DNA from: a virus
Length of the DNA stretch: 64,000 nt
Reading direction: 5' to 3' (one strand)
IMG/VR virus record: IMGVR_UViG_3300007512_000011
Coordinates: 32,001-96,000 of that record
Shown: one piece after another, positions 1-64,000 of the stretch
How the letters are laid out: every line of letters starts with the position of its first letter
Numbering within the stretch: position 1 is the first letter of the stretch
The notes under the pieces: model-generated
Seen by the model: the letters and a program-made list of their open reading frames with translations, nothing else
Database searches by the model: none
What the model was told of the DNA's origin: nothing
Translations under genes and position numbers: made by a program

Positions 1-3000
1 AGAGAATCGAAGCAAGTCTTATTCATCTTTGAGGGACGCCACTGTCCTTCTTCATTAAAAAGCATCTGATCTATGCATGTGAATGGTCGTCGGGACATAA
101 TTTCCTGAACTGCTGACTTGCCCACACCCTTGATCGCTGTAAGGGGTGGAACAAAGCCCTTTCTCTTCTCACTGTACACCCAGACATCTGAGGATGTATT
201 AATATCGGGCGGTAAAATCTTGTAGCCTAGTGATTTTATCTCGGCCATAATTTTTCCAAATTTTGGTGAACCATTCCATGTTTGAAGACAGGTCGCAAGC
301 CACTCCTTCTCATAATGTGTATGTAGCCATGCTGAGTAATACGAGTCAACAGCGTACGCTACAGCATGTGATTTATTAAACCCATAGGCAGAGAATGCTT
401 CGATTGTCTCGTATAGCTTAATTGCTTTATTCTCATCCATTCCAGACAGATCAGTTGCACCCCTCACAAATGTTTCTCGAAGCTCAATGCGCTCCCTTGC
501 CTTTTTCTCATTCATGTCAAGTGACTTCTTCACAAGAGTCTTTCTCATCTTATCAGATGCACCCTTGTCAAACCCACAGAGCTTCTGCGCAATAAGCATA
601 AACTGTTCCTGAAAAACAACAAAGCCTCGACTCTCCTTCAGTATTTCCTCAAGAACTGGGTGATCATATGTGATTGAATCGAGGGACTTTCCAGCTGCGA
701 CATACTTTTTGTGGACGTTTGCTGCAAGCGGACCAGGCCTGTAAATTGCTGTGATGGTTGCGAGATCCTCAATAGATCTTGGTTTAGCTTGCACACAGAA
801 CTTCCTGGCTCCAGAATTTGTAAACTGAAAGATCTGGACAAACCTACCGCCGTGATAAATGTACTCCCAGACACTCTGATCATCCATCTTATGATAGCGA
901 CTATTTAGATTCGCATCAAAGAATTCATTGATCTGATCGAATGTAGGTTCTTCAATACCTTGATTTCTCAAAATCAGTCTAATGCTATCCTCGACCATCT
1001 TTAAAGTTGCCAGGCCAAGAAAGTCAAACTTTAAGAACCCATTTTCTTCTAGATGTCTGAAGTTCATTCCTTCAGACCAGGGTGTTTGCAACTCTCCTCT
1101 GACCTTGATGACGGGCATGTGACTCTCAAGATCAGGACAAACGAGAACCCCTCCTGCATGGCGCCCTATTGATCTTGGTTCCATAAATAGAGTTTGGATG
1201 TGCTCTGCAATTTTTGGATATTTCTGCATGAACTGACGATATGATTCGCTATACTTCATACAATCTTCATGTGTCAACACATAAGTTGACTTTTCCTCAT
1301 GATCACCCATTGCACGCGGCATAACCTCTCTTTCAAGGGGCCCTGTTAGCACATTCACTTCTTCAAAGGGTATTCCAAAAAATTTTGACACATCTTTAAT
1401 CAGTGACTTAAGCTTTAGTGTGTTAAAGTTTGACACCGGAATTACAGAATCCTCTCCAAAGAGCTCCCTTGCAACATCAATTAAGACATCCCGATCTCCA
1501 ACATCAGAGTCAATATCAGGCCACGCCACTTTGTGAAGCCCTAGAAATCTCTCAAAAAGCAAGTTATATTGTATTGGGTCTATGTGTGTGATTCCAAGAA
1601 CATAATTGACAAGGCTTCCGCCGCCGGATCCTCTCGCTGGACCGAGAAGCGTACGGGACTTAGACTTTTCAAATACTTTTGTCAGGGTTAGAAAGTAATT
1701 TTCAAATCCGAGCTCCTTAATAACAGAAAGCTCTTCCTTAATTCGATCAACATATTCGGGATCTTGGTGAAAATTATCTTTCACCATTCCATCTTTTACC
1801 TGCCTAACAAGCTGTGTGAATGCAGAGCTTTTAGGCGTGCTAAAGTTTGGAAGCTTTGCCTCGCCATCAAACCACACTTCTTTACACTGATCCCATGCAA
1901 TATCGTGCGATCTTTCAATTGCAGACTTAACAAGCTCCTCACTGCCCTCATAAAAGTCGTAGTGATCATAGCTGTGGCGAAATTCATCCCACATCTGCTG
2001 TGCATTTTTTGGATACAGCTCACACTTGAGATCCTCCTTCTCAGGTAAAGTGGGCATTTCATCCCCTCGAGATCCCATTCTTCCCAGTAGTTTATACATT
2101 TCACGAGCTTCCCATAAGTCTGGGTTGCAGTAATGTGAATCAGCTGTTGCCACAAGTGGAACGCCAGTTTTTTTAGAAAGCTCTATTAGACATCGATTCG
2201 CTAAGTTTTGTGCCTCGAGCTTATTAAATTGCAATTCAAGAAAGAAATTCTCACGCCCTACAGCATCGACAAATCGATCCGTCATGTTCTCAAGCTTTGA
2301 CATAACAGCAGAGAGCACAGCGGGATCATCAACGAGAGAAGGTGTAAGATCATCAAATTTTGCATCCGGGAATTGCTGAAAAATTAATCCTGATGGCCTA
2401 CCTCCCACACACGCAGTTGACACAATCAGTCCCTCAGAGTGCTCTTTTAGCATTTTGTAATCAATTCTCGGAAAACGATAAAATCCTTCCTTATATGATC
2501 GCTTCACCAGCCGAAAAAGATTTTGTAATCCGACATAGTTTTTTGCCAACACGACAAGGTGATAGCGCCGCTTCCATTCAGGATATGTTCCTCTTTCTGA
2601 TTTAGATTCATTCTCATTTTCGATGACAAGCCCTTCATTGTCATCATCTTTTTCAATCACAGCACGTTGCTTTTTAGCTTCCCGCTCTAGTCTCACTGAC
2701 TCTCTGTGAGCTTCATAGTCATTTCTCCACTCATCGAGATCATCAACAAAGTAGCATTCGCAACCATAGACATGCTTATATTGCTGCCCTTTTGATTTTA
2801 GCTTCTTTGCATAATTGTGAGCATGAGCTGCTGAATTCATGTGACCATGATTTGTCAGAGCAAAAGCATTCATTCCATTTTCAAGAACAAAGTCTATGTG
2901 CTCATTCGGATACCCTAGACCGTCATAAACACTTGACCCATCATGAGCATGCAGCCCGACAAATCTTTTTGGAGGACCACAAACACCATCTAAGCTCTTC

Positions 3001-3014
3001 TTAAATTTTCCCAT
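1..3014 (-). CDS. dnaE: DNA polymerase III alpha subunit (family C), 3' end runs off the window
   Basis: Not in the ORF track because there is no stop in the window. Manual translation from ATG 3014 gives PHP motifs FVGLHAHDGSSVYDG and ALTNHGH, then GPARGSGGGS (~1620-1650), WPDIDSD (~1505-1525), KFDFLGL (~1010-1035) and AYGFNKSHAVAY (~350-390). Confidence 0.95.
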   Translation of the reverse strand, partial: MGKFKKSLDGVCGPPKRFVGLHAHDGSSVYDGLGYPNEHIDFVLENGMNAFALTNHGHMNSAAHAHNYAKKLKSKGQQYKHVYGCECYFVDDLDEWRNDYEAHRESVRLEREAKKQRAVIEKDDDNEGLVIENENESKSERGTYPEWKRRYHLVVLAKNYVGLQNLFRLVKRSYKEGFYRFPRIDYKMLKEHSEGLIVSTACVGGRPSGLIFQQFPDAKFDDLTPSLVDDPAVLSAVMSKLENMTDRFVDAVGRENFFLELQFNKLEAQNLANRCLIELSKKTGVPLVATADSHYCNPDLWEAREMYKLLGRMGSRGDEMPTLPEKEDLKCELYPKNAQQMWDEFRHSYDHYDFYEGSEELVKSAIERSHDIAWDQCKEVWFDGEAKLPNFSTPKSSAFTQLVRQVKDGMVKDNFHQDPEYVDRIKEELSVIKELGFENYFLTLTKVFEKSKSRTLLGPARGSGGGSLVNYVLGITHIDPIQYNLLFERFLGLHKVAWPDIDSDVGDRDVLIDVARELFGEDSVIPVSNFNTLKLKSLIKDVSKFFGIPFEEVNVLTGPLEREVMPRAMGDHEEKSTYVLTHEDCMKYSESYRQFMQKYPKIAEHIQTLFMEPRSIGRHAGGVLVCPDLESHMPVIKVRGELQTPWSEGMNFRHLEENGFLKFDFLGLATLKMVEDSIRLILRNQGIEEPTFDQINEFFDANLNSRYHKMDDQSVWEYIYHGGRFVQIFQFTNSGARKFCVQAKPRSIEDLATITAIYRPGPLAANVHKKYVAAGKSLDSITYDHPVLEEILKESRGFVVFQEQFMLIAQKLCGFDKGASDKMRKTLVKKSLDMNEKKARERIELRETFVRGATDLSGMDENKAIKLYETIEAFSAYGFNKSHAVAYAVDSYYSAWLHTHYEKEWLATCLQTWNGSPKFGKIMAEIKSLGYKILPPDINTSSDVWVYSEKRKGFVPPLTAIKGVGKSAVQEIMSRRPFTCIDQMLFNEEGQWRPSKMNKTCFDS

Positions 3015-3057
3015 TTACCTTCCAGGTAGGAGCATAAACATTACTCCTTTCATAAAC

Positions 3058-4949
<1,892 letters not shown>

Positions 4950-5009
4950 TCACGTCTCCTTATGACGACAGTATAAATGTAGACACCAAATTTAGAAAGA
5001 AAACCCTTT

Positions 5010-6044
5010 TTATTGCTCTTTTTGAATTTTTTTCAAATTCAAAATCAGGTCTCTCTCCTGTTTGGTTATTTCAGTGGGCACTTCAAGACAGAGATGCACC
5101 ATTTGATCACCTATAACACCCTCTCTCTTCATTCCCTTTCCAGACAATTTAACTACTGTGCCGTGCTGTGTACCGGGTGTCACCTTAAGAGAAACTTCAC
5201 CTGATAGTGTCTCAACAGTGACAGTTCCACCTAGAACAGCAAGCGGATACGAGATGTGCTTACGACAGTGTAGATCGTTCATCTCTCTCTCAAACTTAGG
5301 ATGAGGAACAACATCAACTCTAATGTATAGATCACCTGGCTGATTCGATGCTGGATGATGATTTCCTAGATTCTGAATTCTTAATCTTTCTCCGCTCATG
5401 ATTCCTACAGGAATGGTGAACTTTATCGCTCGAGGCTCTTGAACTCTTCCCAAGCCCTTACATGACTTGCACGGATTCTTAATAGTACTTCCGGAACCCT
5501 GGCAGTGACCACAAGTCATTGATATATTTAGAAAAGCAGCAGTGTGATGCATCTTACCAGAGCCGTTACAGTTGGGACAAGTCTGAACATCAGATGGATC
5601 TCTAATGCCCGCACCGCTACATTTGTCACATATGATCAAACTGTTATAGGTTGTCTGTTTTTCAATGCCTGAAAATGCTGACTCTAGAGAAATAGTCACC
5701 AGTATTTCAACATCCTCGCCTACTTGTGGACCCGAATCTGGCTGGCTATGCCCGCTAAAGAAAGATTCAAATCCAAAGTCTTTAAAGAAGCTTTCAAAAA
5801 TGTCATGTGGGTTATCTGCAAACGTCGTAAAATTTCGTGTACCTCCCAGATCATATTGCTTTCTTTTCTCGGGATCAGATAGCACCTCATATGCCTCAGA
5901 TGCTTCTTTGAACTTTGCTTCTGCATCTGGATTATCTGAATTTCTATCAGGATGATATTTTAATGCTAGCTCTCTATACACTTTCTTGATATCATCCTGT
6001 GATGCACTCTTGTCAACTCCTAACACACTGTAAAAATCAGACAA
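5010..6044 (-). CDS. dnaJ: Class A co-chaperone DnaJ
   Basis: J domain with HPD, F-rich linker, four CxxCxGxG repeats and a C-terminal PGDLY domain. Confidence 0.96.
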
Positions 6045-6055
6045 GAAAGTACCCT

Positions 6056-6496
6056 CTACTCTATTGATCCATAGTAGGGTTCAAAGAGAAGCTCATTGCT
6101 ATCATTGCATCTCGAAAGATAATCATCAAGATCCTGAAATGATGTACAGACCTTTATGCCTGATTGTGCGAGCATCAAATTAAATGTGGCACCACCAGGA
6201 AGGCCTGCACAAAAATATACAATAGGTGTATCTGAATGATATGCTACACCAGCTTCGAAGATGCTTCCCATATCCTTGTCACGTGTATTACAAATCACAA
6301 AATCATTTCCAAGAATGTGCTCTACATTTCCCTCAAATGTATCCTTCTGTGTTTGCAGATCAGCAGTTGGAGGACAGATGAAAAAATCTTTCGGTGAAAA
6401 ATATTCATAGCCATTTTTTGTTAATAGCTCTTTGATGGTTTCAACCTCCTCAAAAGCTGCAGGTGTGAACCAAGAACTTGCGATATATGCTTTCAT
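6056..6496 (-). CDS. Nucleoside 2-deoxyribosyltransferase / nucleotide N-glycosidase family protein
   Basis: N-terminal YIAS-WF, D-x-G-S-x-x-E-x-G-x-A ([12 protein letters not shown]) and FNLML motifs typical of the NDT/Rcl/MilB superfamily. Confidence 0.8.
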
Positions 6497-6498
6497 TA

Positions 6499-7479
6499 TT
6501 ATTCCTTTGTATTCTTATAGGCTGTTTCAAGATTAGTAATTTCATCTATCAGTCCATTCCAAATCTGACGAAACTTTGTGTTTCCCTCAGACTCCTCAAC
6601 GGGCGGATTTGTTCCATTTAGGTCATATCGATGTGCCTGATAGATTGTATCATTTGGATGATATTCTATGTGCTTATCACTATCAGAATCAGGCCAGTAT
6701 AAATTTGTACCTGTTCCAGATCTCAGATTTCTAATATAATGCCAGGCAGGACCTGTCAGTGCTTTTGTACCAATAACAGCACTAGCTTCAGGGAGGACCT
6801 TGATAATTTCAAGAGCCATTTTCGCTGCAATGAGATTATCAACTGCAGGCTGAATTTGCTTATCAGCCCGCTGCTTAACAAGCCCGATAATATCCTTTAG
6901 ATTAAACCTTCCGTAATAAAATGTTGACAAACACTTTGGCAAGATTGTACGAGCATCCATCATGGAAATCTGATTGGTATCAACCATGTCGGCATAGAGC
7001 TGCTTGGCATCGTCAACATGACGCTTCCATCGACGATAAAGCTCAGGACTATTTTCAACCGAAGAAGGAACAAGGCATGGCTCATGATGCAAGAATCTAT
7101 CACCTGTACACTGTGCAGCAAAAGATCCAGCTCGATGTCGAATTAGATGAGTCACGGTCTGCAAATCAATGCCGGCAAACTTAAAGGTAAAGCTGAAGAT
7201 CTCCATTGGTGTCGGCAATGCACGAAAGCAAAGCACATCCTCGAGATTTTCACTAAGCTCTAGCTGTGAAGCTCCTGAAGGGTTTGTGTAGTCTGGTTGA
7301 TCCGCCCACGTTGCCTTCACAAATCTCCACGCGACATCTCTCATCTGCTGGGGAGTTGGGTGATCTACAAGCTCAATATCTAGTGCATCGAGATCATTTA
7401 AGAATTGCGTTGTTGGATCTTCATCAAATCGAAGCGCCATTGGCAATTTTACAGGTTCAAGGTTTTTATCTTGTGGCAT
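6499..7479 (-). CDS. Divergent flavin-dependent thymidylate synthase (ThyX/Thy1-like)
   Basis: EIFSFTF, HLIRHRAGSF, DARTILP and N-x8-QRAD-x3-Q correspond to ThyX blocks. The active-site loop is divergent (AQCTGDR). Confidence 0.8.
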   Translation of the reverse strand: MPQDKNLEPVKLPMALRFDEDPTTQFLNDLDALDIELVDHPTPQQMRDVAWRFVKATWADQPDYTNPSGASQLELSENLEDVLCFRALPTPMEIFSFTFKFAGIDLQTVTHLIRHRAGSFAAQCTGDRFLHHEPCLVPSSVENSPELYRRWKRHVDDAKQLYADMVDTNQISMMDARTILPKCLSTFYYGRFNLKDIIGLVKQRADKQIQPAVDNLIAAKMALEIIKVLPEASAVIGTKALTGPAWHYIRNLRSGTGTNLYWPDSDSDKHIEYHPNDTIYQAHRYDLNGTNPPVEESEGNTKFRQIWNGLIDEITNLETAYKNTKE

Positions 7480-7509
7480 ATGAGAATCCTTTGTAGTAAT
7501 TTTATGCTG

Positions 7510-8451
7510 TTAGAGAGAATGTTTATTTAAAAAGAGTCGTAAAAAATCTTTTGAGTCATCATACATTGATATGTTTTCGCGACCCTCTAGTTCAGTGTTA
7601 TATGATGTTCTTGGAGAATAGACATGAATACCGTGCTTTGCATACTCAGCTGCATGCTTTGCTGAATCATCGATTGCACAGACGACTTTTCCAGAATCAA
7701 AATAATCTGACTGTGTGAGCCATCTATACTTTTCAGAGCTAAAGCTAATTCTATCATACTGCAAGCCCGACTCATTTATCCAGTGAAAAGTATCATAACA
7801 ACAAAGCAAATTTTCATTAGGACGGGCAGTCAGTATATGTACCCAATATCCTGCATCTTTAATCTGATTTATAGCAGAGATCATCTTCTTGTTTGGTGCC
7901 AGATTGCGTAATTCTCTTTCTCTGATGAAGTCAAAAAAGACCTTTTCCGGATTTAACCCAGCTGCTTTTACCTCTGATGTTGTATAGTATTCAGAAGAAT
8001 TTCTATCGATCTTAAGATTATGATTTTTCTCCAACCACTCTATAAATCCCGATCTGAATTCTATTATGACATCGTCCAAGTCAAGAATTATTACCTCTTG
8101 GCCCTCCCATTGGCTCTTAGATGATTGATAACGGGTGTGCAAAAAGAGGTCTTTGTCATGAAACGCAGAGACAAACTGATCACTCGAAATGTCCCACAGA
8201 TTCAAGATAGCCAAAATATATCGAAATACATCAACAGACTCATACAGAATTTTCGTTTTATTGACAGGTACGATTTCACTAGTGTGATCTTTATAGTTTA
8301 GCCCAGACACTAGAGAAGAGACCTCTGCGTGCAATGCTAGAGAAAAAGACTTTGTAGTCTCTTCTTTCTGCTTCTCTGAAAGCTTGTCAGAGCTGTAGAA
8401 CAGATCATTAAAAACTCTCTGTCTACTAAAAAGGTCGTCGATGGTTGACAA
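7510..8451 (-). CDS. Fusion of all-alpha dUTPase/MazG-like domain and HAD 5'(3')-nucleotidase (NT5C-like)
   Basis: N-terminal AEVSSL...ESVDVFRY. C-terminal HAD motifs LDLDDV, ILTAR, K and IDD. Confidence 0.75.
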   Translation of the reverse strand: MSTIDDLFSRQRVFNDLFYSSDKLSEKQKEETTKSFSLALHAEVSSLVSGLNYKDHTSEIVPVNKTKILYESVDVFRYILAILNLWDISSDQFVSAFHDKDLFLHTRYQSSKSQWEGQEVIILDLDDVIIEFRSGFIEWLEKNHNLKIDRNSSEYYTTSEVKAAGLNPEKVFFDFIRERELRNLAPNKKMISAINQIKDAGYWVHILTARPNENLLCCYDTFHWINESGLQYDRISFSSEKYRWLTQSDYFDSGKVVCAIDDSAKHAAEYAKHGIHVYSPRTSYNTELEGRENISMYDDSKDFLRLFLNKHSL

Positions 8452-8452
8452 T

Positions 8453-8839
8453 CTAATATCCGTCTTTTAATCTACTGTGGATTATTTCATCTTTTAAAAC
8501 ATAAGCCTTGTATAGATCATCTGCATCATAGCCGGCAAGGATTATCAGTGAGAAAAAATAATTGAAAGCATCAACTATCTCTTCCAGGAACTCCCTATCA
8601 TCGAATTCTTCGATATTTGTAACCCGATGTGGTTTCCAGTTTTTCAAATGCTGCAAAGCCTCAAACATTTCCTCTACACCGCGCAGTGCCATATCACGAC
8701 AAAGCTGCTGATTTTCTTTTTTCTTTAGATCAATCGGCAATTCTGGATATGCTTCTGGGAAGCTTTTTCTCAATTCCTGCATGAATGACTTCCGAAGCTC
8801 AAACATGCTAATCAGCCTGTCTTTCATCTTCCTCGGCAT
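8453..8839 (-). CDS. Dimeric all-alpha dUTPase/dCTPase (T4 gp56-like)
   Basis: EEMFE, NWKPH, EEIVDAFNY and C-terminal Y-x-x-K...R-x-x-x-GY pattern. Confidence 0.8.
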   Translation of the reverse strand: MPRKMKDRLISMFELRKSFMQELRKSFPEAYPELPIDLKKKENQQLCRDMALRGVEEMFEALQHLKNWKPHRVTNIEEFDDREFLEEIVDAFNYFFSLIILAGYDADDLYKAYVLKDEIIHSRLKDGY

Positions 8840-9056
8840 CCTGAATTTGTGAAACCTCTTCTAGCAATTGTGACACTTGATTCTCAGAAACTTCTCTGTA
8901 CTCAGGTGTTAACACTAGTGTGCTGTCATCTAGTTCAGAGCTTGTCACTCTAATCATTCTAAGATGATCAATCACGTCTGTTCCGGTGATAATAGCTAGT
9001 TGCACCAGCTTTGCCACCTGGCCTATTACCTCATCTGAAAGTTTATATTCTTCCAC
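8808..9056 (-). CDS. Hypothetical protein
   Basis: 82-aa ORF, GTG start preceded by GGAG, tightly packed between neighbours. Confidence 0.7.
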   Translation of the reverse strand: MEEYKLSDEVIGQVAKLVQLAIITGTDVIDHLRMIRVTSSELDDSTLVLTPEYREVSENQVSQLLEEVSQIQDAEEDERQAD

Positions 9057-9065
9057 GTCTTTCTC

Positions 9066-9872
9066 CTAATTTTGAACCTCGGGAACCCAGTGTGTAGTTC
9101 TTCCGTCAGAAGTTCTTTCCTTGATTACTTGATTACCGATTGGATCAACATCCTGATTATAAACAGCAAATCTTCTAGTGTATTTGCCAGAATTTCCATC
9201 AAAATCTTGATATGTGGAAATAGTTGCACCGCCAGTCCTATAAGACTCACGGATAGTTGATTTTATGCTTTTATTTAAAGCAGAAATCTCTCGATCACTA
9301 AGACTACTACAAAGTCTATGGGGAGAAATTCTGGCCATATATAGTGATTCTGCTTTTAGATAATTTCCAACCCCTGCGATCACAGATTGATCCATTACTG
9401 CCTGGACAATAGTTTTATTCTTTCTTTTTCTTAGAGCATTTTTAAATTCAAAATCAGTTATATCTTGTGATAGCATATCTGGGCCTAGCTTTGTGAGCTT
9501 GCGACACAAGTAGTCATGACCTTTTACAAACCTTAGTGTTCCAAAGTTACGCATATCATTAAAGAAGATCTCATCATCTTCAATGGTTAATTTAACCCTA
9601 CTATGTTTCGTCGCCCCTGACTGCCATGTACCTGACATTCCCAATGTGCTCCAGATGCTCCAGCCTTCATCTAGCTTAAAGTAAATAAATTTTCCATGAC
9701 ATTCAACAGAAGTTATCATTCTTGGTAAATTTTTGATAAGATCAAATGATCCCTCTGGAGGGCCGTGCCTTGTGTATCTTCCACTTAACAAATCAATCTT
9801 AAGTAAACATTTTTCTGTGAGCCTCTCTGATAAAGCGTCAACGATATGTCTAACTTCTGGACCCTCTGGCAT
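9066..9872 (-). CDS. Fpg/Nei family DNA glycosylase/AP lyase, zinc-less finger type
   Basis: True start at MPEGPEV (catalytic Pro/Glu; ATG 9872, not 9959). GKFI, LGMSG, FNDMRNFG, H2TH DQSVIAGVGNY and GRTTHW are present, with no C4 zinc finger. Confidence 0.93.
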   Translation of the reverse strand: MPEGPEVRHIVDALSERLTEKCLLKIDLLSGRYTRHGPPEGSFDLIKNLPRMITSVECHGKFIYFKLDEGWSIWSTLGMSGTWQSGATKHSRVKLTIEDDEIFFNDMRNFGTLRFVKGHDYLCRKLTKLGPDMLSQDITDFEFKNALRKRKNKTIVQAVMDQSVIAGVGNYLKAESLYMARISPHRLCSSLSDREISALNKSIKSTIRESYRTGGATISTYQDFDGNSGKYTRRFAVYNQDVDPIGNQVIKERTSDGRTTHWVPEVQN

Positions 9873-9917
9873 AAAAACCCCTGTAGAAATGTTACCACTT
9901 AAATTCAAAGTGTTCAA

Positions 9918-10577
9918 ATGAAAAGAGTAATCATTTCCGATACACACATAGGCAGTCAATTCTACAAATCAAGTGAGCTATTAAGCTTTTTAACAAGTGA
10001 AAGCTATGATCAGCTTATTCTAGCCGGAGACATTATTGATTTCATAAAAATCCCGGTCTTTACCAATCGGTGTAAAAAGATTCTAGAAACAATCGATTAT
10101 CAGAAAGAGATCATCTATGTAGTCGGAAATCACGATGAAAGCTTAGTCGGTCTAATAGGAGACAACCTTTTTGGCATTAACTTTGTCAAAAAATATGAGT
10201 TTGAAGAAGGAGGCAGAAAATTTAGAATAGAGCACGGTGATGAGTACACCAAAGGTGCACTGCATAATAAGCTCTTTGTAACACTTCTGTCTGTCATCCA
10301 GAACATTCTTGAATTCACATTTAAGTTTGACTTTACTACATGGTGGACAGGAATTCAGATTAAGCGTCACAAATTACGAAGCGTCATTCATGTGCTTAGG
10401 CACAATGAAGATGTGGATGTCTTTATAATGGGACACACCCATAATCCTGAAGCGTTAATATGGGTGGACGAAGATCAACATATTAAGACTTATATTAATG
10501 CTGGCGACTGGGTCACTCATCAAACCTATGTCACTATTATTGATAGTATCGCTCGATTACGAAAGTTCGAATCATAG
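9918..10577 (+). CDS. Calcineurin-like metallophosphoesterase (LpxH/UDP-2,3-diacylglucosamine hydrolase-like)
   Basis: ISDTH, GDIID, GNHD, HGD, GHTH and NAGDW motifs. The only plus-strand gene. Confidence 0.85.
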   Translation: MKRVIISDTHIGSQFYKSSELLSFLTSESYDQLILAGDIIDFIKIPVFTNRCKKILETIDYQKEIIYVVGNHDESLVGLIGDNLFGINFVKKYEFEEGGRKFRIEHGDEYTKGALHNKLFVTLLSVIQNILEFTFKFDFTTWWTGIQIKRHKLRSVIHVLRHNEDVDVFIMGHTHNPEALIWVDEDQHIKTYINAGDWVTHQTYVTIIDSIARLRKFES

Positions 10578-10596
10578 CATCTCATCTAATGCATGT

Positions 10597-11031
10597 TTAA
10601 GCAACCTGAGCAGTTTGATTTTTTAACCATGTGTGATAGTCATTTAGGGCATTATCTCTGGGTTGCACATCTTTCCAATCGCCTAAGCAAAAAATACGAT
10701 AAGCATCGGAAGCATACTTTCCGATCCCGTAGAGAACTTCTGGGTTATCCCTCCACTTCTTGTTGATGTAATCATCAGACATTCTCACCAGGGCCTTAGA
10801 TCGTCTCTGTGACAATCCTAGCGGCTGTATCATAGTCTTGACATCTTCAAGATTTGCATTCGACGCTGCTTGTGGAGTTGGGTATTTTAGAAAAAATTCC
10901 CACATATACGGTTCTGCATCAACCCTTTTTGTTAGGTTGCAAAAGATACATGCGACAAATATTTTCCAGGGATCCTGCCAAAGATGCTCTTGAATGAGAT
11001 TGTAAGGTGAGCGTGGGGGCTGCCAGGACAT
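10597..11031 (-). CDS. Stand-alone MBD4-type HhH-GPD mismatch DNA glycosylase
   Basis: WQPPRSPYNLIQE-x4-DPWK, KYP, PLGL, HhH LYGIGKY-x-x-D-x-YRIFC and P-x-D-x-x-L-x-x-YH-x-WL closely follow the eukaryotic MBD4 catalytic domain (comparison from memory). Confidence 0.88.
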   Translation of the reverse strand: MSWQPPRSPYNLIQEHLWQDPWKIFVACIFCNLTKRVDAEPYMWEFFLKYPTPQAASNANLEDVKTMIQPLGLSQRRSKALVRMSDDYINKKWRDNPEVLYGIGKYASDAYRIFCLGDWKDVQPRDNALNDYHTWLKNQTAQVA

Positions 11032-11046
11032 AATATCTCCTGAGTA

Positions 11047-11075
11047 ATTTTAAATCATACACTGCATTTTTACAC
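11047..11075 (-). promoter_or_regulatory. Putative sigma70-type promoter for the MBD4-like gene
   Basis: GTGTAA-17 nt-TAAAAT, followed by SD AGGAG and ATG. Confidence 0.45.
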
Positions 11076-11726
11076 GTCTTCAGACCAGCCTCTCATCTCT
11101 GCAAAAGCATTCATTAACTCAACTTTTTCCTCTGGGCTACTAAGTGCCCATGTCCAAATTAGCGTCATTTTTATTTCTTCTATCTTACCTTCTAAGTCAA
11201 AAATTTCAGAATTGAGATACTGGGCTAGATCTTCTCCATCACTAGGCATCTCAACACCTAGCTCCGATGCAGCTTCAACCAATCCAGAAAAATTCCCGCT
11301 TTGATATGCATCAGTTGCAAGCGTGTAGAGGGAAACCAATTTTTCTCGTAGTTTTTCACTAAGACTATCTGGAACTTTATCAGGATGAGTTATAACTGCC
11401 ACATCTCTGAATAGCTGTTTGGCCCATCTGGGCTGATTTTTTGCAGAGGATGTATCAGAGATTTCTAAATCTTCAATCTCCTCACGATCACTCTCGCTGG
11501 TGGTCAGCACTTCCTCAGCCATGGGGTCAGAGTCATTTGTGTCATCTGTATCTAATGAGGCATCAGAAATCTCGTCATCCTCAGCACCCATTTCTTTCTT
11601 TTTTGTAATAGCGTCAGTAAAGAACTCTATTTTTGCCTTTTCGTATATTTGCTGGCACTCTGCAAATTCTTCCTTGAGATACTTTATTTGATACACAAGC
11701 TTATGAATCTTGTGGCTATGGGACAC
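11070..11726 (-). CDS. Acidic coiled-coil protein with internal J-domain-like region
   Basis: KQLFRDVAVITHPDK...ATDAY resembles J-domain helix II-HPD-helix III. Confidence 0.6.
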   Translation of the reverse strand: MSHSHKIHKLVYQIKYLKEEFAECQQIYEKAKIEFFTDAITKKKEMGAEDDEISDASLDTDDTNDSDPMAEEVLTTSESDREEIEDLEISDTSSAKNQPRWAKQLFRDVAVITHPDKVPDSLSEKLREKLVSLYTLATDAYQSGNFSGLVEAASELGVEMPSDGEDLAQYLNSEIFDLEGKIEEIKMTLIWTWALSSPEEKVELMNAFAEMRGWSEDV

Positions 11727-11763
11727 AATCTATCTCGATTTCTGTAATATGCGTTGTGCCGAT

Positions 11764-12252
11764 TTATTCACTTGTGCGCTCTTCAAAATGCCTTATGTCT
11801 TTTAACTTTTCTGGTCTCGTTCCTGCTTTGCGACGATTTAAATTTTCACCATTTTCAACACGCTCTTGCACACGATTGTGTGCTTCGATCTCTGTCTGCT
11901 TCTCTACTATATGCTCATCTATTGATTGTGCGTATACCTGGAAGCCTTCGACCATGCCTATTCTCTTAGAGAGAATATGTCTTTCATTTGACACGTACTC
12001 AACTGAGTAGCTCTCTAGCTTTTGCAGCGCAGAACGTGCAATTTCAGCCCTTTCTTCAAGAGATTCAGCATCTTCTAGCTGTTCTCTAGTGCTTTTAATA
12101 AAGGCAGAAATTGCAGCACAAGGAACGCTTACTGACTCGAGACGTATCTGATCAATTTGCACCTGTCTTGACACTTTTTGAATGTTCTCATCAAGCCCGA
12201 CACGAACATCTTTCAGAACATTGATATGGTATTCTAAACTACTACTTGACAT
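11764..12252 (-). CDS. Hypothetical coiled-coil protein
   Basis: 162-aa ORF with upstream GAGG SD and helical composition. Confidence 0.7.
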   Translation of the reverse strand: MSSSSLEYHINVLKDVRVGLDENIQKVSRQVQIDQIRLESVSVPCAAISAFIKSTREQLEDAESLEERAEIARSALQKLESYSVEYVSNERHILSKRIGMVEGFQVYAQSIDEHIVEKQTEIEAHNRVQERVENGENLNRRKAGTRPEKLKDIRHFEERTSE

Positions 12253-12282
12253 TTATATATCCTCAAATTACACATCATAATC

Positions 12283-12321
12283 ATAAATAAATCGTCCCCG
12301 GAGTTAAACCCCGGGGACGAT
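12283..12321 (-). terminator. Rho-independent terminator after the fibre gene
   Basis: Perfect 11-bp inverted repeat atcgtccccgg (12291-12301) / ccggggacgat (12311-12321), followed on the minus strand by TTATTTAT. Confidence 0.8.
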
Positions 12322-12344
12322 AATAATCATCAATTTTGTTAGCT

Positions 12345-14849
12345 CTATCTGTTGATTTCGAATGTCGTTATGACATCTCCCTCCTCAAGATTGAAGAAGA
12401 ACTTAATTGATCCTGTCGTTGTACAACCAATGCCGACTGAATAGTCACCATTTGCAGCGCTTGTTCCAGATTGCATGTACTGACCGTTTAGGTAGACATC
12501 CAGCGCTCCGTATGGATCATGTCTAGCTTTAGTGTTGTTGAAACCTGTCTGTGATGTAGCTCCATCACCATGGATGATGATCTCAGATCCATTTGAATAA
12601 GTTCCTGTGACATTGTAAAAGTTTCTAGCCTTAGATCCTGACGGTGACAAGTCGACCCCAGTCACACCTATAGTAATCGCAGTGTTTGAACCTGAGGTTA
12701 TTACGATATTTGATCCTGCCTCGATGAATGACTTGCCGTTGGATAGACGTGTTATCGATCCACTAATTCCTTCTGGGAATCGAACACCTGTTGCTGCTGG
12801 AGATCTAATTGCTCCTGTTACAGTGAATGAGGATACATTACCTGATACGTAGAGACCTGATGTTCCTACTCCTAGCACCTGTGTACCATTTACCTGTAGG
12901 TTAACTCCTGTCTTTCCATCTAGGGTCAGCAACCCTGCATCTGTTTCTATCTCAGTGGCAACTGATGATTCAATGACCTTGGCTACATTGCTCCGAATTG
13001 TTCCAGTTAATTCAAATCCTGAGACTGATCCTGAGAGATAGACACCTGCAGGTCCGACTGAGAGCTGTGTTGCTGTGTCGACAACCAGATTAACTGCTGT
13101 TGTACCGACGAGGCCTAATGAACCGGCCTTTGCCATGATCTCTGTTGCAGCTGATGACTGTATTGCTCTAGCAGCACTTGTCTTAATTGTCCCTGTGACA
13201 CTAAAGTCTGAGACTGATCCAGAGAGATAGACACCCTTGGGTCCGACTGAGAGCATTTGAGCGCCGTTGGCCTGAAGGGCTACACCAGATTTACCGTCTA
13301 ATGTAAGAGCTCCGGCAGCTGTTTCTATCTCTGTCGCAATTGATGACTCTATAACCTTGGCTGCACTGTTCTTAATCGTTCCAGTTAGATTGAAATCTGA
13401 GACTGATCCTGATAAGTAGGTAGCGAATTCCGAGGCAATCCGGGTTATTGAGAGCAATCCAGCTGTCTTGTTAAACGAGAAACCTGGATCTCCACCAAAA
13501 TCACCACCGTCATTAAACTGAACCGAAGTGTTTTCTCCTCCGGGATCTGCTGTACCAGTCGTAGCTGAAATTGTTAGAGCACCTGAGGAGCCTGTGTTGA
13601 TCGTGATGTTTGTCCCAGCGATCATGTACTCAGATCCATTGGCCAGGGTCGTAAGAGATCCACTTAGTTTATCAACGAAGACTGATCCAGAGAGATGAAG
13701 CGGACTGACAATTGCGCCTGAGACGTATATGTTCGGTGGGGCCTGGCCTCTTGTGAGTGATGAACCACTCAGGTCTCCTAGCACAATTGATCCCGATCTT
13801 AGTCTAATGTATGAACTTCCGCTGTATTGCAGCTGAACACCGCCAGCGCCGTCTACATCAAATGATCCTGCGAGTGTTTTTATTGTAGTTCCAGCAGATG
13901 CTTGTAGTGCAACGGTTGCATCACTCTTTATTGTTCCTGTGACAAGGAAGTCAGAGACTGATCCAGAGAGGTAGACACCTGCAGGTCCAACAGAGAGCAT
14001 CTGTGTTCCATTTGCCTGAAGTGCTACACCAGTTTTGCCGTCAATAGTTAGTGCACCAGCAGTTGTTTCTATCTCTGTCGCAACTGAGGACTGAATGACC
14101 TTAGCAGCGCTGTTCTTAATCGTTCCAGATAGTGCGTAGTCTGAGACTGTTCCAGATAGTTGAATCTGCGTGCCTGCTGCACCTATTCCTACATTTCGCC
14201 CGGTGTCAATGGCTATTACAGTTGTTCCATTTTCCTGGAGGTTTATGCCTGTCTTGCCGTCAATAGTTATTGCACCAGCTGTGGTCTCAATTTCTGTAGC
14301 AACTGAAGATTGGATGACCTTAGCAGCACTATTTTTAATCGTTCCAGATAGTGCAAAGTCAGAGACTGTTCCAGACAGATATATGAATGTCGTCGCCGAG
14401 CCAACTGCTACATTTCTGCTTGTATCAACTGTTATGACTGCGGTGCCATCTTCTTTAATGGTTACACCGGTCTTTCCGTCAAGTGTGAGTGCACCAGCTG
14501 AAGTTGAAAAGTTTGATGCAGCACCTGCGTCTAGTGACAACGCACCGCCGGCGTCAATTGTAATGGCAGCACCTGCATCAATATCAATTCCGCCAGAGCC
14601 ATTTGATGCATCTAGGGCAATAGCACTGCCATGTGCAGCAGTTCCAGTTAGCTGATAGGTTGCGTTACCATACCACGCAGTTGTTCCCTTCATATCTTTG
14701 AATAACGCGCGTACGTTATTGAGATCTTCTTGAAGGTTTGATGCAGAAAGCAACCCAGACCCGATTGTGACAGCATCAACCGCGGTGGTTGACATATCAA
14801 TTGAGCCAGTAATTTGTTTTTGTCTAAGTTTTGTGACCGATCCGGACAT
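12345..14849 (-). CDS. Repetitive Ser/Gly/Thr-rich virion fibre-like protein (834 aa)
   Basis: About six ~60-aa repeats shared with the 1825-aa protein, beta-rich composition, C-terminal VYLNGQ...DY module. Confidence 0.7.
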   Translation of the reverse strand: MSGSVTKLRQKQITGSIDMSTTAVDAVTIGSGLLSASNLQEDLNNVRALFKDMKGTTAWYGNATYQLTGTAAHGSAIALDASNGSGGIDIDAGAAITIDAGGALSLDAGAASNFSTSAGALTLDGKTGVTIKEDGTAVITVDTSRNVAVGSATTFIYLSGTVSDFALSGTIKNSAAKVIQSSVATEIETTAGAITIDGKTGINLQENGTTVIAIDTGRNVGIGAAGTQIQLSGTVSDYALSGTIKNSAAKVIQSSVATEIETTAGALTIDGKTGVALQANGTQMLSVGPAGVYLSGSVSDFLVTGTIKSDATVALQASAGTTIKTLAGSFDVDGAGGVQLQYSGSSYIRLRSGSIVLGDLSGSSLTRGQAPPNIYVSGAIVSPLHLSGSVFVDKLSGSLTTLANGSEYMIAGTNITINTGSSGALTISATTGTADPGGENTSVQFNDGGDFGGDPGFSFNKTAGLLSITRIASEFATYLSGSVSDFNLTGTIKNSAAKVIESSIATEIETAAGALTLDGKSGVALQANGAQMLSVGPKGVYLSGSVSDFSVTGTIKTSAARAIQSSAATEIMAKAGSLGLVGTTAVNLVVDTATQLSVGPAGVYLSGSVSGFELTGTIRSNVAKVIESSVATEIETDAGLLTLDGKTGVNLQVNGTQVLGVGTSGLYVSGNVSSFTVTGAIRSPAATGVRFPEGISGSITRLSNGKSFIEAGSNIVITSGSNTAITIGVTGVDLSPSGSKARNFYNVTGTYSNGSEIIIHGDGATSQTGFNNTKARHDPYGALDVYLNGQYMQSGTSAANGDYSVGIGCTTTGSIKFFFNLEEGDVITTFEINR

Positions 14850-14896
14850 CTTGTTTTATCTTTATAGATGTGAGGTTAAATTTAAAAACGGACGTC

Positions 14897-14948
14897 TACG
14901 GAAACTTATACGTACTAAACCTACTTTACGTGTTAAACCTACATTACG
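14897..14948. repeat. Short direct repeats in the leader of the 834-aa gene
   Basis: taaacctactttacg (14916-14930) and taaacctacattacg (14934-14948), 18-bp period, with further tacg-ending degenerate units at 14897 and 14909. Confidence 0.7.
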
Positions 14949-15026
14949 ATTTGGCTTCTTACACTTTTAAATATATCTGAACAACTAGAAAATAAGATTA
15001 TTTTGAAAAATGTGAAAGTTTTTATC

Positions 15027-15254
15027 TCAAGATTTATACAAGATTTTTTTAAGCGTGCGAACGTGATTATCGAACTTAGAAAAGTCACTATTGACAAAAT
15101 CAATGCTTAGCATGTGACCTTTTTGACCAGGATCATCGAATACAAATTCAAACTTTCCGGAAACACGAGTCGCACTAATTAGCGGTAACCCTCTCATCAC
15201 TAAGAAGGCTGCTAAAGCCAAATCTGACGTTTTATACTGCGTAGTTGTGTTCAT
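15027..15254 (-). CDS. Small DUF5659-like protein
   Basis: YKTSDLALAAFL...G...FEFVF pattern. Likely start is ATG 15254 (MNTTT) after AGGA. Confidence 0.6.
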   Translation of the reverse strand: MNTTTQYKTSDLALAAFLVMRGLPLISATRVSGKFEFVFDDPGQKGHMLSIDFVNSDFSKFDNHVRTLKKILYKS

Positions 15255-15279
15255 TATCCTATTCCTAATTATTACCGAC

Positions 15280-18200
15280 CTATGTTGACTTAGAATATGT
15301 TGCAATTAGTTGATCACTTGTCTGCGGAACTGATTCTCCAGAAAATGTTATTGTCTTATTGCTTAATGTGTAATCTAGTCCAGATCCAGATGTCTGTAAT
15401 TGACCATTTACAAAAAGCATAACTGTTCCATCTTCAGGTGAATTTGCTAATGTAAAGTCTGTATTTGATCCGTTTATTGATCCACCCGGTGTCTCATTAA
15501 AGACTACATTTGATGTAGAGGAAACTGATACGGTTACTTGTCCTGCGGTACCTGTTGTAATTGTCACATTAGATCCAGCATTGAGATAAGCTGTGCCGTC
15601 TGCTAGTGTTGTCAGTGATCCACTTATCCCCTGTGATACATGAAGTGCACCGCTGACCATAGTGTCTCCGCCGAATACTGCAGTACCTTTATCGGTTGTT
15701 CCCTTCGATCCAATTGAACCTGAGACAAAGAACGCAAGGTCTAGCGCATTTCGAGGCTGCATGTCGGGGGACCCTATTCCTGAACCTGATAGGAAAATTA
15801 CTTGACGGTTTGCGGTGCCATAATGATCTCCAAGCCTCAGTATTTCTTCAGTGGACGAACCATTAAATACGTCGAACCTTAGATCATTGGTGCCTGATTC
15901 GTGTGTAATCGTAGCACCGACAGCGCCCGCTGCACCTTCAAAGCTTATTTTACTATCTTGACTGTTGGCGCCTCTTCTCAGTGTGTATTTTGGACTTTCG
16001 GCATTTAATTCCACCTCTGTCCCTGTAAAGGTAAAAGCCGAGCTCCCTCCAAATGATCCGCCATCGTTAAACTGGACCTGAGTGTTTCCTCCACCAGGAT
16101 CTGCTGTGCCAGTTGTAGCTGAAATTGTTAGTGCACCGGATGAGCCCGTATTGATTGTGATGTTGGCACCAGCTATCATGTACTCAGTACCATCAGCTAG
16201 TGCTGTCAGTGATCCACTAAGTTTACTAGCGAAGACTGAACCAGATAGATGCAGATTACTTTGAATAGCTCCTGAAATGTAGATATTTGGGGGTGCGACA
16301 CCTAGTGTATTAGATCCGCTAAGGTCTCCTATTGTGATTGATCCGGAGTTTAGCTTTATGTAAGAGCTTCCGCTATATTGTAAATCAATACCTGATGCAC
16401 CATCTAGTGTAAGTGTACCAGCTCTTGTCTCAATTTCGGTGGCAACTGATGACTCTATGACCTTTGATGCTGAATTCTTGATTGTTCCAGTTAGGTTGAA
16501 ATCTGAGACTGATCCTGAAAGCTGAATCTGCTTGCCTGCTGTGCCGATTATTACGTTTTGTCCATTATCGATGGCTATAAGAGTTGTACCATCTTCCTGA
16601 AGATTTATACCTGTTTTACCGTCTAGTGTGAGAGCTCCTGCTTTTGTCTCTATCTCAGTTGCAACTGAAGACTCTATGACCTTTGATGCTGAATTCTTAA
16701 TTGTGCCTGTTAGAGCAAAGTCAGAGACAGAGGAAGAAAGATAAGTTCCAGCAGGACCAACAGATAACACAGTTGTCCCATTTGCTTGGAGATTCACGCC
16801 AGTCTTGCCATCTAGTGTCAGTGCACCAGCATCTGTCTCGATTTCAGTTGCTACAGATGACTCTATAACCTTGGCTGCACTGTTCTTAATCGTTCCAGTT
16901 AGATTGAAGTCTGAGACTGATCCTGAGAGATGAGCATTGTCAGTCGTGTGCAGCTTTCCAGCTGTGAGCAGATTAGAAGTCTTATTAAATGTGAGTCCTG
17001 CGTCTCCTCCGAAACTATCATCATCATTAAACTGTACCTGTGTATCTGTTCCTGCAACAGAAGCTGCTGTCGTAGAGATTGTTAGAGCACCGGATGATCC
17101 TGTGTTGATCGTAATGTTGGTGCCGGCAATAATGTATTCAGTGCCGTCTGTCAGTGTTGTTAAGGATCCGCTTAGCTTGCTAGCGAAGACTGAACCAGAA
17201 AGGTGTAGTTTGCTTTGTACTGCTCCTGAGATGTAGATGTCAGGGGATGCGACACCTAGTGTATTTGAACTACTCAAATCACCGATTATTATTGATCCTG
17301 ATCCTAGTTTCAGATACGAGCTACCACTATACTGGAGATTCACACCTGCTGCACCGTCTAATGTGAGAACACCTGCTCGTGTCTCAATTTCAGTTGCTAC
17401 AGATGACTCTATAACCTTGGCTGCACTGTTCTTAATCGTTCCAGTTAGAGAAAAATCAGAAACAGAGGATGAGAGATACGTTCCAGCGGGTCCTACAGAA
17501 AGTACTGTTGTACCGTTAGCCTGTAGATTGACTCCTGTCTTGCCGTCCAGTGTTAAAGCACCTGCTGTTGTTTCTATTTCAGTTGCTGCTGATGACTGGA
17601 TGACCTTGGACGCTGAGTTCTTTATGGTCCCTGTTAGAGTAAAATCTGACACTGATCCTGAGAGATGAACATTGCCAGTGAATGTTGTTCCTGATACCAG
17701 CTGGGCAACGACATTTGGATTAATTGCAACAGTTATATTGCTGCCGGCGCCTCCATCAGTAAGCTTTAATCCAGATCCTGCTGCAAGAACCCTCTCGTTT
17801 GACAGAGACCCTGTAGCGGATAAGACAACATATTGTGCAGCCTTATCAGCACCACCGCTGCCTCCGGTTGCTGTTGAAGCAATTGTTATCGCACCGGACG
17901 ATCCAGTTGTTAATGTAATACTAGAACCTGCAATTAGGTACTCTGAGCCATCTGCAAGAGTTGTAAGTGAGCCACTTAGCTTATCAGCAAAGACTGATCC
18001 TGAAAGATGTAATTCACTTTGCACAGCACCAGAAATATAGATGTCTGGGGGTGCAACCCCCAGTGTGTTTGAACCGCTCAGATCTCCTATTGTGATTGAT
18101 CCGGAGTTTAACTTAATATATGAGCTACCGCTATGCTGGAGATCGATTCCTGCTGCACCATCTAGTGTGAGTGTACCCGCACGTGTCTCAATCTCAGTGG

Positions 18201-20757
18201 CAACTGATGACTCTATGACCTTTGATGCTGAATTCTTGATGGTGCCTGTTAGCGAGAAGTCAGAGACAGAGGAAGAGAGATAAGTTCCAGCAGGCCCTAT
18301 GGCAAGAATTGTTGTACCATTAGACTGCAGGCTGACTCCTGTCTTACCATCTAGTGTCAGAGATCCTGCTGTTGTTTCAATTTCAGTTGCAACTGAAGAT
18401 TCTATTACCTTCGCTGCACTGTTTTTTATTGTTCCAGTGAGTGAGAAGTCAGAAACAGAGGAAGAAAGATAAGTTCCAGCAGGGCCAATTGATAGTACAG
18501 TTGTGCCATTTGCTTGGAGGTTCACACCTGTCTTGCCATCAAGGGTCAGCGATCCAGCATCTGTCTCTATCTCTGTTGCAACAGAAGATTCAATCACTTT
18601 TGATGCAGTGTTCTTAATTGTTCCCGTTAGAGCAAAGCCAGAGACAGTTCCTGAGAGGCTTGTTTTAGCAGTTACATGTAGCTTACCAGCAGATAACAGG
18701 TCAGAGGTCTTGTTAAATGTGAGACCTGAATCGCCTCCGAAGGCTCCACCGTCATTAAACTGAACCTGTGTATTTGAACCTCCAGGGTCTGCTGTGCCGG
18801 TCGTAGCTGAAATTGTTAGTGCACCATCTGATCCTGTATTGATCGTTATGTTGGTGCCGGCAATCATGTACTCGGTGCCATCAGTTAGTGTTGTAAGTGA
18901 ACCGCTTAAGCCTTTTAGTGATGTGACTGATCCTGATATAACTGAATCACCACCAAATACTGCAATTCCCTTTGTTGTTGAATCCTTGGCACCTATTGAG
19001 CCGGAAATAAAGAGATATGTGTCACCTCCACCTGCTGAATTAGCTCCAAGCATGACCTGATCAGAACCAGCATCTACGAATACAGCATGTGTCTGATTAT
19101 CTGATTCTACTCTGAAATCGTTTGTGGCATGACCGTCTTCATTGAAAATCACACCAGCTGAACCTACTGAGATCGCGACATCATTTGTGTTGTGTATCTT
19201 AGTGTCAAAATTAGATTCACCGCGATTTACATGGAAAACATTTGCATTCGCATCAACGAATAGTGCCTGTGTCTCTGATGTAGATTCCACCCTAAAGTCG
19301 ACGTCTACACCGCCGTCATTAATAATAACAGCATCTTGAGTACCGTCTTCCTTGAGGAAGATCATGTCCCGGCCACCTGCGGCAAAGTATACGTTATCAT
19401 CTGTGAATCTGATGTAAGTGTCAGAATCACCTTCGTGATAAATGTATTGGCTTGCATGGATATTTCCACTGATAACAGTGTCTCCACCAAATTCTGTAAC
19501 TCCTTTTGTCGTTGAATCCTTGCCGCCTATAGATCCTGACACAAAGAATGCGGCATCAACACCTGGTGGAGTGCTAGTTGCGCCGCCGCCTGAAAGGATG
19601 TATACAGAACCTGTGTTTAGCGCTATGTAAGTGGTTCCACTGTACTGTAGATCAATGCCCGCTGCACCATCTAATGTGAGAGCTCCTGCTTTTGTTTCAA
19701 TCTCTGTGGCGACTGAGGATTCGATGACCTTCGATGCTGAGTTCTTGATGGTTCCTGTTAGAGCAAAATCAGAAATCGATCCTGAAAAATGAACGTTATC
19801 CTCGAAAGTCGTACCCGACACAATCTGTGCAACAACATTTGTGTTGATTGCTAGTGTTACTTCATTTCCAGCTCCGCCGTCTGATATTGTTAATCCTGAA
19901 TCTGCCTTAAGAACTCTTTCATTTGCTAGGGAGCCTGTTGCGGATATCACAACATACGTTGCACCCTTGTCAGCTCCACCTGATCCTCCACCAGTAGAGT
20001 TTATTGTGATCGCACCGCTAGAACCTGTTGACAGTGTAACATTGTCTCCAGCAACAAGATAGGGAGTACCGTCTGTTAGCGCTGTAAGTGATCCACTTAG
20101 TCCACTGTTAAACTTTGCTGTCCCAGTTGCTATGAATTCAGAAATTGTGCCTGAAAAATGAACACGGCTATCAAATAGTGTCGACGAAGCAGAGACGTGA
20201 AACTTTGGTCCTTTAATTGCTCCTGTGAGAACAAAACTTGAGACATTTCCAGAAATATGCAAATTACTGCTAAATTTCACACCAGCTGTGAAATCAGTTC
20301 CAGAAACCAGTGAAGGAATGTCGTTATAGTTAATAGCTAGTGTTACATTGCCGCCAGCACCGGCATCTGTCATTGCTATACCTGATCCGGCTGCAAGAAC
20401 TCTTTCATTTGTCATCGAAGCGGTTGCTGCCATGACAACGTACTGAGCTTCACGATCAGCATTCCCGCCGCCTGTTTGAGCACTTATGTGAATGAAACCT
20501 GTAGAGCCTGTTGTGATGATGATATTGTCACCACCCTGAATATAGTCTGTTCCATCCTTTAGACTTGTGAGTGATCCTGTTATTCCGCCCGAAGCTATTA
20601 AGACACCCTTTGTGATAAGATCGCTCTTAAATCCTTCACTGTCAAGACCGATCTGGAGCTTGTTTGGAGAGATTATTCTGTCAATCTTCTCTGTAAGCTT
20701 TTTTTGGAGGACTATAAAGTCACTCTTTTCGAGATCTTTTTTCTTTTCAGAAGGCAT
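15280..20757 (-). CDS. Large repetitive virion fibre-like protein (1825 aa)
   Basis: Nine copies of the GTIKN...VATEIET...LTLDG unit, seven LSGSLT-x-L-x-DG modules and three TQVQFND modules. C-terminal NETP-x-G-x-INGSN...FVNGQ...DYT module. Confidence 0.75.
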   Translation of the reverse strand: MPSEKKKDLEKSDFIVLQKKLTEKIDRIISPNKLQIGLDSEGFKSDLITKGVLIASGGITGSLTSLKDGTDYIQGGDNIIITTGSTGFIHISAQTGGGNADREAQYVVMAATASMTNERVLAAGSGIAMTDAGAGGNVTLAINYNDIPSLVSGTDFTAGVKFSSNLHISGNVSSFVLTGAIKGPKFHVSASSTLFDSRVHFSGTISEFIATGTAKFNSGLSGSLTALTDGTPYLVAGDNVTLSTGSSGAITINSTGGGSGGADKGATYVVISATGSLANERVLKADSGLTISDGGAGNEVTLAINTNVVAQIVSGTTFEDNVHFSGSISDFALTGTIKNSASKVIESSVATEIETKAGALTLDGAAGIDLQYSGTTYIALNTGSVYILSGGGATSTPPGVDAAFFVSGSIGGKDSTTKGVTEFGGDTVISGNIHASQYIYHEGDSDTYIRFTDDNVYFAAGGRDMIFLKEDGTQDAVIINDGGVDVDFRVESTSETQALFVDANANVFHVNRGESNFDTKIHNTNDVAISVGSAGVIFNEDGHATNDFRVESDNQTHAVFVDAGSDQVMLGANSAGGGDTYLFISGSIGAKDSTTKGIAVFGGDSVISGSVTSLKGLSGSLTTLTDGTEYMIAGTNITINTGSDGALTISATTGTADPGGSNTQVQFNDGGAFGGDSGLTFNKTSDLLSAGKLHVTAKTSLSGTVSGFALTGTIKNTASKVIESSVATEIETDAGSLTLDGKTGVNLQANGTTVLSIGPAGTYLSSSVSDFSLTGTIKNSAAKVIESSVATEIETTAGSLTLDGKTGVSLQSNGTTILAIGPAGTYLSSSVSDFSLTGTIKNSASKVIESSVATEIETRAGTLTLDGAAGIDLQHSGSSYIKLNSGSITIGDLSGSNTLGVAPPDIYISGAVQSELHLSGSVFADKLSGSLTTLADGSEYLIAGSSITLTTGSSGAITIASTATGGSGGADKAAQYVVLSATGSLSNERVLAAGSGLKLTDGGAGSNITVAINPNVVAQLVSGTTFTGNVHLSGSVSDFTLTGTIKNSASKVIQSSAATEIETTAGALTLDGKTGVNLQANGTTVLSVGPAGTYLSSSVSDFSLTGTIKNSAAKVIESSVATEIETRAGVLTLDGAAGVNLQYSGSSYLKLGSGSIIIGDLSSSNTLGVASPDIYISGAVQSKLHLSGSVFASKLSGSLTTLTDGTEYIIAGTNITINTGSSGALTISTTAASVAGTDTQVQFNDDDSFGGDAGLTFNKTSNLLTAGKLHTTDNAHLSGSVSDFNLTGTIKNSAAKVIESSVATEIETDAGALTLDGKTGVNLQANGTTVLSVGPAGTYLSSSVSDFALTGTIKNSASKVIESSVATEIETKAGALTLDGKTGINLQEDGTTLIAIDNGQNVIIGTAGKQIQLSGSVSDFNLTGTIKNSASKVIESSVATEIETRAGTLTLDGASGIDLQYSGSSYIKLNSGSITIGDLSGSNTLGVAPPNIYISGAIQSNLHLSGSVFASKLSGSLTALADGTEYMIAGANITINTGSSGALTISATTGTADPGGGNTQVQFNDGGSFGGSSAFTFTGTEVELNAESPKYTLRRGANSQDSKISFEGAAGAVGATITHESGTNDLRFDVFNGSSTEEILRLGDHYGTANRQVIFLSGSGIGSPDMQPRNALDLAFFVSGSIGSKGTTDKGTAVFGGDTMVSGALHVSQGISGSLTTLADGTAYLNAGSNVTITTGTAGQVTVSVSSTSNVVFNETPGGSINGSNTDFTLANSPEDGTVMLFVNGQLQTSGSGLDYTLSNKTITFSGESVPQTSDQLIATYSKST

Positions 20758-20858
20758 TTAACTTATCTTAAACTCTGGTATCACGAAGACGGCACACTAC
20801 CAGCAATAAATATTCTGGTAAGCTGATAAGTCGAATCAGACCTTAAATCATGCTGTAA

Positions 20859-22739
20859 TTAAATGCCGACATACTTGTCAATAATTGCCCAACCGTTTCC
20901 AGCACCGAGACAGATTAAAGTATGGCTAGTTTGATTTTCAATGCTTCCTATATTAGATGCTGCTCCGTCGATGACTGCACCATTTCTTGCTATTGTCAAT
21001 GAGTTGCCACCGCCGCTTCCCCCTGAGTCGAGTCTTTTTATGATGTATTTTCTTCCTACAATTGCATCTGCTGCTGGTGGTAATGTTAGTGTTACATTGC
21101 CTCCATTACAATCTGCAATTGCTACAGTGTGAGTCTCATCAAGTGCATGATTGCTAGCAAAGCTTGAGACCAGAAAACCAACAGATCCGCTAACCTGGAG
21201 TGTTGAACCTGGATTTGGAGCATTGATCCCAACTCTTCCAGATCCTGTGACAACTAAAAGATCAACGTAGCTATCAGAGCGAAGAGAGAGGAGGTTATCA
21301 GTATCTGTGCCAACAATCTGTACAGTCGCTGTTGGACTGTCGGTTCCAAACCCGAATGTTCCTTCACTTTCATCAAAATAGAAACCCGTCGTTGTATTGT
21401 TACCGTATAGATGAAAGTCTCGATTCGTTGTGTCAAGCTTGTTTTTGCCGGAATGAGCCATCAACGTCATGAAAGCGTCACTATTCGTGGTAGTGCCCAT
21501 CATCAGCTTGAGCCCGCCGCCAACCTCGAGATCTATCCGATAGTTACTAGTCGTATCATCAAGACGTAAAACAGAATCCGCGCCCACTATGTGTAGGATT
21601 TCTGCTGGAGAACCTGTTCCAATTCCAAGATTGCCCGATACAACTAGATCTCCGCCAAAGGCTGCGTGATTAATAGTTCCGCCGATTGCACCAGACACGA
21701 ACCAGTTCACGTCTGATCCTGGTGTACCTTCCTTAAAGAAGGATACAGTGTCTAAGGTTGGGTCTATATTAAGAACATGAATCTCAGCAGATGTGTCGAC
21801 TCTCATTCCGTACATAGAGTAAAAAGTTCCACTACTAAATAAATCTCCTCCAAAGACTGATGTTCCTCTAGCAGTAGTTCCTCGAGACGATATTGAACCT
21901 GAGACAAGGAAGTTTGTATCGGTTCCGGAAACTGTGTTGGATGCTATGGAAATCGAATCATTTCCCGCATCTACAAATAGCATGTGATTATTATTGTCAC
22001 TTTCTACACGAAAATCATTTGTAGCATGTCCGTCGTCGTTTAAAACTACACCGGCAGAATTTACTGTAAGTGCTAGATCATTTGTATTGTGAATTTTTGT
22101 TTGGAAATTTGACTCACCATGATTAATGTGAAATACTTCATTGCCAGCGTGGAGATATAAAGCTTTTGTTTCATTAGGCGATTCTACTATAAAATCAACA
22201 TCGGCGGCATTATCATTAAAAGTAATTTTATCTTGGGAACCATCTTCTACTATCGAAACAAAAGTAACGCCGCCAGCAACTAATTCCATTTGATCATTAG
22301 CCGGCATTCCAATGTATGTGTCACCATCCCCTCGACGTTTTAGATAATCCCTAAAACTTAAATCACCATTAACTGTGAGTGCCTCTACTTGTGTCGGAAT
22401 TCCACCTGCTGATGTTTCACCGATTGCAACTTTTCCATCACCCCGGACCCTGAACACTGTTGTTATCCCAGATTCCACATCAAATAAATTTGTTCCAGTT
22501 CCACTTCCATCACTGGTTACCTTTAGTCCGTGACCTTGACTATTTTGATCATTGTCAATAACAGCCGCATATTTGCCTGAAAGACTGGTGTATAAATCTA
22601 AAGCCGGGCTAGATTCAGCTCCTGAAACTACCATGCTTCCTGTTACAATTACAGTTCCATTACCACAATCAGTACCGCTTACAATAATTCCTTGGTTAAA
22701 CCGCAGGGTGGTGATACCGAAGTTTCTCTTTGTTGCCAC
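20859..22739 (-). CDS. Tail fibre-like protein (626 aa)
   Basis: GNLGIGTGSP and GRVGINAPNP fibre motifs, DFRVES modules shared with the 1825-aa protein, C-terminal VTLTLP...G...IIK domain. Confidence 0.7.
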   Translation of the reverse strand: MATKRNFGITTLRFNQGIIVSGTDCGNGTVIVTGSMVVSGAESSPALDLYTSLSGKYAAVIDNDQNSQGHGLKVTSDGSGTGTNLFDVESGITTVFRVRGDGKVAIGETSAGGIPTQVEALTVNGDLSFRDYLKRRGDGDTYIGMPANDQMELVAGGVTFVSIVEDGSQDKITFNDNAADVDFIVESPNETKALYLHAGNEVFHINHGESNFQTKIHNTNDLALTVNSAGVVLNDDGHATNDFRVESDNNNHMLFVDAGNDSISIASNTVSGTDTNFLVSGSISSRGTTARGTSVFGGDLFSSGTFYSMYGMRVDTSAEIHVLNIDPTLDTVSFFKEGTPGSDVNWFVSGAIGGTINHAAFGGDLVVSGNLGIGTGSPAEILHIVGADSVLRLDDTTSNYRIDLEVGGGLKLMMGTTTNSDAFMTLMAHSGKNKLDTTNRDFHLYGNNTTTGFYFDESEGTFGFGTDSPTATVQIVGTDTDNLLSLRSDSYVDLLVVTGSGRVGINAPNPGSTLQVSGSVGFLVSSFASNHALDETHTVAIADCNGGNVTLTLPPAADAIVGRKYIIKRLDSGGSGGGNSLTIARNGAVIDGAASNIGSIENQTSHTLICLGAGNGWAIIDKYVGI

Positions 22740-22813
22740 AAAAACCTCACAGCGCTATGACACATGCGCAATATATTAAATATCACAGAGGTTATTAATT
22801 GGGCCGGCTATTA

Positions 22814-23758
22814 TTATTCAGTGTCCATACAGTATATCGGCTCATTCTTAACAGCATTAAGAAGATTCGGTAAATCTAAGCCGGCACAATCTTTTTTTGA
22901 CTTAGTGAAATTATAATGATTACAGAATCCATGAAACTTTCCCCTCTCGCAGTCTTTGTGAACACCTGTTTCAATATGCCCGTTTGAATTTTTAGGATAC
23001 TCTAGAGGAATTCCGTGGCCAATGTGGATAGCCTTCCATAGGGCCTTTAACGCTTCAAGTTGCACTGGGTAAAAATCCAAAAAGGGATCTAATTTCTTTC
23101 CGTGAACCCAGGCATTCTCCTGTATCGGCCTCTCCCCGAAGCCATGGTTGACATACCAATCTTGATACTTGAGATAGTACGCATTTGATATCTCAACTCC
23201 AATCCCTTTTGTGTTTCCTCCTTCAAATCGAGGTATGCCAGCATGCCATGCTTTATGCTGGGTATCTAGCATCTGAAAGATTGTTCCATCATTATCGATA
23301 AGAAAATGAACTGATACCTTGCGGTTATTTAAAACTCTCGCACAAGACTCTGCGCTGAGACATACGTCCCAGTGGTTTACAAAGAATGTCGGTTTTCGAT
23401 CGGGTTTCCCAGAATAATCAGTGTAGCAACCTTTTTTCGATTTAAACCCACTGGGCTCATCCCAAAGAATGACATTATTCCACTCGATCGGAATAAATGA
23501 TCCGTTGTGGACAATGTGTTTGTCACCAGAAGTAGATACATGTCTTCTTGACTTGTAAGATGAAATATTTGCCTCTCTCTCTGTCCAAATCCTTCTGTAC
23601 GTCGCAGGACCCACTAAGCCATCTGCTGTTAAACCATTTTTTTTCTGCCACTTCTGAACTGCTTTTACCAGGTTGACATCAAATTCATCACAGCCGAACC
23701 ACGCGGGATTCCACCCAAGACTGGCTGCGCTTGAACTATTGTAAAAATCCTTATCCAT
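22814..23758 (-). CDS. Endolysin: peptidoglycan-binding domain plus N-acetylmuramoyl-L-alanine amidase (Amidase_2)
   Basis: AVQKWQKKNGLTADGLVGPAT PG-binding motif. SVHFLID-x-DG-x-I-x-Q, AWHAG, GIGVEI and H...K-x-DC amidase motifs. Confidence 0.9.
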   Translation of the reverse strand: MDKDFYNSSSAASLGWNPAWFGCDEFDVNLVKAVQKWQKKNGLTADGLVGPATYRRIWTEREANISSYKSRRHVSTSGDKHIVHNGSFIPIEWNNVILWDEPSGFKSKKGCYTDYSGKPDRKPTFFVNHWDVCLSAESCARVLNNRKVSVHFLIDNDGTIFQMLDTQHKAWHAGIPRFEGGNTKGIGVEISNAYYLKYQDWYVNHGFGERPIQENAWVHGKKLDPFLDFYPVQLEALKALWKAIHIGHGIPLEYPKNSNGHIETGVHKDCERGKFHGFCNHYNFTKSKKDCAGLDLPNLLNAVKNEPIYCMDTE

Positions 23759-24185
23759 CTTTATCTGATCCTGTATCCTTGAGAGATGCTAGGGATGACC
23801 TGTCTTTATATTTTTTCTTAACTTTGTCACTTATAGGAATGGCTTCTCCGTCGCCGTCGACCCTAAGGTAGGTTATCTCTGTTTCACAAACTGCTTTTTG
23901 TGTGCCATTGTATGGGCTGTGCCTGCGAGCTTCAAGTCTAATAATAATAGATGTGTTTCCAACACTTAAAACCTTACCATATATCTTGATAAGATGACCG
24001 GGTCTAACTGGTTTTTTAAAAATGCATTCTGCCATCTTTAGTGTCACCATTCTAGGTGTGTCACAGCACTGGCCTGCATATGCTCCACCTGCTTCATCGA
24101 GCCATGAAAGCATCACGCCTCCAAATAAATTACCGTGGACACCAATATTTTGCCCCTTGCATATGTGAGTTGAAATAAGCTCCAT
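23751..24185 (-). CDS. Hotdog-fold acyl-CoA thioesterase (YciA-like)
   Basis: HGNLFGGVMLSWLDEAG, FKKPV and VGNTS motifs. Confidence 0.88.
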   Translation of the reverse strand: MELISTHICKGQNIGVHGNLFGGVMLSWLDEAGGAYAGQCCDTPRMVTLKMAECIFKKPVRPGHLIKIYGKVLSVGNTSIIIRLEARRHSPYNGTQKAVCETEITYLRVDGDGEAIPISDKVKKKYKDRSSLASLKDTGSDKDG

Positions 24186-24193
24186 TTAAGTAC

Positions 24194-24796
24194 TTATTCA
24201 AAGTCTATATCAACAGAAATCTTAATATTGAACTTTGGTACTCTCAGCTGATTTGCAAGACCGTGCTTTTTAGTCTCGTCGGGATCTAAAAACCAGTCAG
24301 CATGTCCTTTTTTATGCACGATTTTCAGAAAATAATCATCTCTCTTGCCACAGTTTCTTGCCATCATTGTGTAAACAATGTTGTTTAATCTCTCTGTTTC
24401 CTCAGCAGATGCCTTGAGCTCTTCGACCTTTCCCCTTTCCATTGATGATACGTCATGTATCATCACAGTGGCATTCGGATCCATAAATCTCATTCCATCT
24501 GTACCGAAGGAAAACAAGATAGCACCACAAGACATCGCCTTGCCCTCTACAATAGTTGCTATTGGTAATTCTGAATGCTTTACTGCGCTAATCATTGACA
24601 TCAAGCTATAGACTTGACCGCCGTATGAATCAATTACGACTGGAATGACTTTTTGACCAGTGTTGTGAGCCTGTGCAATCTCCTGGCTAAATGTCTTTGC
24701 AGCATCTTCATCGAACTTATTGACTCGAATTATAACAGGATTTTTTCTTAGCTCAACTTCTTTTATTTCTGGTGATATTTCTGTTGTCCACTTCAC
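24194..24796 (-). CDS. ClpP-family serine protease
   Basis: IDSYGG, GKAMSCG (catalytic Ser), MIHD (His) and DWFL (Asp). Confidence 0.88.
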   Translation of the reverse strand: MKWTTEISPEIKEVELRKNPVIIRVNKFDEDAAKTFSQEIAQAHNTGQKVIPVVIDSYGGQVYSLMSMISAVKHSELPIATIVEGKAMSCGAILFSFGTDGMRFMDPNATVMIHDVSSMERGKVEELKASAEETERLNNIVYTMMARNCGKRDDYFLKIVHKKGHADWFLDPDETKKHGLANQLRVPKFNIKISVDIDFE

Positions 24797-24808
24797 ACTT
24801 TTCTCACT

Positions 24809-27274
24809 TTAACCGCACTTAGAAGAACCGCACGATTTACATGTAACACATCCTTCCTGGTAAATAAGCGAACGTTCAGCATGACAGGTATCACAAACCT
24901 TATCCTCATGTGCTCTCTCACCATTCTTAATGTAACTTTTCAACACCCTTGCTACAACCCGAGAAAAAGAAAATAAATCAGCGTCCTTATCCTTTTGTAG
25001 CTGTTCAACAATGTAGTGAATTGGCGCACCGTGGCGTAATGCCAGTGAAATTGTTCTAGTAAACCCAGCATGATTGGGATTGTCAAAGACAGAAACAACA
25101 TCTTTAATCACAAACTCATCACCATTTTTTCCAATTCTTAAATCGTATATAGAATTTTTTGTCTTTCTTGGGTGCTTAACAATAATTCCAAAAGAGTGTT
25201 TCTTTGGTATTTCAATGTACTTTTGGAGACCACCAATTACCTCATAAGGTCTTCCGCCGAGCAAGCCCACAAGGATTGTCCAGGCTTCACCCTTAATTGT
25301 GGCATGATGAATATTACAAGGTAGCTCACTGGGCCTGACGGGTGCATCGTGTGTTTTAAATCTAGTTTTCTTCTTTCGACTTCCTGAGACTAGCACACCA
25401 GATCTGCACCCATCTCGATAAACAGTCACACCTTTGCATCCGGATCTCCACCCCGTTATATAGATCTCCTTAACCGTCTCAACATCAGTATCAGTAGGAA
25501 TATTTGTGGTATTTGAAATTGCATGACATACCCACTTCTGGGCAGCTGCTTGCATTCTTACCTTATTGATCCAGTTAATTTCATTGGCAGTAGATTTATG
25601 ATACGGAGACTTAGATGGATCATCCTCATTTCCTGTGATATTCATCCACTGTTTGTACCCGTGGTGATACACATTATACTCCTGCCACTTGTCTCCGACA
25701 TCATCGATAAAATCTACACTAGCATTGACATCCTGACCAGTTATTTTCTTTCTACGTGTGTAGCTAAGAAGATATGCAGGTTCAATTCCGCTTGTTGTCT
25801 GCGTAAGGGTTGACACAGATCCTGCAGGAGCTGTGGTTGTCAATGCGATATTTCTACGTCCGTGTCGCTTACACATTTCATAAACGTCAGGTGCTGCCTT
25901 CCACACTCTGCGCAAAAACTCATGATCCTCTTCTCGTGAATGGTCATGAACTGGAAATGAACCCCTCTCTTCTGCAAGATGACATGAAGATCTATATGCA
26001 TTAATGCACAGCGTCTTATAAATTTTTTCAACAATCTTAATAGACTTATCAGACCCATACTCAACTCCCAAAGAAGCGAGTGTATCTCCTACAGCAGTTA
26101 CTCCTAATCCCGTGCGACGACCTTTGAGTGCCATATCCTTAATCTTTACCCAGAGATTTTTCTCAATTGCCTTGACCTCGTCGGTCTCCGGATCTGCATC
26201 AATCTTAGCCAAAATTTTATCGACCTGCTCAATTTCAAGATCAATCATATCATCCATGAGCCTTTGTGCTTTTTGAGTTACCTCAGACATACCCTCAAAA
26301 TCAAATTTTGAATCTGAGCCATATGGATTTAAAACAAACGAAGATAGATTTATTAGCATTAATCTACATGAATCATATGGGCTCAAAATTATTTCACCGC
26401 AAGGGTTGGTTGAAGTTGACCCAAATCCAATATCTGCATAGGCATCAGAGGGTGTGAGATTGATTGCATTATCCCAAAAGAGCAATCCAGGCTCTGCAGA
26501 AGCATGTGCTGACGAAACTATCTCATGCCAGATCTCTCTTGCATCATCCATTACAGTTATTTGTGGAGAATCTTCATCTACTGGAAAGCGTAACTCAACA
26601 TCACTTCCCTTTTCCACTGCCTTCATAAATTCATCAGACAGTCTTATCGAAATATTGGCGCCTGTAACACGATCAAGTTTTCGCTTAATCTTAATAAAAT
26701 CTCGAATTTGTGGATGATGGACAGATATTGTCAGCATTAATGCACCGCGTCTTCCACCTTGCGCGACTTCTCGACATGAATTAGAATATCTGTCCATAAA
26801 TACTTCAATTCCATCAGTTGTCTTTGCTGCATTACCAGTCCCAAGACCCTTGGGCCGAATTGTGCTAAGATCAAAGCCCACGCCGCCGCGGCGCTTTGCA
26901 ATCTGAACCAGCTCCTGATCTGTCTTTAGTATTCCGCCGTAAGAATCACGTGGCGACTCTATGACAAAGCAATTGGATAATGATTGAATAAAGTGATCAT
27001 TTCCAATGCCTGACATCGGACTTCCCTGTGGAACAATATATGTGAAATTCTTGAAGAGGCTGTAGATTTCTTCTTCTGTCATTGGGTTGGGATACTTTTT
27101 CTCAATTCTGGCAAATTCTGAAGCTAAGCGTCGGTGCATATCATCAGGTGTGACTTCGAGATAATCTCCCTCCTTGTCACAGAGAGCATACTTTGTCGCA
27201 AAAACATTTGCTGCAAGATTATCATCACCAAAATATTCCAAACTTCTTCTGATAACTTCATCAAACTCTGCCAC
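24809..27274 (-). CDS. nrdJ: Class II (adenosylcobalamin-dependent) ribonucleotide reductase
   Basis: SNCFV, RRGALM, ANISI, TNPCGEI, APAGS, KGVTVYRDG and a C-terminal CxxC...CxxCG zinc ribbon. No beta-subunit gene is adjacent. Confidence 0.87.
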   Translation of the reverse strand: MAEFDEVIRRSLEYFGDDNLAANVFATKYALCDKEGDYLEVTPDDMHRRLASEFARIEKKYPNPMTEEEIYSLFKNFTYIVPQGSPMSGIGNDHFIQSLSNCFVIESPRDSYGGILKTDQELVQIAKRRGGVGFDLSTIRPKGLGTGNAAKTTDGIEVFMDRYSNSCREVAQGGRRGALMLTISVHHPQIRDFIKIKRKLDRVTGANISIRLSDEFMKAVEKGSDVELRFPVDEDSPQITVMDDAREIWHEIVSSAHASAEPGLLFWDNAINLTPSDAYADIGFGSTSTNPCGEIILSPYDSCRLMLINLSSFVLNPYGSDSKFDFEGMSEVTQKAQRLMDDMIDLEIEQVDKILAKIDADPETDEVKAIEKNLWVKIKDMALKGRRTGLGVTAVGDTLASLGVEYGSDKSIKIVEKIYKTLCINAYRSSCHLAEERGSFPVHDHSREEDHEFLRRVWKAAPDVYEMCKRHGRRNIALTTTAPAGSVSTLTQTTSGIEPAYLLSYTRRKKITGQDVNASVDFIDDVGDKWQEYNVYHHGYKQWMNITGNEDDPSKSPYHKSTANEINWINKVRMQAAAQKWVCHAISNTTNIPTDTDVETVKEIYITGWRSGCKGVTVYRDGCRSGVLVSGSRKKKTRFKTHDAPVRPSELPCNIHHATIKGEAWTILVGLLGGRPYEVIGGLQKYIEIPKKHSFGIIVKHPRKTKNSIYDLRIGKNGDEFVIKDVVSVFDNPNHAGFTRTISLALRHGAPIHYIVEQLQKDKDADLFSFSRVVARVLKSYIKNGERAHEDKVCDTCHAERSLIYQEGCVTCKSCGSSKCG

Positions 27275-27297
27275 AATTTCTCCAATTAAAACGGCCT

Positions 27298-28668
27298 TTA
27301 GCCTTCATTTATTTCTTTCCATTTGCTTCGCAGCAAACCTTTCATCGCGTCTCGGTCAGATGACATTATCTCATTCAAGGACATTTCAGCGTCTTCTTCT
27401 AAAATAACTAATTTAGACCTTGACGTATCGAGATTTATCGGAAACAAAATTCCATCTCGGCCCGCTCTATTTTTTGCAATGAATAGTCGACCAGCTCCCG
27501 AGGCCTTTTCTATTGGCTTACGAGAAAGGGATAATACAACATCTGCAACCATTGCCTTGCCATATGCCTCTGACATGTTCTCTAAACCCACCACTGAAGA
27601 ATTTGCCGATTCTCGATTTGCCTGTGATGCTGTCCAAATCGGTATATTCATATCCATTGCCAAATTTCTCAATTCTTCATAAATCAATTTGAGCTCATGC
27701 CTTAAATTTTCATACTTTCTGGACGATCTCATGATGTCTGCGTAATCAATAATTATCAAACTTGGAGCAAAAGACTTGAGTAAAACCTTCTCAATATGGT
27801 TTCTCAAAGTCATCACAGAGGCAGACCCGGTTGGAAAGGACTTTATAATTAATCGACCCAAGTCTGATCCCTCATATTTCTTTAAAACTTCATCTTTTCG
27901 ATCAATGACCTCATGGCTAGGAACATCTGTCAAGTTCGAATCATATCTCAATCCAACTGCTGTTTCTGACAACTCAAATGTGTAGTGAATCACATTCTTA
28001 CCTACCCTTAATGCTTCACATCCTGTGTGAACCAGAAAGTGAGACTTGCCCACACCAGTGTTGGCAATGATCACGCCTATCTCCCCCCTTCCTAGCCCAC
28101 CATTTAAAACTGTCTTCTTGTCAAGATGAGCTAATCCTGTCGGGCATGTTATTCTTGAAATCGTTTCAAATCTAGCACTAGCGTCTATAAAAAAATCATG
28201 ACCAAGGCTCGAGGGAGTTCCTACTGCCAAGGCATCCTTCATTAAATCAACAACACATTCATATTTGTCTGTAGAAACCATTTCAACCGCTTTTTCAAGT
28301 GCTGCTCGAAGTGCCTGTTTCCGACAAAAATCAAGTGTCTTATCTTTTACAAATTGTAAGTCTCCAACATCAGGATTCGTCTTAATTCGGTGCAGAAAAT
28401 CTACGATCTGATCTCGTAAGAGAATGTCTGCACCCTCCTTTAGATCATCTCTCACTATTGTTATAAGCAGAGAGAGTGTCGGAAATGCCTTGTATTTTAG
28501 ATAATAGTTGAAATATCTCTCAGTAAGATACCTGAGATATTTTACATCAAAGTACTCCGGAGTCATCATCTCAGTCATTTGTGCTGACCATTTTTGATCA
28601 GTCAAAAAACACTGAAAAATCTTTTCTTCGAAGCTTTTTCCGTACTGTTTAAAGTGTGCAACAGGCAT
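27298..28668 (-). CDS. Replicative helicase (DnaB / T4 gp41-like)
   Basis: Walker A ANTGVGKS, IIIDYAD, TASQANR and KNRAG. Confidence 0.93.
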   Translation of the reverse strand: MPVAHFKQYGKSFEEKIFQCFLTDQKWSAQMTEMMTPEYFDVKYLRYLTERYFNYYLKYKAFPTLSLLITIVRDDLKEGADILLRDQIVDFLHRIKTNPDVGDLQFVKDKTLDFCRKQALRAALEKAVEMVSTDKYECVVDLMKDALAVGTPSSLGHDFFIDASARFETISRITCPTGLAHLDKKTVLNGGLGRGEIGVIIANTGVGKSHFLVHTGCEALRVGKNVIHYTFELSETAVGLRYDSNLTDVPSHEVIDRKDEVLKKYEGSDLGRLIIKSFPTGSASVMTLRNHIEKVLLKSFAPSLIIIDYADIMRSSRKYENLRHELKLIYEELRNLAMDMNIPIWTASQANRESANSSVVGLENMSEAYGKAMVADVVLSLSRKPIEKASGAGRLFIAKNRAGRDGILFPINLDTSRSKLVILEEDAEMSLNEIMSSDRDAMKGLLRSKWKEINEG

Positions 28669-29639
28669 TAAGATTTCTTTGTGCTGATGTAATTTAGAGC
28701 CAAAAATACTCTATCAACATTAAATGTCTGAATGCCTTCGTGCAAAAACATTCTCATCATCTGCATTTTATTCTTGGCTGGGCTGAAAGTATCAACAGTT
28801 TCGTTTATTCTTTTAATTTGCGATGCAGCAAGGTTAGAGGTGTCTAGATAAATTAGCTTCCAGTTTCTCTCTATTTTCGCCTTCGAACTAATAATTCTTT
28901 GAAAAACCTTCACCTTACTACCTTCCTGAATAGCTTTTTCAGCTTGCTCAACTATCTGATTGACATTTATGCTTTGCTTTCCAGCTAGATCTGGAAATCT
29001 CTTGGCCACAGTTTTAAACCCAGCACCTTTTACTCCGTCTATATTGTCTGATGCGTCACCACAGATTGATTTTGCTAGACAAAAATTGGTAGGTGATATT
29101 TTAAACTTTTCTGTAACCTCCTTTGAGGTTACCATCTTTTTCCATGTGGGTGAGTAAATAATAGTCTTGGAGTCTAGAAGTTGGTAAAAATCATGATCAG
29201 ATGAAACCACAAGCTTTCTCTTATTTGGAAACTTATATCGACACAGGTACCCTATAACATCGTCTGCTTCACACTCTGGAACGTAGATCTGGCAAATAGG
29301 GATATTTCCAATAAGTGAGACCAGAGTTGAAATTTGATGATTTCTATTTTGGACTGTATCAGGCAGGTCTTTCTCATAATACCTGTTAAGCTTTGCGGGT
29401 CTCCTGTGCTGTTTATACTCTTTAAAAATCGCCCGCTTTCGAGTTGATCCGCCACCTTCCCATACAATAATTGTTTGCTCTGGCTTATATCGCTCAATCA
29501 GATCAACAACAGCATAGAGAAATCCAACAATTCCACCAACGTGACCACCATTAGCGTTGACAGCAGGATGTGCAACATAGTGCCTTGTAAACAAATTCAA
29601 GGCATCTACAATTAGAATTACCCGGCCTTCATCGGTCAA
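28668..29639 (-). CDS. 5'-3' exonuclease / flap endonuclease (T4 RNase H, Pol I N-terminal-like)
   Basis: IVDALN, YKQHR, EADDVI, SSDHDFYQL and GDASDNIDGVKGAG. Confidence 0.93.
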   Translation of the reverse strand: MTDEGRVILIVDALNLFTRHYVAHPAVNANGGHVGGIVGFLYAVVDLIERYKPEQTIIVWEGGGSTRKRAIFKEYKQHRRPAKLNRYYEKDLPDTVQNRNHQISTLVSLIGNIPICQIYVPECEADDVIGYLCRYKFPNKRKLVVSSDHDFYQLLDSKTIIYSPTWKKMVTSKEVTEKFKISPTNFCLAKSICGDASDNIDGVKGAGFKTVAKRFPDLAGKQSINVNQIVEQAEKAIQEGSKVKVFQRIISSKAKIERNWKLIYLDTSNLAASQIKRINETVDTFSPAKNKMQMMRMFLHEGIQTFNVDRVFLALNYISTKKS

Positions 29640-30817
29640 TCTGTTGCCTCGAGACTACACTCACTCATAGCATCTGCTAAAGATTTCATCTCTTCATAGG
29701 ACTCTGTATCTATTTCTAGATTATCTTGATTAAACTTTTTCACCATTGCATATTCTAAGAGATCATCTATGTAAGCTGTATATTCGGGATTTCTCATTAT
29801 TTCACCAAACTTTGGCTTATGAAACTTCTTCTCAATAAGAATTTCACCAGTTTGTGTGTCTGTTACGGTTAGGCGCTTCCAAGAACCTGTTCCTGATACA
29901 GAGACCTCCTTTCCCTTGATCACTTCTGGCCCATGCTTTCTTAGCAGATCGAATATCTGCTCATGCTCCTTAATACCCACACCGAAGTGAATCTCAAAAT
30001 TAATCTTTCTAAAAGGAGGGGCGACCTTATTCTTAATGGTCTTAGCAGAAACATGAATACCGATCACATCATCACCATCCTTAATCTGCTGGCCAGCTCC
30101 TAGCTTGATTCTTGTGGAGGCATGAAATGGAATTGCCTTTCCTCCCGGTGTCGTATCAGGATCACCATACATCACTCCGATCTTAGTTCGAATCTGATTA
30201 AGGATTACAAATAGAACATTTTGATTTGCAATCACCCCTGTGATCTTTCTCATGCCCTTAGAAATCGCACGAGCTTGTAATCCGATGGACTCCTTATCAT
30301 AGTCTCCAATTAGCTCAGCCTTGGGTGATGATGCAGCAACAGAATCCCAGACAATGGTGATTGGCACATCCTTATCCATCGCCTTTGCCTTCATAATAGT
30401 CGCCTCTGCAATAGAGAGAACCTCTTCCGTGCAATGAGTGTCAACATACACAAATCTCTTTGACACATCAACGCCTAGCATCTTTAAGTTTTCTACAGAA
30501 GTCGCATTTTCTGTGTCAATATAAACAACAATTCCACCCATTTTTTGGGTTGTTCTAGCAATCTGTGTGGCTATGTGAGACTTTCCAATGGACGGTGGTC
30601 CAAAAACCTCTACAATTCTCCCTTCAGGAAGACCTCCACCCCTTCTATTAGAGCAAATATAGTCAAGCAGCTTTGACCCTGTTGAAATCCACCGCTCAAC
30701 ATGAGTCGGTGAAATATCCTGGCTGAGATTGTATGCTACCTGCGTGCCATGCTCCTTGTTTAGAGCATTAATTAAGTCTACAGTAAAATCCTGATTTGAC
30801 ATTCTTTCTCCACTCAT
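29636..30817 (-). CDS. recA: RecA/UvsX recombinase
   Basis: ISTGS, GLPEGRIVEVFGPPSIGKS, DSVAA, LQAR, NQIR, TPGGKA and KNKVAPPF. Start may be 30802. Confidence 0.95.
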   Translation of the reverse strand: MSGERMSNQDFTVDLINALNKEHGTQVAYNLSQDISPTHVERWISTGSKLLDYICSNRRGGGLPEGRIVEVFGPPSIGKSHIATQIARTTQKMGGIVVYIDTENATSVENLKMLGVDVSKRFVYVDTHCTEEVLSIAEATIMKAKAMDKDVPITIVWDSVAASSPKAELIGDYDKESIGLQARAISKGMRKITGVIANQNVLFVILNQIRTKIGVMYGDPDTTPGGKAIPFHASTRIKLGAGQQIKDGDDVIGIHVSAKTIKNKVAPPFRKINFEIHFGVGIKEHEQIFDLLRKHGPEVIKGKEVSVSGTGSWKRLTVTDTQTGEILIEKKFHKPKFGEIMRNPEYTAYIDDLLEYAMVKKFNQDNLEIDTESYEEMKSLADAMSECSLEATD

Positions 30818-30818
30818 T

Positions 30819-30848
30819 ATCTTACAGTGACAGAACAGGTATGTTCAA
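30819..30848 (-). promoter_or_regulatory. Putative sigma70-type promoter for recA
   Basis: TTGAAC-18 nt-TAAGAT. Confidence 0.4.
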
Positions 30849-30849
30849 G

Positions 30850-30872
30850 GCGGGGTGCGTGATGCACCCCGC
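30850..30872 (-). terminator. GC-rich hairpin downstream of the SSB gene (terminator or stabiliser)
   Basis: gcggggtgc/gcaccccgc 9-bp stem. The T-run lies 5' of the stem on the coding strand, so it is non-canonical. Confidence 0.5.
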
Positions 30873-30884
30873 AAAAAACAGAAA

Positions 30885-31649
30885 CTATTCGTCGTCGATG
30901 AGATCAGCAAAGGCCTCATCGATGCTCTTGTAGTTAGATTCAGCTGAAGCCGATGTCTCAGAAAGTGTGGTGCCCACATCTTCTTCAGCCTCATCATCAT
31001 CACTCAGCCAGTCATTGATAATCTTTGAGAGCTCATCATAAGACTTGCACTGATATGTCTCGGTTACATCTGGAATACTAGAAGTCCACTCTTTTGCCCG
31101 ATCTGTATCTTCAGACAGAAGAGATTGCTTGCCTCGTGGGCGAACCTCAGTCATCGACCATTGCCGACCAGGCTGCTTGGTGCATGTGACCTTGATATCA
31201 CGGCCTGTTTGTGGATCTGTGATATCTCCGTAGTCCTCATCAAGCATCAGTCCCAGAAGATTCTGATAAACAGTCTTACCAAAACCCCAGATCTGAACAC
31301 CCTTGTCCTCCTCTCCTCGGACAACAACGGGCGCGTAAGTACGCATCTTAGGATAGAGCTTCTTAGCGAGCTCATAGGATTCCTTAGAACCTTCCTCACG
31401 AAGCTTTGTAATTAGCTCCTGAATCGGATCAGGATCATTGAACTGATAAGGTGCCAAAAGACCCCTCTCATTTCCAATGTTATAGTAGAACCACAACTCC
31501 TTAAATGGTTGGCCATCATTATCTGGGAAAGATAGAAGACGTACTGTGTGCTCCTCTCCCTCTTGTGGTCGCCACATAAGGGACCTATTTCTATTTGTTC
31601 CGCTTAGTCTGTCAAGCTTTTTACGGATTGCATCAAAATCAACTGCCAT
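30885..31649 (-). CDS. Single-stranded DNA-binding protein (T4 gp32-like)
   Basis: W-x-P...VRLL, DP-x-TGRDIKV, YDEL and an acidic C-terminal tail ending AFADLIDDE. Confidence 0.85.
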   Translation of the reverse strand: MAVDFDAIRKKLDRLSGTNRNRSLMWRPQEGEEHTVRLLSFPDNDGQPFKELWFYYNIGNERGLLAPYQFNDPDPIQELITKLREEGSKESYELAKKLYPKMRTYAPVVVRGEEDKGVQIWGFGKTVYQNLLGLMLDEDYGDITDPQTGRDIKVTCTKQPGRQWSMTEVRPRGKQSLLSEDTDRAKEWTSSIPDVTETYQCKSYDELSKIINDWLSDDDEAEEDVGTTLSETSASAESNYKSIDEAFADLIDDE

Positions 31650-31750
31650 TGTTCCTCCAATTTTTAATGTTCAATGTGTAGTTTTTGCAATATGCAAATA
31701 ATATTATGCTTAATTTTAGATCAATGTTCAAATAATTTTATGTTTTATGC

Positions 31751-33493
31751 TTAGTTTTTCTTTTTCTTTTTTCGCTTGCTGCCAGACTTCTCTGCAATTC
31801 CCTTTGCCCACTTTTCTGCCGCTGTATAAATAAGTGCTGGATCCTGTGGGTTTACAAGAGACCCACCGTAAAATGCTGCATTTTTCTTGGCCTGGGCCAT
31901 GTATGTCTGCCGAGAAGGACTCTTTCCTTGCGGACCTGTGCCCAAAGGAGTAACTGGACCGCCGCCGATGGCGCTGGTGCCGGAGGCCTCTCCTATCTCG
32001 TCGTCGGTTTTGCCCTTTTTACTTTTTCTTTTTTTTTTTGCTTCATCGAGCGCTTGACGAATGAGCATTCGAATCTCTGACTCTTTTAAGGGCTTCGGAT
32101 GTGCTGTGATGACCCCGGAATCTGTCTTATATGCGACAGCAAAATCATTGGTATCCGGGACTTTACCTGTCGAAAGACGAGTGATAATAACATCTTCCTC
32201 ATCTTCCTCTTCTGAAGTTACCGGAGCGTATTGAAGAAATCCCTGGGGCTCTATCTTTCTTAGTGAAGGATAAGCACCATAAATGGTCTCTCTAATAAGC
32301 TGACGAATCTCTCTCAGTGCTAATGCCTTAAATATGTCTTCAGGTGAAATCTCCATATCAGCTAGCTGTGTTAAATCTTTATCGAGCTGTGTTATGTCTT
32401 TATCCATTTCTATATCCTTTTCCTCTGGTTCTTCAACCCTGGGTTCTTCTGATTCAATTCCTCGACAGGTTCCGCTATCAGACTTTAAAGCATTAAATAT
32501 TGCTCCGATCCTTGTAGTGATACCAACCAGAGCAGTCTTTCTGACAGGTATGCCTCCCGGGCGCTTGAGGAGTAATCCCACATAGGCTGGACCAATTGCA
32601 AAGGACGCAATTCTTCTAAGGAGCGGAATCTCGTCAAGTAACTCTGCAAGAAATGTTATCACAGTTGTTGGCGTGAACTGTAAGACGGCTGCTTGTTTCA
32701 CGCCGGCCCTACCCAGGCGGGCCTTCATCACAGACTCAGCAACTTTTTGAAGATCACTTATTGCATCTGTTAGAGCTTCCCGTAATTTTTTCTTATCACT
32801 TTCAGGCAGTCTGCAAATTTTCTCAATTGAATCTGAAAATTCGTCCTCTCCATACTCACGATCACCCAGCTCAGTTAGTGTGATACCAATTTTATCATTT
32901 AGCAGCTGGCTAGCATCACCCAGGCTATCGCTAAAGCTACCTGCCTTCCGCAAGGCATCAAATCCCTCGATAGCCGCAATAGCAACTTGTACGACAGGAT
33001 GTGGAATAAAATTAAGTGCGGTTGTAAAAATGTCAAGAAGAGCTCCCTCTCCAAGAAGCTCGTCCTCGCTCATCTGCGAAACTTCCTCAAGTGTTGGGTA
33101 GACTCTCATTCTCTCCTCACTAATATATGGAGCCCTAGAGACTAACTTGCGGGTGCGCAAAGGTAAAACTTCTGGCTCAGGATAAATATCTAGATCATCA
33201 GGTTCTTGTTCTGGGAACATTGACACTTCTAGTGACTCTGGATCCACATGCCCTACATTCTGGCTAAGTGCTGATGAGAAACCCGCGTCAGCCGAGTGGC
33301 TTGGTGTTCCGGTCTCACCCGGGTGATATGGTCTTCGATTTCGACCGATCTTATAGTAATAATCATCGCCGCCGCCAATTGCACCGCCAACTGGAACACC
33401 AATACCGCGGCCTGAGGCAACACCTGCTTCCGGCTTCTTGACGATGTCGCTAACAAGTGCGCGTATGATATCCCTTGCAGTAAGATTTGCCAT
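31751..33493 (-). CDS. Hypothetical protein, possible internal virion protein
   Basis: 580-aa ORF with repeated IR-x-LIR-E/Q helices, basic C-terminus and a late-type promoter motif directly upstream. Confidence 0.65.
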   Translation of the reverse strand: MANLTARDIIRALVSDIVKKPEAGVASGRGIGVPVGGAIGGGDDYYYKIGRNRRPYHPGETGTPSHSADAGFSSALSQNVGHVDPESLEVSMFPEQEPDDLDIYPEPEVLPLRTRKLVSRAPYISEERMRVYPTLEEVSQMSEDELLGEGALLDIFTTALNFIPHPVVQVAIAAIEGFDALRKAGSFSDSLGDASQLLNDKIGITLTELGDREYGEDEFSDSIEKICRLPESDKKKLREALTDAISDLQKVAESVMKARLGRAGVKQAAVLQFTPTTVITFLAELLDEIPLLRRIASFAIGPAYVGLLLKRPGGIPVRKTALVGITTRIGAIFNALKSDSGTCRGIESEEPRVEEPEEKDIEMDKDITQLDKDLTQLADMEISPEDIFKALALREIRQLIRETIYGAYPSLRKIEPQGFLQYAPVTSEEEDEEDVIITRLSTGKVPDTNDFAVAYKTDSGVITAHPKPLKESEIRMLIRQALDEAKKKRKSKKGKTDDEIGEASGTSAIGGGPVTPLGTGPQGKSPSRQTYMAQAKKNAAFYGGSLVNPQDPALIYTAAEKWAKGIAEKSGSKRKKKKKN

Positions 33494-33530
33494 GTAGATA
33501 AATATCTACAGTCTGACCAAACGTCACATC

Positions 33531-34103
33531 CTACTGAGACAAGTGAACTGACATCGCCTTTGCTTGCTGCAGCAGGAGGCCTAGTGTTCCCTCATGACCG
33601 ACGTAGAATCTATTTTCCTCAAAGTGTGAGCCTCTTGCTAGCTGTATCGCGAGCCACTCCTCTGTGGAAAGTCTGACACCGAAGTGTTGAAGTAAATGTA
33701 GTGCTCGATGAGAAAGTGACATCTTATTGAGGCTTTCATTGAATGTATAGAGCTGTCCTAATTTGTCACGGTGCCAGTCCGAATCCTGGTCCACAAAGTA
33801 GGACTCTTCCAGGTCTCCGACCTTTCCAATCTCATGAAGCAGTCCTACCTTTAGTATCTGTGATGGATGAAGACCCAGATCCATCGCATCATTAAGTGTT
33901 CTCATTCTAACTGTGACATCTAAGACATGCTCGACCATTCCGCCAGGATAGCATCCGTAGCTATCTTGTCTGGGTGACGCTGGGCACACTACAATTCGAT
34001 CTCCAAGGGTGTCGAGCAGATTATTTAAGCCCTCGTCTGACAGCCTCCGGCACAGCTTGTCAAACTTTGTCCAATTCTTCTCAAGTGTCTCTACATCAAT
34101 CAT
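33531..34103 (-). CDS. HD-domain-like protein with degenerate metal ligands
   Basis: PAS...YPGG-x-x-EH...LLHEIGK layout of phage/YhaM-type HD hydrolases, but HD is HE. Confidence 0.7.
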   Translation of the reverse strand: MIDVETLEKNWTKFDKLCRRLSDEGLNNLLDTLGDRIVVCPASPRQDSYGCYPGGMVEHVLDVTVRMRTLNDAMDLGLHPSQILKVGLLHEIGKVGDLEESYFVDQDSDWHRDKLGQLYTFNESLNKMSLSHRALHLLQHFGVRLSTEEWLAIQLARGSHFEENRFYVGHEGTLGLLLQQAKAMSVHLSQ

Positions 34104-34112
34104 GAATATATC

Positions 34113-35318
34113 TTACACACCGTGGCAAAAATTTTCAACTTTAACAGGAAATCTCTGTTGCATTCTCTTGACGTGAAGGCCTTGATCTGTTATATCTCTC
34201 AACCTGGAGATCTGGTCCTCCCTCACATCGAGAACAATCGCATCATGAATCACAAATATCGGTCTTACGTCCAACTCCTGTAGGCTGCATTGCTCTAAAA
34301 GCCAGCCAAAACCCAGTAAAGCTGCATCAACACCTGTGCATTGCAAATAGTGATTCACGTGGGCTGAATCTGACTTGATCAGGCGGTTGTAGAAGCTTTG
34401 TATGTGACCCGTAGTTGCTGCCTGTTGTCTTAGACTTCTCTCCATGTTTGGTACATCAAAATAGTCTCTGATGTTGCTTAGAATGCGTCCTGCATCCATT
34501 CCTGATGGTATTTTTCCCTGTAGTGTGGAGGCCGTCATGCCATATAGACAGCCTATTGTGGCGATCTTTGTCTCGTCACGAGAAAGGTTGCCCCCTAGTA
34601 CCTCATCTTGCACGTGTGTGTATATGTCATAGGGAGCTTCTCTCTGGGCGATGCTCAGAGCAACACGAGGCTCCAGGCAGATAATATCGACCTGGAGCAA
34701 CTGTCCATTTTTAAATCCAGACCTGAAAATTTTCCTATGATCCTTTTTAAGAGTCAATATGTTCGGCCCTGATGTCACAGTTAGCCTGCCGGTGCTCGAT
34801 GATATCTGGCTATACCTGACAACGTCGGCTTTATCACCATCACTTGGCACACATCTTAAAAGCGACGTCTTATTGGTGCTATTTCTCTCAACACCAAGCA
34901 AGGATTTTAGAACACCTGTGTTAATGCTAGAAGGCTCCATCCTTAACAGCAACTCTCTATTCTCAACAAATTCATATCCATAATATCCCTGATTTGCCAG
35001 CTCAACAATTTTCTCAGCACGCTCTCGAATGGACTTAATTTTCTTCTTAAACACCTGCGGGGGTAATGCTCTCATCCACGGAACTCCGCTTGTGCCAGCC
35101 TTTCTAAGCTGCTTCCACATTCGAGACTGCGATTCCGTATCAAATAGTGGCAAAGATTGACCCATAGCCTGGGCTATCGTCCCGACATCTCGAGCACTCA
35201 TCTTGTCACCGCAAACCCAGTGATCCTCTGGGACACCATCCTGCCAGGCACACATGTCTTCATCAAGTAGAAGGTCTAAGTTACCTCCCAAGCACTTTCT
35301 TGATATTCCAATCTTCAT
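34113..35318 (-). CDS. Short, divergent family A DNA polymerase domain
   Basis: TGRL...PNI, motif A DIICLEPR, motif B RDETKIATIGCLYG, NHYLQ and motif C IHDAIV. Confidence 0.8.
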   Translation of the reverse strand: MKIGISRKCLGGNLDLLLDEDMCAWQDGVPEDHWVCGDKMSARDVGTIAQAMGQSLPLFDTESQSRMWKQLRKAGTSGVPWMRALPPQVFKKKIKSIRERAEKIVELANQGYYGYEFVENRELLLRMEPSSINTGVLKSLLGVERNSTNKTSLLRCVPSDGDKADVVRYSQISSSTGRLTVTSGPNILTLKKDHRKIFRSGFKNGQLLQVDIICLEPRVALSIAQREAPYDIYTHVQDEVLGGNLSRDETKIATIGCLYGMTASTLQGKIPSGMDAGRILSNIRDYFDVPNMERSLRQQAATTGHIQSFYNRLIKSDSAHVNHYLQCTGVDAALLGFGWLLEQCSLQELDVRPIFVIHDAIVLDVREDQISRLRDITDQGLHVKRMQQRFPVKVENFCHGV

Positions 35319-35359
35319 CTAGTATTTTAAGCTACCATAAAAGATTAGAATGTATCTTT

Positions 35360-38300
35360 TTACTTTAAAGTAGATGCTATATCACCTGCTGCATCGACTG
35401 CATCATCAATAAGACTGTCTCTAATCTTTGGAAGGGCTTCAGCAAGAGTGGTTCTGAATGATTCAACAGTTCCATTTGAGCAAAATGTCATAGTGAATGA
35501 AGTATCAAACTGACCAGCTGACAGAGTATGATTTATGTTAGTTATGGCATACAGGTTATCAGCTGTTGTTCCTGTCTGTAGATCCATATAGTATTGCTGC
35601 CCATATTCGATTAAAGGGCATCCAAACGTTGTGACATTTAAAGAGGCAGGTATTACCTTCACATCCTCCACTGGTGATGTGACATTTTCACCTGCTGAGT
35701 CACCAGCTGTTATCGATCTAAGTAATAGTGCATTAGCTGCCGGACCTTTCGTATTTGCTGATAGACTTATACTTTTTACACCTGTGTACTGTGTTCCCAT
35801 TGTGATGCTTGGAACAGTTTGCTTAATTGACTTCTTAATTGTGGCGGGACTTGCTGCTGCTACATATTCAGAGAACATACCTGCTACGGCCTGGCCAGCT
35901 CTGGTATCAGAAAATCTCTTTCCAAGGTTGCCCAGGGCCGATTTAGGGTCTGTGGTTCCAGGACCTGCTGAGTCGCTGGGAGCGCCGCGATTTTTAACTG
36001 CCTCTGTTATCTGGTTACCGGATCCCTTGACAAGCGATGTAAATTCACTATCATTTAGCATCGATAGCAAAAAGAGAGAACTCTCATGAGGTGTAGCAGC
36101 CTCATCATAAATGTGTATCCTAAGAATAATCTTGCCTGTATCGACACTACTATTACCTCGAAGACCAGTTGTTTTCGCAGGAAGTGCCTCCATATAGCAC
36201 TTCAACCTGGGGGGTCTAAACTTAGCAGGTGCAGATCCACAGCCATCACTCGTGTATATGCTAGTCAGTCGTTCTTGCAATCTGCTATCTATCTGCTTTA
36301 AAGACACTTGTAAGTTTTTATCATAATCCTTTAACAGTACTTTCAGATTGTCATCTTTACTATCCAGCTGTTTCTTGACCTCTGAAACTGCTTCCTCAAA
36401 TGATTTTCTTGTATCCTTTCGCAACTTATAGAGATCTGTCAGCCCATAGTTCTGATCTTGAGGATCTGACACAAAATTGTTAATGATAAAGTTAAGAAAT
36501 GTGAGAGTTGACATATTAGGATTTTCCTGAAGCACAGACAGCATCTCTGATTGAAATTTCTCAATGCTTATTTGAAACTGCGATATGTCAAACTTCCTTG
36601 CTCCCGCAGCCTGGTGATTAAATCGATAAAAGAAAACCTGGGTCTCGTCAAATCGACCTGATGCTGCCAGGGGAGATCCAACAAATGACATTATCAGCTT
36701 ACCTAATGAAACCTGGGTGTTTGCCGTTCCGCTTGGTAAGAAGGGGTCAGTTGCATGGGGGCTCTTTAGTGCTTCGATCTTAGCAGCAATAATATCGAAA
36801 AGTGAATCTTTTGTATCCTTTAACTCACCGCCGGTTCCATCTGGGCCGACAAGTCTTGTGATGAGAAGACCCAGCTGTGACTGTGCAAGCAGTACTCCTC
36901 CCGGTTGAGGCTCTAAGATTTTTAAAAATTCATTGAACAGATCACGACTAATAACTGACGAGGGTGACCTAGCGTTTCCTAAATTTACAGAGACCTCTTG
37001 GCGTATCTCAGCTGCTCTTTCACTTGAATCGCTTACATCGGATAGCTTTTTTGCAAGAATCGACTGTATCAAAGGCTTAATTTGCGAAATGGGAACGACC
37101 TCTCCAGTTGCAATCGAGACATTTGAAGCATCAGCGGCGCCCCTGGAAGCGAGTCTTAAGTCTATCTTTACTTTTCCCTCGTTTGTCATGGTGTAATCTG
37201 AAGAAACGATGTGAAACATGTTCTTTGATCTTAAATTGTTTAAAAATTTCCCATATGGATTGCTAGAAAGGTCCCCGCCCTCAGGATGAGACCATCCCCA
37301 CTCAATCAGGACGTTTGTGAGACCAAAGGTGTCAATTGCAACCAATGGTGCGATATCAGCAAGTCTCGACCTATCATGTAAAATGAGAGATACGTTTGCT
37401 GTCTTTGCTGACAGGAGCGCTCTCCCTAGCCCTGCAATTGAAATTCTTACACTATCTAGAGTCATCAATGGCTTAAATGGGTCAAGTACATTTCTAGCTC
37501 CATCAGAATTTATATCAGCATTAACGAGTGTTTGCGGTGATGTAAACAGCTCCATCCCAGAAGAAGCCATTCCAGAAGAAGCCAGTCCTAAATCTGCCCT
37601 GAGCGCTGATGCACCTGCGAAATTACTAATGTCACTATCAGCAGGAACAGCGGAGCCTAATCCTGACTTGTCATTGTCCGATCCCGCACCTAAAAAGCTT
37701 ACTATGCTTAATCTTTTCATTCTCTCTTCCAGACCACCTGGCACAGAAGATATGAATCTAATGTTGACAAAGGGTGTGCAACGAGAAAGCTCAAGTGTCG
37801 GCACTGCATTCAAAAATATCGCTGCCTCAGAAGTTGATCTAGTTGGAATTCCGACCTTTAGACTTGGAAGGACTATCGCAGAAAGAGTCGGACGTGTAAA
37901 TCTGCTCGGTGAAGACACGTTGCTATTCACGTTACTAGATTTTAATTTTGAGCTATCTGCTTTTCCGGAGGCGGCGTTTGTGGGGCATGATGAGATCATC
38001 TGTCTGACACTTGATCGACCCGAAACAGATTTCCCTCTTTCAACTTTTTGTCTTATCAGGTTAGTTTTCTCTTTTAGGGCAACTGCTTTTTCTTCCAGGG
38101 TGGCGTTCTCAGGAAGCTCTGGGCTGTCTATTGGAAGGAGATCCTCCGCAGGAGTGACTCCCTTCTCATTAACAAAAAAGTCTGGGACTGGGAGTGACCC
38201 AAGATCCTCAAAGTAAACTTTAGCAAACTGACGTACATCTTTAACACCCAGCCTGTCAGAGATTCCACCTCCGATGAATCCCAGATCCTTGGCCAGCTCA

Positions 38301-38602
38301 CCAAGGATTTGCTTAGTAAAGTACGCACCCTCAGTGTTGTCTACAAGAACCTGCTGCAATTCATAAATTGTTTCTGCATCGTCTCCTGAGAGAATCGGTA
38401 TGTTCTCATCTACACCTATTTTTGCTGCGTCTAGCACATATCTCGCAATTGAAGAACCGCCGGCTTCAGCTGTCAACCTTATAATGTCATCACGACCAAC
38501 TATTGCAAAATACTGGAGAAGAGCCTGGGTTGACTCTGCAAGCTTTGTCTTGGGCGTGCCCAGCTTGTCTAGGATTCCCTTGATGTCACTCAGTAATCCC
38601 AT
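35360..38602 (-). CDS. Putative baseplate hub / tail-associated protein
   Basis: Lies downstream of the LysM/gp53-like gene. Contains IEWGW and a C-terminal FGCP...GQ...Y-x-IT-x-I-x-H...G-x-F-x-T beta motif typical of hub proteins. Confidence 0.55.
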   Translation of the reverse strand: MGLLSDIKGILDKLGTPKTKLAESTQALLQYFAIVGRDDIIRLTAEAGGSSIARYVLDAAKIGVDENIPILSGDDAETIYELQQVLVDNTEGAYFTKQILGELAKDLGFIGGGISDRLGVKDVRQFAKVYFEDLGSLPVPDFFVNEKGVTPAEDLLPIDSPELPENATLEEKAVALKEKTNLIRQKVERGKSVSGRSSVRQMISSCPTNAASGKADSSKLKSSNVNSNVSSPSRFTRPTLSAIVLPSLKVGIPTRSTSEAAIFLNAVPTLELSRCTPFVNIRFISSVPGGLEERMKRLSIVSFLGAGSDNDKSGLGSAVPADSDISNFAGASALRADLGLASSGMASSGMELFTSPQTLVNADINSDGARNVLDPFKPLMTLDSVRISIAGLGRALLSAKTANVSLILHDRSRLADIAPLVAIDTFGLTNVLIEWGWSHPEGGDLSSNPYGKFLNNLRSKNMFHIVSSDYTMTNEGKVKIDLRLASRGAADASNVSIATGEVVPISQIKPLIQSILAKKLSDVSDSSERAAEIRQEVSVNLGNARSPSSVISRDLFNEFLKILEPQPGGVLLAQSQLGLLITRLVGPDGTGGELKDTKDSLFDIIAAKIEALKSPHATDPFLPSGTANTQVSLGKLIMSFVGSPLAASGRFDETQVFFYRFNHQAAGARKFDISQFQISIEKFQSEMLSVLQENPNMSTLTFLNFIINNFVSDPQDQNYGLTDLYKLRKDTRKSFEEAVSEVKKQLDSKDDNLKVLLKDYDKNLQVSLKQIDSRLQERLTSIYTSDGCGSAPAKFRPPRLKCYMEALPAKTTGLRGNSSVDTGKIILRIHIYDEAATPHESSLFLLSMLNDSEFTSLVKGSGNQITEAVKNRGAPSDSAGPGTTDPKSALGNLGKRFSDTRAGQAVAGMFSEYVAAASPATIKKSIKQTVPSITMGTQYTGVKSISLSANTKGPAANALLLRSITAGDSAGENVTSPVEDVKVIPASLNVTTFGCPLIEYGQQYYMDLQTGTTADNLYAITNINHTLSAGQFDTSFTMTFCSNGTVESFRTTLAEALPKIRDSLIDDAVDAAGDIASTLK

Positions 38603-38605
38603 AGC

Positions 38606-38902
38606 TCACCTAATCAGGTCAAAAACTCTGTCGAGGGCTGTCGGAACCTTGACAATTGTTCCCGGTGGGACCTGCAATGCCCACCCAATACCTGAAGCTG
38701 CTGCAAGAATCCACCATAAATCTGAAGATCCGTAGATCTGTCCAGCAAGATGATCGAGACGAACGTTCTCCTTTATCACAGTTGTGTTATAAGGCAGGTC
38801 TCCCTGCAATACTGCATTAAAAATTCGAGATGACGCCTCACTTGTTGCAAACTGCTTTCGACCCAGGATTTTAGATGTGTATGCATAACGACTAGTTGCC
38901 AT
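38606..38902 (-). CDS. LysM-like baseplate protein (gp53 / P2 tail X-like)
   Basis: SRY...RLDHLA-x-x-IYG-x-x-x-LWWILA...G-x-x-V-x-VP. Confidence 0.8.
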   Translation of the reverse strand: MATSRYAYTSKILGRKQFATSEASSRIFNAVLQGDLPYNTTVIKENVRLDHLAGQIYGSSDLWWILAAASGIGWALQVPPGTIVKVPTALDRVFDLIR

Positions 38903-38904
38903 AT

Positions 38905-41900
38905 CTAATCTCCCCTCTCACTGTCAATAGAGCTAAAAGTGCTAGCTGTACGATTGCCATCATTATATTTCGACTTTGAGCCCTCTCCATTATCATCAGC
39001 AACATCACCTGCAACATACTCCATAACACTTCCGACGTTATATACCGGTCCTCTGTTGAATCCGCTGTGATCGATACCAGGTGGCAGATCGTGAATCACA
39101 TCAAATGCCATCGTAATTTTGCAAGCCATTGGAGCTCGAGAATTCCAGTCAATCTCCCACGGAAACTCCATCCAGTCAAACTCTAAAGACGTAATTGCGC
39201 CAGCCAGGCCCCTGCCTCGAGATGAATTAAATGACTTGACAATTGGATTGTTGTCCTCATCCATAAATCTATCCACATTAGAAAGATTTGGTGATATTTG
39301 GTCAGCTGGAATTCCGGTAGCCTTAGCAGCAGTATTTACCACTGTGTCAAGAAGGGCCTCAGCAACCACCCCTACTCCCAGGGTGGGTAGGACTGTTGTG
39401 TTGAACAAAAAGTTTGGATTTGGCATGATATCTGCATGCGTCACAAGTATTGTCTTTCCTAACATTTGATTTGAAGCATTGAGATCCACTATCTTCACCC
39501 TATACAGCGTGCGAAAGCTATTCATACTACTTCTCTTAGGGCCCCTAAATGTTCGATTATCACCACTCTTATTCACAGGCAGGTCAAGTCTGGACGATCT
39601 TTTACCGCCCAGAGAAGAATTTTTAGATTTCTTTTTCGCAGACCTAGACTGACCAAGAATCATAATCTTCAGAGGTCGCACAACTTTAATTTTTTTAGCT
39701 GTATCATCCTCAAGCATATACCCATTTCCCATGGTTGGTCTTAAAAAGTGTGTTTCAAACTTTCGATAACCGTATGCAGAATTATTATCAGTTGCATTAC
39801 TGCTTATGGTGTCTGCCACTGCTTGAACAGCACCGGGAATTGTGGAGCTGAAGTCTGAGGTGTTTCGAACAGAGTCTGGGTCCATCATTCTATTCAGAAT
39901 GGTTCCAATTGCAAGTGGATTAACGAATTCATTTCTAAGGAAAGTGGACAAAGCACTACGAGCAATCTGTGATCTCTGGGTTCCTCCAAGAAGAGGATCA
40001 AAAGATAATGCTAAAGGTGAGCCAAACAATGTATAGAAGTAAGTGTTAAGATTTGCACTTATTGCCTTTTCTGTGGCAGCATCGAAAAAACTAACTGTCT
40101 TGTCAATAGCATTGGAAATCTTAGAATTGCCCATGAGCTCAGAAAGAGCGCTTGGTGTCTTAGGTGAGACACCTGTGTCGCCTATGCCAAACATTCTCGC
40201 AAGATTAAATTTTGAATAATTGCTCTTAACAACATCTCCGACACGCAATCTAATGATGGGTGAAGCTCCAAGCACCTGTGAAAACGGCTGAATAAACTTG
40301 CTTGTTTCTCCCACCTTAACCATGTCGCCCTGGGTCCACTTGGGATAGACTAGAGTCACAAGTTTATTGATCTTGAACCACATCTCATCAAAATCCTGCT
40401 TGGAGGTCGAGACCGCATAAAAGCTTAGGTTTATCCTTCGACGGGTTCCTGCATACATCTTAACAGCATCCATCCTTCCGTAGCCCGTCACATCACCTGA
40501 ATAGTTTGGTGAGTAAGCATCTCTAAGATTACCCAAGAAGGCATGAAATGTCACGATCTCATTTGTTCTAATATCGTGAAAGTAAAACGGCACGTACTCG
40601 GCATCAAGTGTATCTTCCATGCGCTGGACAATGTCTGATGGGATTCTTGCATTGGTGCCCTCCATTGTGCTATCCAAATAGGTCTTTTCAACAAGACTCG
40701 ATCCCATCATACCCTTGAGTGGGTTTGTTCCTGCACCAACTGTTCCCATTTCAATAGATGCCTTTATAACGTTCTTTGGAACCATATACAGTGCTGGCAC
40801 CGAATTACCTCGCCAGGCAAGAGACAATGCTGTATTTCCATCCCCTGATCTACTCTTTGAAATACGTGTGCTTGGGCTATCAGGCAGTCGATCCACGTTC
40901 CAAGGACCGACCTGATCGTCGACAAGACTAAAATCGTCGCTGCCGCCGGCCATGCGAAAGCTAACATCACCAACTGTTGCTGCCACATTCAAAAGAGAGA
41001 TAAGCTTATTTTCTTCTAGCTTCTTAACAACATTTTGAACTAGAGCTGAATTTCTTTCTGGTGACTGTGGAAAGATGGGTGGTGGTCCTTTGATAGCAAG
41101 GGATATCTGACCCATATCCTTCGCACCTCGTAGAACAGATCGAGCAATTGCAAGCCAGTATGAGGGTGCCTCAGCAATGTGCTGACTTTTTGACACCGCC
41201 CGCTTATCAGACCCAAGCCCTTCACTAGAAGTGGGACTCTTATTGTCAGTAAAGAAAATCTGCAATCCCCTTAGAACACACTTATCATATGGATAGTCAG
41301 TGGGTGTGATTACAAGTTTCTTTAAAAGATTAAACTTTTCGTTTAGACCTACGCTCGGCCCTTGTCCAGGAATGTATGGCCCTGGATACAACGCCTGTTC
41401 CTCAGCTATACTGGCTGATATCTGGTCAAAAAGCGTCCTCGAGGCCTCCAGCAATGCGACAACAGCAGCAATGGCCTGCGCCCTTATGACATCGGAATCA
41501 AACTGTGATTCTGGTGTGTATGTTGACCCATGTGATTTAGCAGAAGCTGTGATGTCATCGTGTGTTAGCAGATCACCTCGACCATCTCTTGCTGACACCC
41601 CTTTTTGATCACCCACATCAATGGAAGGTGCCCCTAAGGCATTTTGAGCCCTCAAGACCGCGGGATCGATAAGACGAGGTGAGATTGGTGAATCATTGTT
41701 CAGGTCATTATTATTAGAGCTCGCATTTCTCGGTAGACCCGTCTTGCTATCGCCAGGTGATAAAGAGTCATCCCATCCAGCTGCCTTGAGCATGAGAGAG
41801 AGACCCACCTGCTTTAAATCGTCCATCACAACGCTATCCGCTTCCTTGTTATAGGCTCCAAATTCACGCTGCGACGTTGTGGTGCCGAGCCCTAGTGTGC

Positions 41901-42561
41901 CATCCTCAAGGAGGCTGACCGGTGTTGGATTATTTGCAAATCCGCTTGTCTCTGCACCGCGACGAGGTGCAAACCTGTTGCGAAACTGGAGAGAGCCCTC
42001 TGCAGCTTTTTCAACATCAGACATGTCCCTATTTCCAGCAGGAAGTGTCCTGCCTGTCTGGTCCATGGGATTCCCTTGCACATTAGAAAGAAGTTGGTGG
42101 GCGTCAACTGTCGCCTGGCCATTTCCTGTCTTGTCCACCAGATCGCTTAAAGGTACATCTGTATTGTCAAATTGTCCGCTATTAGAATACTTGCTCAGTG
42201 TAGAGCCCAATGTAGTACCCTGCCTCACGAAGGGCTCATCGACTCCCTGGTCCTCTGCAGGAGATAGCACATCACCTCGATTTGACGAAGCAGCCTCAAC
42301 ATTTCCTGGGTTAACCTTAAATGCCTGCTCAGGCCTAACGAGATCCACAACAAACCTAAGATAATCACCAAGTAATCCTGTCTGGATATTCTGAAGGTCT
42401 AATAGCCTGGCGTCGTCAGCATTAGGGACAGCTGGATCACTGCCTAGATCGTCACCCTCTGACATCATGCCATCGCCGTCGAGATCATCTAGGACATAAC
42501 TAATTCTACTCTCTGTCGCACCAATTGAGGCGAGAAAGTCCTTTAAGGTTTGTCTTGCCAC
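38905..42561 (-). CDS. Large baseplate / tail-tube-initiator-like structural protein
   Basis: F-x-AF...D-x-Y...YGR-x-D-x-V-x-x-Y-x-x-T-x-R-x-I-x-LSF...P-x-IRLRVGD tube-fold signature. Lies between tape measure and LysM gene. Confidence 0.6.
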   Translation of the reverse strand: MARQTLKDFLASIGATESRISYVLDDLDGDGMMSEGDDLGSDPAVPNADDARLLDLQNIQTGLLGDYLRFVVDLVRPEQAFKVNPGNVEAASSNRGDVLSPAEDQGVDEPFVRQGTTLGSTLSKYSNSGQFDNTDVPLSDLVDKTGNGQATVDAHQLLSNVQGNPMDQTGRTLPAGNRDMSDVEKAAEGSLQFRNRFAPRRGAETSGFANNPTPVSLLEDGTLGLGTTTSQREFGAYNKEADSVVMDDLKQVGLSLMLKAAGWDDSLSPGDSKTGLPRNASSNNNDLNNDSPISPRLIDPAVLRAQNALGAPSIDVGDQKGVSARDGRGDLLTHDDITASAKSHGSTYTPESQFDSDVIRAQAIAAVVALLEASRTLFDQISASIAEEQALYPGPYIPGQGPSVGLNEKFNLLKKLVITPTDYPYDKCVLRGLQIFFTDNKSPTSSEGLGSDKRAVSKSQHIAEAPSYWLAIARSVLRGAKDMGQISLAIKGPPPIFPQSPERNSALVQNVVKKLEENKLISLLNVAATVGDVSFRMAGGSDDFSLVDDQVGPWNVDRLPDSPSTRISKSRSGDGNTALSLAWRGNSVPALYMVPKNVIKASIEMGTVGAGTNPLKGMMGSSLVEKTYLDSTMEGTNARIPSDIVQRMEDTLDAEYVPFYFHDIRTNEIVTFHAFLGNLRDAYSPNYSGDVTGYGRMDAVKMYAGTRRRINLSFYAVSTSKQDFDEMWFKINKLVTLVYPKWTQGDMVKVGETSKFIQPFSQVLGASPIIRLRVGDVVKSNYSKFNLARMFGIGDTGVSPKTPSALSELMGNSKISNAIDKTVSFFDAATEKAISANLNTYFYTLFGSPLALSFDPLLGGTQRSQIARSALSTFLRNEFVNPLAIGTILNRMMDPDSVRNTSDFSSTIPGAVQAVADTISSNATDNNSAYGYRKFETHFLRPTMGNGYMLEDDTAKKIKVVRPLKIMILGQSRSAKKKSKNSSLGGKRSSRLDLPVNKSGDNRTFRGPKRSSMNSFRTLYRVKIVDLNASNQMLGKTILVTHADIMPNPNFLFNTTVLPTLGVGVVAEALLDTVVNTAAKATGIPADQISPNLSNVDRFMDEDNNPIVKSFNSSRGRGLAGAITSLEFDWMEFPWEIDWNSRAPMACKITMAFDVIHDLPPGIDHSGFNRGPVYNVGSVMEYVAGDVADDNGEGSKSKYNDGNRTASTFSSIDSERGD

Positions 42562-42782
42562 GCCTTGACTCCTTCAGGTGTAAGTAGATCGTCTAGCTCA
42601 TCTAGGACTGATGTCCTGTCATCCTTGCTCATAAGAAGTGACTTCATCCCATCATTTATTTGTTGTAGCTTCTCTGATAGCCTCTCAATCTCGGTCTCTA
42701 CAAGCTCCTTGTCAGCAGGTGTCAAATTCTCAAGCACCTCCTGATAAAGATCGTTTGCTTTTACACGGTCGAATAAGCTCAT
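42543..42782 (-). CDS. Hypothetical protein
   Basis: 79-aa acidic helical ORF, translationally coupled to the upstream gene (ATGA overlap). Confidence 0.65.
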   Translation of the reverse strand: MSLFDRVKANDLYQEVLENLTPADKELVETEIERLSEKLQQINDGMKSLLMSKDDRTSVLDELDDLLTPEGVKAWQDKP

Positions 42783-44710
42783 GGTCCAACTCTCTCTGTG
42801 CTTATAACTATGTTGTTGCTGCCGGCGGGATTGCTAATAATCCGGTCAATTATGGGCTGACCGTCTAGCTGAACTGTGACCTGAAGAGGCTCGGATGTCT
42901 CACCGGTTGTCGCCATGATCTGAGAGATGAGCTCCTCGATCTTCTCACCCAGGCCTGTTAGCTTTTCGACTGCATCTGCCTGGCCTAGATGAACAGAATT
43001 AAATGCCTCTAGCAAAACTTCTGTGGGACGAACATCAACAGTTATATTCTCCAAGCTCTCGGTCGTTCCCTTAACAGCAGCTTCTATCGTCTGGGCAGTG
43101 CTATTAAGACTTTCTACTGTGCTAGATGCACTGTCTGCAGCGCTGGCGAGATTGTCTTCGCCAACAGCAAGAGCGTCTGATGCAGCAGTGGCCATGCTGC
43201 TATAAAATTCTTTAGTAAAATCCTTACCAGCTTCTAGTAGTTCCTTGAGTCCACCCTCCTTAGTCAAGTCTCCCAGCTCCTTGATCTTACCCATGAACGC
43301 ATCAACATCTCCTGTTGTCGCACCTAGCTGTACAGCTGAAGTGGCAAGATTTGAGATCTCTAGTGTGCCAGTTGCAATTGAGCGTGACATGTCAGCGGTG
43401 CCGATCAAAAGCAACTCATTGACAAACTTATTGATTCTGGTGGCAGCATCTGTTATGGGAACAATGTTGTCCACCATCTGTGTTATGTCCTGCTCGACCT
43501 GATCAGCGTCTATCGCACCGCTCATTGCATCCATCGCATCAGCCACAGCATTGGCTCGAGTTGGATCAATGAGTCTGTCAACAGCACTGATGTCTGTCAG
43601 ACCTGTTGATTGCATAATCAACTCCTTCTCAGCCCGTGTATAAGACTCCAGTGAGCGACCTGTTGAGACGAATCCCTCCCTGAGACGTTCTAGGAATGCA
43701 CCCTGGTCCTCGTTGGCCAGCTGCATTAGCTCCATCGCATCTAGCTGCATTCCAAACACTGAGGTTAGATCACCGACGGCGGTGGCGGCTGACTCAAAGC
43801 TCTGGAACTTGCCAACTGTGGCATTTAACTCCTGGAAGTTCAAACCCGTCACGTAGAGCGCTGCGGCGATCTTGGATGCCTCCTCTGGCATTACATTACC
43901 AAAGCGTTGTGTGTTGGATATAATCTGCTCTATGTGTCCTGCTATCTCCTTGTCAGAGGCACCCACAGCTTTCGCCACCTGGCTAGAGAAGACGTTGACC
44001 TCCTTCAGCATAGTTCCGGTGGCCTTACCGGTCAGGTCCACCTCACGAGAGATAAATGTTGCCACTTGCTCTGTCGAGAAGCCTAAATTCTTACCTGTGA
44101 GTGCCATGTCTCGTGCCAAATTCTCATTTGACGATCTCATGACTGCGTAGTTTTCTGTGGCGCGATCCTCGACTAGATATCGAAAATCCTCCATGTACTC
44201 ATCAACATTTTTAAAGATATCATTTATGGTTATGCCAGTTGACAGAGCAGTCTCTTTACCCAGGTCAGCATACTGTGAAATCATTCGCTCCGTGACATCA
44301 GCTGTCGTCTGCGCACTCTTATTAGATAGATTGGCGTAGTCCTCAAAGCCTCCGCCGAAAGTGTTAATCACCCTTAGGTACTGATCGCTGAATGGTTGTG
44401 CTGCGCGGATAGCACCCTGCATACCATCAAGTATCTTTGCGAGGGCTCTAGCAGAGGAGCCCTCTGCTGCATCTGCAAGACCCATCATCTCGGATATGGC
44501 CTCAGTCGCTCCTCTGTAGCCTGCTGTTACTGCCCTCGCCTGACCGCTGGGGCGGGCCAGGTCACCTGTGGCGCGCCTGGAATCCCTTGCCCGACTTTCG
44601 GGACTGTCACCTTTTTTCGCGAGCTCCGCCCAGTCCACACCAGCAAGTGTATCTGCGGTACGCTGGGCGTCCCTGAGCAATTTGTTGATTTGATCGGCAG
44701 TCCAGGCCAT
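42779..44710 (-). CDS. Putative tape measure protein
   Basis: Ala-rich helical 643-aa protein directly after the tail chaperone pair, with GGAG SD. Confidence 0.6.
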   Translation of the reverse strand: MAWTADQINKLLRDAQRTADTLAGVDWAELAKKGDSPESRARDSRRATGDLARPSGQARAVTAGYRGATEAISEMMGLADAAEGSSARALAKILDGMQGAIRAAQPFSDQYLRVINTFGGGFEDYANLSNKSAQTTADVTERMISQYADLGKETALSTGITINDIFKNVDEYMEDFRYLVEDRATENYAVMRSSNENLARDMALTGKNLGFSTEQVATFISREVDLTGKATGTMLKEVNVFSSQVAKAVGASDKEIAGHIEQIISNTQRFGNVMPEEASKIAAALYVTGLNFQELNATVGKFQSFESAATAVGDLTSVFGMQLDAMELMQLANEDQGAFLERLREGFVSTGRSLESYTRAEKELIMQSTGLTDISAVDRLIDPTRANAVADAMDAMSGAIDADQVEQDITQMVDNIVPITDAATRINKFVNELLLIGTADMSRSIATGTLEISNLATSAVQLGATTGDVDAFMGKIKELGDLTKEGGLKELLEAGKDFTKEFYSSMATAASDALAVGEDNLASAADSASSTVESLNSTAQTIEAAVKGTTESLENITVDVRPTEVLLEAFNSVHLGQADAVEKLTGLGEKIEELISQIMATTGETSEPLQVTVQLDGQPIIDRIISNPAGSNNIVISTERVGP

Positions 44711-44750
44711 TAATCACTCTCCACTAGCATACATATTGTGCTGCTAGAAA

Positions 44751-45020
44751 TCACTTAAAACGTTTTGGACCTATCTTTGTGCCTATCTCACCCATTGGCA
44801 CCTCACGCACTGTCGTGTTAGGACTGCTCTGTGATCTCTTCGCTGCTTTGTTGCGCTTTTCAAATTCTTCCGACAGTCTCTCGATGAACCAGACCCGATA
44901 CGGAATGGGTAAGGTTCTCACGTCAGAATAATTCATGCCAAGGTGATACTGCAGCAGAAAGGCCTGCTCTAGAAACTGGGCCCTGGTGTTATCCTGTGGG
45001 CCAAAAAAAATTGGAACCAA
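44751..45020 (-). CDS. Tail/baseplate assembly chaperone C-terminal part (gp51-like / gpT-like), probably expressed by frameshift
   Basis: F-x-LQYH...YSDV-x-x-LP-x-x-x-R-x-WF pattern. Lacks a good start and overlaps the upstream gene across a T8 run. Confidence 0.65.
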   Translation of the reverse strand: MVPIFFGPQDNTRAQFLEQAFLLQYHLGMNYSDVRTLPIPYRVWFIERLSEEFEKRNKAAKRSQSSPNTTVREVPMGEIGTKIGPKRFK

Positions 45021-45831
45021 GGGGAAGGGCCACCCGTGAGTCGGCGCTGCAGTGTGGGCAGCTCATCCAGACCCTCATATCAACACCCGGTTCATGTTCA
45101 CTAATGTAGTTTCTGAGCTTTCTAGAATCCTGAGCAGGCATGTTTCTCACAAACATTCCTAGCTTATTTCTATCAGCCACATTATCAACTGAGATAATCT
45201 GGTGGGACAGTCTAGTTGTGACCATGTTTTCAGCACCGCTGTCCATCATCTTTCGACGCCTATCAGCTGTTGTGGTTATCTCATTCTCATCATAGCCTGT
45301 CAAAAACTTAAACTGCACGACCTTTCCTGTGACAGGTAAGCGAAACTCAAAGCGATTCTCACCCGGTGAAACAGGTTCAAGCTCCAGACGCTTTATCTCC
45401 ATTAGTGACAGGTCAAAGTCCTGGCTGCTAGATCTAGCGCACTCGGGACAGGACACAGTTGCTCCGTATGATGATCCGTATCCGGTGATTCGAACCGACA
45501 CCATTAAAGCGTTCTTATCCCCCAGCAGGAGCTCATCTACATCCACAGTCTTGTCAAGCAGGCATGACTCCAAAAGAGTCTTAATGACGGTGCCCTGTTG
45601 AATAAGAGCTCGGGAGGTGAGAATGTCCTCCTCCTGTGCAGTCATCGCCTTTATCTCTAGCACATGTCTAGCGTGCATCGTTGAATTGGGATGATAGACC
45701 TTTCCCTCTGACGGAACTGGAACTGCTTCAACTGGAACCTGCCAGCCAAAGTCACTCTGCATCACGTCATGTTTTTGTATTCCCTCAGTTAGATCGTCCG
45801 GGTGGGACGCGCTCTCTTGCTGATCTGACAC
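44989..45831 (-). CDS. Baseplate hub / tail assembly chaperone (T4 gp26-like)
   Basis: VPSEG-x-x-Y, MTA-x-EEDIL, two CPxC motifs and C-terminal NFFWP. Confidence 0.75.
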   Translation of the reverse strand: MSDQQESASHPDDLTEGIQKHDVMQSDFGWQVPVEAVPVPSEGKVYHPNSTMHARHVLEIKAMTAQEEDILTSRALIQQGTVIKTLLESCLLDKTVDVDELLLGDKNALMVSVRITGYGSSYGATVSCPECARSSSQDFDLSLMEIKRLELEPVSPGENRFEFRLPVTGKVVQFKFLTGYDENEITTTADRRRKMMDSGAENMVTTRLSHQIISVDNVADRNKLGMFVRNMPAQDSRKLRNYISEHEPGVDMRVWMSCPHCSADSRVALPLGSNFFWPTG

Positions 45832-45835
45832 GTAA

Positions 45836-45881
45836 AAACCTCTGTTCTATCTATTCTAGAACAGAAAAATTCAGCTGTAAA
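45836..45881 (-). promoter_or_regulatory. Hairpin overlapping promoter-like motifs and the SD of the chaperone gene
   Basis: 9-bp inverted repeat tctgttcta (45841-45849) / tagaacaga (45857-45865). TTTACA-17-TAGAAT and ATAGATA overlap it on the minus strand. Confidence 0.5.
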
Positions 45882-45907
45882 CTTGTACTAGCTCTTTCCA
45901 GCTTCTT

Positions 45908-46399
45908 TTAGAACTGGAGAACACAATTATCAAAGCGCAGCGTGAGAGAAATCTCAACGGGCTCTGTGTCATTATCGTATGTCAATGTATTGAAGTTGGC
46001 ATTCTCAAGAAAGGCTCCCTTCATGTCCCAAAGCTCGACCACTGTTCCAATCGGATCGAGAAGCTTAAGCTGGACGTCCCTCTTGTAGAAATCCGCATAG
46101 CCAGCGCGACCGGAAACACTTTCGTAGTGAGTGCGAATCCATTCCATTACCTGCTGCGCACCGGAAGGCGCGATGGGATCGTGTAACGTAATTGACATAT
46201 TTTGAAAAGTGAGACGACCAGCAACGTAGCGCTTTGCATTTATGAAGGGAATCTCCTTCATGGCAATGTTCATATTTGGTCTAGCTGCCGTCTTCATTAG
46301 AAAGGCATCAACACCCTCAATGGCAAAAACCCATCTAAACTGTCGCTTCGGCTCAAATTTATTAGGAAGCATATCTGTAACTGATAGTGTTTCAGCCAT
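45908..46399 (-). CDS. Tail tube protein (gp19-like)
   Basis: FEPKRQFRW, ITLHDPI-x-PSGAQQVMEW, GYADFYK and W-x-x-KGAF. Follows the sheath genes. Confidence 0.88.
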   Translation of the reverse strand: MAETLSVTDMLPNKFEPKRQFRWVFAIEGVDAFLMKTAARPNMNIAMKEIPFINAKRYVAGRLTFQNMSITLHDPIAPSGAQQVMEWIRTHYESVSGRAGYADFYKRDVQLKLLDPIGTVVELWDMKGAFLENANFNTLTYDNDTEPVEISLTLRFDNCVLQF

Positions 46400-46460
46400 T
46401 GGCTCTTCTCCTTAAGGTAAGATCATTCTTAAATATCTGACTGCACATAATTCTTCTCTA

Positions 46461-49400
46461 CTAAACCTCCGCACCTGCATTTGTTACCACAAAGTCCAGC
46501 GCGATGAATTCTGCGGTTCGTGTAGGCTGTATAAAAATCTTTCCTCGAAGGGTATTATTTTCAACATCAGCCTGTGTCGTTGTTGTCGTGTCAATCACCA
46601 CCTTGTAGCGGTCCACACCGGATCTTTCTTGGATGCTCTGCAGAATCGGTGTTACTAGCGCATTAAACCGATCAAGTGTCTCCTGCCTATTCGGCTCAAA
46701 CAGCAGTGTGTTTGCAATGTTTCGGACAGATCGACGAATATCGATTAGAAGTCGACGAACATTTACTCGATCCAAGGAGGACTGTGATGCAAGCAGCGTC
46801 TTTTGTCCCCAGACCACAAGGCCTGTCCCAGGGAATGATGTTATCGGATTGATATCAGCATCATACAGATCATCTAGATTCGATCTCTTCAGTGGAAGTG
46901 AGGACCTAACTGCATTCAATGCGCCTCTGGAGAATCCAGCCGGTGCATACCAGGGGAATCCAATTGCATCATTAAGTGAGAAAGCGCCTAGCACGCTAAC
47001 AGAAGGGGGTACTTGAACATTGGTATTTGTCGTCGGATCAGTAACAATTGTATCTGGGAAGTATGCTGCTGCGAACGATGAGTCAAGGGCACGATCCTTA
47101 AATGCTGTGACTGTATTGCCCACATGAACCTGCTGCTGTGATCCTGTTACAATTGTGTTTAGTGTATCTCTCTCCTCGACATCCATAATGTAGAGCGCAT
47201 CAAATCTATCCTCTACAGCATCGATGGCAAAATCTGTAACAGCATCGTGCCTAATACCGGGAATTGCTAGAAGCTTAATGTCTACATCAGCCTTGGTAGC
47301 CATAATATCAACAGCCTTTCTGTAAGCTGCGACTGTGGAACCGTCTGTTCCTCCCTGATTTCCGGAGTCATCCATCTCTCTCTTAGCTGCAACATTAAGC
47401 AGATTTGCCTTTTCCTTGTTAAAGATGTTGACACCGTCAAATCCTCCCTGCAGAAAGAACGTGAACTTCGCGTACTTGCGATTTCCAGGCTTCCTAAGAT
47501 CATCTGGTTTGAATGCGCGAGTCTTGTCTGCAATACTTGTTGGGATACTACCGTCTCTTGTGTAAGAAGCACTCACCCACTGCGACGGGTCAGCAAGGCC
47601 ATCTGAGCCGGTTCGAATCTTAATTCTCTCAAGTGAGAATAGATTGTTATTGAATCTATCAGCATCCAAAACTGTTCCACCAGAATCTGCCTTTCCTGTA
47701 TTATTACCAACAGATATATTTCTCACATCATCTCTAAATGATGAGAAATACGTTGTAAAGCTGTCAATTGTCCTGTCGCGAACACCAACCCTATTTGGTT
47801 CGTCCAGACTGTCCTTTCTTGTGAACTGGACACCCCAATAAAGAGATGTAAGAGCTCGATCGTTCGGGAAGATTCCCACCTTCACACTCTCACGAAGCGG
47901 AACAGGTGGTTCGACGGTTCGCTTTAGAATTGTTAGTGAATCTCCAGCCTTACCCCATGTCGATTCTGATGCAAATCCAACATCTGTGAGAGGATCACTT
48001 CCTGATGTCACTAAGTGATTCGGACCTCTCATTCCCATTGGGAGTGAGTCGTTGGGAATAACTCCATTCTTGAGCGCTGTGCTTTGCTCAATTCTTATTA
48101 GATTTGACTGCACTGGGTGGTCACCATCAACAACAATCTTTTGTGATCCAGCATTCTTATCAAAATCATAAAATGTATTTTGATCTCCAATCACCCTTGC
48201 TACAAATCTATCTGATCCGGGATCTAGAGAGAGACCACGATATTGCTCAAGAATAGCCTTCTCATTGTCTGAGTCATAGTAATCCCGAACAATAAGATCA
48301 AAGTTTCCAAACTTATTTGTATCAGCTGTCGATTTCTGAATATTCTCAATAGAGATCTTTACCTTTTTATTTCCGATAGCACCGTCATCTAGAGAGTGTA
48401 CCCTAAAGAGGTTGTACTTAGACCCACCAAAATCCTGACTGATGACATATGGTGAAACTGATGCAGCAAAACGTGTCTCGAAGTTCTCATAATCAGGTTG
48501 TGTTGCTGACCCATTGTTTCTTGCAGCACTACCTGTTGTCAGGAAAGCAATTGGCTCCAGGGTGTCACCGCTCGGTAGTAGTGTTCCACTTCCGGGATAC
48601 ACAATGCCAACGCCCGTTACAACTGCAAGAGTTGGATGAATATCATAGCTAGAATAGAGAAGGTGTCCCTTCTTCTCTGCTAATAGCGGATCTGTGTTGA
48701 GGACATCAGCAAAGTAATTACTAGACCTAAGGTCAAAGGAGCATGTGATGACATTTGGATTTTCGGCGGTATTCTTATGCCCATTCAGAAGCATCACAAA
48801 CTCCTGATTTGACAGGTTGACAGCACCTGTTATGCAGCCTTGAAGACTTGCTCCGTGATTGCCAAGTATTGCTGGGCTTGTATTCGAGGGCTGGCCGTTT
48901 GATCCTGTGGCACTAACAGAAGATGCAGAAAGTGCGGGTATTACTCCAGAAGGTGCAAAAATCATCCCTCGAACAATTGGAACGGATCCATTCATACCTG
49001 TCCAGAAATGATTTACTCTATTTGATGCCTGATGAATGATACCCGCATCACTAAAGACTGTTGAACCTGCCGATTCCGACATGTACACACCAAGAATGTG
49101 TGTTCTTCCTAGATTTCCTTTATCCACAGCGTAGACATTTTTTCCCACACTGCCATTGTTCTGGGGAAGCTTCTGTCCAACTATGAACCCAGCATTCGTC
49201 ACCTTGCCAGATGTTGCATTCTTCTTTTTGCCATCACCCACGCCAAGAACACGAACATATGTCAATGCTTGCGCATTTCTTAGCCATTCATTCACAGCGA
49301 TTGGCCCGAACCTCTCACCGTCAGTGTTTCCAAAGGTATTTGCAAAATCTCTATAGCTAGCAACTGTTACAGGAACAAAGGCTGGGCCTCTTTCTGCAGT

Positions 49401-49508
49401 TCCAATCACACCAGCAGGTGTACCAACAGGCCCGCTCGTAGAGCGTCGCCCAGAGACGTCGATTTCTCTTGTGCTAACTCCAGCACTTCTGAAGACTATT
49501 TCGGCCAT
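46461..49508 (-). CDS. Tail sheath protein, paralog 2
   Basis: GV-x-TREID, G-x-x-x-RGPAFVP, WYAPAG-x-x-RG, INPI, WGQKTL, DRVNVRRLL and FEPN. Confidence 0.93.
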   Translation of the reverse strand: MAEIVFRSAGVSTREIDVSGRRSTSGPVGTPAGVIGTAERGPAFVPVTVASYRDFANTFGNTDGERFGPIAVNEWLRNAQALTYVRVLGVGDGKKKNATSGKVTNAGFIVGQKLPQNNGSVGKNVYAVDKGNLGRTHILGVYMSESAGSTVFSDAGIIHQASNRVNHFWTGMNGSVPIVRGMIFAPSGVIPALSASSVSATGSNGQPSNTSPAILGNHGASLQGCITGAVNLSNQEFVMLLNGHKNTAENPNVITCSFDLRSSNYFADVLNTDPLLAEKKGHLLYSSYDIHPTLAVVTGVGIVYPGSGTLLPSGDTLEPIAFLTTGSAARNNGSATQPDYENFETRFAASVSPYVISQDFGGSKYNLFRVHSLDDGAIGNKKVKISIENIQKSTADTNKFGNFDLIVRDYYDSDNEKAILEQYRGLSLDPGSDRFVARVIGDQNTFYDFDKNAGSQKIVVDGDHPVQSNLIRIEQSTALKNGVIPNDSLPMGMRGPNHLVTSGSDPLTDVGFASESTWGKAGDSLTILKRTVEPPVPLRESVKVGIFPNDRALTSLYWGVQFTRKDSLDEPNRVGVRDRTIDSFTTYFSSFRDDVRNISVGNNTGKADSGGTVLDADRFNNNLFSLERIKIRTGSDGLADPSQWVSASYTRDGSIPTSIADKTRAFKPDDLRKPGNRKYAKFTFFLQGGFDGVNIFNKEKANLLNVAAKREMDDSGNQGGTDGSTVAAYRKAVDIMATKADVDIKLLAIPGIRHDAVTDFAIDAVEDRFDALYIMDVEERDTLNTIVTGSQQQVHVGNTVTAFKDRALDSSFAAAYFPDTIVTDPTTNTNVQVPPSVSVLGAFSLNDAIGFPWYAPAGFSRGALNAVRSSLPLKRSNLDDLYDADINPITSFPGTGLVVWGQKTLLASQSSLDRVNVRRLLIDIRRSVRNIANTLLFEPNRQETLDRFNALVTPILQSIQERSGVDRYKVVIDTTTTTQADVENNTLRGKIFIQPTRTAEFIALDFVVTNAGAEV

Positions 49509-49544
49509 TTAGAATTCTCCGATAGTGTCATACATACATATTTT

Positions 49545-52500
49545 CTACTCAAAACTAACTCCAGAAGTTGTTATAATGAAGTCAATTGCAATAAATTCAA
49601 CTGCTCTTGTTGGCACTAAGACTATACGACCGTTAAGTCGATTTTGCTCGACATCATTCTGTGTATTATTTGACTCGTCCATAACAACGCTGAATTGATC
49701 GATCCCTTGCTGGGATTGAATTAGTGATAACAGCGGTGTTACCTGTGCAACAAATCGCGCTCTTGTTTCTGGTGTGTTCTGTTCGAAAACTATCTTATTG
49801 GCCACATCAGAGATGATTCGCTTAGCTTCAAGAAGCATTCGTCTTACATTAACCCTGTCCAGAGCAGTCCTTGCCTGTTGGAGAGTTTTCTGACCAAATA
49901 TCACGAATCCAGCATTGGGAAATGTTGCAATTGGGTTAATTTTTGACTCATAGAGATCATCTCGATCCCCTGCATTAAGGCGAATCTCTGTGTTTACTAC
50001 AAAGTCTAAAGATGCTCTATTAAATCCTGCTGGTGCGAACCACGGGTATGAAACATTATCATTAAACCCTAAGGCTCCCAAGACGGCGACACTAGCAGGT
50101 GTTTGAACAATTCTATTATTGATAGGATCTGTGATAGAAACATCTGGAAAATATGCTGCAGCGTAGTTTGTATCGAGTGCCCTTCCGTCAAATTGCTCTA
50201 TAGTCTTTGCAACATCGGGTCGATTTGCACTATCTTCATAAAGCCTATTTCCGTCTCCGTCATAAGCCGGAACATCCAGAACATAAATTGCTTTGCTGTA
50301 ATCTTCAGCAAGGTCTGTCACAAAGTCTGTCACCTTCCTATCTCGAATGCCTGGAATGACCAGTATATTAATTCGTGATGAGAGCTCATCGGTCAGAATC
50401 TCTGCTGCTGCCCTGTAGGATAGAACAGTGCTGTTATTCTTTCCGGCACCTATGCCCATTGATGTACTCAAACCGATATTCAAGGCGTTGCCGTCTGTGC
50501 TACTAGCATTTGCCTCTGAAGCCTTTCCATTTGTATCAGAAGATGTTGCCCTGTCATTGAGCCGAGCCATATCCCTATCAAGAACATTGACACCGTCAAA
50601 TCCCCCGTAGAAGAAATTTGTGAACTTAGCAAAGCTTGTGAACTTATTGAAGAACACAGAGCCTGTCAGTGAGACAAGTGATGCGAAAGTAAGCCTTCCC
50701 TTTGAGACTCCATCACCAACAGTATAGAATGTGGGCAGCGGTGTGCCGTTTCTAATGTATGCTGCGTCTAGCATGTGCTCAGCAGCTGTTCCCGTTATCC
50801 GATCGACAATGCCTCTGTTTAGACCAGGGATTCCACTGCCAGTAAATGTGGTAATTGTATTGCCAAAAGCAACTCTTGCAAGGGTGAATTTATTATTATT
50901 AAACTCATCTCTTCCCGCACCTGTCACAAGTAAGTCCATCTCCTGAATTCCAAGCAGCTTTGTGTAATTTGAAATTAGAGGGTTAGGCTGGCTCGAAACA
51001 TTTGGATTAAAAATAGACTCCTTGAGTGTTCCACTAGATGGAACTATCTCGAATTTTGTTCCCCAGTAAAATCTAGAATCCACCCTCTCAGAATTTCCCG
51101 GAGAGCCGGCGAGTCCGCCTGATGCCACCCTGCCCCTTGTCACCTTAAAGCGATATGGGACTGGTGGAACAATTGATCCTGAAAGTCCACCTCGTAGCTC
51201 TGATGTTCCGGGTATTAACGAAATACCTTCCCATGATAGAGCAAGTCTTGTCCCTGCAAATCCCTCTGATTGGGCAGAGGTGGCATTGTCTGCTAATGTC
51301 TCAGTTGTCTTGAGAGCAGGAATGCCATGGAATCCGAAGGGAAGAGCACTGACGGGTATTTTTCCCTCCTCCACGTTGGGATGCATTATAATCCTTACTC
51401 GGCTTGAAACATTTGGATATTTTCCAGATACCAGTAATCTTCTTTCATCGGATGTTTCTGCATCGAAATTATAAGCGACCTTCAGATCTCCAACTTTTCT
51501 GGCGACGTAATTTTCATCATTTGGATTAAGTGTACAAAGTGGATATTGCTCGAGGATCTCAGGATTAGTATCAATATCACTAAAAGATCTTACAAGAACG
51601 GTAAATGTACCAAACTTATCTTTTGGATCAGTTGATTTTCTAAGTTCTGCAATGGAAACCTTGTACAGTGTGTTTGCTTCCGATCCATCTGCTATCGTTT
51701 CAAAGTGAAATAGATCGTATTCTCTCTTTCCGTATGGCTGTGAAATAAACTTTGTGGTGCGAGGTGTGCGATATCTGGTATCAAATCGACCGTATGAATC
51801 TCTAAAGGCTTCAGATGCTCCATTTTCAGCTGATGTGGTGTTAGTACCTGACGCCAGCCCAACTGAAAAATCATAATCACTTACAGGTGCTATCTCATGT
51901 TCAACAGGAAAGTGAGCGTATAGCAGGTGCTGTTCTTCCTGGAACCTCTCTGGATCAGTGTTAAGAACATTTGCGATGTAGTGCTTATTTTCAGGATCAA
52001 GAGACGCTGTGAAGATCTTTATCGAAGTGTGTCCTTCTGCGGTTCCAAATCCTGTTGAGGTTGAAGATACAACAAGCTTAAACGTGTTAAAGAGAGGGTT
52101 TGATGAACCGGATTCAATTGTTGCAACTGAATTTCTTACATCTGCAGGCGAATAAGAACTTGAAGCGTTCAGTATTTGCATTCGTGTTCCAGTTGCTGAC
52201 ATTATCATGCCACGAACAAGATACACATAGTCTCCGCCGTTGACAATGTCGTAGCTGTCGTTATCAGTAAAGACTGGAAAACCTATTGTTTCTGTTGATG
52301 CAGACACAAAGTGACGCGCTACAAGAAACTGGACCGCACCATTATGGCCAGCGGATCCTCCTCCAGCGGCTGTACTCTTGATAATAAACCCAGCATTCTT
52401 GACGACTCCCTGGGTTATTGTCTTTTCAAAATCTGTTACAGTCTCATTTGATCCTGCGCCTAGCACACGAACAAATGTAAGTGCTGTTCTGTTCTTTAAG

Positions 52501-52718
52501 AACTCACGAACAGCATAGGGTCCAAACTTCTTGTGATCAAGGGTTCCAAAACGTGCTTCAAAATCCGCAAATGATCCAACAGTCACAGGAACAAATGCAG
52601 GACCGGTCTTCGAAGTTCCCGCAACACCAGCTGGCACACCAATAATTTCTGATTCTCGTTGCGAAAGATCGACTTCACGTTCGAAAAACCCTGGTGATCT
52701 AAAGATCTGTTCAGCCAT
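49545..52718 (-). CDS. Tail sheath protein, paralog 1
   Basis: SPG-x-x-x-REVDLS, GPAFVP, WFAPAGFNR, INPIATF, FGQKTL and DRVNVRR. Confidence 0.93.
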   Translation of the reverse strand: MAEQIFRSPGFFEREVDLSQRESEIIGVPAGVAGTSKTGPAFVPVTVGSFADFEARFGTLDHKKFGPYAVREFLKNRTALTFVRVLGAGSNETVTDFEKTITQGVVKNAGFIIKSTAAGGGSAGHNGAVQFLVARHFVSASTETIGFPVFTDNDSYDIVNGGDYVYLVRGMIMSATGTRMQILNASSSYSPADVRNSVATIESGSSNPLFNTFKLVVSSTSTGFGTAEGHTSIKIFTASLDPENKHYIANVLNTDPERFQEEQHLLYAHFPVEHEIAPVSDYDFSVGLASGTNTTSAENGASEAFRDSYGRFDTRYRTPRTTKFISQPYGKREYDLFHFETIADGSEANTLYKVSIAELRKSTDPKDKFGTFTVLVRSFSDIDTNPEILEQYPLCTLNPNDENYVARKVGDLKVAYNFDAETSDERRLLVSGKYPNVSSRVRIIMHPNVEEGKIPVSALPFGFHGIPALKTTETLADNATSAQSEGFAGTRLALSWEGISLIPGTSELRGGLSGSIVPPVPYRFKVTRGRVASGGLAGSPGNSERVDSRFYWGTKFEIVPSSGTLKESIFNPNVSSQPNPLISNYTKLLGIQEMDLLVTGAGRDEFNNNKFTLARVAFGNTITTFTGSGIPGLNRGIVDRITGTAAEHMLDAAYIRNGTPLPTFYTVGDGVSKGRLTFASLVSLTGSVFFNKFTSFAKFTNFFYGGFDGVNVLDRDMARLNDRATSSDTNGKASEANASSTDGNALNIGLSTSMGIGAGKNNSTVLSYRAAAEILTDELSSRINILVIPGIRDRKVTDFVTDLAEDYSKAIYVLDVPAYDGDGNRLYEDSANRPDVAKTIEQFDGRALDTNYAAAYFPDVSITDPINNRIVQTPASVAVLGALGFNDNVSYPWFAPAGFNRASLDFVVNTEIRLNAGDRDDLYESKINPIATFPNAGFVIFGQKTLQQARTALDRVNVRRMLLEAKRIISDVANKIVFEQNTPETRARFVAQVTPLLSLIQSQQGIDQFSVVMDESNNTQNDVEQNRLNGRIVLVPTRAVEFIAIDFIITTSGVSFE

Positions 52719-52752
52719 TAATATTCTCCCGTACGCAGTTCACTACTGGCTA

Positions 52753-52759
52753 TAAATAT
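52753..52759 (-). promoter_or_regulatory. Representative ATATTTA late-promoter-like motif upstream of the sheath gene
   Basis: The same ATAnnTA motif recurs upstream of about a dozen structural genes (see findings). Confidence 0.6.
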
Positions 52760-52780
52760 GAGATAAATACTCAATTGACC

Positions 52781-53998
52781 TCACTCAAATTCACGCATAA
52801 TTTCCTTCACAACTCGAGCGCTTGCAACAGTTTCTCCCTTTCTCTGGTTGCGAGTAAGAATGGGGACTCTTTTCTCAGTTTTCTTCTTCGTAATTGGGTC
52901 AATTGTTGTCTCAACAATCATGACATCAGATGCTCCTCTGCGCAAAGGTGTATTGCCCGATTTGTTCTTAATTTCAACATCTGACAAGATAAACTTATTT
53001 ATGTCTCCATCTGAATTTGGACGCTGATCTACTTTAACAATGGGTGCATGTGACTCAAAAATTCCAAAATCAATCTGCGGTGCTGAGAATGTTCTGCGAA
53101 ACGGTACTGGTAATCCTGGTTGACTTGGTGCCAAAATGTACGCTGGAACAATCATTGAAAATGTATATCGAACTATACGTTCCTCAGACGAGAACTCAGT
53201 AAAATTATCAGCTGCTGTTAGTGGTGACTGTAGGTAGGCAACAAACTGATATCCTGTATCTGTCTCAAGCAAGTAATCATGACCCTGACCGCTGAAGTTG
53301 GCCATCATTGTCTCTATTAGCTGATTCATCTGAATCATGTACTGTGTCCAGAAGGTTACCTCATACTCAAGGGTGACAAATGTAGGATAGGGAATTGTTA
53401 TAACTTCAAAGATATTGTCATTTAAACTACTTCCGAGAAGCTCTCCTGTCGAGGCTACCTCACTATTTACACCAACCTTGCTGCGTCGAGTTGCAACTGT
53501 ATCCTCAATACTGCCACTAAAAGGTCTCGATGACTGATTTTCAAAATTTTTATTCGATGATACATTTTTCTGATTTTTCAGGCCCATCTTATTGATGATA
53601 TTTTGGTAGTCTCTATCCTTCTTTCCTAGTCTTCTTTTAATGATATAGCTCTCTTGATCCTTGTGCGAGATGGGTGTTCTATACCCTGCCTGGGCTGGGT
53701 CATGAACAATTCGAACCCTTCTAATCGATATGATTGGTAGAATCAATGTATTGTTATTGTCTCGGATGGGCTGGCGTCTGCGAGTTAGCGCAAATCTTTC
53801 ACCTGTTGAAAATACAACGGGGACCTTGGTAGCCTGCTTATCCACCTCGACAACAAAGCTAAGTTTTCTATCAAAAAGACGAAACACAGACCTATCTGCA
53901 TCCTCGACACCGACAGGAGGAATGGAAAAGTCCTCAGGAACGCTGGTTCCAGCGTATGGGTCCTGTAATCCTCTCTTTACAATAGTTTCATCTGACAT
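52781..53998 (-). CDS. Tail completion / sheath stabiliser (gp15-like)
   Basis: KVPVVF...ERF, ILPIISI-x-R and P-x-x-V-x-L-x-YEV-x-FWT-x-Y-x-x-QMN-x-LIE. Lies between neck and sheath genes. Confidence 0.6.
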   Translation of the reverse strand: MSDETIVKRGLQDPYAGTSVPEDFSIPPVGVEDADRSVFRLFDRKLSFVVEVDKQATKVPVVFSTGERFALTRRRQPIRDNNNTLILPIISIRRVRIVHDPAQAGYRTPISHKDQESYIIKRRLGKKDRDYQNIINKMGLKNQKNVSSNKNFENQSSRPFSGSIEDTVATRRSKVGVNSEVASTGELLGSSLNDNIFEVITIPYPTFVTLEYEVTFWTQYMIQMNQLIETMMANFSGQGHDYLLETDTGYQFVAYLQSPLTAADNFTEFSSEERIVRYTFSMIVPAYILAPSQPGLPVPFRRTFSAPQIDFGIFESHAPIVKVDQRPNSDGDINKFILSDVEIKNKSGNTPLRRGASDVMIVETTIDPITKKKTEKRVPILTRNQRKGETVASARVVKEIMREFE

Positions 53999-54000
53999 CG

Positions 54001-54666
54001 TTAGCTCTCGTCATAAAAGGAAGATCCCGCACCTGTGGAGTCCCCTCTTTCAGATACCTCTGCTGGACCAGAAATAGGCTCTGTGAGAACACCTTTCGTC
54101 TGTAGATCTCTCTTATCTGCTGTTTCTCCAAGCCGATTTGCAGAAACACCGCGCTGCTGAACAAATGTCTTTTGCACTGCATCGCCGTCGGAATTCATCT
54201 CGTCGGTTGGGCCAAACACCTGAGACTTGAACTGTCCCTTTCTTGCCTGCTTACCAGTAATTGTTATGAAAGAGGTAAATTCGATCTCGCCATATATTGT
54301 GTTAGAATCTGGAACTTGAATCACCTCAAAAAATACCTCACCGTAGCTGAAGAAATCACCCTCGAGAATCTGAATGCCTCTATCGTTTAGGTCCTTCTTT
54401 TGGATGTATACCTCGATTGTATAATATTCCTCGCTTCCAAATGTATTGGTTCGAATCTCTTGAGGCATATATTGGACAAGTGCCTCTATCTCGATAGGAT
54501 TATCAAAGACCTTGTTCACTGACTCCTCATAGACATCATGAACTCGAGACTTTACCTTAGAGATTGGAAAGTAGTATATCTTCTGTCCAACTACATCCTT
54601 TACGATCTCTTTAGAGATATCGTTAATAAAGTCTATTTCTCGCTGTGTAATAAAGAATCTTGACAT
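54001..54666 (-). CDS. Neck / head-closure protein (gp14-like)
   Basis: GQ-x-IYYF, VYEES-x-x-K-x-F and EGDF-x-x-YG-x-x-FFEV, plus gene position. Confidence 0.65.
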   Translation of the reverse strand: MSRFFITQREIDFINDISKEIVKDVVGQKIYYFPISKVKSRVHDVYEESVNKVFDNPIEIEALVQYMPQEIRTNTFGSEEYYTIEVYIQKKDLNDRGIQILEGDFFSYGEVFFEVIQVPDSNTIYGEIEFTSFITITGKQARKGQFKSQVFGPTDEMNSDGDAVQKTFVQQRGVSANRLGETADKRDLQTKGVLTEPISGPAEVSERGDSTGAGSSFYDES

Positions 54667-54669
54667 CTT

Positions 54670-55845
54670 TTACCCCATGAATATGGCTAAGCCGTTTGGC
54701 ATTGGTACGTACTTTAACTGCTTCTGTATTGACTCTGCACGAGCAGCAGCGACCTCCATCAGCTTATCATATGTCATCGTGTCAAGCATTTCCTTAAGCT
54801 GTGATATTAGGGTAGTCTTATCCTCTCTTCCCTGTGCCACCAGATCAGTTCCATTTAGAGATAGATTTGCATTTGGTATCGGTATTGAGGCAAACTTTGA
54901 CCTGATTAGGCCTAACTGCTCCCTGCTTAGCGCAAGAGAATACTGTCGTATCCATTGTCGACCAATGCTATTGATCCTGTTATACTGTAAGTTTCCAAAG
55001 GGCAGATCACTCAAGTTTGACACTCCGTCGATGGTCTCATCTGTGTATGCAGGATTGAGAGGATCGGAAAAGAATCTCACTCGAATGAATAGCTTCTTGG
55101 GATCATCTTTTGTCGGTTGCGGAAATATTCTGATCTTGGTCCCTATCACCTCATAGGAATAATTCGAGCGTCTAATTCTATTAGATAGATCTAGCTGGCC
55201 TGCTCGAAGAATATCCTCAAACACTGGTAGGACATAGAATATTGTCTCAGGTGTGAAGGATTCAAAGGAAAACTCATTATTAAGATAGTTGATTGCTGAT
55301 GTGGTGTCAAAGAATCTGTATGCTGCCTGTGGAGAAAAGTGAAACACCTCATTGATTTGCACCTTCGTTCGGGGGGCAGAGTTCATGCTTGATGAGACGA
55401 CAAGATTTCCCTGTTCATCCTTTAGCTCATCATAGATGTCGTAATCCTGTCGCCCTTTCTCTAGATCAATTGATCCTGACATCATATTATACGAGCCTCC
55501 AACCCCAGCTTCAAAGGAGTAAGGTTCGGCGAATCGTGTTAGATAGTCAAGATTTTCTCTTGGGTACTTGCCTTCTGATCCCGATAGATTGCTTCCAGTT
55601 GGCATTCCTAAAAATTGAACAAGCTGTGACTTGGCCTGGTACTGATTTAATATTGAGCCGTACTCGAGAGCTGCTTCCTCAAGATTTCCCCAAATCTGCT
55701 TTTTTGTCAATTCGACGCTTAATACATCATCACCGAGCTTTCTCTTAACAAATACGACAATATTATCTGCCTCAGTTTTAAACTCAGACTCATCGTTAAA
55801 AAATCCAAAAGGCGTCGGATTTGTCGTATTTGCAAATGTTGCCAC
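54670..55845 (-). CDS. Neck / head-tail adaptor protein (gp13-like)
   Basis: RKLG-x-x-V-x-x-VELT, WIRQY-x-LAL-x-x-E-x-LG-x-IRSKF and LNG-x-x-L. Confidence 0.8.
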   Translation of the reverse strand: MATFANTTNPTPFGFFNDESEFKTEADNIVVFVKRKLGDDVLSVELTKKQIWGNLEEAALEYGSILNQYQAKSQLVQFLGMPTGSNLSGSEGKYPRENLDYLTRFAEPYSFEAGVGGSYNMMSGSIDLEKGRQDYDIYDELKDEQGNLVVSSSMNSAPRTKVQINEVFHFSPQAAYRFFDTTSAINYLNNEFSFESFTPETIFYVLPVFEDILRAGQLDLSNRIRRSNYSYEVIGTKIRIFPQPTKDDPKKLFIRVRFFSDPLNPAYTDETIDGVSNLSDLPFGNLQYNRINSIGRQWIRQYSLALSREQLGLIRSKFASIPIPNANLSLNGTDLVAQGREDKTTLISQLKEMLDTMTYDKLMEVAAARAESIQKQLKYVPMPNGLAIFMG

Positions 55846-55935
55846 GTTATCTCCTGCTAGGTGTAATCCTAAACATAAGTATCAAGACAGGACACAACGA
55901 TTCTATTTACATTCACTTAATAGAACTTAATAGAG

Positions 55936-55965
55936 AAGAGTCCCGGATATAGGATCCGGGCTCTC
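55936..55965 (-). terminator. Hairpin, putative terminator
   Basis: cccggat (55942-55948) / atccggg (55954-55960) stem extended by gag/ctc, with a pyrimidine-rich tail on the minus strand. Confidence 0.5.
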
Positions 55966-56044
55966 TTATAGCTTCTGTTACCTCTCTAACGCAACATATG
56001 ATTATCTACTCAGATGTAATAGAAAATACATCTGACAGTGACTA

Positions 56045-56386
56045 TCAAAGTCTTTTTAGCCTGAATCTCTCTACAACACGCTGTCCACCGTGGGGTGCAG
56101 GTCCTGGAAAAGTAACTTCAACCCAGCTGTGATCGTTTCCGCCCCAGTCCTGTATTACAGTTACCTTGCCCTTTGAGGTTCCTGTCTTATCACATAGATA
56201 TTCGCAGACATCTCCCTCATAGTAAATTGTGCAACCGTTTGAGTTTAGCTCGGGTCTTTTTGCCCGTGATACAGCCGCAGCCTTTGCAGTCGCCTTGGGA
56301 GCGGCCTTGGGAGCACGTGTCGCCTTAGCTGGGGATCTTTTCGATTTTGTAGATGAAGATTTTGTTGACTTTAATTTTTCTGCCAT
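56045..56386 (-). CDS. Hypothetical protein with Lys/Ala-rich N-terminal tail
   Basis: AAGGAG SD. Histone-H1-like low-complexity tail followed by a small beta-rich domain. Confidence 0.7.
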   Translation of the reverse strand: MAEKLKSTKSSSTKSKRSPAKATRAPKAAPKATAKAAAVSRAKRPELNSNGCTIYYEGDVCEYLCDKTGTSKGKVTVIQDWGGNDHSWVEVTFPGPAPHGGQRVVERFRLKRL

Positions 56387-56445
56387 TGTTTTCTCCTTTG
56401 AGCAGCTTTTTGATTGTATCCCTCATGTGAGAGATATTAAAATCA

Positions 56446-56955
56446 CTAGTTAGCTGCTGTATCAACGAATGTCAGAGTTCCACTGGCAGACAGTGCGTGA
56501 TACTGGAATCCATCGCACATCAGGGCAACCGCGCAACCTGCAGAAGCGGACAGCTTAAGCTCACCACCTGAAGTCTTAGGATTGGCCTGGGCGTCTGTGG
56601 CTCCGGCATGCATTGTGCCTGAGACCCCTGTTGGATTCATGCAAAATAGTTTTCCATCACCACCGACGGCACCTGGTGCTTCGTCCATGCCTGAACCTGT
56701 TAAACAGTGAGACTGATCATGTGTCACCGTGCGGAAAACCCAGAGAGAACCGGGCACTGTTGACGCTGCTGGTAATGTACCTGTGATGGTTGCAGTTGAT
56801 GTAAATGTGTAAACACCGCCACGAGATAATGTTGTATTAGCTGTTAGATCAGTGACATCATAGCTAACTGACTTCTTGAACTTGCTCTCAATATCTACGC
56901 CTGTTCCTGTCTCCTGAACAAGCCCCTTATTGTCGGTTACCTTAATTTTTGGCAT
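56446..56955 (-). CDS. Hypothetical structural (head decoration/fibre-like) protein
   Basis: Start ATG 56955 (MPKIKV) 8 nt after AAAGGAG. TLPA...G-x-x-x-x-F...DG-x-x-Y pattern resembles the C-terminus of the 626-aa fibre. Confidence 0.6.
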   Translation of the reverse strand: MPKIKVTDNKGLVQETGTGVDIESKFKKSVSYDVTDLTANTTLSRGGVYTFTSTATITGTLPAASTVPGSLWVFRTVTHDQSHCLTGSGMDEAPGAVGGDGKLFCMNPTGVSGTMHAGATDAQANPKTSGGELKLSASAGCAVALMCDGFQYHALSASGTLTFVDTAAN

Positions 56956-57077
56956 AATCATTCTCCTTTGGCCGCATGCTTCCAATTCACCGGCGGGTCG
57001 GTTGATTATACGAATTGGACCTGTCTATATCTATTGCGCAAAGACTTTATTTGCACTGATAGAGAGCATTTTATCAT

Positions 57078-57839
57078 TCATGTCGCAAAAGAGTAGCCAA
57101 ACCTTGATATCACATCCCTAAATGCCATTTTGACCTGGATTTTACTCCAGTCGCTATAGTAATCTGTATAATGAATTTTTGACTTTCTCTGATTGGCTTT
57201 TAAGTGAGGTAGCATCTCTTTCGGCAAGCTTATCACGCCGCAGAGCTTTTCATAATCTTCCTGCAATGTCTCATACCTTATGATAGTATCAACATTGTCA
57301 TAGAATTCACACGTCGATCTACTCAGCCAGTCAATGACTCTATGAAATCCCTCATCTCCCCTTGGGCCGGTATTAAAATGACCTACAGCCTCTATAAATT
57401 GCTCAAATTTTGTCCTCAAAGCATCAGCACTATCCTCCTCACTGGGAGTGATTGTAGAAAATTCATTTATGCTATCTTCACTTGCATCATAGCATTTTGA
57501 TATCACACTGTTTGTTGGTGAGTAAAAACACCACCAAAAATATGAAACTGTCATCTCCCATGGGTTTCTAACAATCGTAAATTTAAAGTAATCGTCCCAT
57601 GTGTTATCTGTCATTGAATACAGCAGTTGAGGAGATGTGTGCATGTGAAAAATGAGGTTTCCTCTTTTATCAAGATTATTGCGACCCACATAACCAAACT
57701 GCTGTCTCTCATCTGCTATATCAGAGCCAGTTAGGACATCCTCATCACCGCAGTATTTTGCAAGGCATGCCTCGACGCTAGAGCCTGCAACCTTGAGTGG
57801 TTTGAAAAATATGAATTTCTTAGAGTGTGAAATAATCAT
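57078..57839 (-). CDS. Sulfotransferase family protein (Sulfotransfer_2-like)
   Basis: 5'-PSB loop KVAGSS, 3'-PB motif VRNPW-x-x-x-VS, IRYETL-x-ED and C-terminal FGY-x-F. Confidence 0.85.
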   Translation of the reverse strand: MIISHSKKFIFFKPLKVAGSSVEACLAKYCGDEDVLTGSDIADERQQFGYVGRNNLDKRGNLIFHMHTSPQLLYSMTDNTWDDYFKFTIVRNPWEMTVSYFWWCFYSPTNSVISKCYDASEDSINEFSTITPSEEDSADALRTKFEQFIEAVGHFNTGPRGDEGFHRVIDWLSRSTCEFYDNVDTIIRYETLQEDYEKLCGVISLPKEMLPHLKANQRKSKIHYTDYYSDWSKIQVKMAFRDVISRFGYSFAT

Positions 57840-57870
57840 AGATTATTGTTAATAGGTCAACACATCCCGT

Positions 57871-57904
57871 AAAAGCAAAAAGGGCGGCCACAAGGGCCGC
57901 CCTT
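57871..57904 (-). terminator. Rho-independent terminator after the major capsid gene
   Basis: aagggcggcc (57880-57889) / ggccgccctt (57895-57904), followed by TTTTGCTTTT on the minus strand. Confidence 0.9.
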
Positions 57905-57930
57905 AAAATTTATTCAGTTAACTTAGTTAA

Positions 57931-59871
57931 CTAAATGACGTCCATGTCTAGGCATGTAACAGTACCGTAGAAATCATTACGAACCATCTTCTTGCCGTAG
58001 CGAGTCATCACGCCCTTACGGGGTGTGAAGTCCTCTGGCGCGAAGATCGTCGGTGTAACGATTAGCGGCACGTACGGAGCGTAAACGTATCCGGTTTCAA
58101 GGTAGCTACCGCCCTTATAACCAACAAGAACCTTGTTGCGTGGGAAGTAAGGGTCCTTGTAGACCGTGAAACGGTTGCTCAATGTACCAACCGGTGCTGC
58201 ACCCAGCGAGAATGGCTGGCTGACCTGTCCATCTCCGTCAAGGCTGTACTGCGGCTTGTAAAGAACCGAAGCCTCGAAGACGGTTGCGACCTCAGGTGAG
58301 CAAACAACGAAGTTCGCTGAGCCACGGAGTGTCTTTCTGTGGATCTCATTTGCGACGTCGATGATTGTCTCAACAAGTGTCTCGTACCATTCACGGACTG
58401 TACCTGTGAAGGATGGTCCGCCAGCGAGTGTGCTGGACCTGGTTGCCTCTGCTCCGTTCTGCTTGTTGACAAACTTACCTGGTGCGCGTGACCAGAAGAA
58501 GTTAGTGTCAGCCTGCGTCAGGAGATCGTTCAGGATCTCACGGTCGATCTCAAGAGCAATCTGCTCGGAGAGAATCTGTGTGAGTTCAACCTCAGCATCC
58601 AGTGAGTGGTATGCGTTGAGGTCCTGCGCGAGTTCTGGCGACCAGCGAGCACGTAGCTTACGGGTCTGTGCTGTAACAGCAATCGACTCAATCTTGATGT
58701 CGATCTCAGGGATTGCAGGTGATGGAGAAGTACCAAAGTCCGACTCAAAGGACGGAATTGTAAGTGCTGAACCATCGGCTGTGTCCACATTTAGACCATC
58801 TGCAATTGCGTACGAAGCTGTCAGGTTTGCCACGCCGGCTGGGAACGCCTTGTGTGATCCTGTGACGACAACTAGAAGTGCTGCATTAGCAGAAGTTCGC
58901 TGTATAAGCGGGTTAGAGGTGAATACGCCACCGGCGAATGTACCGATCTGGTTCAGACGACGAACGTTGACGAGGTTCTTACCGCCCTGAATTGACTCAG
59001 GGACAGCAGCGAGACCCATACCGCCTGCTGCTTGATCAGCACCCATATCAGCATCTGAGTAGAGTGAAACGTCCTTGACTAGCGATGTGTCCATGTTCGC
59101 GAAGTTTGAGGACGCGAGATCAAGAATAAGCAACTGGAATTCACCTGTTGTATTCCCGTTATTTGGAACATCATCCTCAATGAGCTTCAGAAGCTGTGGA
59201 TCGAACTGTAGCAGACGTCCGTCTGTACCTGTAGCAGCGCACTTTCGGCCGTCCTGCAGTGTGGCATTGCCCTGGAAGGCACCTGATGCTAGGATATTAC
59301 CTGTGGTACAGATAATAGAAGAACTGTGAACACGTGTGTAAGATGTTCCAGCGAGATCATACTGACCACCTGTTGCTAGAGAACCACTTCTGATACCCTT
59401 GCCTGCCGGGTTGTTGTAGATCGACTGACCCAACGCGTAGGTTTGTGCATCAGCACCTGTATTTGCAGCACCCGTTTGGAGGTTAGTATCACCACCAACG
59501 CGAGTTCCATACGTGTAATCCAGGTAGAAGAGCAGTCCGGAGGGAAGGCTCATCGGCTGAATTGAAACTAGCTCGTTAGAAACGAGACCACCGAATACAC
59601 GGCGGACGATTGGGAACGCGATGTTGGTAAAACCGCGAAGGTCACCTGATGAAGACAGCGCTCCAGCACCTGTCGACAGTGAGTTAGACTCACGAAGCAG
59701 CTGTGCAGCCTGATTTTCCAGGAGACGGGACATGACTTCGCGATTGTGATCGCCAAGCCCACGAAGCAGTCCTGTTCGGGACCACTTCTCAACGAGTCTT
59801 GTGCCTTCGGATCCGACGTGTCGTGCGCGGATACCTTCAGTCAACTGCTCGAGTGTGAATTTCTTAGACAT
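57931..59871 (-). CDS. Major capsid protein (T4 gp23-like)
   Basis: LLENQ, P-x-VRRV, VSIQPMSLPSGL-x-F, TRKLRARWSPELAQDLNAYH-x-LDAE-x-EL, YAPYVPL and P-x-KGVMTRY. Confidence 0.96.
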   Translation of the reverse strand: MSKKFTLEQLTEGIRARHVGSEGTRLVEKWSRTGLLRGLGDHNREVMSRLLENQAAQLLRESNSLSTGAGALSSSGDLRGFTNIAFPIVRRVFGGLVSNELVSIQPMSLPSGLLFYLDYTYGTRVGGDTNLQTGAANTGADAQTYALGQSIYNNPAGKGIRSGSLATGGQYDLAGTSYTRVHSSSIICTTGNILASGAFQGNATLQDGRKCAATGTDGRLLQFDPQLLKLIEDDVPNNGNTTGEFQLLILDLASSNFANMDTSLVKDVSLYSDADMGADQAAGGMGLAAVPESIQGGKNLVNVRRLNQIGTFAGGVFTSNPLIQRTSANAALLVVVTGSHKAFPAGVANLTASYAIADGLNVDTADGSALTIPSFESDFGTSPSPAIPEIDIKIESIAVTAQTRKLRARWSPELAQDLNAYHSLDAEVELTQILSEQIALEIDREILNDLLTQADTNFFWSRAPGKFVNKQNGAEATRSSTLAGGPSFTGTVREWYETLVETIIDVANEIHRKTLRGSANFVVCSPEVATVFEASVLYKPQYSLDGDGQVSQPFSLGAAPVGTLSNRFTVYKDPYFPRNKVLVGYKGGSYLETGYVYAPYVPLIVTPTIFAPEDFTPRKGVMTRYGKKMVRNDFYGTVTCLDMDVI

Positions 59872-59912
59872 AATTGTTTCCTTTTTATGTTATGCTGTTG
59901 AATTACTTTACT

Positions 59913-61397
59913 TTACTTTAATCCGGCTAGTTGTGCCCACCGGCTCACCTCAGATGCCTCAGATGTTTGGGCAGAAGCCCTCTTTGTTGCACGTGATGAT
60001 GATCCAAGAGTCCGTCTAACCGTTGACTCCGAGAGATTTTCCGACTTGACCGTCGAGAGTGATTCTGTCAGGCTCTTGTATAGCAACTTCACTTCTCTTA
60101 AGCTTCTTGCATTATCTAGCGACTCGATAATCGAGCGTCGCTGGTCTGTGGAGACCTTAGGATTCTGCAGCAGCTTATTTACGTAGAGTAGCTTAGCATT
60201 AAACAAGTTCAAGTCTGTCAACTGCTCACGAAGTGTTTCAACAGCACTTCTGTATTCATTGAGCTTTTCTGTAAGAGCTCGATTATGACGGCTCTTTTTC
60301 TGGAGCTCAGTACGGAGCTCCGATAAAACGTTAAGTTCTTGGTCAAGCGGATCGTTTCCAGCATCTCCGCCACCAAAATGTGATGCCATCGCTGAGGCAT
60401 CTCCTTCTGAAAGTTGCGACCGTAAGCGCTTCAGCTCAGCTGCAAGCATCTTCGGATCGATTTCATATACTTCTTCAAGGCCGGGAAGTTCTTCAGGAAG
60501 CTCTTCAACCGCTTCTGGTTCTTCTGGTTCTTCTGCCTCTTCCTCAGCTTCAACCTCACCTTCCTCTTCCTCTTCCTCTTCCACCACGGAGACAGTGGGC
60601 ATAAGGTCTTCGGGAAGCTCAAGATCACCGAGATCAATTTCTAGCTTAGCTTCATAGAGGCTCATGATCTCCTCAAGAGTCTCCTCAGATACATGGTAGC
60701 CTTCATCTTCTTCCTCTAGGGCATCTGAAGACTCTTCGACGGATTCACCCGCCACCTCTTCGCCGCCGAGGCCTGCTTCTTCCATTGCATCGTGCTGGGC
60801 TTCATCGAGGCCCATCGTCTCTGTCAGTTCGTCGAGATCTATCTCGTAAAGAATTTCATCTGGTTTTGACATTCCTGTGTTCTCCGTGTGTAGGTTGTCC
60901 TCAATATTTATTACGTCAGGGTCAAAAAAATCAGCCCCTTCATTAAATTTACTAGCTATCTGCAGCAGCTTTTGTCTATCTTCATCACTTAAACTAGAAA
61001 ATGACTCGCTGAGAGCGTCATTGAGAGCTCCCTCAGTAGATGATGATGAGAGAGCATTTGCTAACTCTTCTCCACCAATTAACTCAACTAGAGACTTTAA
61101 CGCACTTTCGTCTAGCGCAACACTTTCCTCATCCATTATTGGAAGAGGGTGGGTAACCTCGTCACTATCTTCATCTTGCATCGCGCCCTTAAGCACAGGA
61201 TCACTATCACTAGGTGTGTCATCTGAGCCATCACGGCTTCCTTCACCAATTAGCTGCTCTTCAATAAAGCTTCTAATTCTGGGCGTCACGGCCTCGATGA
61301 TTGCATTTTTCGCATTTTGTTCAGCTACCTGTCTGAGTGTCTTCGCCTCAGCGATAGCTTCGTCATAAAGTGACTTTGACATGGTTATCCCTCGCAT
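59913..61397 (-). CDS. Prohead core / scaffold protein
   Basis: Very acidic coiled-coil protein upstream of the capsid gene, with EAIA-x-AK-x-L, NL-x-NAKLLY-x-NKL and RW-x-x-LAGL. Start may be 61382. Confidence 0.75.
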   Translation of the reverse strand: MRGITMSKSLYDEAIAEAKTLRQVAEQNAKNAIIEAVTPRIRSFIEEQLIGEGSRDGSDDTPSDSDPVLKGAMQDEDSDEVTHPLPIMDEESVALDESALKSLVELIGGEELANALSSSSTEGALNDALSESFSSLSDEDRQKLLQIASKFNEGADFFDPDVINIEDNLHTENTGMSKPDEILYEIDLDELTETMGLDEAQHDAMEEAGLGGEEVAGESVEESSDALEEEDEGYHVSEETLEEIMSLYEAKLEIDLGDLELPEDLMPTVSVVEEEEEEEGEVEAEEEAEEPEEPEAVEELPEELPGLEEVYEIDPKMLAAELKRLRSQLSEGDASAMASHFGGGDAGNDPLDQELNVLSELRTELQKKSRHNRALTEKLNEYRSAVETLREQLTDLNLFNAKLLYVNKLLQNPKVSTDQRRSIIESLDNARSLREVKLLYKSLTESLSTVKSENLSESTVRRTLGSSSRATKRASAQTSEASEVSRWAQLAGLK

Positions 61398-61403
61398 GAT
61401 TAA

Positions 61404-62090
61404 TTATTCGGCGTCTTCGGAAATTGCATCATATTCATCACTAGATGCCTCATCGAAATCAAGATCAGCTAACAATCGCATAATTTTGACCCTCTGTCTT
61501 AAAATTGCTCTCTCATCATCATCCAAAATATCGTACAGTGAAAGAGCTGGCATAGTATCTTCTGGCTGGCCTAATGATAAAGGTGATCGTGATGTTCCGT
61601 ATTGGGTCCCTGTCCGTCTATAGGGACCAGTAGTTCTAAACGCTTGATTTGCATTTCCAGTGCCAAGAGGCGGACCATCGAAACCATTTGGGTATAGGAC
61701 TCTATTTGAAAATGGAGATATTGTATCAGATACTCGGGGAAGACGCTTCTCTGCCATGGGTGCCAGATCTAATCTCTGGTTTCTAACAAATGTTGCTCTA
61801 TCTGCACGTCTACTTGGATCGGATCTACGATAAATCTGGTTTACCTTAGTAACAAATGCATCTAAATCATCTAAGTCGCCAAATATCTCATCAAAGAACT
61901 CTTCTTGCTCCTCATCATCAAAATGATATTTTGGGGGCTCAGCATAAATTCCATGTGCACCAGTTAATGCCCTATCAGATCCCAGGCCTGTTCCAGTGCT
62001 AGGCAGCTTTCCCTTAAGTGTACCATAGCCGCCGCCCTGGTTAGCATCATAGCCTCCAGGATTATAGTAGTGATGCTTAAATGACATCAC
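61404..62090 (-). CDS. Hypothetical protein (head module)
   Basis: 228-aa ORF tightly packed in the head operon. Confidence 0.65.
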   Translation of the reverse strand: MMSFKHHYYNPGGYDANQGGGYGTLKGKLPSTGTGLGSDRALTGAHGIYAEPPKYHFDDEEQEEFFDEIFGDLDDLDAFVTKVNQIYRRSDPSRRADRATFVRNQRLDLAPMAEKRLPRVSDTISPFSNRVLYPNGFDGPPLGTGNANQAFRTTGPYRRTGTQYGTSRSPLSLGQPEDTMPALSLYDILDDDERAILRQRVKIMRLLADLDFDEASSDEYDAISEDAE

Positions 62091-62096
62091 TCACCT

Positions 62097-62600
62097 TCAA
62101 TTTCTACCGTCAGAACCCCTGAAGGATCGTCCTGAGATATAATCACCGATTTTTTGTGATGCTATCTGCTGTGACGTTTCGATGGGTGTTGTTTGTCCAC
62201 CTAACCCACTTCCAAACTCAACGCCGGCTTCAGGTAGCTCACCATCAAAAGGTGCTTGATCATTGGGAAAAATGCTTCCTGGTCCAGGTGATGTTGGGTT
62301 GGGAACAAAGGGAGAAGCTGGCAAACCATTACCGCCTGTTTTCACATCATTTAAATCAGGGACAGGATTTTGCTCTGTTCCCACAAAGTCACGATTAAAT
62401 GAGTTTAATCCAAGGCCGCTCTGGACGTTTCCATCCATTGCAAGCCTCTGATAGGTCAAGCGTCTCTCCTCATCCTTTATCTGATTACTATAGATCGGAG
62501 ATGCAGAAAATGATTTCTGGAGATTTTTTTCATTCCTTGCACCGAAAGGCTTATCATCTGGAGCAGCAGGATTGACTGTTATTTGTTTGACTTCTGCCAT
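62097..62600 (-). CDS. Hypothetical Pro/Gly-rich protein (head module)
   Basis: 167-aa ORF with a GGNGLPASPFVPNPTSPGPG segment. Confidence 0.65.
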   Translation of the reverse strand: MAEVKQITVNPAAPDDKPFGARNEKNLQKSFSASPIYSNQIKDEERRLTYQRLAMDGNVQSGLGLNSFNRDFVGTEQNPVPDLNDVKTGGNGLPASPFVPNPTSPGPGSIFPNDQAPFDGELPEAGVEFGSGLGGQTTPIETSQQIASQKIGDYISGRSFRGSDGRN

Positions 62601-62603
62601 TTA

Positions 62604-62861
62604 TTAGAGATCCTTTAAAATATCACTTTTCAAAGCTTCTCGAATCCTAACGATTCTTTCTAGCTGCTTTTTAAGATTAGACTCATGAATTCCTAGCTTT
62701 TTTGCATGATCAATCTTATGAGAAAGTGTGCTTGCTTGATCTGCTGCGTCAACCTCTTCTGCTTTCTCAGCTCCTGGAAGACCTGCTTCTTGCATCTTTT
62801 GTCTTTCCTCAAGAACGAGTTGTTTTAGAAGTTCTGGTGTTAATTTAGTTACATTAGACAT
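62604..62861 (-). CDS. Hypothetical small helical protein (possible prohead/internal protein)
   Basis: GAGGAG SD and N-terminal LTPELLKQLVLEE. Confidence 0.7.
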   Translation of the reverse strand: MSNVTKLTPELLKQLVLEERQKMQEAGLPGAEKAEEVDAADQASTLSHKIDHAKKLGIHESNLKKQLERIVRIREALKSDILKDL

Positions 62862-62929
62862 TGTGGGAAGCTCCTCTATTATGCGCAGTTATACATATTC
62901 CGCTAGTCTTAAATTGACGCTAAAAGCTT

Positions 62930-63403
62930 TTATCCCTTTTGGGATGACTCTGTAAATGCTAATGCTGCCCAATTAGTTGCTGACTCTGAAAAGAGTGCCA
63001 TGGGATCACTGCCTGCTACCTGTCTAGCTGCAGTATCTCCTGCTGCAGATGAGGCCATTGCTGTCCCGCCGGGTCCAACTCTTTCAACAGATGATTGTTC
63101 CTGCAGTGTTGTAAGAGCTGTGTCTGTAAGAATTGAAGCAAGAACAGGATCTTCAGTTATAGATTTTGCAGCATTCTGCGCGAGCTTTGCTTCTTGCAAT
63201 CTTTGACGTTTTGGGTTTTGAGGCTTCTTTCCAAACTCAATTTTATCAAGCGCAGACCCTCTACTCGGGGTAGAAGCACGAGAAGGATTCTTTCTCTCAG
63301 AAAGTGAAACACGATTTGTATCTGTATCAATTCCCTCCTGGAGAATCTCTACCAGACATTCCTTAACGATTCCTTTGAGAGCACTTCTTGAAATTGTTGA
63401 CAT
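62930..63403 (-). CDS. Hypothetical protein (possible prohead/internal protein)
   Basis: Start ATG 63403 overlaps the protease stop (TAATG). N-terminal LKGIVKECLVEILQE. Confidence 0.7.
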   Translation of the reverse strand: MSTISRSALKGIVKECLVEILQEGIDTDTNRVSLSERKNPSRASTPSRGSALDKIEFGKKPQNPKRQRLQEAKLAQNAAKSITEDPVLASILTDTALTTLQEQSSVERVGPGGTAMASSAAGDTAARQVAGSDPMALFSESATNWAALAFTESSQKG

Positions 63404-64000
63404 TATTCCTGCCAAGATAGGATTTCATTAAAGATCCTATCAATACGATCACTTCGAGTAAAAACCTTATCTAGCTCCTGCTTATTAACAACCTTTCCTT
63501 CTCTTAGCATGAAGGCACCTGGTGTTGAGGGTTCGCTAACCATGTCAAAGCATATCAGCTGAAAATCCTCTTGGACAACCTGGTTGTCTCCTTGACGGCG
63601 GGTGGACCCGACGCCCCTCGATGAAATTCCAAGGGTTACACCTGAGGACACTAAGCTCTGTAAGATCTTTCCGCTTGGAGTATCTAATAACTCGACAGTT
63701 CCTACAACAGCATCACCTTCCATTTTAGCATCTCTAATAATATGAGAAGCATTTTTTAATTCGACCACAGATGTATCAGGATGATCACACTCACCTAATG
63801 CCCTGTTCTCTTTAATAAACTTCTGGTAATTGAGAACTTCTCTTTCAAGAATTGCCCTAGGGTAAATTCTGCCATTTTGGTTAAGTGTATCTGCCTTCTG
63901 CAAAACACCCCGAAGAACTATTCTTCCTCCGTTTCTATCGATAGACTCCTGTATCATCTCAGCTGTGTATGAGAGCGGTGTCCACTCTGTTAAAAGTTTC
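63403..64000 (-). CDS. Prohead core protease (T4 gp21-like), 5' end outside the window
   Basis: N-x-NGRIYP, ALGECDHP, SH, TPSGKI, LGISSRGVGS and D-x-V-x-x-PSTPGA. The frame stays open to the window edge (KLLTEWTPLSYTAEM...). Confidence 0.95.
   Translation of the reverse strand, partial: KLLTEWTPLSYTAEMIQESIDRNGGRIVLRGVLQKADTLNQNGRIYPRAILEREVLNYQKFIKENRALGECDHPDTSVVELKNASHIIRDAKMEGDAVVGTVELLDTPSGKILQSLVSSGVTLGISSRGVGSTRRQGDNQVVQEDFQLICFDMVSEPSTPGAFMLREGKVVNKQELDKVFTRSDRIDRIFNEILSWQE

Follow-up and report, generated by a model that had tools for sequence, protein, structure and literature searches.

Likely replacement of cytosine by a chemically altered base through a conserved gene block of a large uncultured marine phage

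The viral record IMGVR_UViG_3300007512_000011 carries, within 5 kb, a run of genes for nucleotide-converting and DNA-repair enzymes, and this raises the question of whether these genes serve the ordinary supply of DNA precursors or alter a base of the phage DNA. The window analyzed here comprises 64,000 nucleotides (positions 32,001 to 96,000 of the record, which is 38% complete, with 115 kb available). Profile searches located all seven genes that a preliminary description had noted between positions 6056 and 11031, together with an eighth, orf82:

6056..6496 (-): NDT-family protein, 146 aa; core (PF05014, 44 bits)
6499..7479 (-): rewired ThyX paralogue, 326 aa, with an extra C-terminal region of ~95 aa; core (PF02511, 58.7 bits)
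7510..8451 (-): fusion of a MazG-like/dUTPase_2-like N-domain to an NT5C-type HAD 5'-deoxynucleotidase, 313 aa; core
8453..8839 (-): stand-alone MazG-like all-alpha NTP pyrophosphatase, 128 aa; core (PF08761, dUTPase_2)
8808..9056 (-): orf82, small acidic protein; core
9066..9872 (-): Nei/Fpg glycosylase-lyase of the zincless NEIL1/mimivirus-Nei1 type, 268 aa from Met30; accessory (three Fpg Pfam domains)
9918..10577 (+): YfcE-type metallophosphoesterase; lineage-specific accessory (PF12850, PF00149)
10597..11031 (-): stand-alone MBD4-type HhH-GPD glycosylase domain, 144 aa; accessory (MBD4 structure matches)

This interval is the core of an island found in 84 marine IMG/VR phage loci, composed of the ThyX paralogue and the genes for the stand-alone MazG-like protein (81/84), orf82 (79/84), the MazG-like/HAD fusion (77/84), and NDT (77/84). 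Since the gene order recurs in all these loci while the identity of the ThyX paralogue ranges from 50 to 91%, the clustering is not due to chance, and the operon-like, conserved nucleotide module that had been proposed is borne out. The NDT and ThyX-paralogue genes lie 2 nt apart. orf82, which is co-inherited with the module, gave no Pfam, PHROG, or NCBIfam match and matched only virus-only hypothetical clusters in the ESM Atlas. The three repair-type genes occupy a slot directly upstream of the core that is fixed in position and variable in content. Among them, the metallophosphoesterase gene (PF12850, 47 bits; PF00149, 45 bits; 48.6 bits against the TIGR00040 yfcE subfamily, under its cut-off) lies on the opposite strand and was present in 23 of the 84 loci, every one in the sub-clade closest to the window.

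A variable slot is typical of arms-race loci, and NDT-fold, MazG-like, and HAD enzymes are versatile, so that the block might act in counter-defense or host takeover on host nucleotides, signaling molecules, or host DNA, leaving phage DNA unmodified. We consider this highly improbable, since the module lies with operon-like spacing in a region of replication and nucleotide metabolism (Pol III alpha, RNR, TK, deaminase) and each enzyme has its nearest relatives among those that handle DNA precursors or repair DNA.

The gene previously described as a divergent ThyX is indeed one: despite its PF02511 match, its product reached 36 bits against the thyX equivalog TIGR02170, for which the cut-off is 87.9. 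An AF2 model (pLDDT 80.8) was assigned to the ThyX fold by Foldseek, with the UMP/dUMP methylase PolB as top match, and hhalign aligned the protein with the canonical ThyX of relatives at a probability of 95% and 22% identity. In canonical ThyX, Arg174 pairs with uracil O4 and His53 stacks on the folate. The paralogue retains RHR and residues equivalent to Arg147, Arg174, and Asn163, and shows family-invariant changes (Leu for His53, Thr/His for Arg74/Gln75, Cys for Ser88, and CTGDR for loop SxRY) and an invariant GTNLYWP motif in its C-terminal extension. The preliminary description had suggested looking for a second, canonical ThyX. None is encoded in the 115 kb of this 38% complete record, and one was found (129-167 bits), besides the paralogue (65-70 bits), in four of five relatives of 200-236 kb. 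Because both coexist in these genomes, the role of household dTMP synthase does not fall to the paralogue.

These results bear on the simplest explanation, namely dTMP supply, cleaning of the dNTP pool, and general repair in a sunlit-ocean phage with canonical DNA. The retained RHR motif and Arg147 and Arg174 equivalents are consistent with it, ordinary dTMP supply accommodates the dCMP deaminase, TK, and RNR, and no DNA methyltransferase of the PF00145 or PF01555 type was found in the 115 kb. It is nevertheless unlikely: a canonical ThyX accompanies the paralogue in four of the five large relatives, the paralogue falls far under the equivalog cut-off, its substrate loop and folate-stacking His position have been rewritten and yet are invariant, and a 5'-deoxynucleotidase would oppose plain dTMP supply.

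The preliminary description had instead made the ThyX paralogue a flavin-dependent C5-methylase of dCMP, with pyrophosphatases purging dCTP and MBD4 repairing the T:G mismatches that arise from 5mC deamination. The paralogue not being a household enzyme fits this proposal, as does the dCMP-deaminase homologue, which has a counterpart in the scheme for phage Xp12 (10.1101/2024.12.05.627091); the Xp12 family, with 5mC in its DNA, also pairs an MBD4-like gene with a nucleotide-level methylase and a MazG-like fusion. However, nothing marks the paralogue as a dCMP enzyme, since the Arg that reads uracil O4 is retained; it shows no acidic or amide substitution like that switching ThyA to dCMP, and the loss of the folate-stacking His speaks against ordinary methylene transfer.

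A stronger candidate for the C5 chemistry lies outside the interval. At 598-1503 nt before the window start (~0.6 kb outside), a gene codes for a dNMP kinase fused to a mini-thymidylate-synthase (mini-TS) domain, and it is present in all five large relatives. An AF2 model (pLDDT 94.7) gave as top Foldseek matches of the mini-TS the dCMP hydroxylase of phage HY126 (9iqu/9iqc), T4 dCMP hydroxymethylase, and ThyA. With VIA, residues 145-301 matched MilA (Z 11.8) and 9iqc (Z 11.2), and residues 2-146 matched dNMP/dN kinases (Z 11-14). SRR, Cys, RS, Asp, and His residues are invariant among mini-TS orthologues, and in the profile alignment Cys236 and Asp267 correspond to Cys148 and Asp179 of T4 dCH. 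In TS-fold enzymes, N177D selects dCMP and D169N marks 5-hydroxy-dCMP synthases (PMC13326640). In this genome the mini-TS carries RSC-N-V, Asp occupying the ThyA-177 position and Asn ThyA-169. The latter residue is D, N, or E across orthologues, so the 5-hydroxy signature may not transfer to this subfamily. Two features count against assigning cytosine modification to this domain: it is not recognized by Pfam or NCBIfam, and it is missing the folate-binding parts that ThyA has at its N- and C-termini. dCMP deaminase, TK, and an NDP-sugar epimerase/dehydratase are encoded near the mini-TS.

Sequence and model together point to the kinase/mini-TS fusion as the strongest candidate for the C5 chemistry, ahead of the ThyX paralogue alone. 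Canonical metabolism has no place for a kinase-fused TS-fold enzyme that carries the Cys and the cytosine-specifying Asp, which argues further against ordinary nucleotide supply. It also speaks against 5mC synthesis by the ThyX paralogue, a quite unlikely reading, that all genomes checked encode a distinct TS-fold enzyme carrying the dCMP Asp. In an independent lineage, Geobacillus phage GR1, a stand-alone mini-TS (E 2.7e-9) with Cys, Asn, and Asp as its signature directly follows the ThyX paralogue (45% identity); upstream of the pair is a flavin-reductase-type gene, and an NDT (39.5% identical) and an HD-type 5'-deoxynucleotidase are encoded nearby. Moreover, the mini-TS has a polar or acidic residue, not Leu, three or two positions ahead of its Cys, and a non-Leu residue before the TS-fold Cys argues against a plain methyl product (PMC13326640).

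The remaining core enzymes are predicted to act on nucleotides. The assignment of the fusion as a dUTPase-like/HAD nucleotidase was confirmed through its orthologues: both matches of the window copy were under cut-off, and among 13 orthologues NT5C was matched by 11 (best 1.1e-10) and dUTPase_2 by eight (best 3.9e-6). The HAD motifs (DxDD, T208, K241, and DD261-262) are invariant, and H41-x-E43 and E71-x-x-D74 are conserved in the N-domain. The stand-alone MazG-like protein matched PF08761 (24.3 bits, cut-off 22.9) and phrog_12184, "nucleotide pyrophosphohydrolase" (1.6e-16), and shows EExxE and EExxD motifs. Its former label "gp56-like" is not supported, as no similarity to T4 gp56 was found; its closest cultured homologues are actinophage "dUTPase"/MazG-like proteins (31-35% identity), an annotation that would also suit housekeeping. 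The NDT had been compared with MilB and DNPH1. Its profile (16 orthologues) resembles instead true nucleoside 2'-deoxyribosyltransferases (6evs, 2.8e-16; 1s2d, 2.3e-7), with E 0.42 for DNPH1. Tyr4, Asp75, and Glu81 are invariant, and Glu81 aligns with the NDT nucleophile.

Classical hmU and U phages rely on dTTPase/dTMPase enzymes, that is, on a pyrophosphatase and a 5'-nucleotidase. The pair found here matches this logic and could belong to a modification on the thymine side, in which the ThyX paralogue, with its uracil-type recognition residues, would attach a group other than methyl to C5 of dUMP, giving for example 5-hydroxymethyl-dUMP, the fusion would remove dTTP/dTMP, and the MBD4-like and Nei enzymes would police misplaced derivatives; 5hmU is excised by MBD4. 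Against this stand the constant partner, which is a cytosine-type and not a uracil-type mini-TS, and the canonical ThyX, TK, and dCMP deaminase, which all make dTMP and fit poorly with the exclusion of T. We regard this explanation, too, as quite improbable.

The two glycosylases adjoining the core are of animal and giant-virus type. The Fpg/Nei reading frame had been called at 9066-9959(-); its real start is Met30 (MPEGPEV, window position 9872), so that the overlap with the next gene disappears. Its best PDB sequences were 3a42/3a45/3a46/3vk7/3vk8/4nrw (E 4e-47), with 1e-30 or weaker for bacterial MutM and 8e-13 for E. coli Nei, and no Cys4 finger was found at its C-terminus. The MBD4-type protein matched mouse and human MBD4 glycosylase-domain structures at E 1e-46. 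The top PDB matches, 4ew0/4ew4/4evv, are presumably MBD4 complexes from a study of thymine and 5hmU excision. Asp126 corresponds to the catalytic Asp (human D560, P-x-D motif) and is invariant in 18 phage homologues, including that of Xp12, and the Arg468 wedge of human MBD4 is replaced by Leu. The slot contains Nei in 46 of 80 loci and the MBD4-like gene, upstream and on the same strand, in 38, the two abutting or overlapping in ~20. Each occurs in four of the five large genomes, and at least one in all five. In 19 of the 80 loci the slot lacks all three repair-type genes; this dispensability accords with housekeeping and counts against cytosine modification. Of the dedicated repair proposed earlier, the tie between an MBD4-like gene and a C5-cytosine pathway is supported by the independent Xp12 lineage, and the repair genes themselves turned out to be variable accessories. 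Both enzymes appear suited to removing the decay products of an altered cytosine.

Taken together, the block most likely represents a clade-conserved pyrimidine-pool remodeling island of a marine jumbo phage of ~236-300 kb, in which dC would be replaced, at the nucleotide level, by a C5-substituted dC; we give this explanation about an even chance. We infer every substrate and every step of the following pathway from gene identities, folds, key residues, synteny, and co-occurrence. The MazG-like pyrophosphatase(s) would hydrolyze dCTP (and dUTP) to the monophosphate, keeping unmodified dCTP from DNA and feeding the modifying enzyme. The mini-TS domain, with its catalytic Cys and cytosine-specifying Asp, would modify dCMP at C5, and the fused kinase would hand the product on as diphosphate. 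The ThyX paralogue, which has kept the flavin-binding RHR but neither the folate-stacking His nor the canonical dUMP loop, may be the flavin partner of the mini-TS, supplying reduced flavin or a flavin-borne group; co-occurrence and the adjacency in GR1 suggest this partnership. The HAD 5'-deoxynucleotidase and NDT would turn surplus or unwanted dNMP into nucleoside and swap its base, the phage TK would re-phosphorylate the nucleoside, and dTMP would come from a canonical ThyX encoded elsewhere in the genome. The MBD4-type enzyme would excise T, 5-hydroxymethyl-U, or U opposite G, and the NEIL1/MvNei1-type enzyme 5-hydroxy-U and other oxidized pyrimidines, as deamination and oxidation products of a genome with C5-modified cytosine.

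The product favored for this genome is 5-hydroxy- or 5-hydroxymethyl-dC, perhaps later glycosylated, and not the 5-methyl-dC suggested earlier, because the mini-TS bears the D169N signature and the Fpg is of NEIL1 type. Two points count against this scheme: 5-hydroxy-C in the DNA of the phage itself, if left unprotected, would be a target of a NEIL1-type enzyme, and no DNA glycosyltransferase was identified. The gist of the preliminary description (C5-modified cytosine, purging, and repair of deamination) is plausible in view of the conserved module, the non-household ThyX, and the MBD4 link in Xp12; ThyX as sole C5 enzyme and the DNPH1/MilB and gp56 assignments are not supported.

Compared with known systems, the ThyX paralogue shares with canonical ThyX (EC 2.1.1.148) the Thy1 fold, RHR, and Arg147/Arg174/Asn163 equivalents, and differs in His53 to Leu, Ser88 to Cys, the rewritten 85-92 loop, and the loss of Arg74/Gln75. 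Like PolB, the only neofunctionalized ThyX paralogue described (PMC5954106), it is a second copy besides a normal ThyX; unlike both, it forms a phage family with the ~95-aa GTNLYWP extension and a constant mini-TS partner. The MBD4-type protein shares ~55% identity and the catalytic Asp with the catalytic domain of mammalian MBD4 and lacks both the methyl-CpG-binding domain and the Arg468 wedge, which is Leu. The Nei enzyme resembles mimivirus Nei1/NEIL1 (E 4e-47 to MvNei1-type sequences) in its Pro2/Glu3 N-terminus and zincless C-terminus. Unlike these counterparts, the two enzymes come from a bacteriophage operon that also codes for nucleotide-pool enzymes. T-even phages replace cytosine by means of gp56 dCTPase, a gp42-type TS homologue, and gp1 dNMP kinase. 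The logic of T-even, RB69, and DLP3, in which dCTP is hydrolyzed and a dNMP kinase works beside a TS-fold enzyme carrying Asp at ThyA-177, recurs here, as does an NDP-sugar epimerase/dehydratase, here beside the mini-TS. In this phage, however, kinase and TS are fused, the TS domain is ~100 residues shorter than ThyA, and neither a gp56 sequence match nor a DNA glycosyltransferase was identified; those pathways have no counterpart of the ThyX paralogue, NDT, HAD nucleotidase, or two glycosylases. The closest fold to the mini-TS is the flavin-dependent dCMP hydroxylase of the 5-hydroxy-dCMP synthases (9iqu/9iqc), which share its Asn at ThyA-169 (PMC13326640). Finally, the Xp12 family (Mesyanzhinovviridae, Bradleyvirinae) has the gene order MBD4-like, PRA-PH/MazG-like fusion, dCMP methylase (10.1101/2024.12.05.627091), and deaminase, the last making dT from 5-methyl-dC nucleotides in the scheme of the same preprint. 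It differs in using a full-length ThyA-type enzyme (PF00303, 138 bits) and DHFR, in place of a 150-aa mini-TS domain fused to a kinase with ThyX paralogue, NDT, and orf82, and no Nei-type enzyme is annotated within the Xp12 stretch examined. Both would modify dCMP at C5 at the nucleotide level, here as suggested by the genes, and both have a fusion protein whose N-domain belongs to the MazG superfamily (PRA-PH) and whose C-terminal region is annotated as HAD in the Xp12 record, a dCMP-deaminase homologue in cis, and, directly upstream, a stand-alone MBD4-like glycosylase, 36-37% identical between them and with the catalytic Asp kept.

The source record (114,967 bp; 38% complete according to CheckV) has related contigs of up to 236 kb, and the interval at window positions 6056-11031 is surrounded by genes for Pol III alpha, DnaK, DnaJ, ClpP and a class I/II-type RNR, together with long fibre-like genes. 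The size of the relatives and these gene surroundings therefore indicate a large uncultured phage; its homologues came overwhelmingly from marine metagenomes, Tara included. All genes that the preliminary description had named in this interval were recovered by Pfam, PHROG, NCBIfam and structure-sequence matches: those for an NDT-family enzyme, a ThyX-family protein, a fusion of a MazG-like domain with a HAD nucleotidase, a MazG-like pyrophosphatase, an Fpg/Nei glycosylase, a metallophosphoesterase and an MBD4-like glycosylase. An eighth gene, orf82, is part of the same block and gave no family match in Pfam, PHROG, NCBIfam or an ESM Atlas search. The 5-kb block as a whole had no blastn match in cultured phages. 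Using the ThyX-like protein and its family alignment as queries, 84 loci were gathered, and genes within 10 kb were tallied by tblastn. The core was present in most of them (MazG-like pyrophosphatase in 81, orf82 in 79, fusion in 77, NDT in 77), in counts that are not independent events, since the same phage from different samples occurs more than once. Directly downstream of the module (window 3-6044, minus strand) lie genes for Pol III alpha (PHP, NTPase and finger domains), full-length DnaK and DnaJ, the last two being rare among the relatives (4/84 and 11/84 loci). A phage-encoded Fe/Mn superoxide dismutase homologue (Sod_Fe_C, 66 bits) was found before the window start, at 12850-13545 (minus strand) of L089, a stretch of the same record.

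We propose that in this clade dC gives way to a C5-substituted dC, synthesised at the nucleotide level and served by a semi-dedicated glycosylase repair arm, a reading in which we infer every substrate and to which we give about an even chance of being right. A thymidylate-synthase-fold domain fused to a dNMP kinase (mini-TS/kinase), encoded just outside the window, would activate C5 and carry out the phosphorylation, with the ThyX paralogue supplying the flavin side. Depletion and recycling of canonical nucleotides would fall to the MazG-like, HAD and NDT enzymes, and semi-dedicated repair of the deaminated or oxidised base opposite G to the MBD4-type and NEIL1-type glycosylases.

The ThyX-family protein matched PF02511 (58.7 bits) and scored 36.3 bits against the thyX equivalog TIGR02170, below its cut-off of 87.9. 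Its Thy1 fold was confirmed by an AF2 model (pLDDT 80.8) searched with Foldseek, which matched ThyX and PolB structures (E 7e-9 to 1e-7, TM about 0.7 on the target), the best matches being the PolB UMP/dUMP methylase and an atypical Corynebacterium ThyX. Residues were compared with T. maritima ThyX by alignment and, profile against profile, with the canonical ThyX proteins encoded by related phages (95% probability, 22% identity). The RHR motif and the equivalents of Arg147, Arg174 and Asn163 are retained. The rest of the ThyX signature (RHR-x7-S with a following R-Y, and a His 25 residues before RHR) is not conserved: His53 is replaced by an invariant Leu, Arg74/Gln75 by Thr/His and Ser88 by Cys, the S-x-R-Y loop reads CTGDR, and a C-terminal extension of about 95 aa carries an invariant GTNLYWP motif. 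A second, canonical ThyX, which the preliminary description had suggested looking for, was indeed found alongside the paralogue in four of the five relatives of 200-236 kb (219-240 aa, counted from the first start codon; 129-167 bits, against 65-70 bits for the paralogue), and ThyA was found in none of the five. Because a canonical ThyX coexists with it, the paralogue, as judged indirectly from gene content, is probably not simply the thymidylate synthase of the phage, and the explanation that the whole block does ordinary housekeeping, which we consider unlikely, is weakened. It had also been suggested that the paralogue itself makes 5-methyl-dCMP. No residue in it points to dCMP, since it keeps the Arg responsible for pairing with uracil O4, and we regard that version as improbable. 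A modification on the thymine side was given a similarly small probability. In the literature on ThyX paralogues, PolB was the sole case found.

The preferred reading, a C5-substituted dC, draws instead on the kinase/mini-TS gene, which lies with a group of conserved neighbours on the minus strand before the window start (positions in L089 unless stated):
18498-19403 (30498-31403 of the whole source record, 598-1503 nt before window base 1), minus strand, dNMP kinase/mini-TS fusion, 301 aa
17487-18482, minus strand, NDP-sugar epimerase/dehydratase (PF01370; closest to TviC, GalE and RmlB, none reaching its cut-off), directly beside the kinase/mini-TS
17074-17532, minus strand, small cupin, directly beside the kinase/mini-TS
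16517-17077, minus strand, thymidine kinase
15613-16515, minus strand, DHH/DHHA1 phosphoesterase
15179-15592, minus strand, dCMP/dCTP-deaminase homologue

The fusion had no Pfam or NCBIfam match and gave nothing in a PDB sequence search; its single family match was to PHROG thymidylate kinase (residues 32-151). In 22 orthologues the P-loop is invariant, and the C-terminal half has further invariant residues: SRR, Cys, R-S, Asp and His. The best non-kinase PDB match of the family profile was T4 dCMP hydroxymethylase (E 0.079), whose Cys148 and Asp179 align with the invariant Cys236 and Asp267. An AF2 model (pLDDT 94.7) was more informative: for the mini-TS, Foldseek ranked phage HY126 dCMP hydroxylase (9iqu, 9iqc; 9iqu E 7.6e-7), T4 dCMP hydroxymethylase and ThyA first, and VIA-align resolved a dNMP/dN-kinase domain at residues 2-146 (Z 11-14) and a TS fold at residues 145-301 (MilA Z 11.8, 9iqc Z 11.2, ThyA Z 10.7). 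The mini-TS thus has the TS fold, the catalytic Cys and the Asp at ThyA-177 of the dCMP-specific TS branch. It measures about 150 aa, ends at the ThyA H-x-Y position and lacks the full folate-binding N- and C-terminal segments. Published residue rules link Asp at ThyA-177 to the selection of dCMP, a residue other than Leu at position 143 to products other than methyl, and Asn at position 169 to 5-hydroxy-dCMP synthases (PMC13326640). This cytosine-type character further weakens ordinary housekeeping. The mini-TS of this genome reads R-S-C-N-V, with Asn at ThyA-169 and Asp at ThyA-177; because its orthologues carry D, N or E at 169, a 5-hydroxy product is kept as a lead only. Comparing by eye the residue at 169 with the presence of Nei in 21 loci, a small and phylogenetically dependent sample, Nei was found with N in 5/6 and with D/E in 7/15; this link was dropped, the loci being too few and related by descent.

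The kinase/mini-TS was found in each of the five large relatives and in the flanks of 30 loci; its roughly 127 cluster representatives are all close to 300 aa long, and none is annotated as TS. Among 50,697 cultured phage records the fusion had no homologue. Its conserved neighbours are the NDP-sugar epimerase/dehydratase, cupin, thymidine kinase, DHH protein and dCMP deaminase genes; those for the deaminase, the DHH/DHHA1 protein and the thymidine kinase are arranged as a single run downstream of the mini-TS, and the best NCBIfam match of the deaminase homologue was an "anti-phage dCTP deaminase" model, far below cut-off. The epimerase/dehydratase and the cupin, kept in many relatives, could provide the donor sugar if the base is glycosylated; that no glycosyltransferase was identified in this record was weighed against the C5-dC reading. 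The 115-kb record contains no match to ThyA (PF00303), to C5-methyltransferases (PF00145) or to N4/N6-methyltransferases (PF01555), and the absence of PF00145 and PF01555 rules out post-replicative methylation for this 38%-complete fragment only.

Among cultured phages, a full-length ThyX paralogue was found in Geobacillus phage GR1 alone (45% identity), and no second Thy1 gene was found in it. Directly after the paralogue, with stop and start overlapping, it carries a mini-TS as a gene of its own:
8969-9424 of L087 (GR1 sequence), plus strand, stand-alone mini-TS, 151 aa (UDY80710.1, annotated "hypothetical protein"; C-domain HMM E 2.7e-9)
This protein has the Cys, Asn at 169 and Asp at 177. 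A nitroreductase-type flavin reductase is encoded just upstream, and genes for an NDT of 39.5% identity and for a YfbR-like 5'-deoxynucleotidase of the HD type are also near. Since the set recurs in GR1 with a 5'-deoxynucleotidase from a non-homologous family, its composition argues for the ThyX paralogue, mini-TS, NDT and 5'-deoxynucleotidase being parts of one putative pathway.

The NDT matched PF05014 (44 bits), with Glu81 aligned to the nucleophile of 6evs. Its profile matched true nucleoside 2'-deoxyribosyltransferases (E 2.8e-16); DNPH1 (4fyh) scored only E 0.42, and MilB was absent from the matches listed; therefore, a nucleoside-level role after the HAD nucleotidase appears more natural than that of a nucleotide N-glycosidase. 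The MazG-like pyrophosphatase (128 aa) matched dUTPase_2 (24.3 bits, cut-off 22.9) and phrog_12184 (1.6e-16) and contains EExxE and EExxD. The dUTPase_2/MazG-like family presumably includes T4 gp56, going by InterPro naming; in a tblastn search of 50,697 phage records, gp56 was not among the matches listed, which comprised actinophage and Aeromonas-phage homologues only, actinophage dUTPase/MazG-like proteins being the nearest cultured relatives. The fusion (313 aa) consists of a dUTPase_2/MazG-like N-domain and an NT5C-type HAD nucleotidase C-domain, both sub-threshold in this copy (NT5C 22 bits, cut-off 24.8); among 13 orthologues NT5C was detected in 11 (best 1.1e-10) and dUTPase_2 in eight. 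HAD motifs I-IV (DxDD, Thr208, Lys241, DD261-262) are invariant. Searched singly against PDB sequences, the MazG-like protein and the fusion produced nothing better than chance-level matches (fusion against 9iqw, E 0.075).

The MBD4-like protein (144 aa) matched the glycosylase domain of mammalian MBD4 over its full length (E 1e-46). Alignment to the D-to-N mutant chain 4evv identified Asp126, the P-x-D Asp, which is Asn in that chain and invariant in 18 homologues, as the catalytic residue, and ruled out the Asp in GIGKYASD. Leu33 occupies the position of the human wedge Arg468, and there is no methyl-CpG-binding domain. The Fpg/Nei protein starts at Met30 (MPEGPEV), which removes an apparent overlap with the opposite-strand metallophosphoesterase gene. 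It has the N-terminal Pro-Glu, an H2TH domain (72 bits) and a C-terminus without a Cys cluster (zincless), as in NEIL1/MvNei1-type enzymes, and its best PDB sequences were 3a42/3a45/3a46/3vk7/3vk8/4nrw (4e-47), far closer than bacterial MutM or E. coli Nei; we take these to be mimivirus Nei1, which is orthologous to NEIL1 and was crystallised with 5-hydroxyuracil and with thymine glycol. By these family matches, both glycosylases belong to types that specialise in pyrimidines altered by damage or deamination. The T4-like Cyanophage S-TIM54 also has a distant MBD4-like gene (UYE97365; 33% identity, 74% of the query covered; 4277-4663 of L097, a stretch of its record), with small hypothetical genes around it and no nucleotide-metabolism neighbours.

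Among the 84 loci, Nei was found in 47, the MBD4-like gene in 39 and the metallophosphoesterase in 23, in a fixed slot just upstream of the core. Slot patterns in the 80 loci with at least 6 kb upstream were as follows:
MBD4-like and Nei: 23 loci
none: 19 loci
Nei only: 16 loci
MBD4-like and phosphoesterase: 9 loci
phosphoesterase only: 6 loci
all three: 6 loci
phosphoesterase and Nei: 1 locus

Where present, the MBD4-like gene is co-directional in every locus, and in about 20 loci it abuts or overlaps Nei (-65 to +27 nt), in the order MBD4-Nei-orf82-MazG-fusion-ThyX paralogue. That one slot in four lacks any repair-type gene was weighed against the C5-dC reading. At whole-record level, the MBD4-like gene and Nei each occur in four of the five large relatives and at least one of them in all five, sometimes 30-40 kb from the module. 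One relative without repair genes beside its module carries Nei and the MBD4-like gene 4.6 kb apart and about 40 kb away (G002:C1:201066-206314), and the pair may move together. In many relatives the slot adjoins a run that lies here at window 22814-27274 (minus strand): Amidase_2 with a peptidoglycan-binding domain, 4HBT thioesterase, ClpP protease and an RNR large subunit with a C-terminal TSCPD domain.

Xanthomonas phage Xp12 is the classical phage with 5-methylcytosine replacing C. Good-coverage homologues of the MBD4-like protein among cultured phages were found only in Xp12 and its kin (36-37% identity):
8914-10162 of L088 (Xp12 sequence), MBD4-like gene and adjoining fusion gene (QNN97216, QNN97215)
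3914-5199 of L098 (Donnerlittchen sequence), MBD4-like gene and adjoining fusion gene
In both, the MBD4-like gene is followed by genes for a protein of 257-267 aa with a PRA-PH (MazG-superfamily) N-domain, a TS homologue, a deaminase and DHFR. The PRA-PH/MazG-like N-domain is fused in Xp12 to a further 150 aa or so, and in the record of that phage the protein is labelled a HAD hydrolase. The unannotated Xp12 gene beside the dCMP methylase is an MBD4-like glycosylase; this phage and the Xp12 group share the invariant catalytic Asp and the Leu at the Arg468 wedge. The Xp12 ThyA homologue makes 5-methyl-dCMP, and deaminase homologues turn 5-methyl-dC nucleotides into dT nucleotides (10.1101/2024.12.05.627091). 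We tentatively suggest, as a possible but rather doubtful extension, that the ThyX paralogue and the mini-TS form an undescribed two-component flavin-dependent dCMP C5 system (here most likely 5-hydroxylating, perhaps with later glycosylation), and that C5-modified-C phages as diverse as marine jumbo phages and Xp12 would normally encode an MBD4-type glycosylase, joined here by a NEIL1-type one, dedicated to excising their own deaminated base opposite G.

In the literature searched we found no description of this rewired ThyX family, of this mini-TS, or of MBD4-like genes in modified-base phages, and in the main text of the MetaGPA papers Thy1, HhH-GPD and NDT were not among the associated domains. 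To our knowledge, nucleotide-level cytosine replacement is known from T-even, RB69-type and Xp12-type phages, always via full-length ThyA homologues. An abundant ocean phage clade appears to replace cytosine with a different toolkit: a TS core of 150 aa joined to a kinase, a ThyX paralogue whose signatures for folate and dUMP are lost, and a branch that recycles at the nucleoside level, parts absent from the literature searched and, Geobacillus phage GR1 excepted, from 50,697 cultured phage genomes. Such enzymes would also have practical value, as tools specific for methylation and for base modification. The coupling to repair suggests a general rule, that a C5-modified-cytosine genome needs its own T/5-x-U:G mismatch glycosylase, and the same rule, if true, would give a function to the MBD4-like gene of Xp12.
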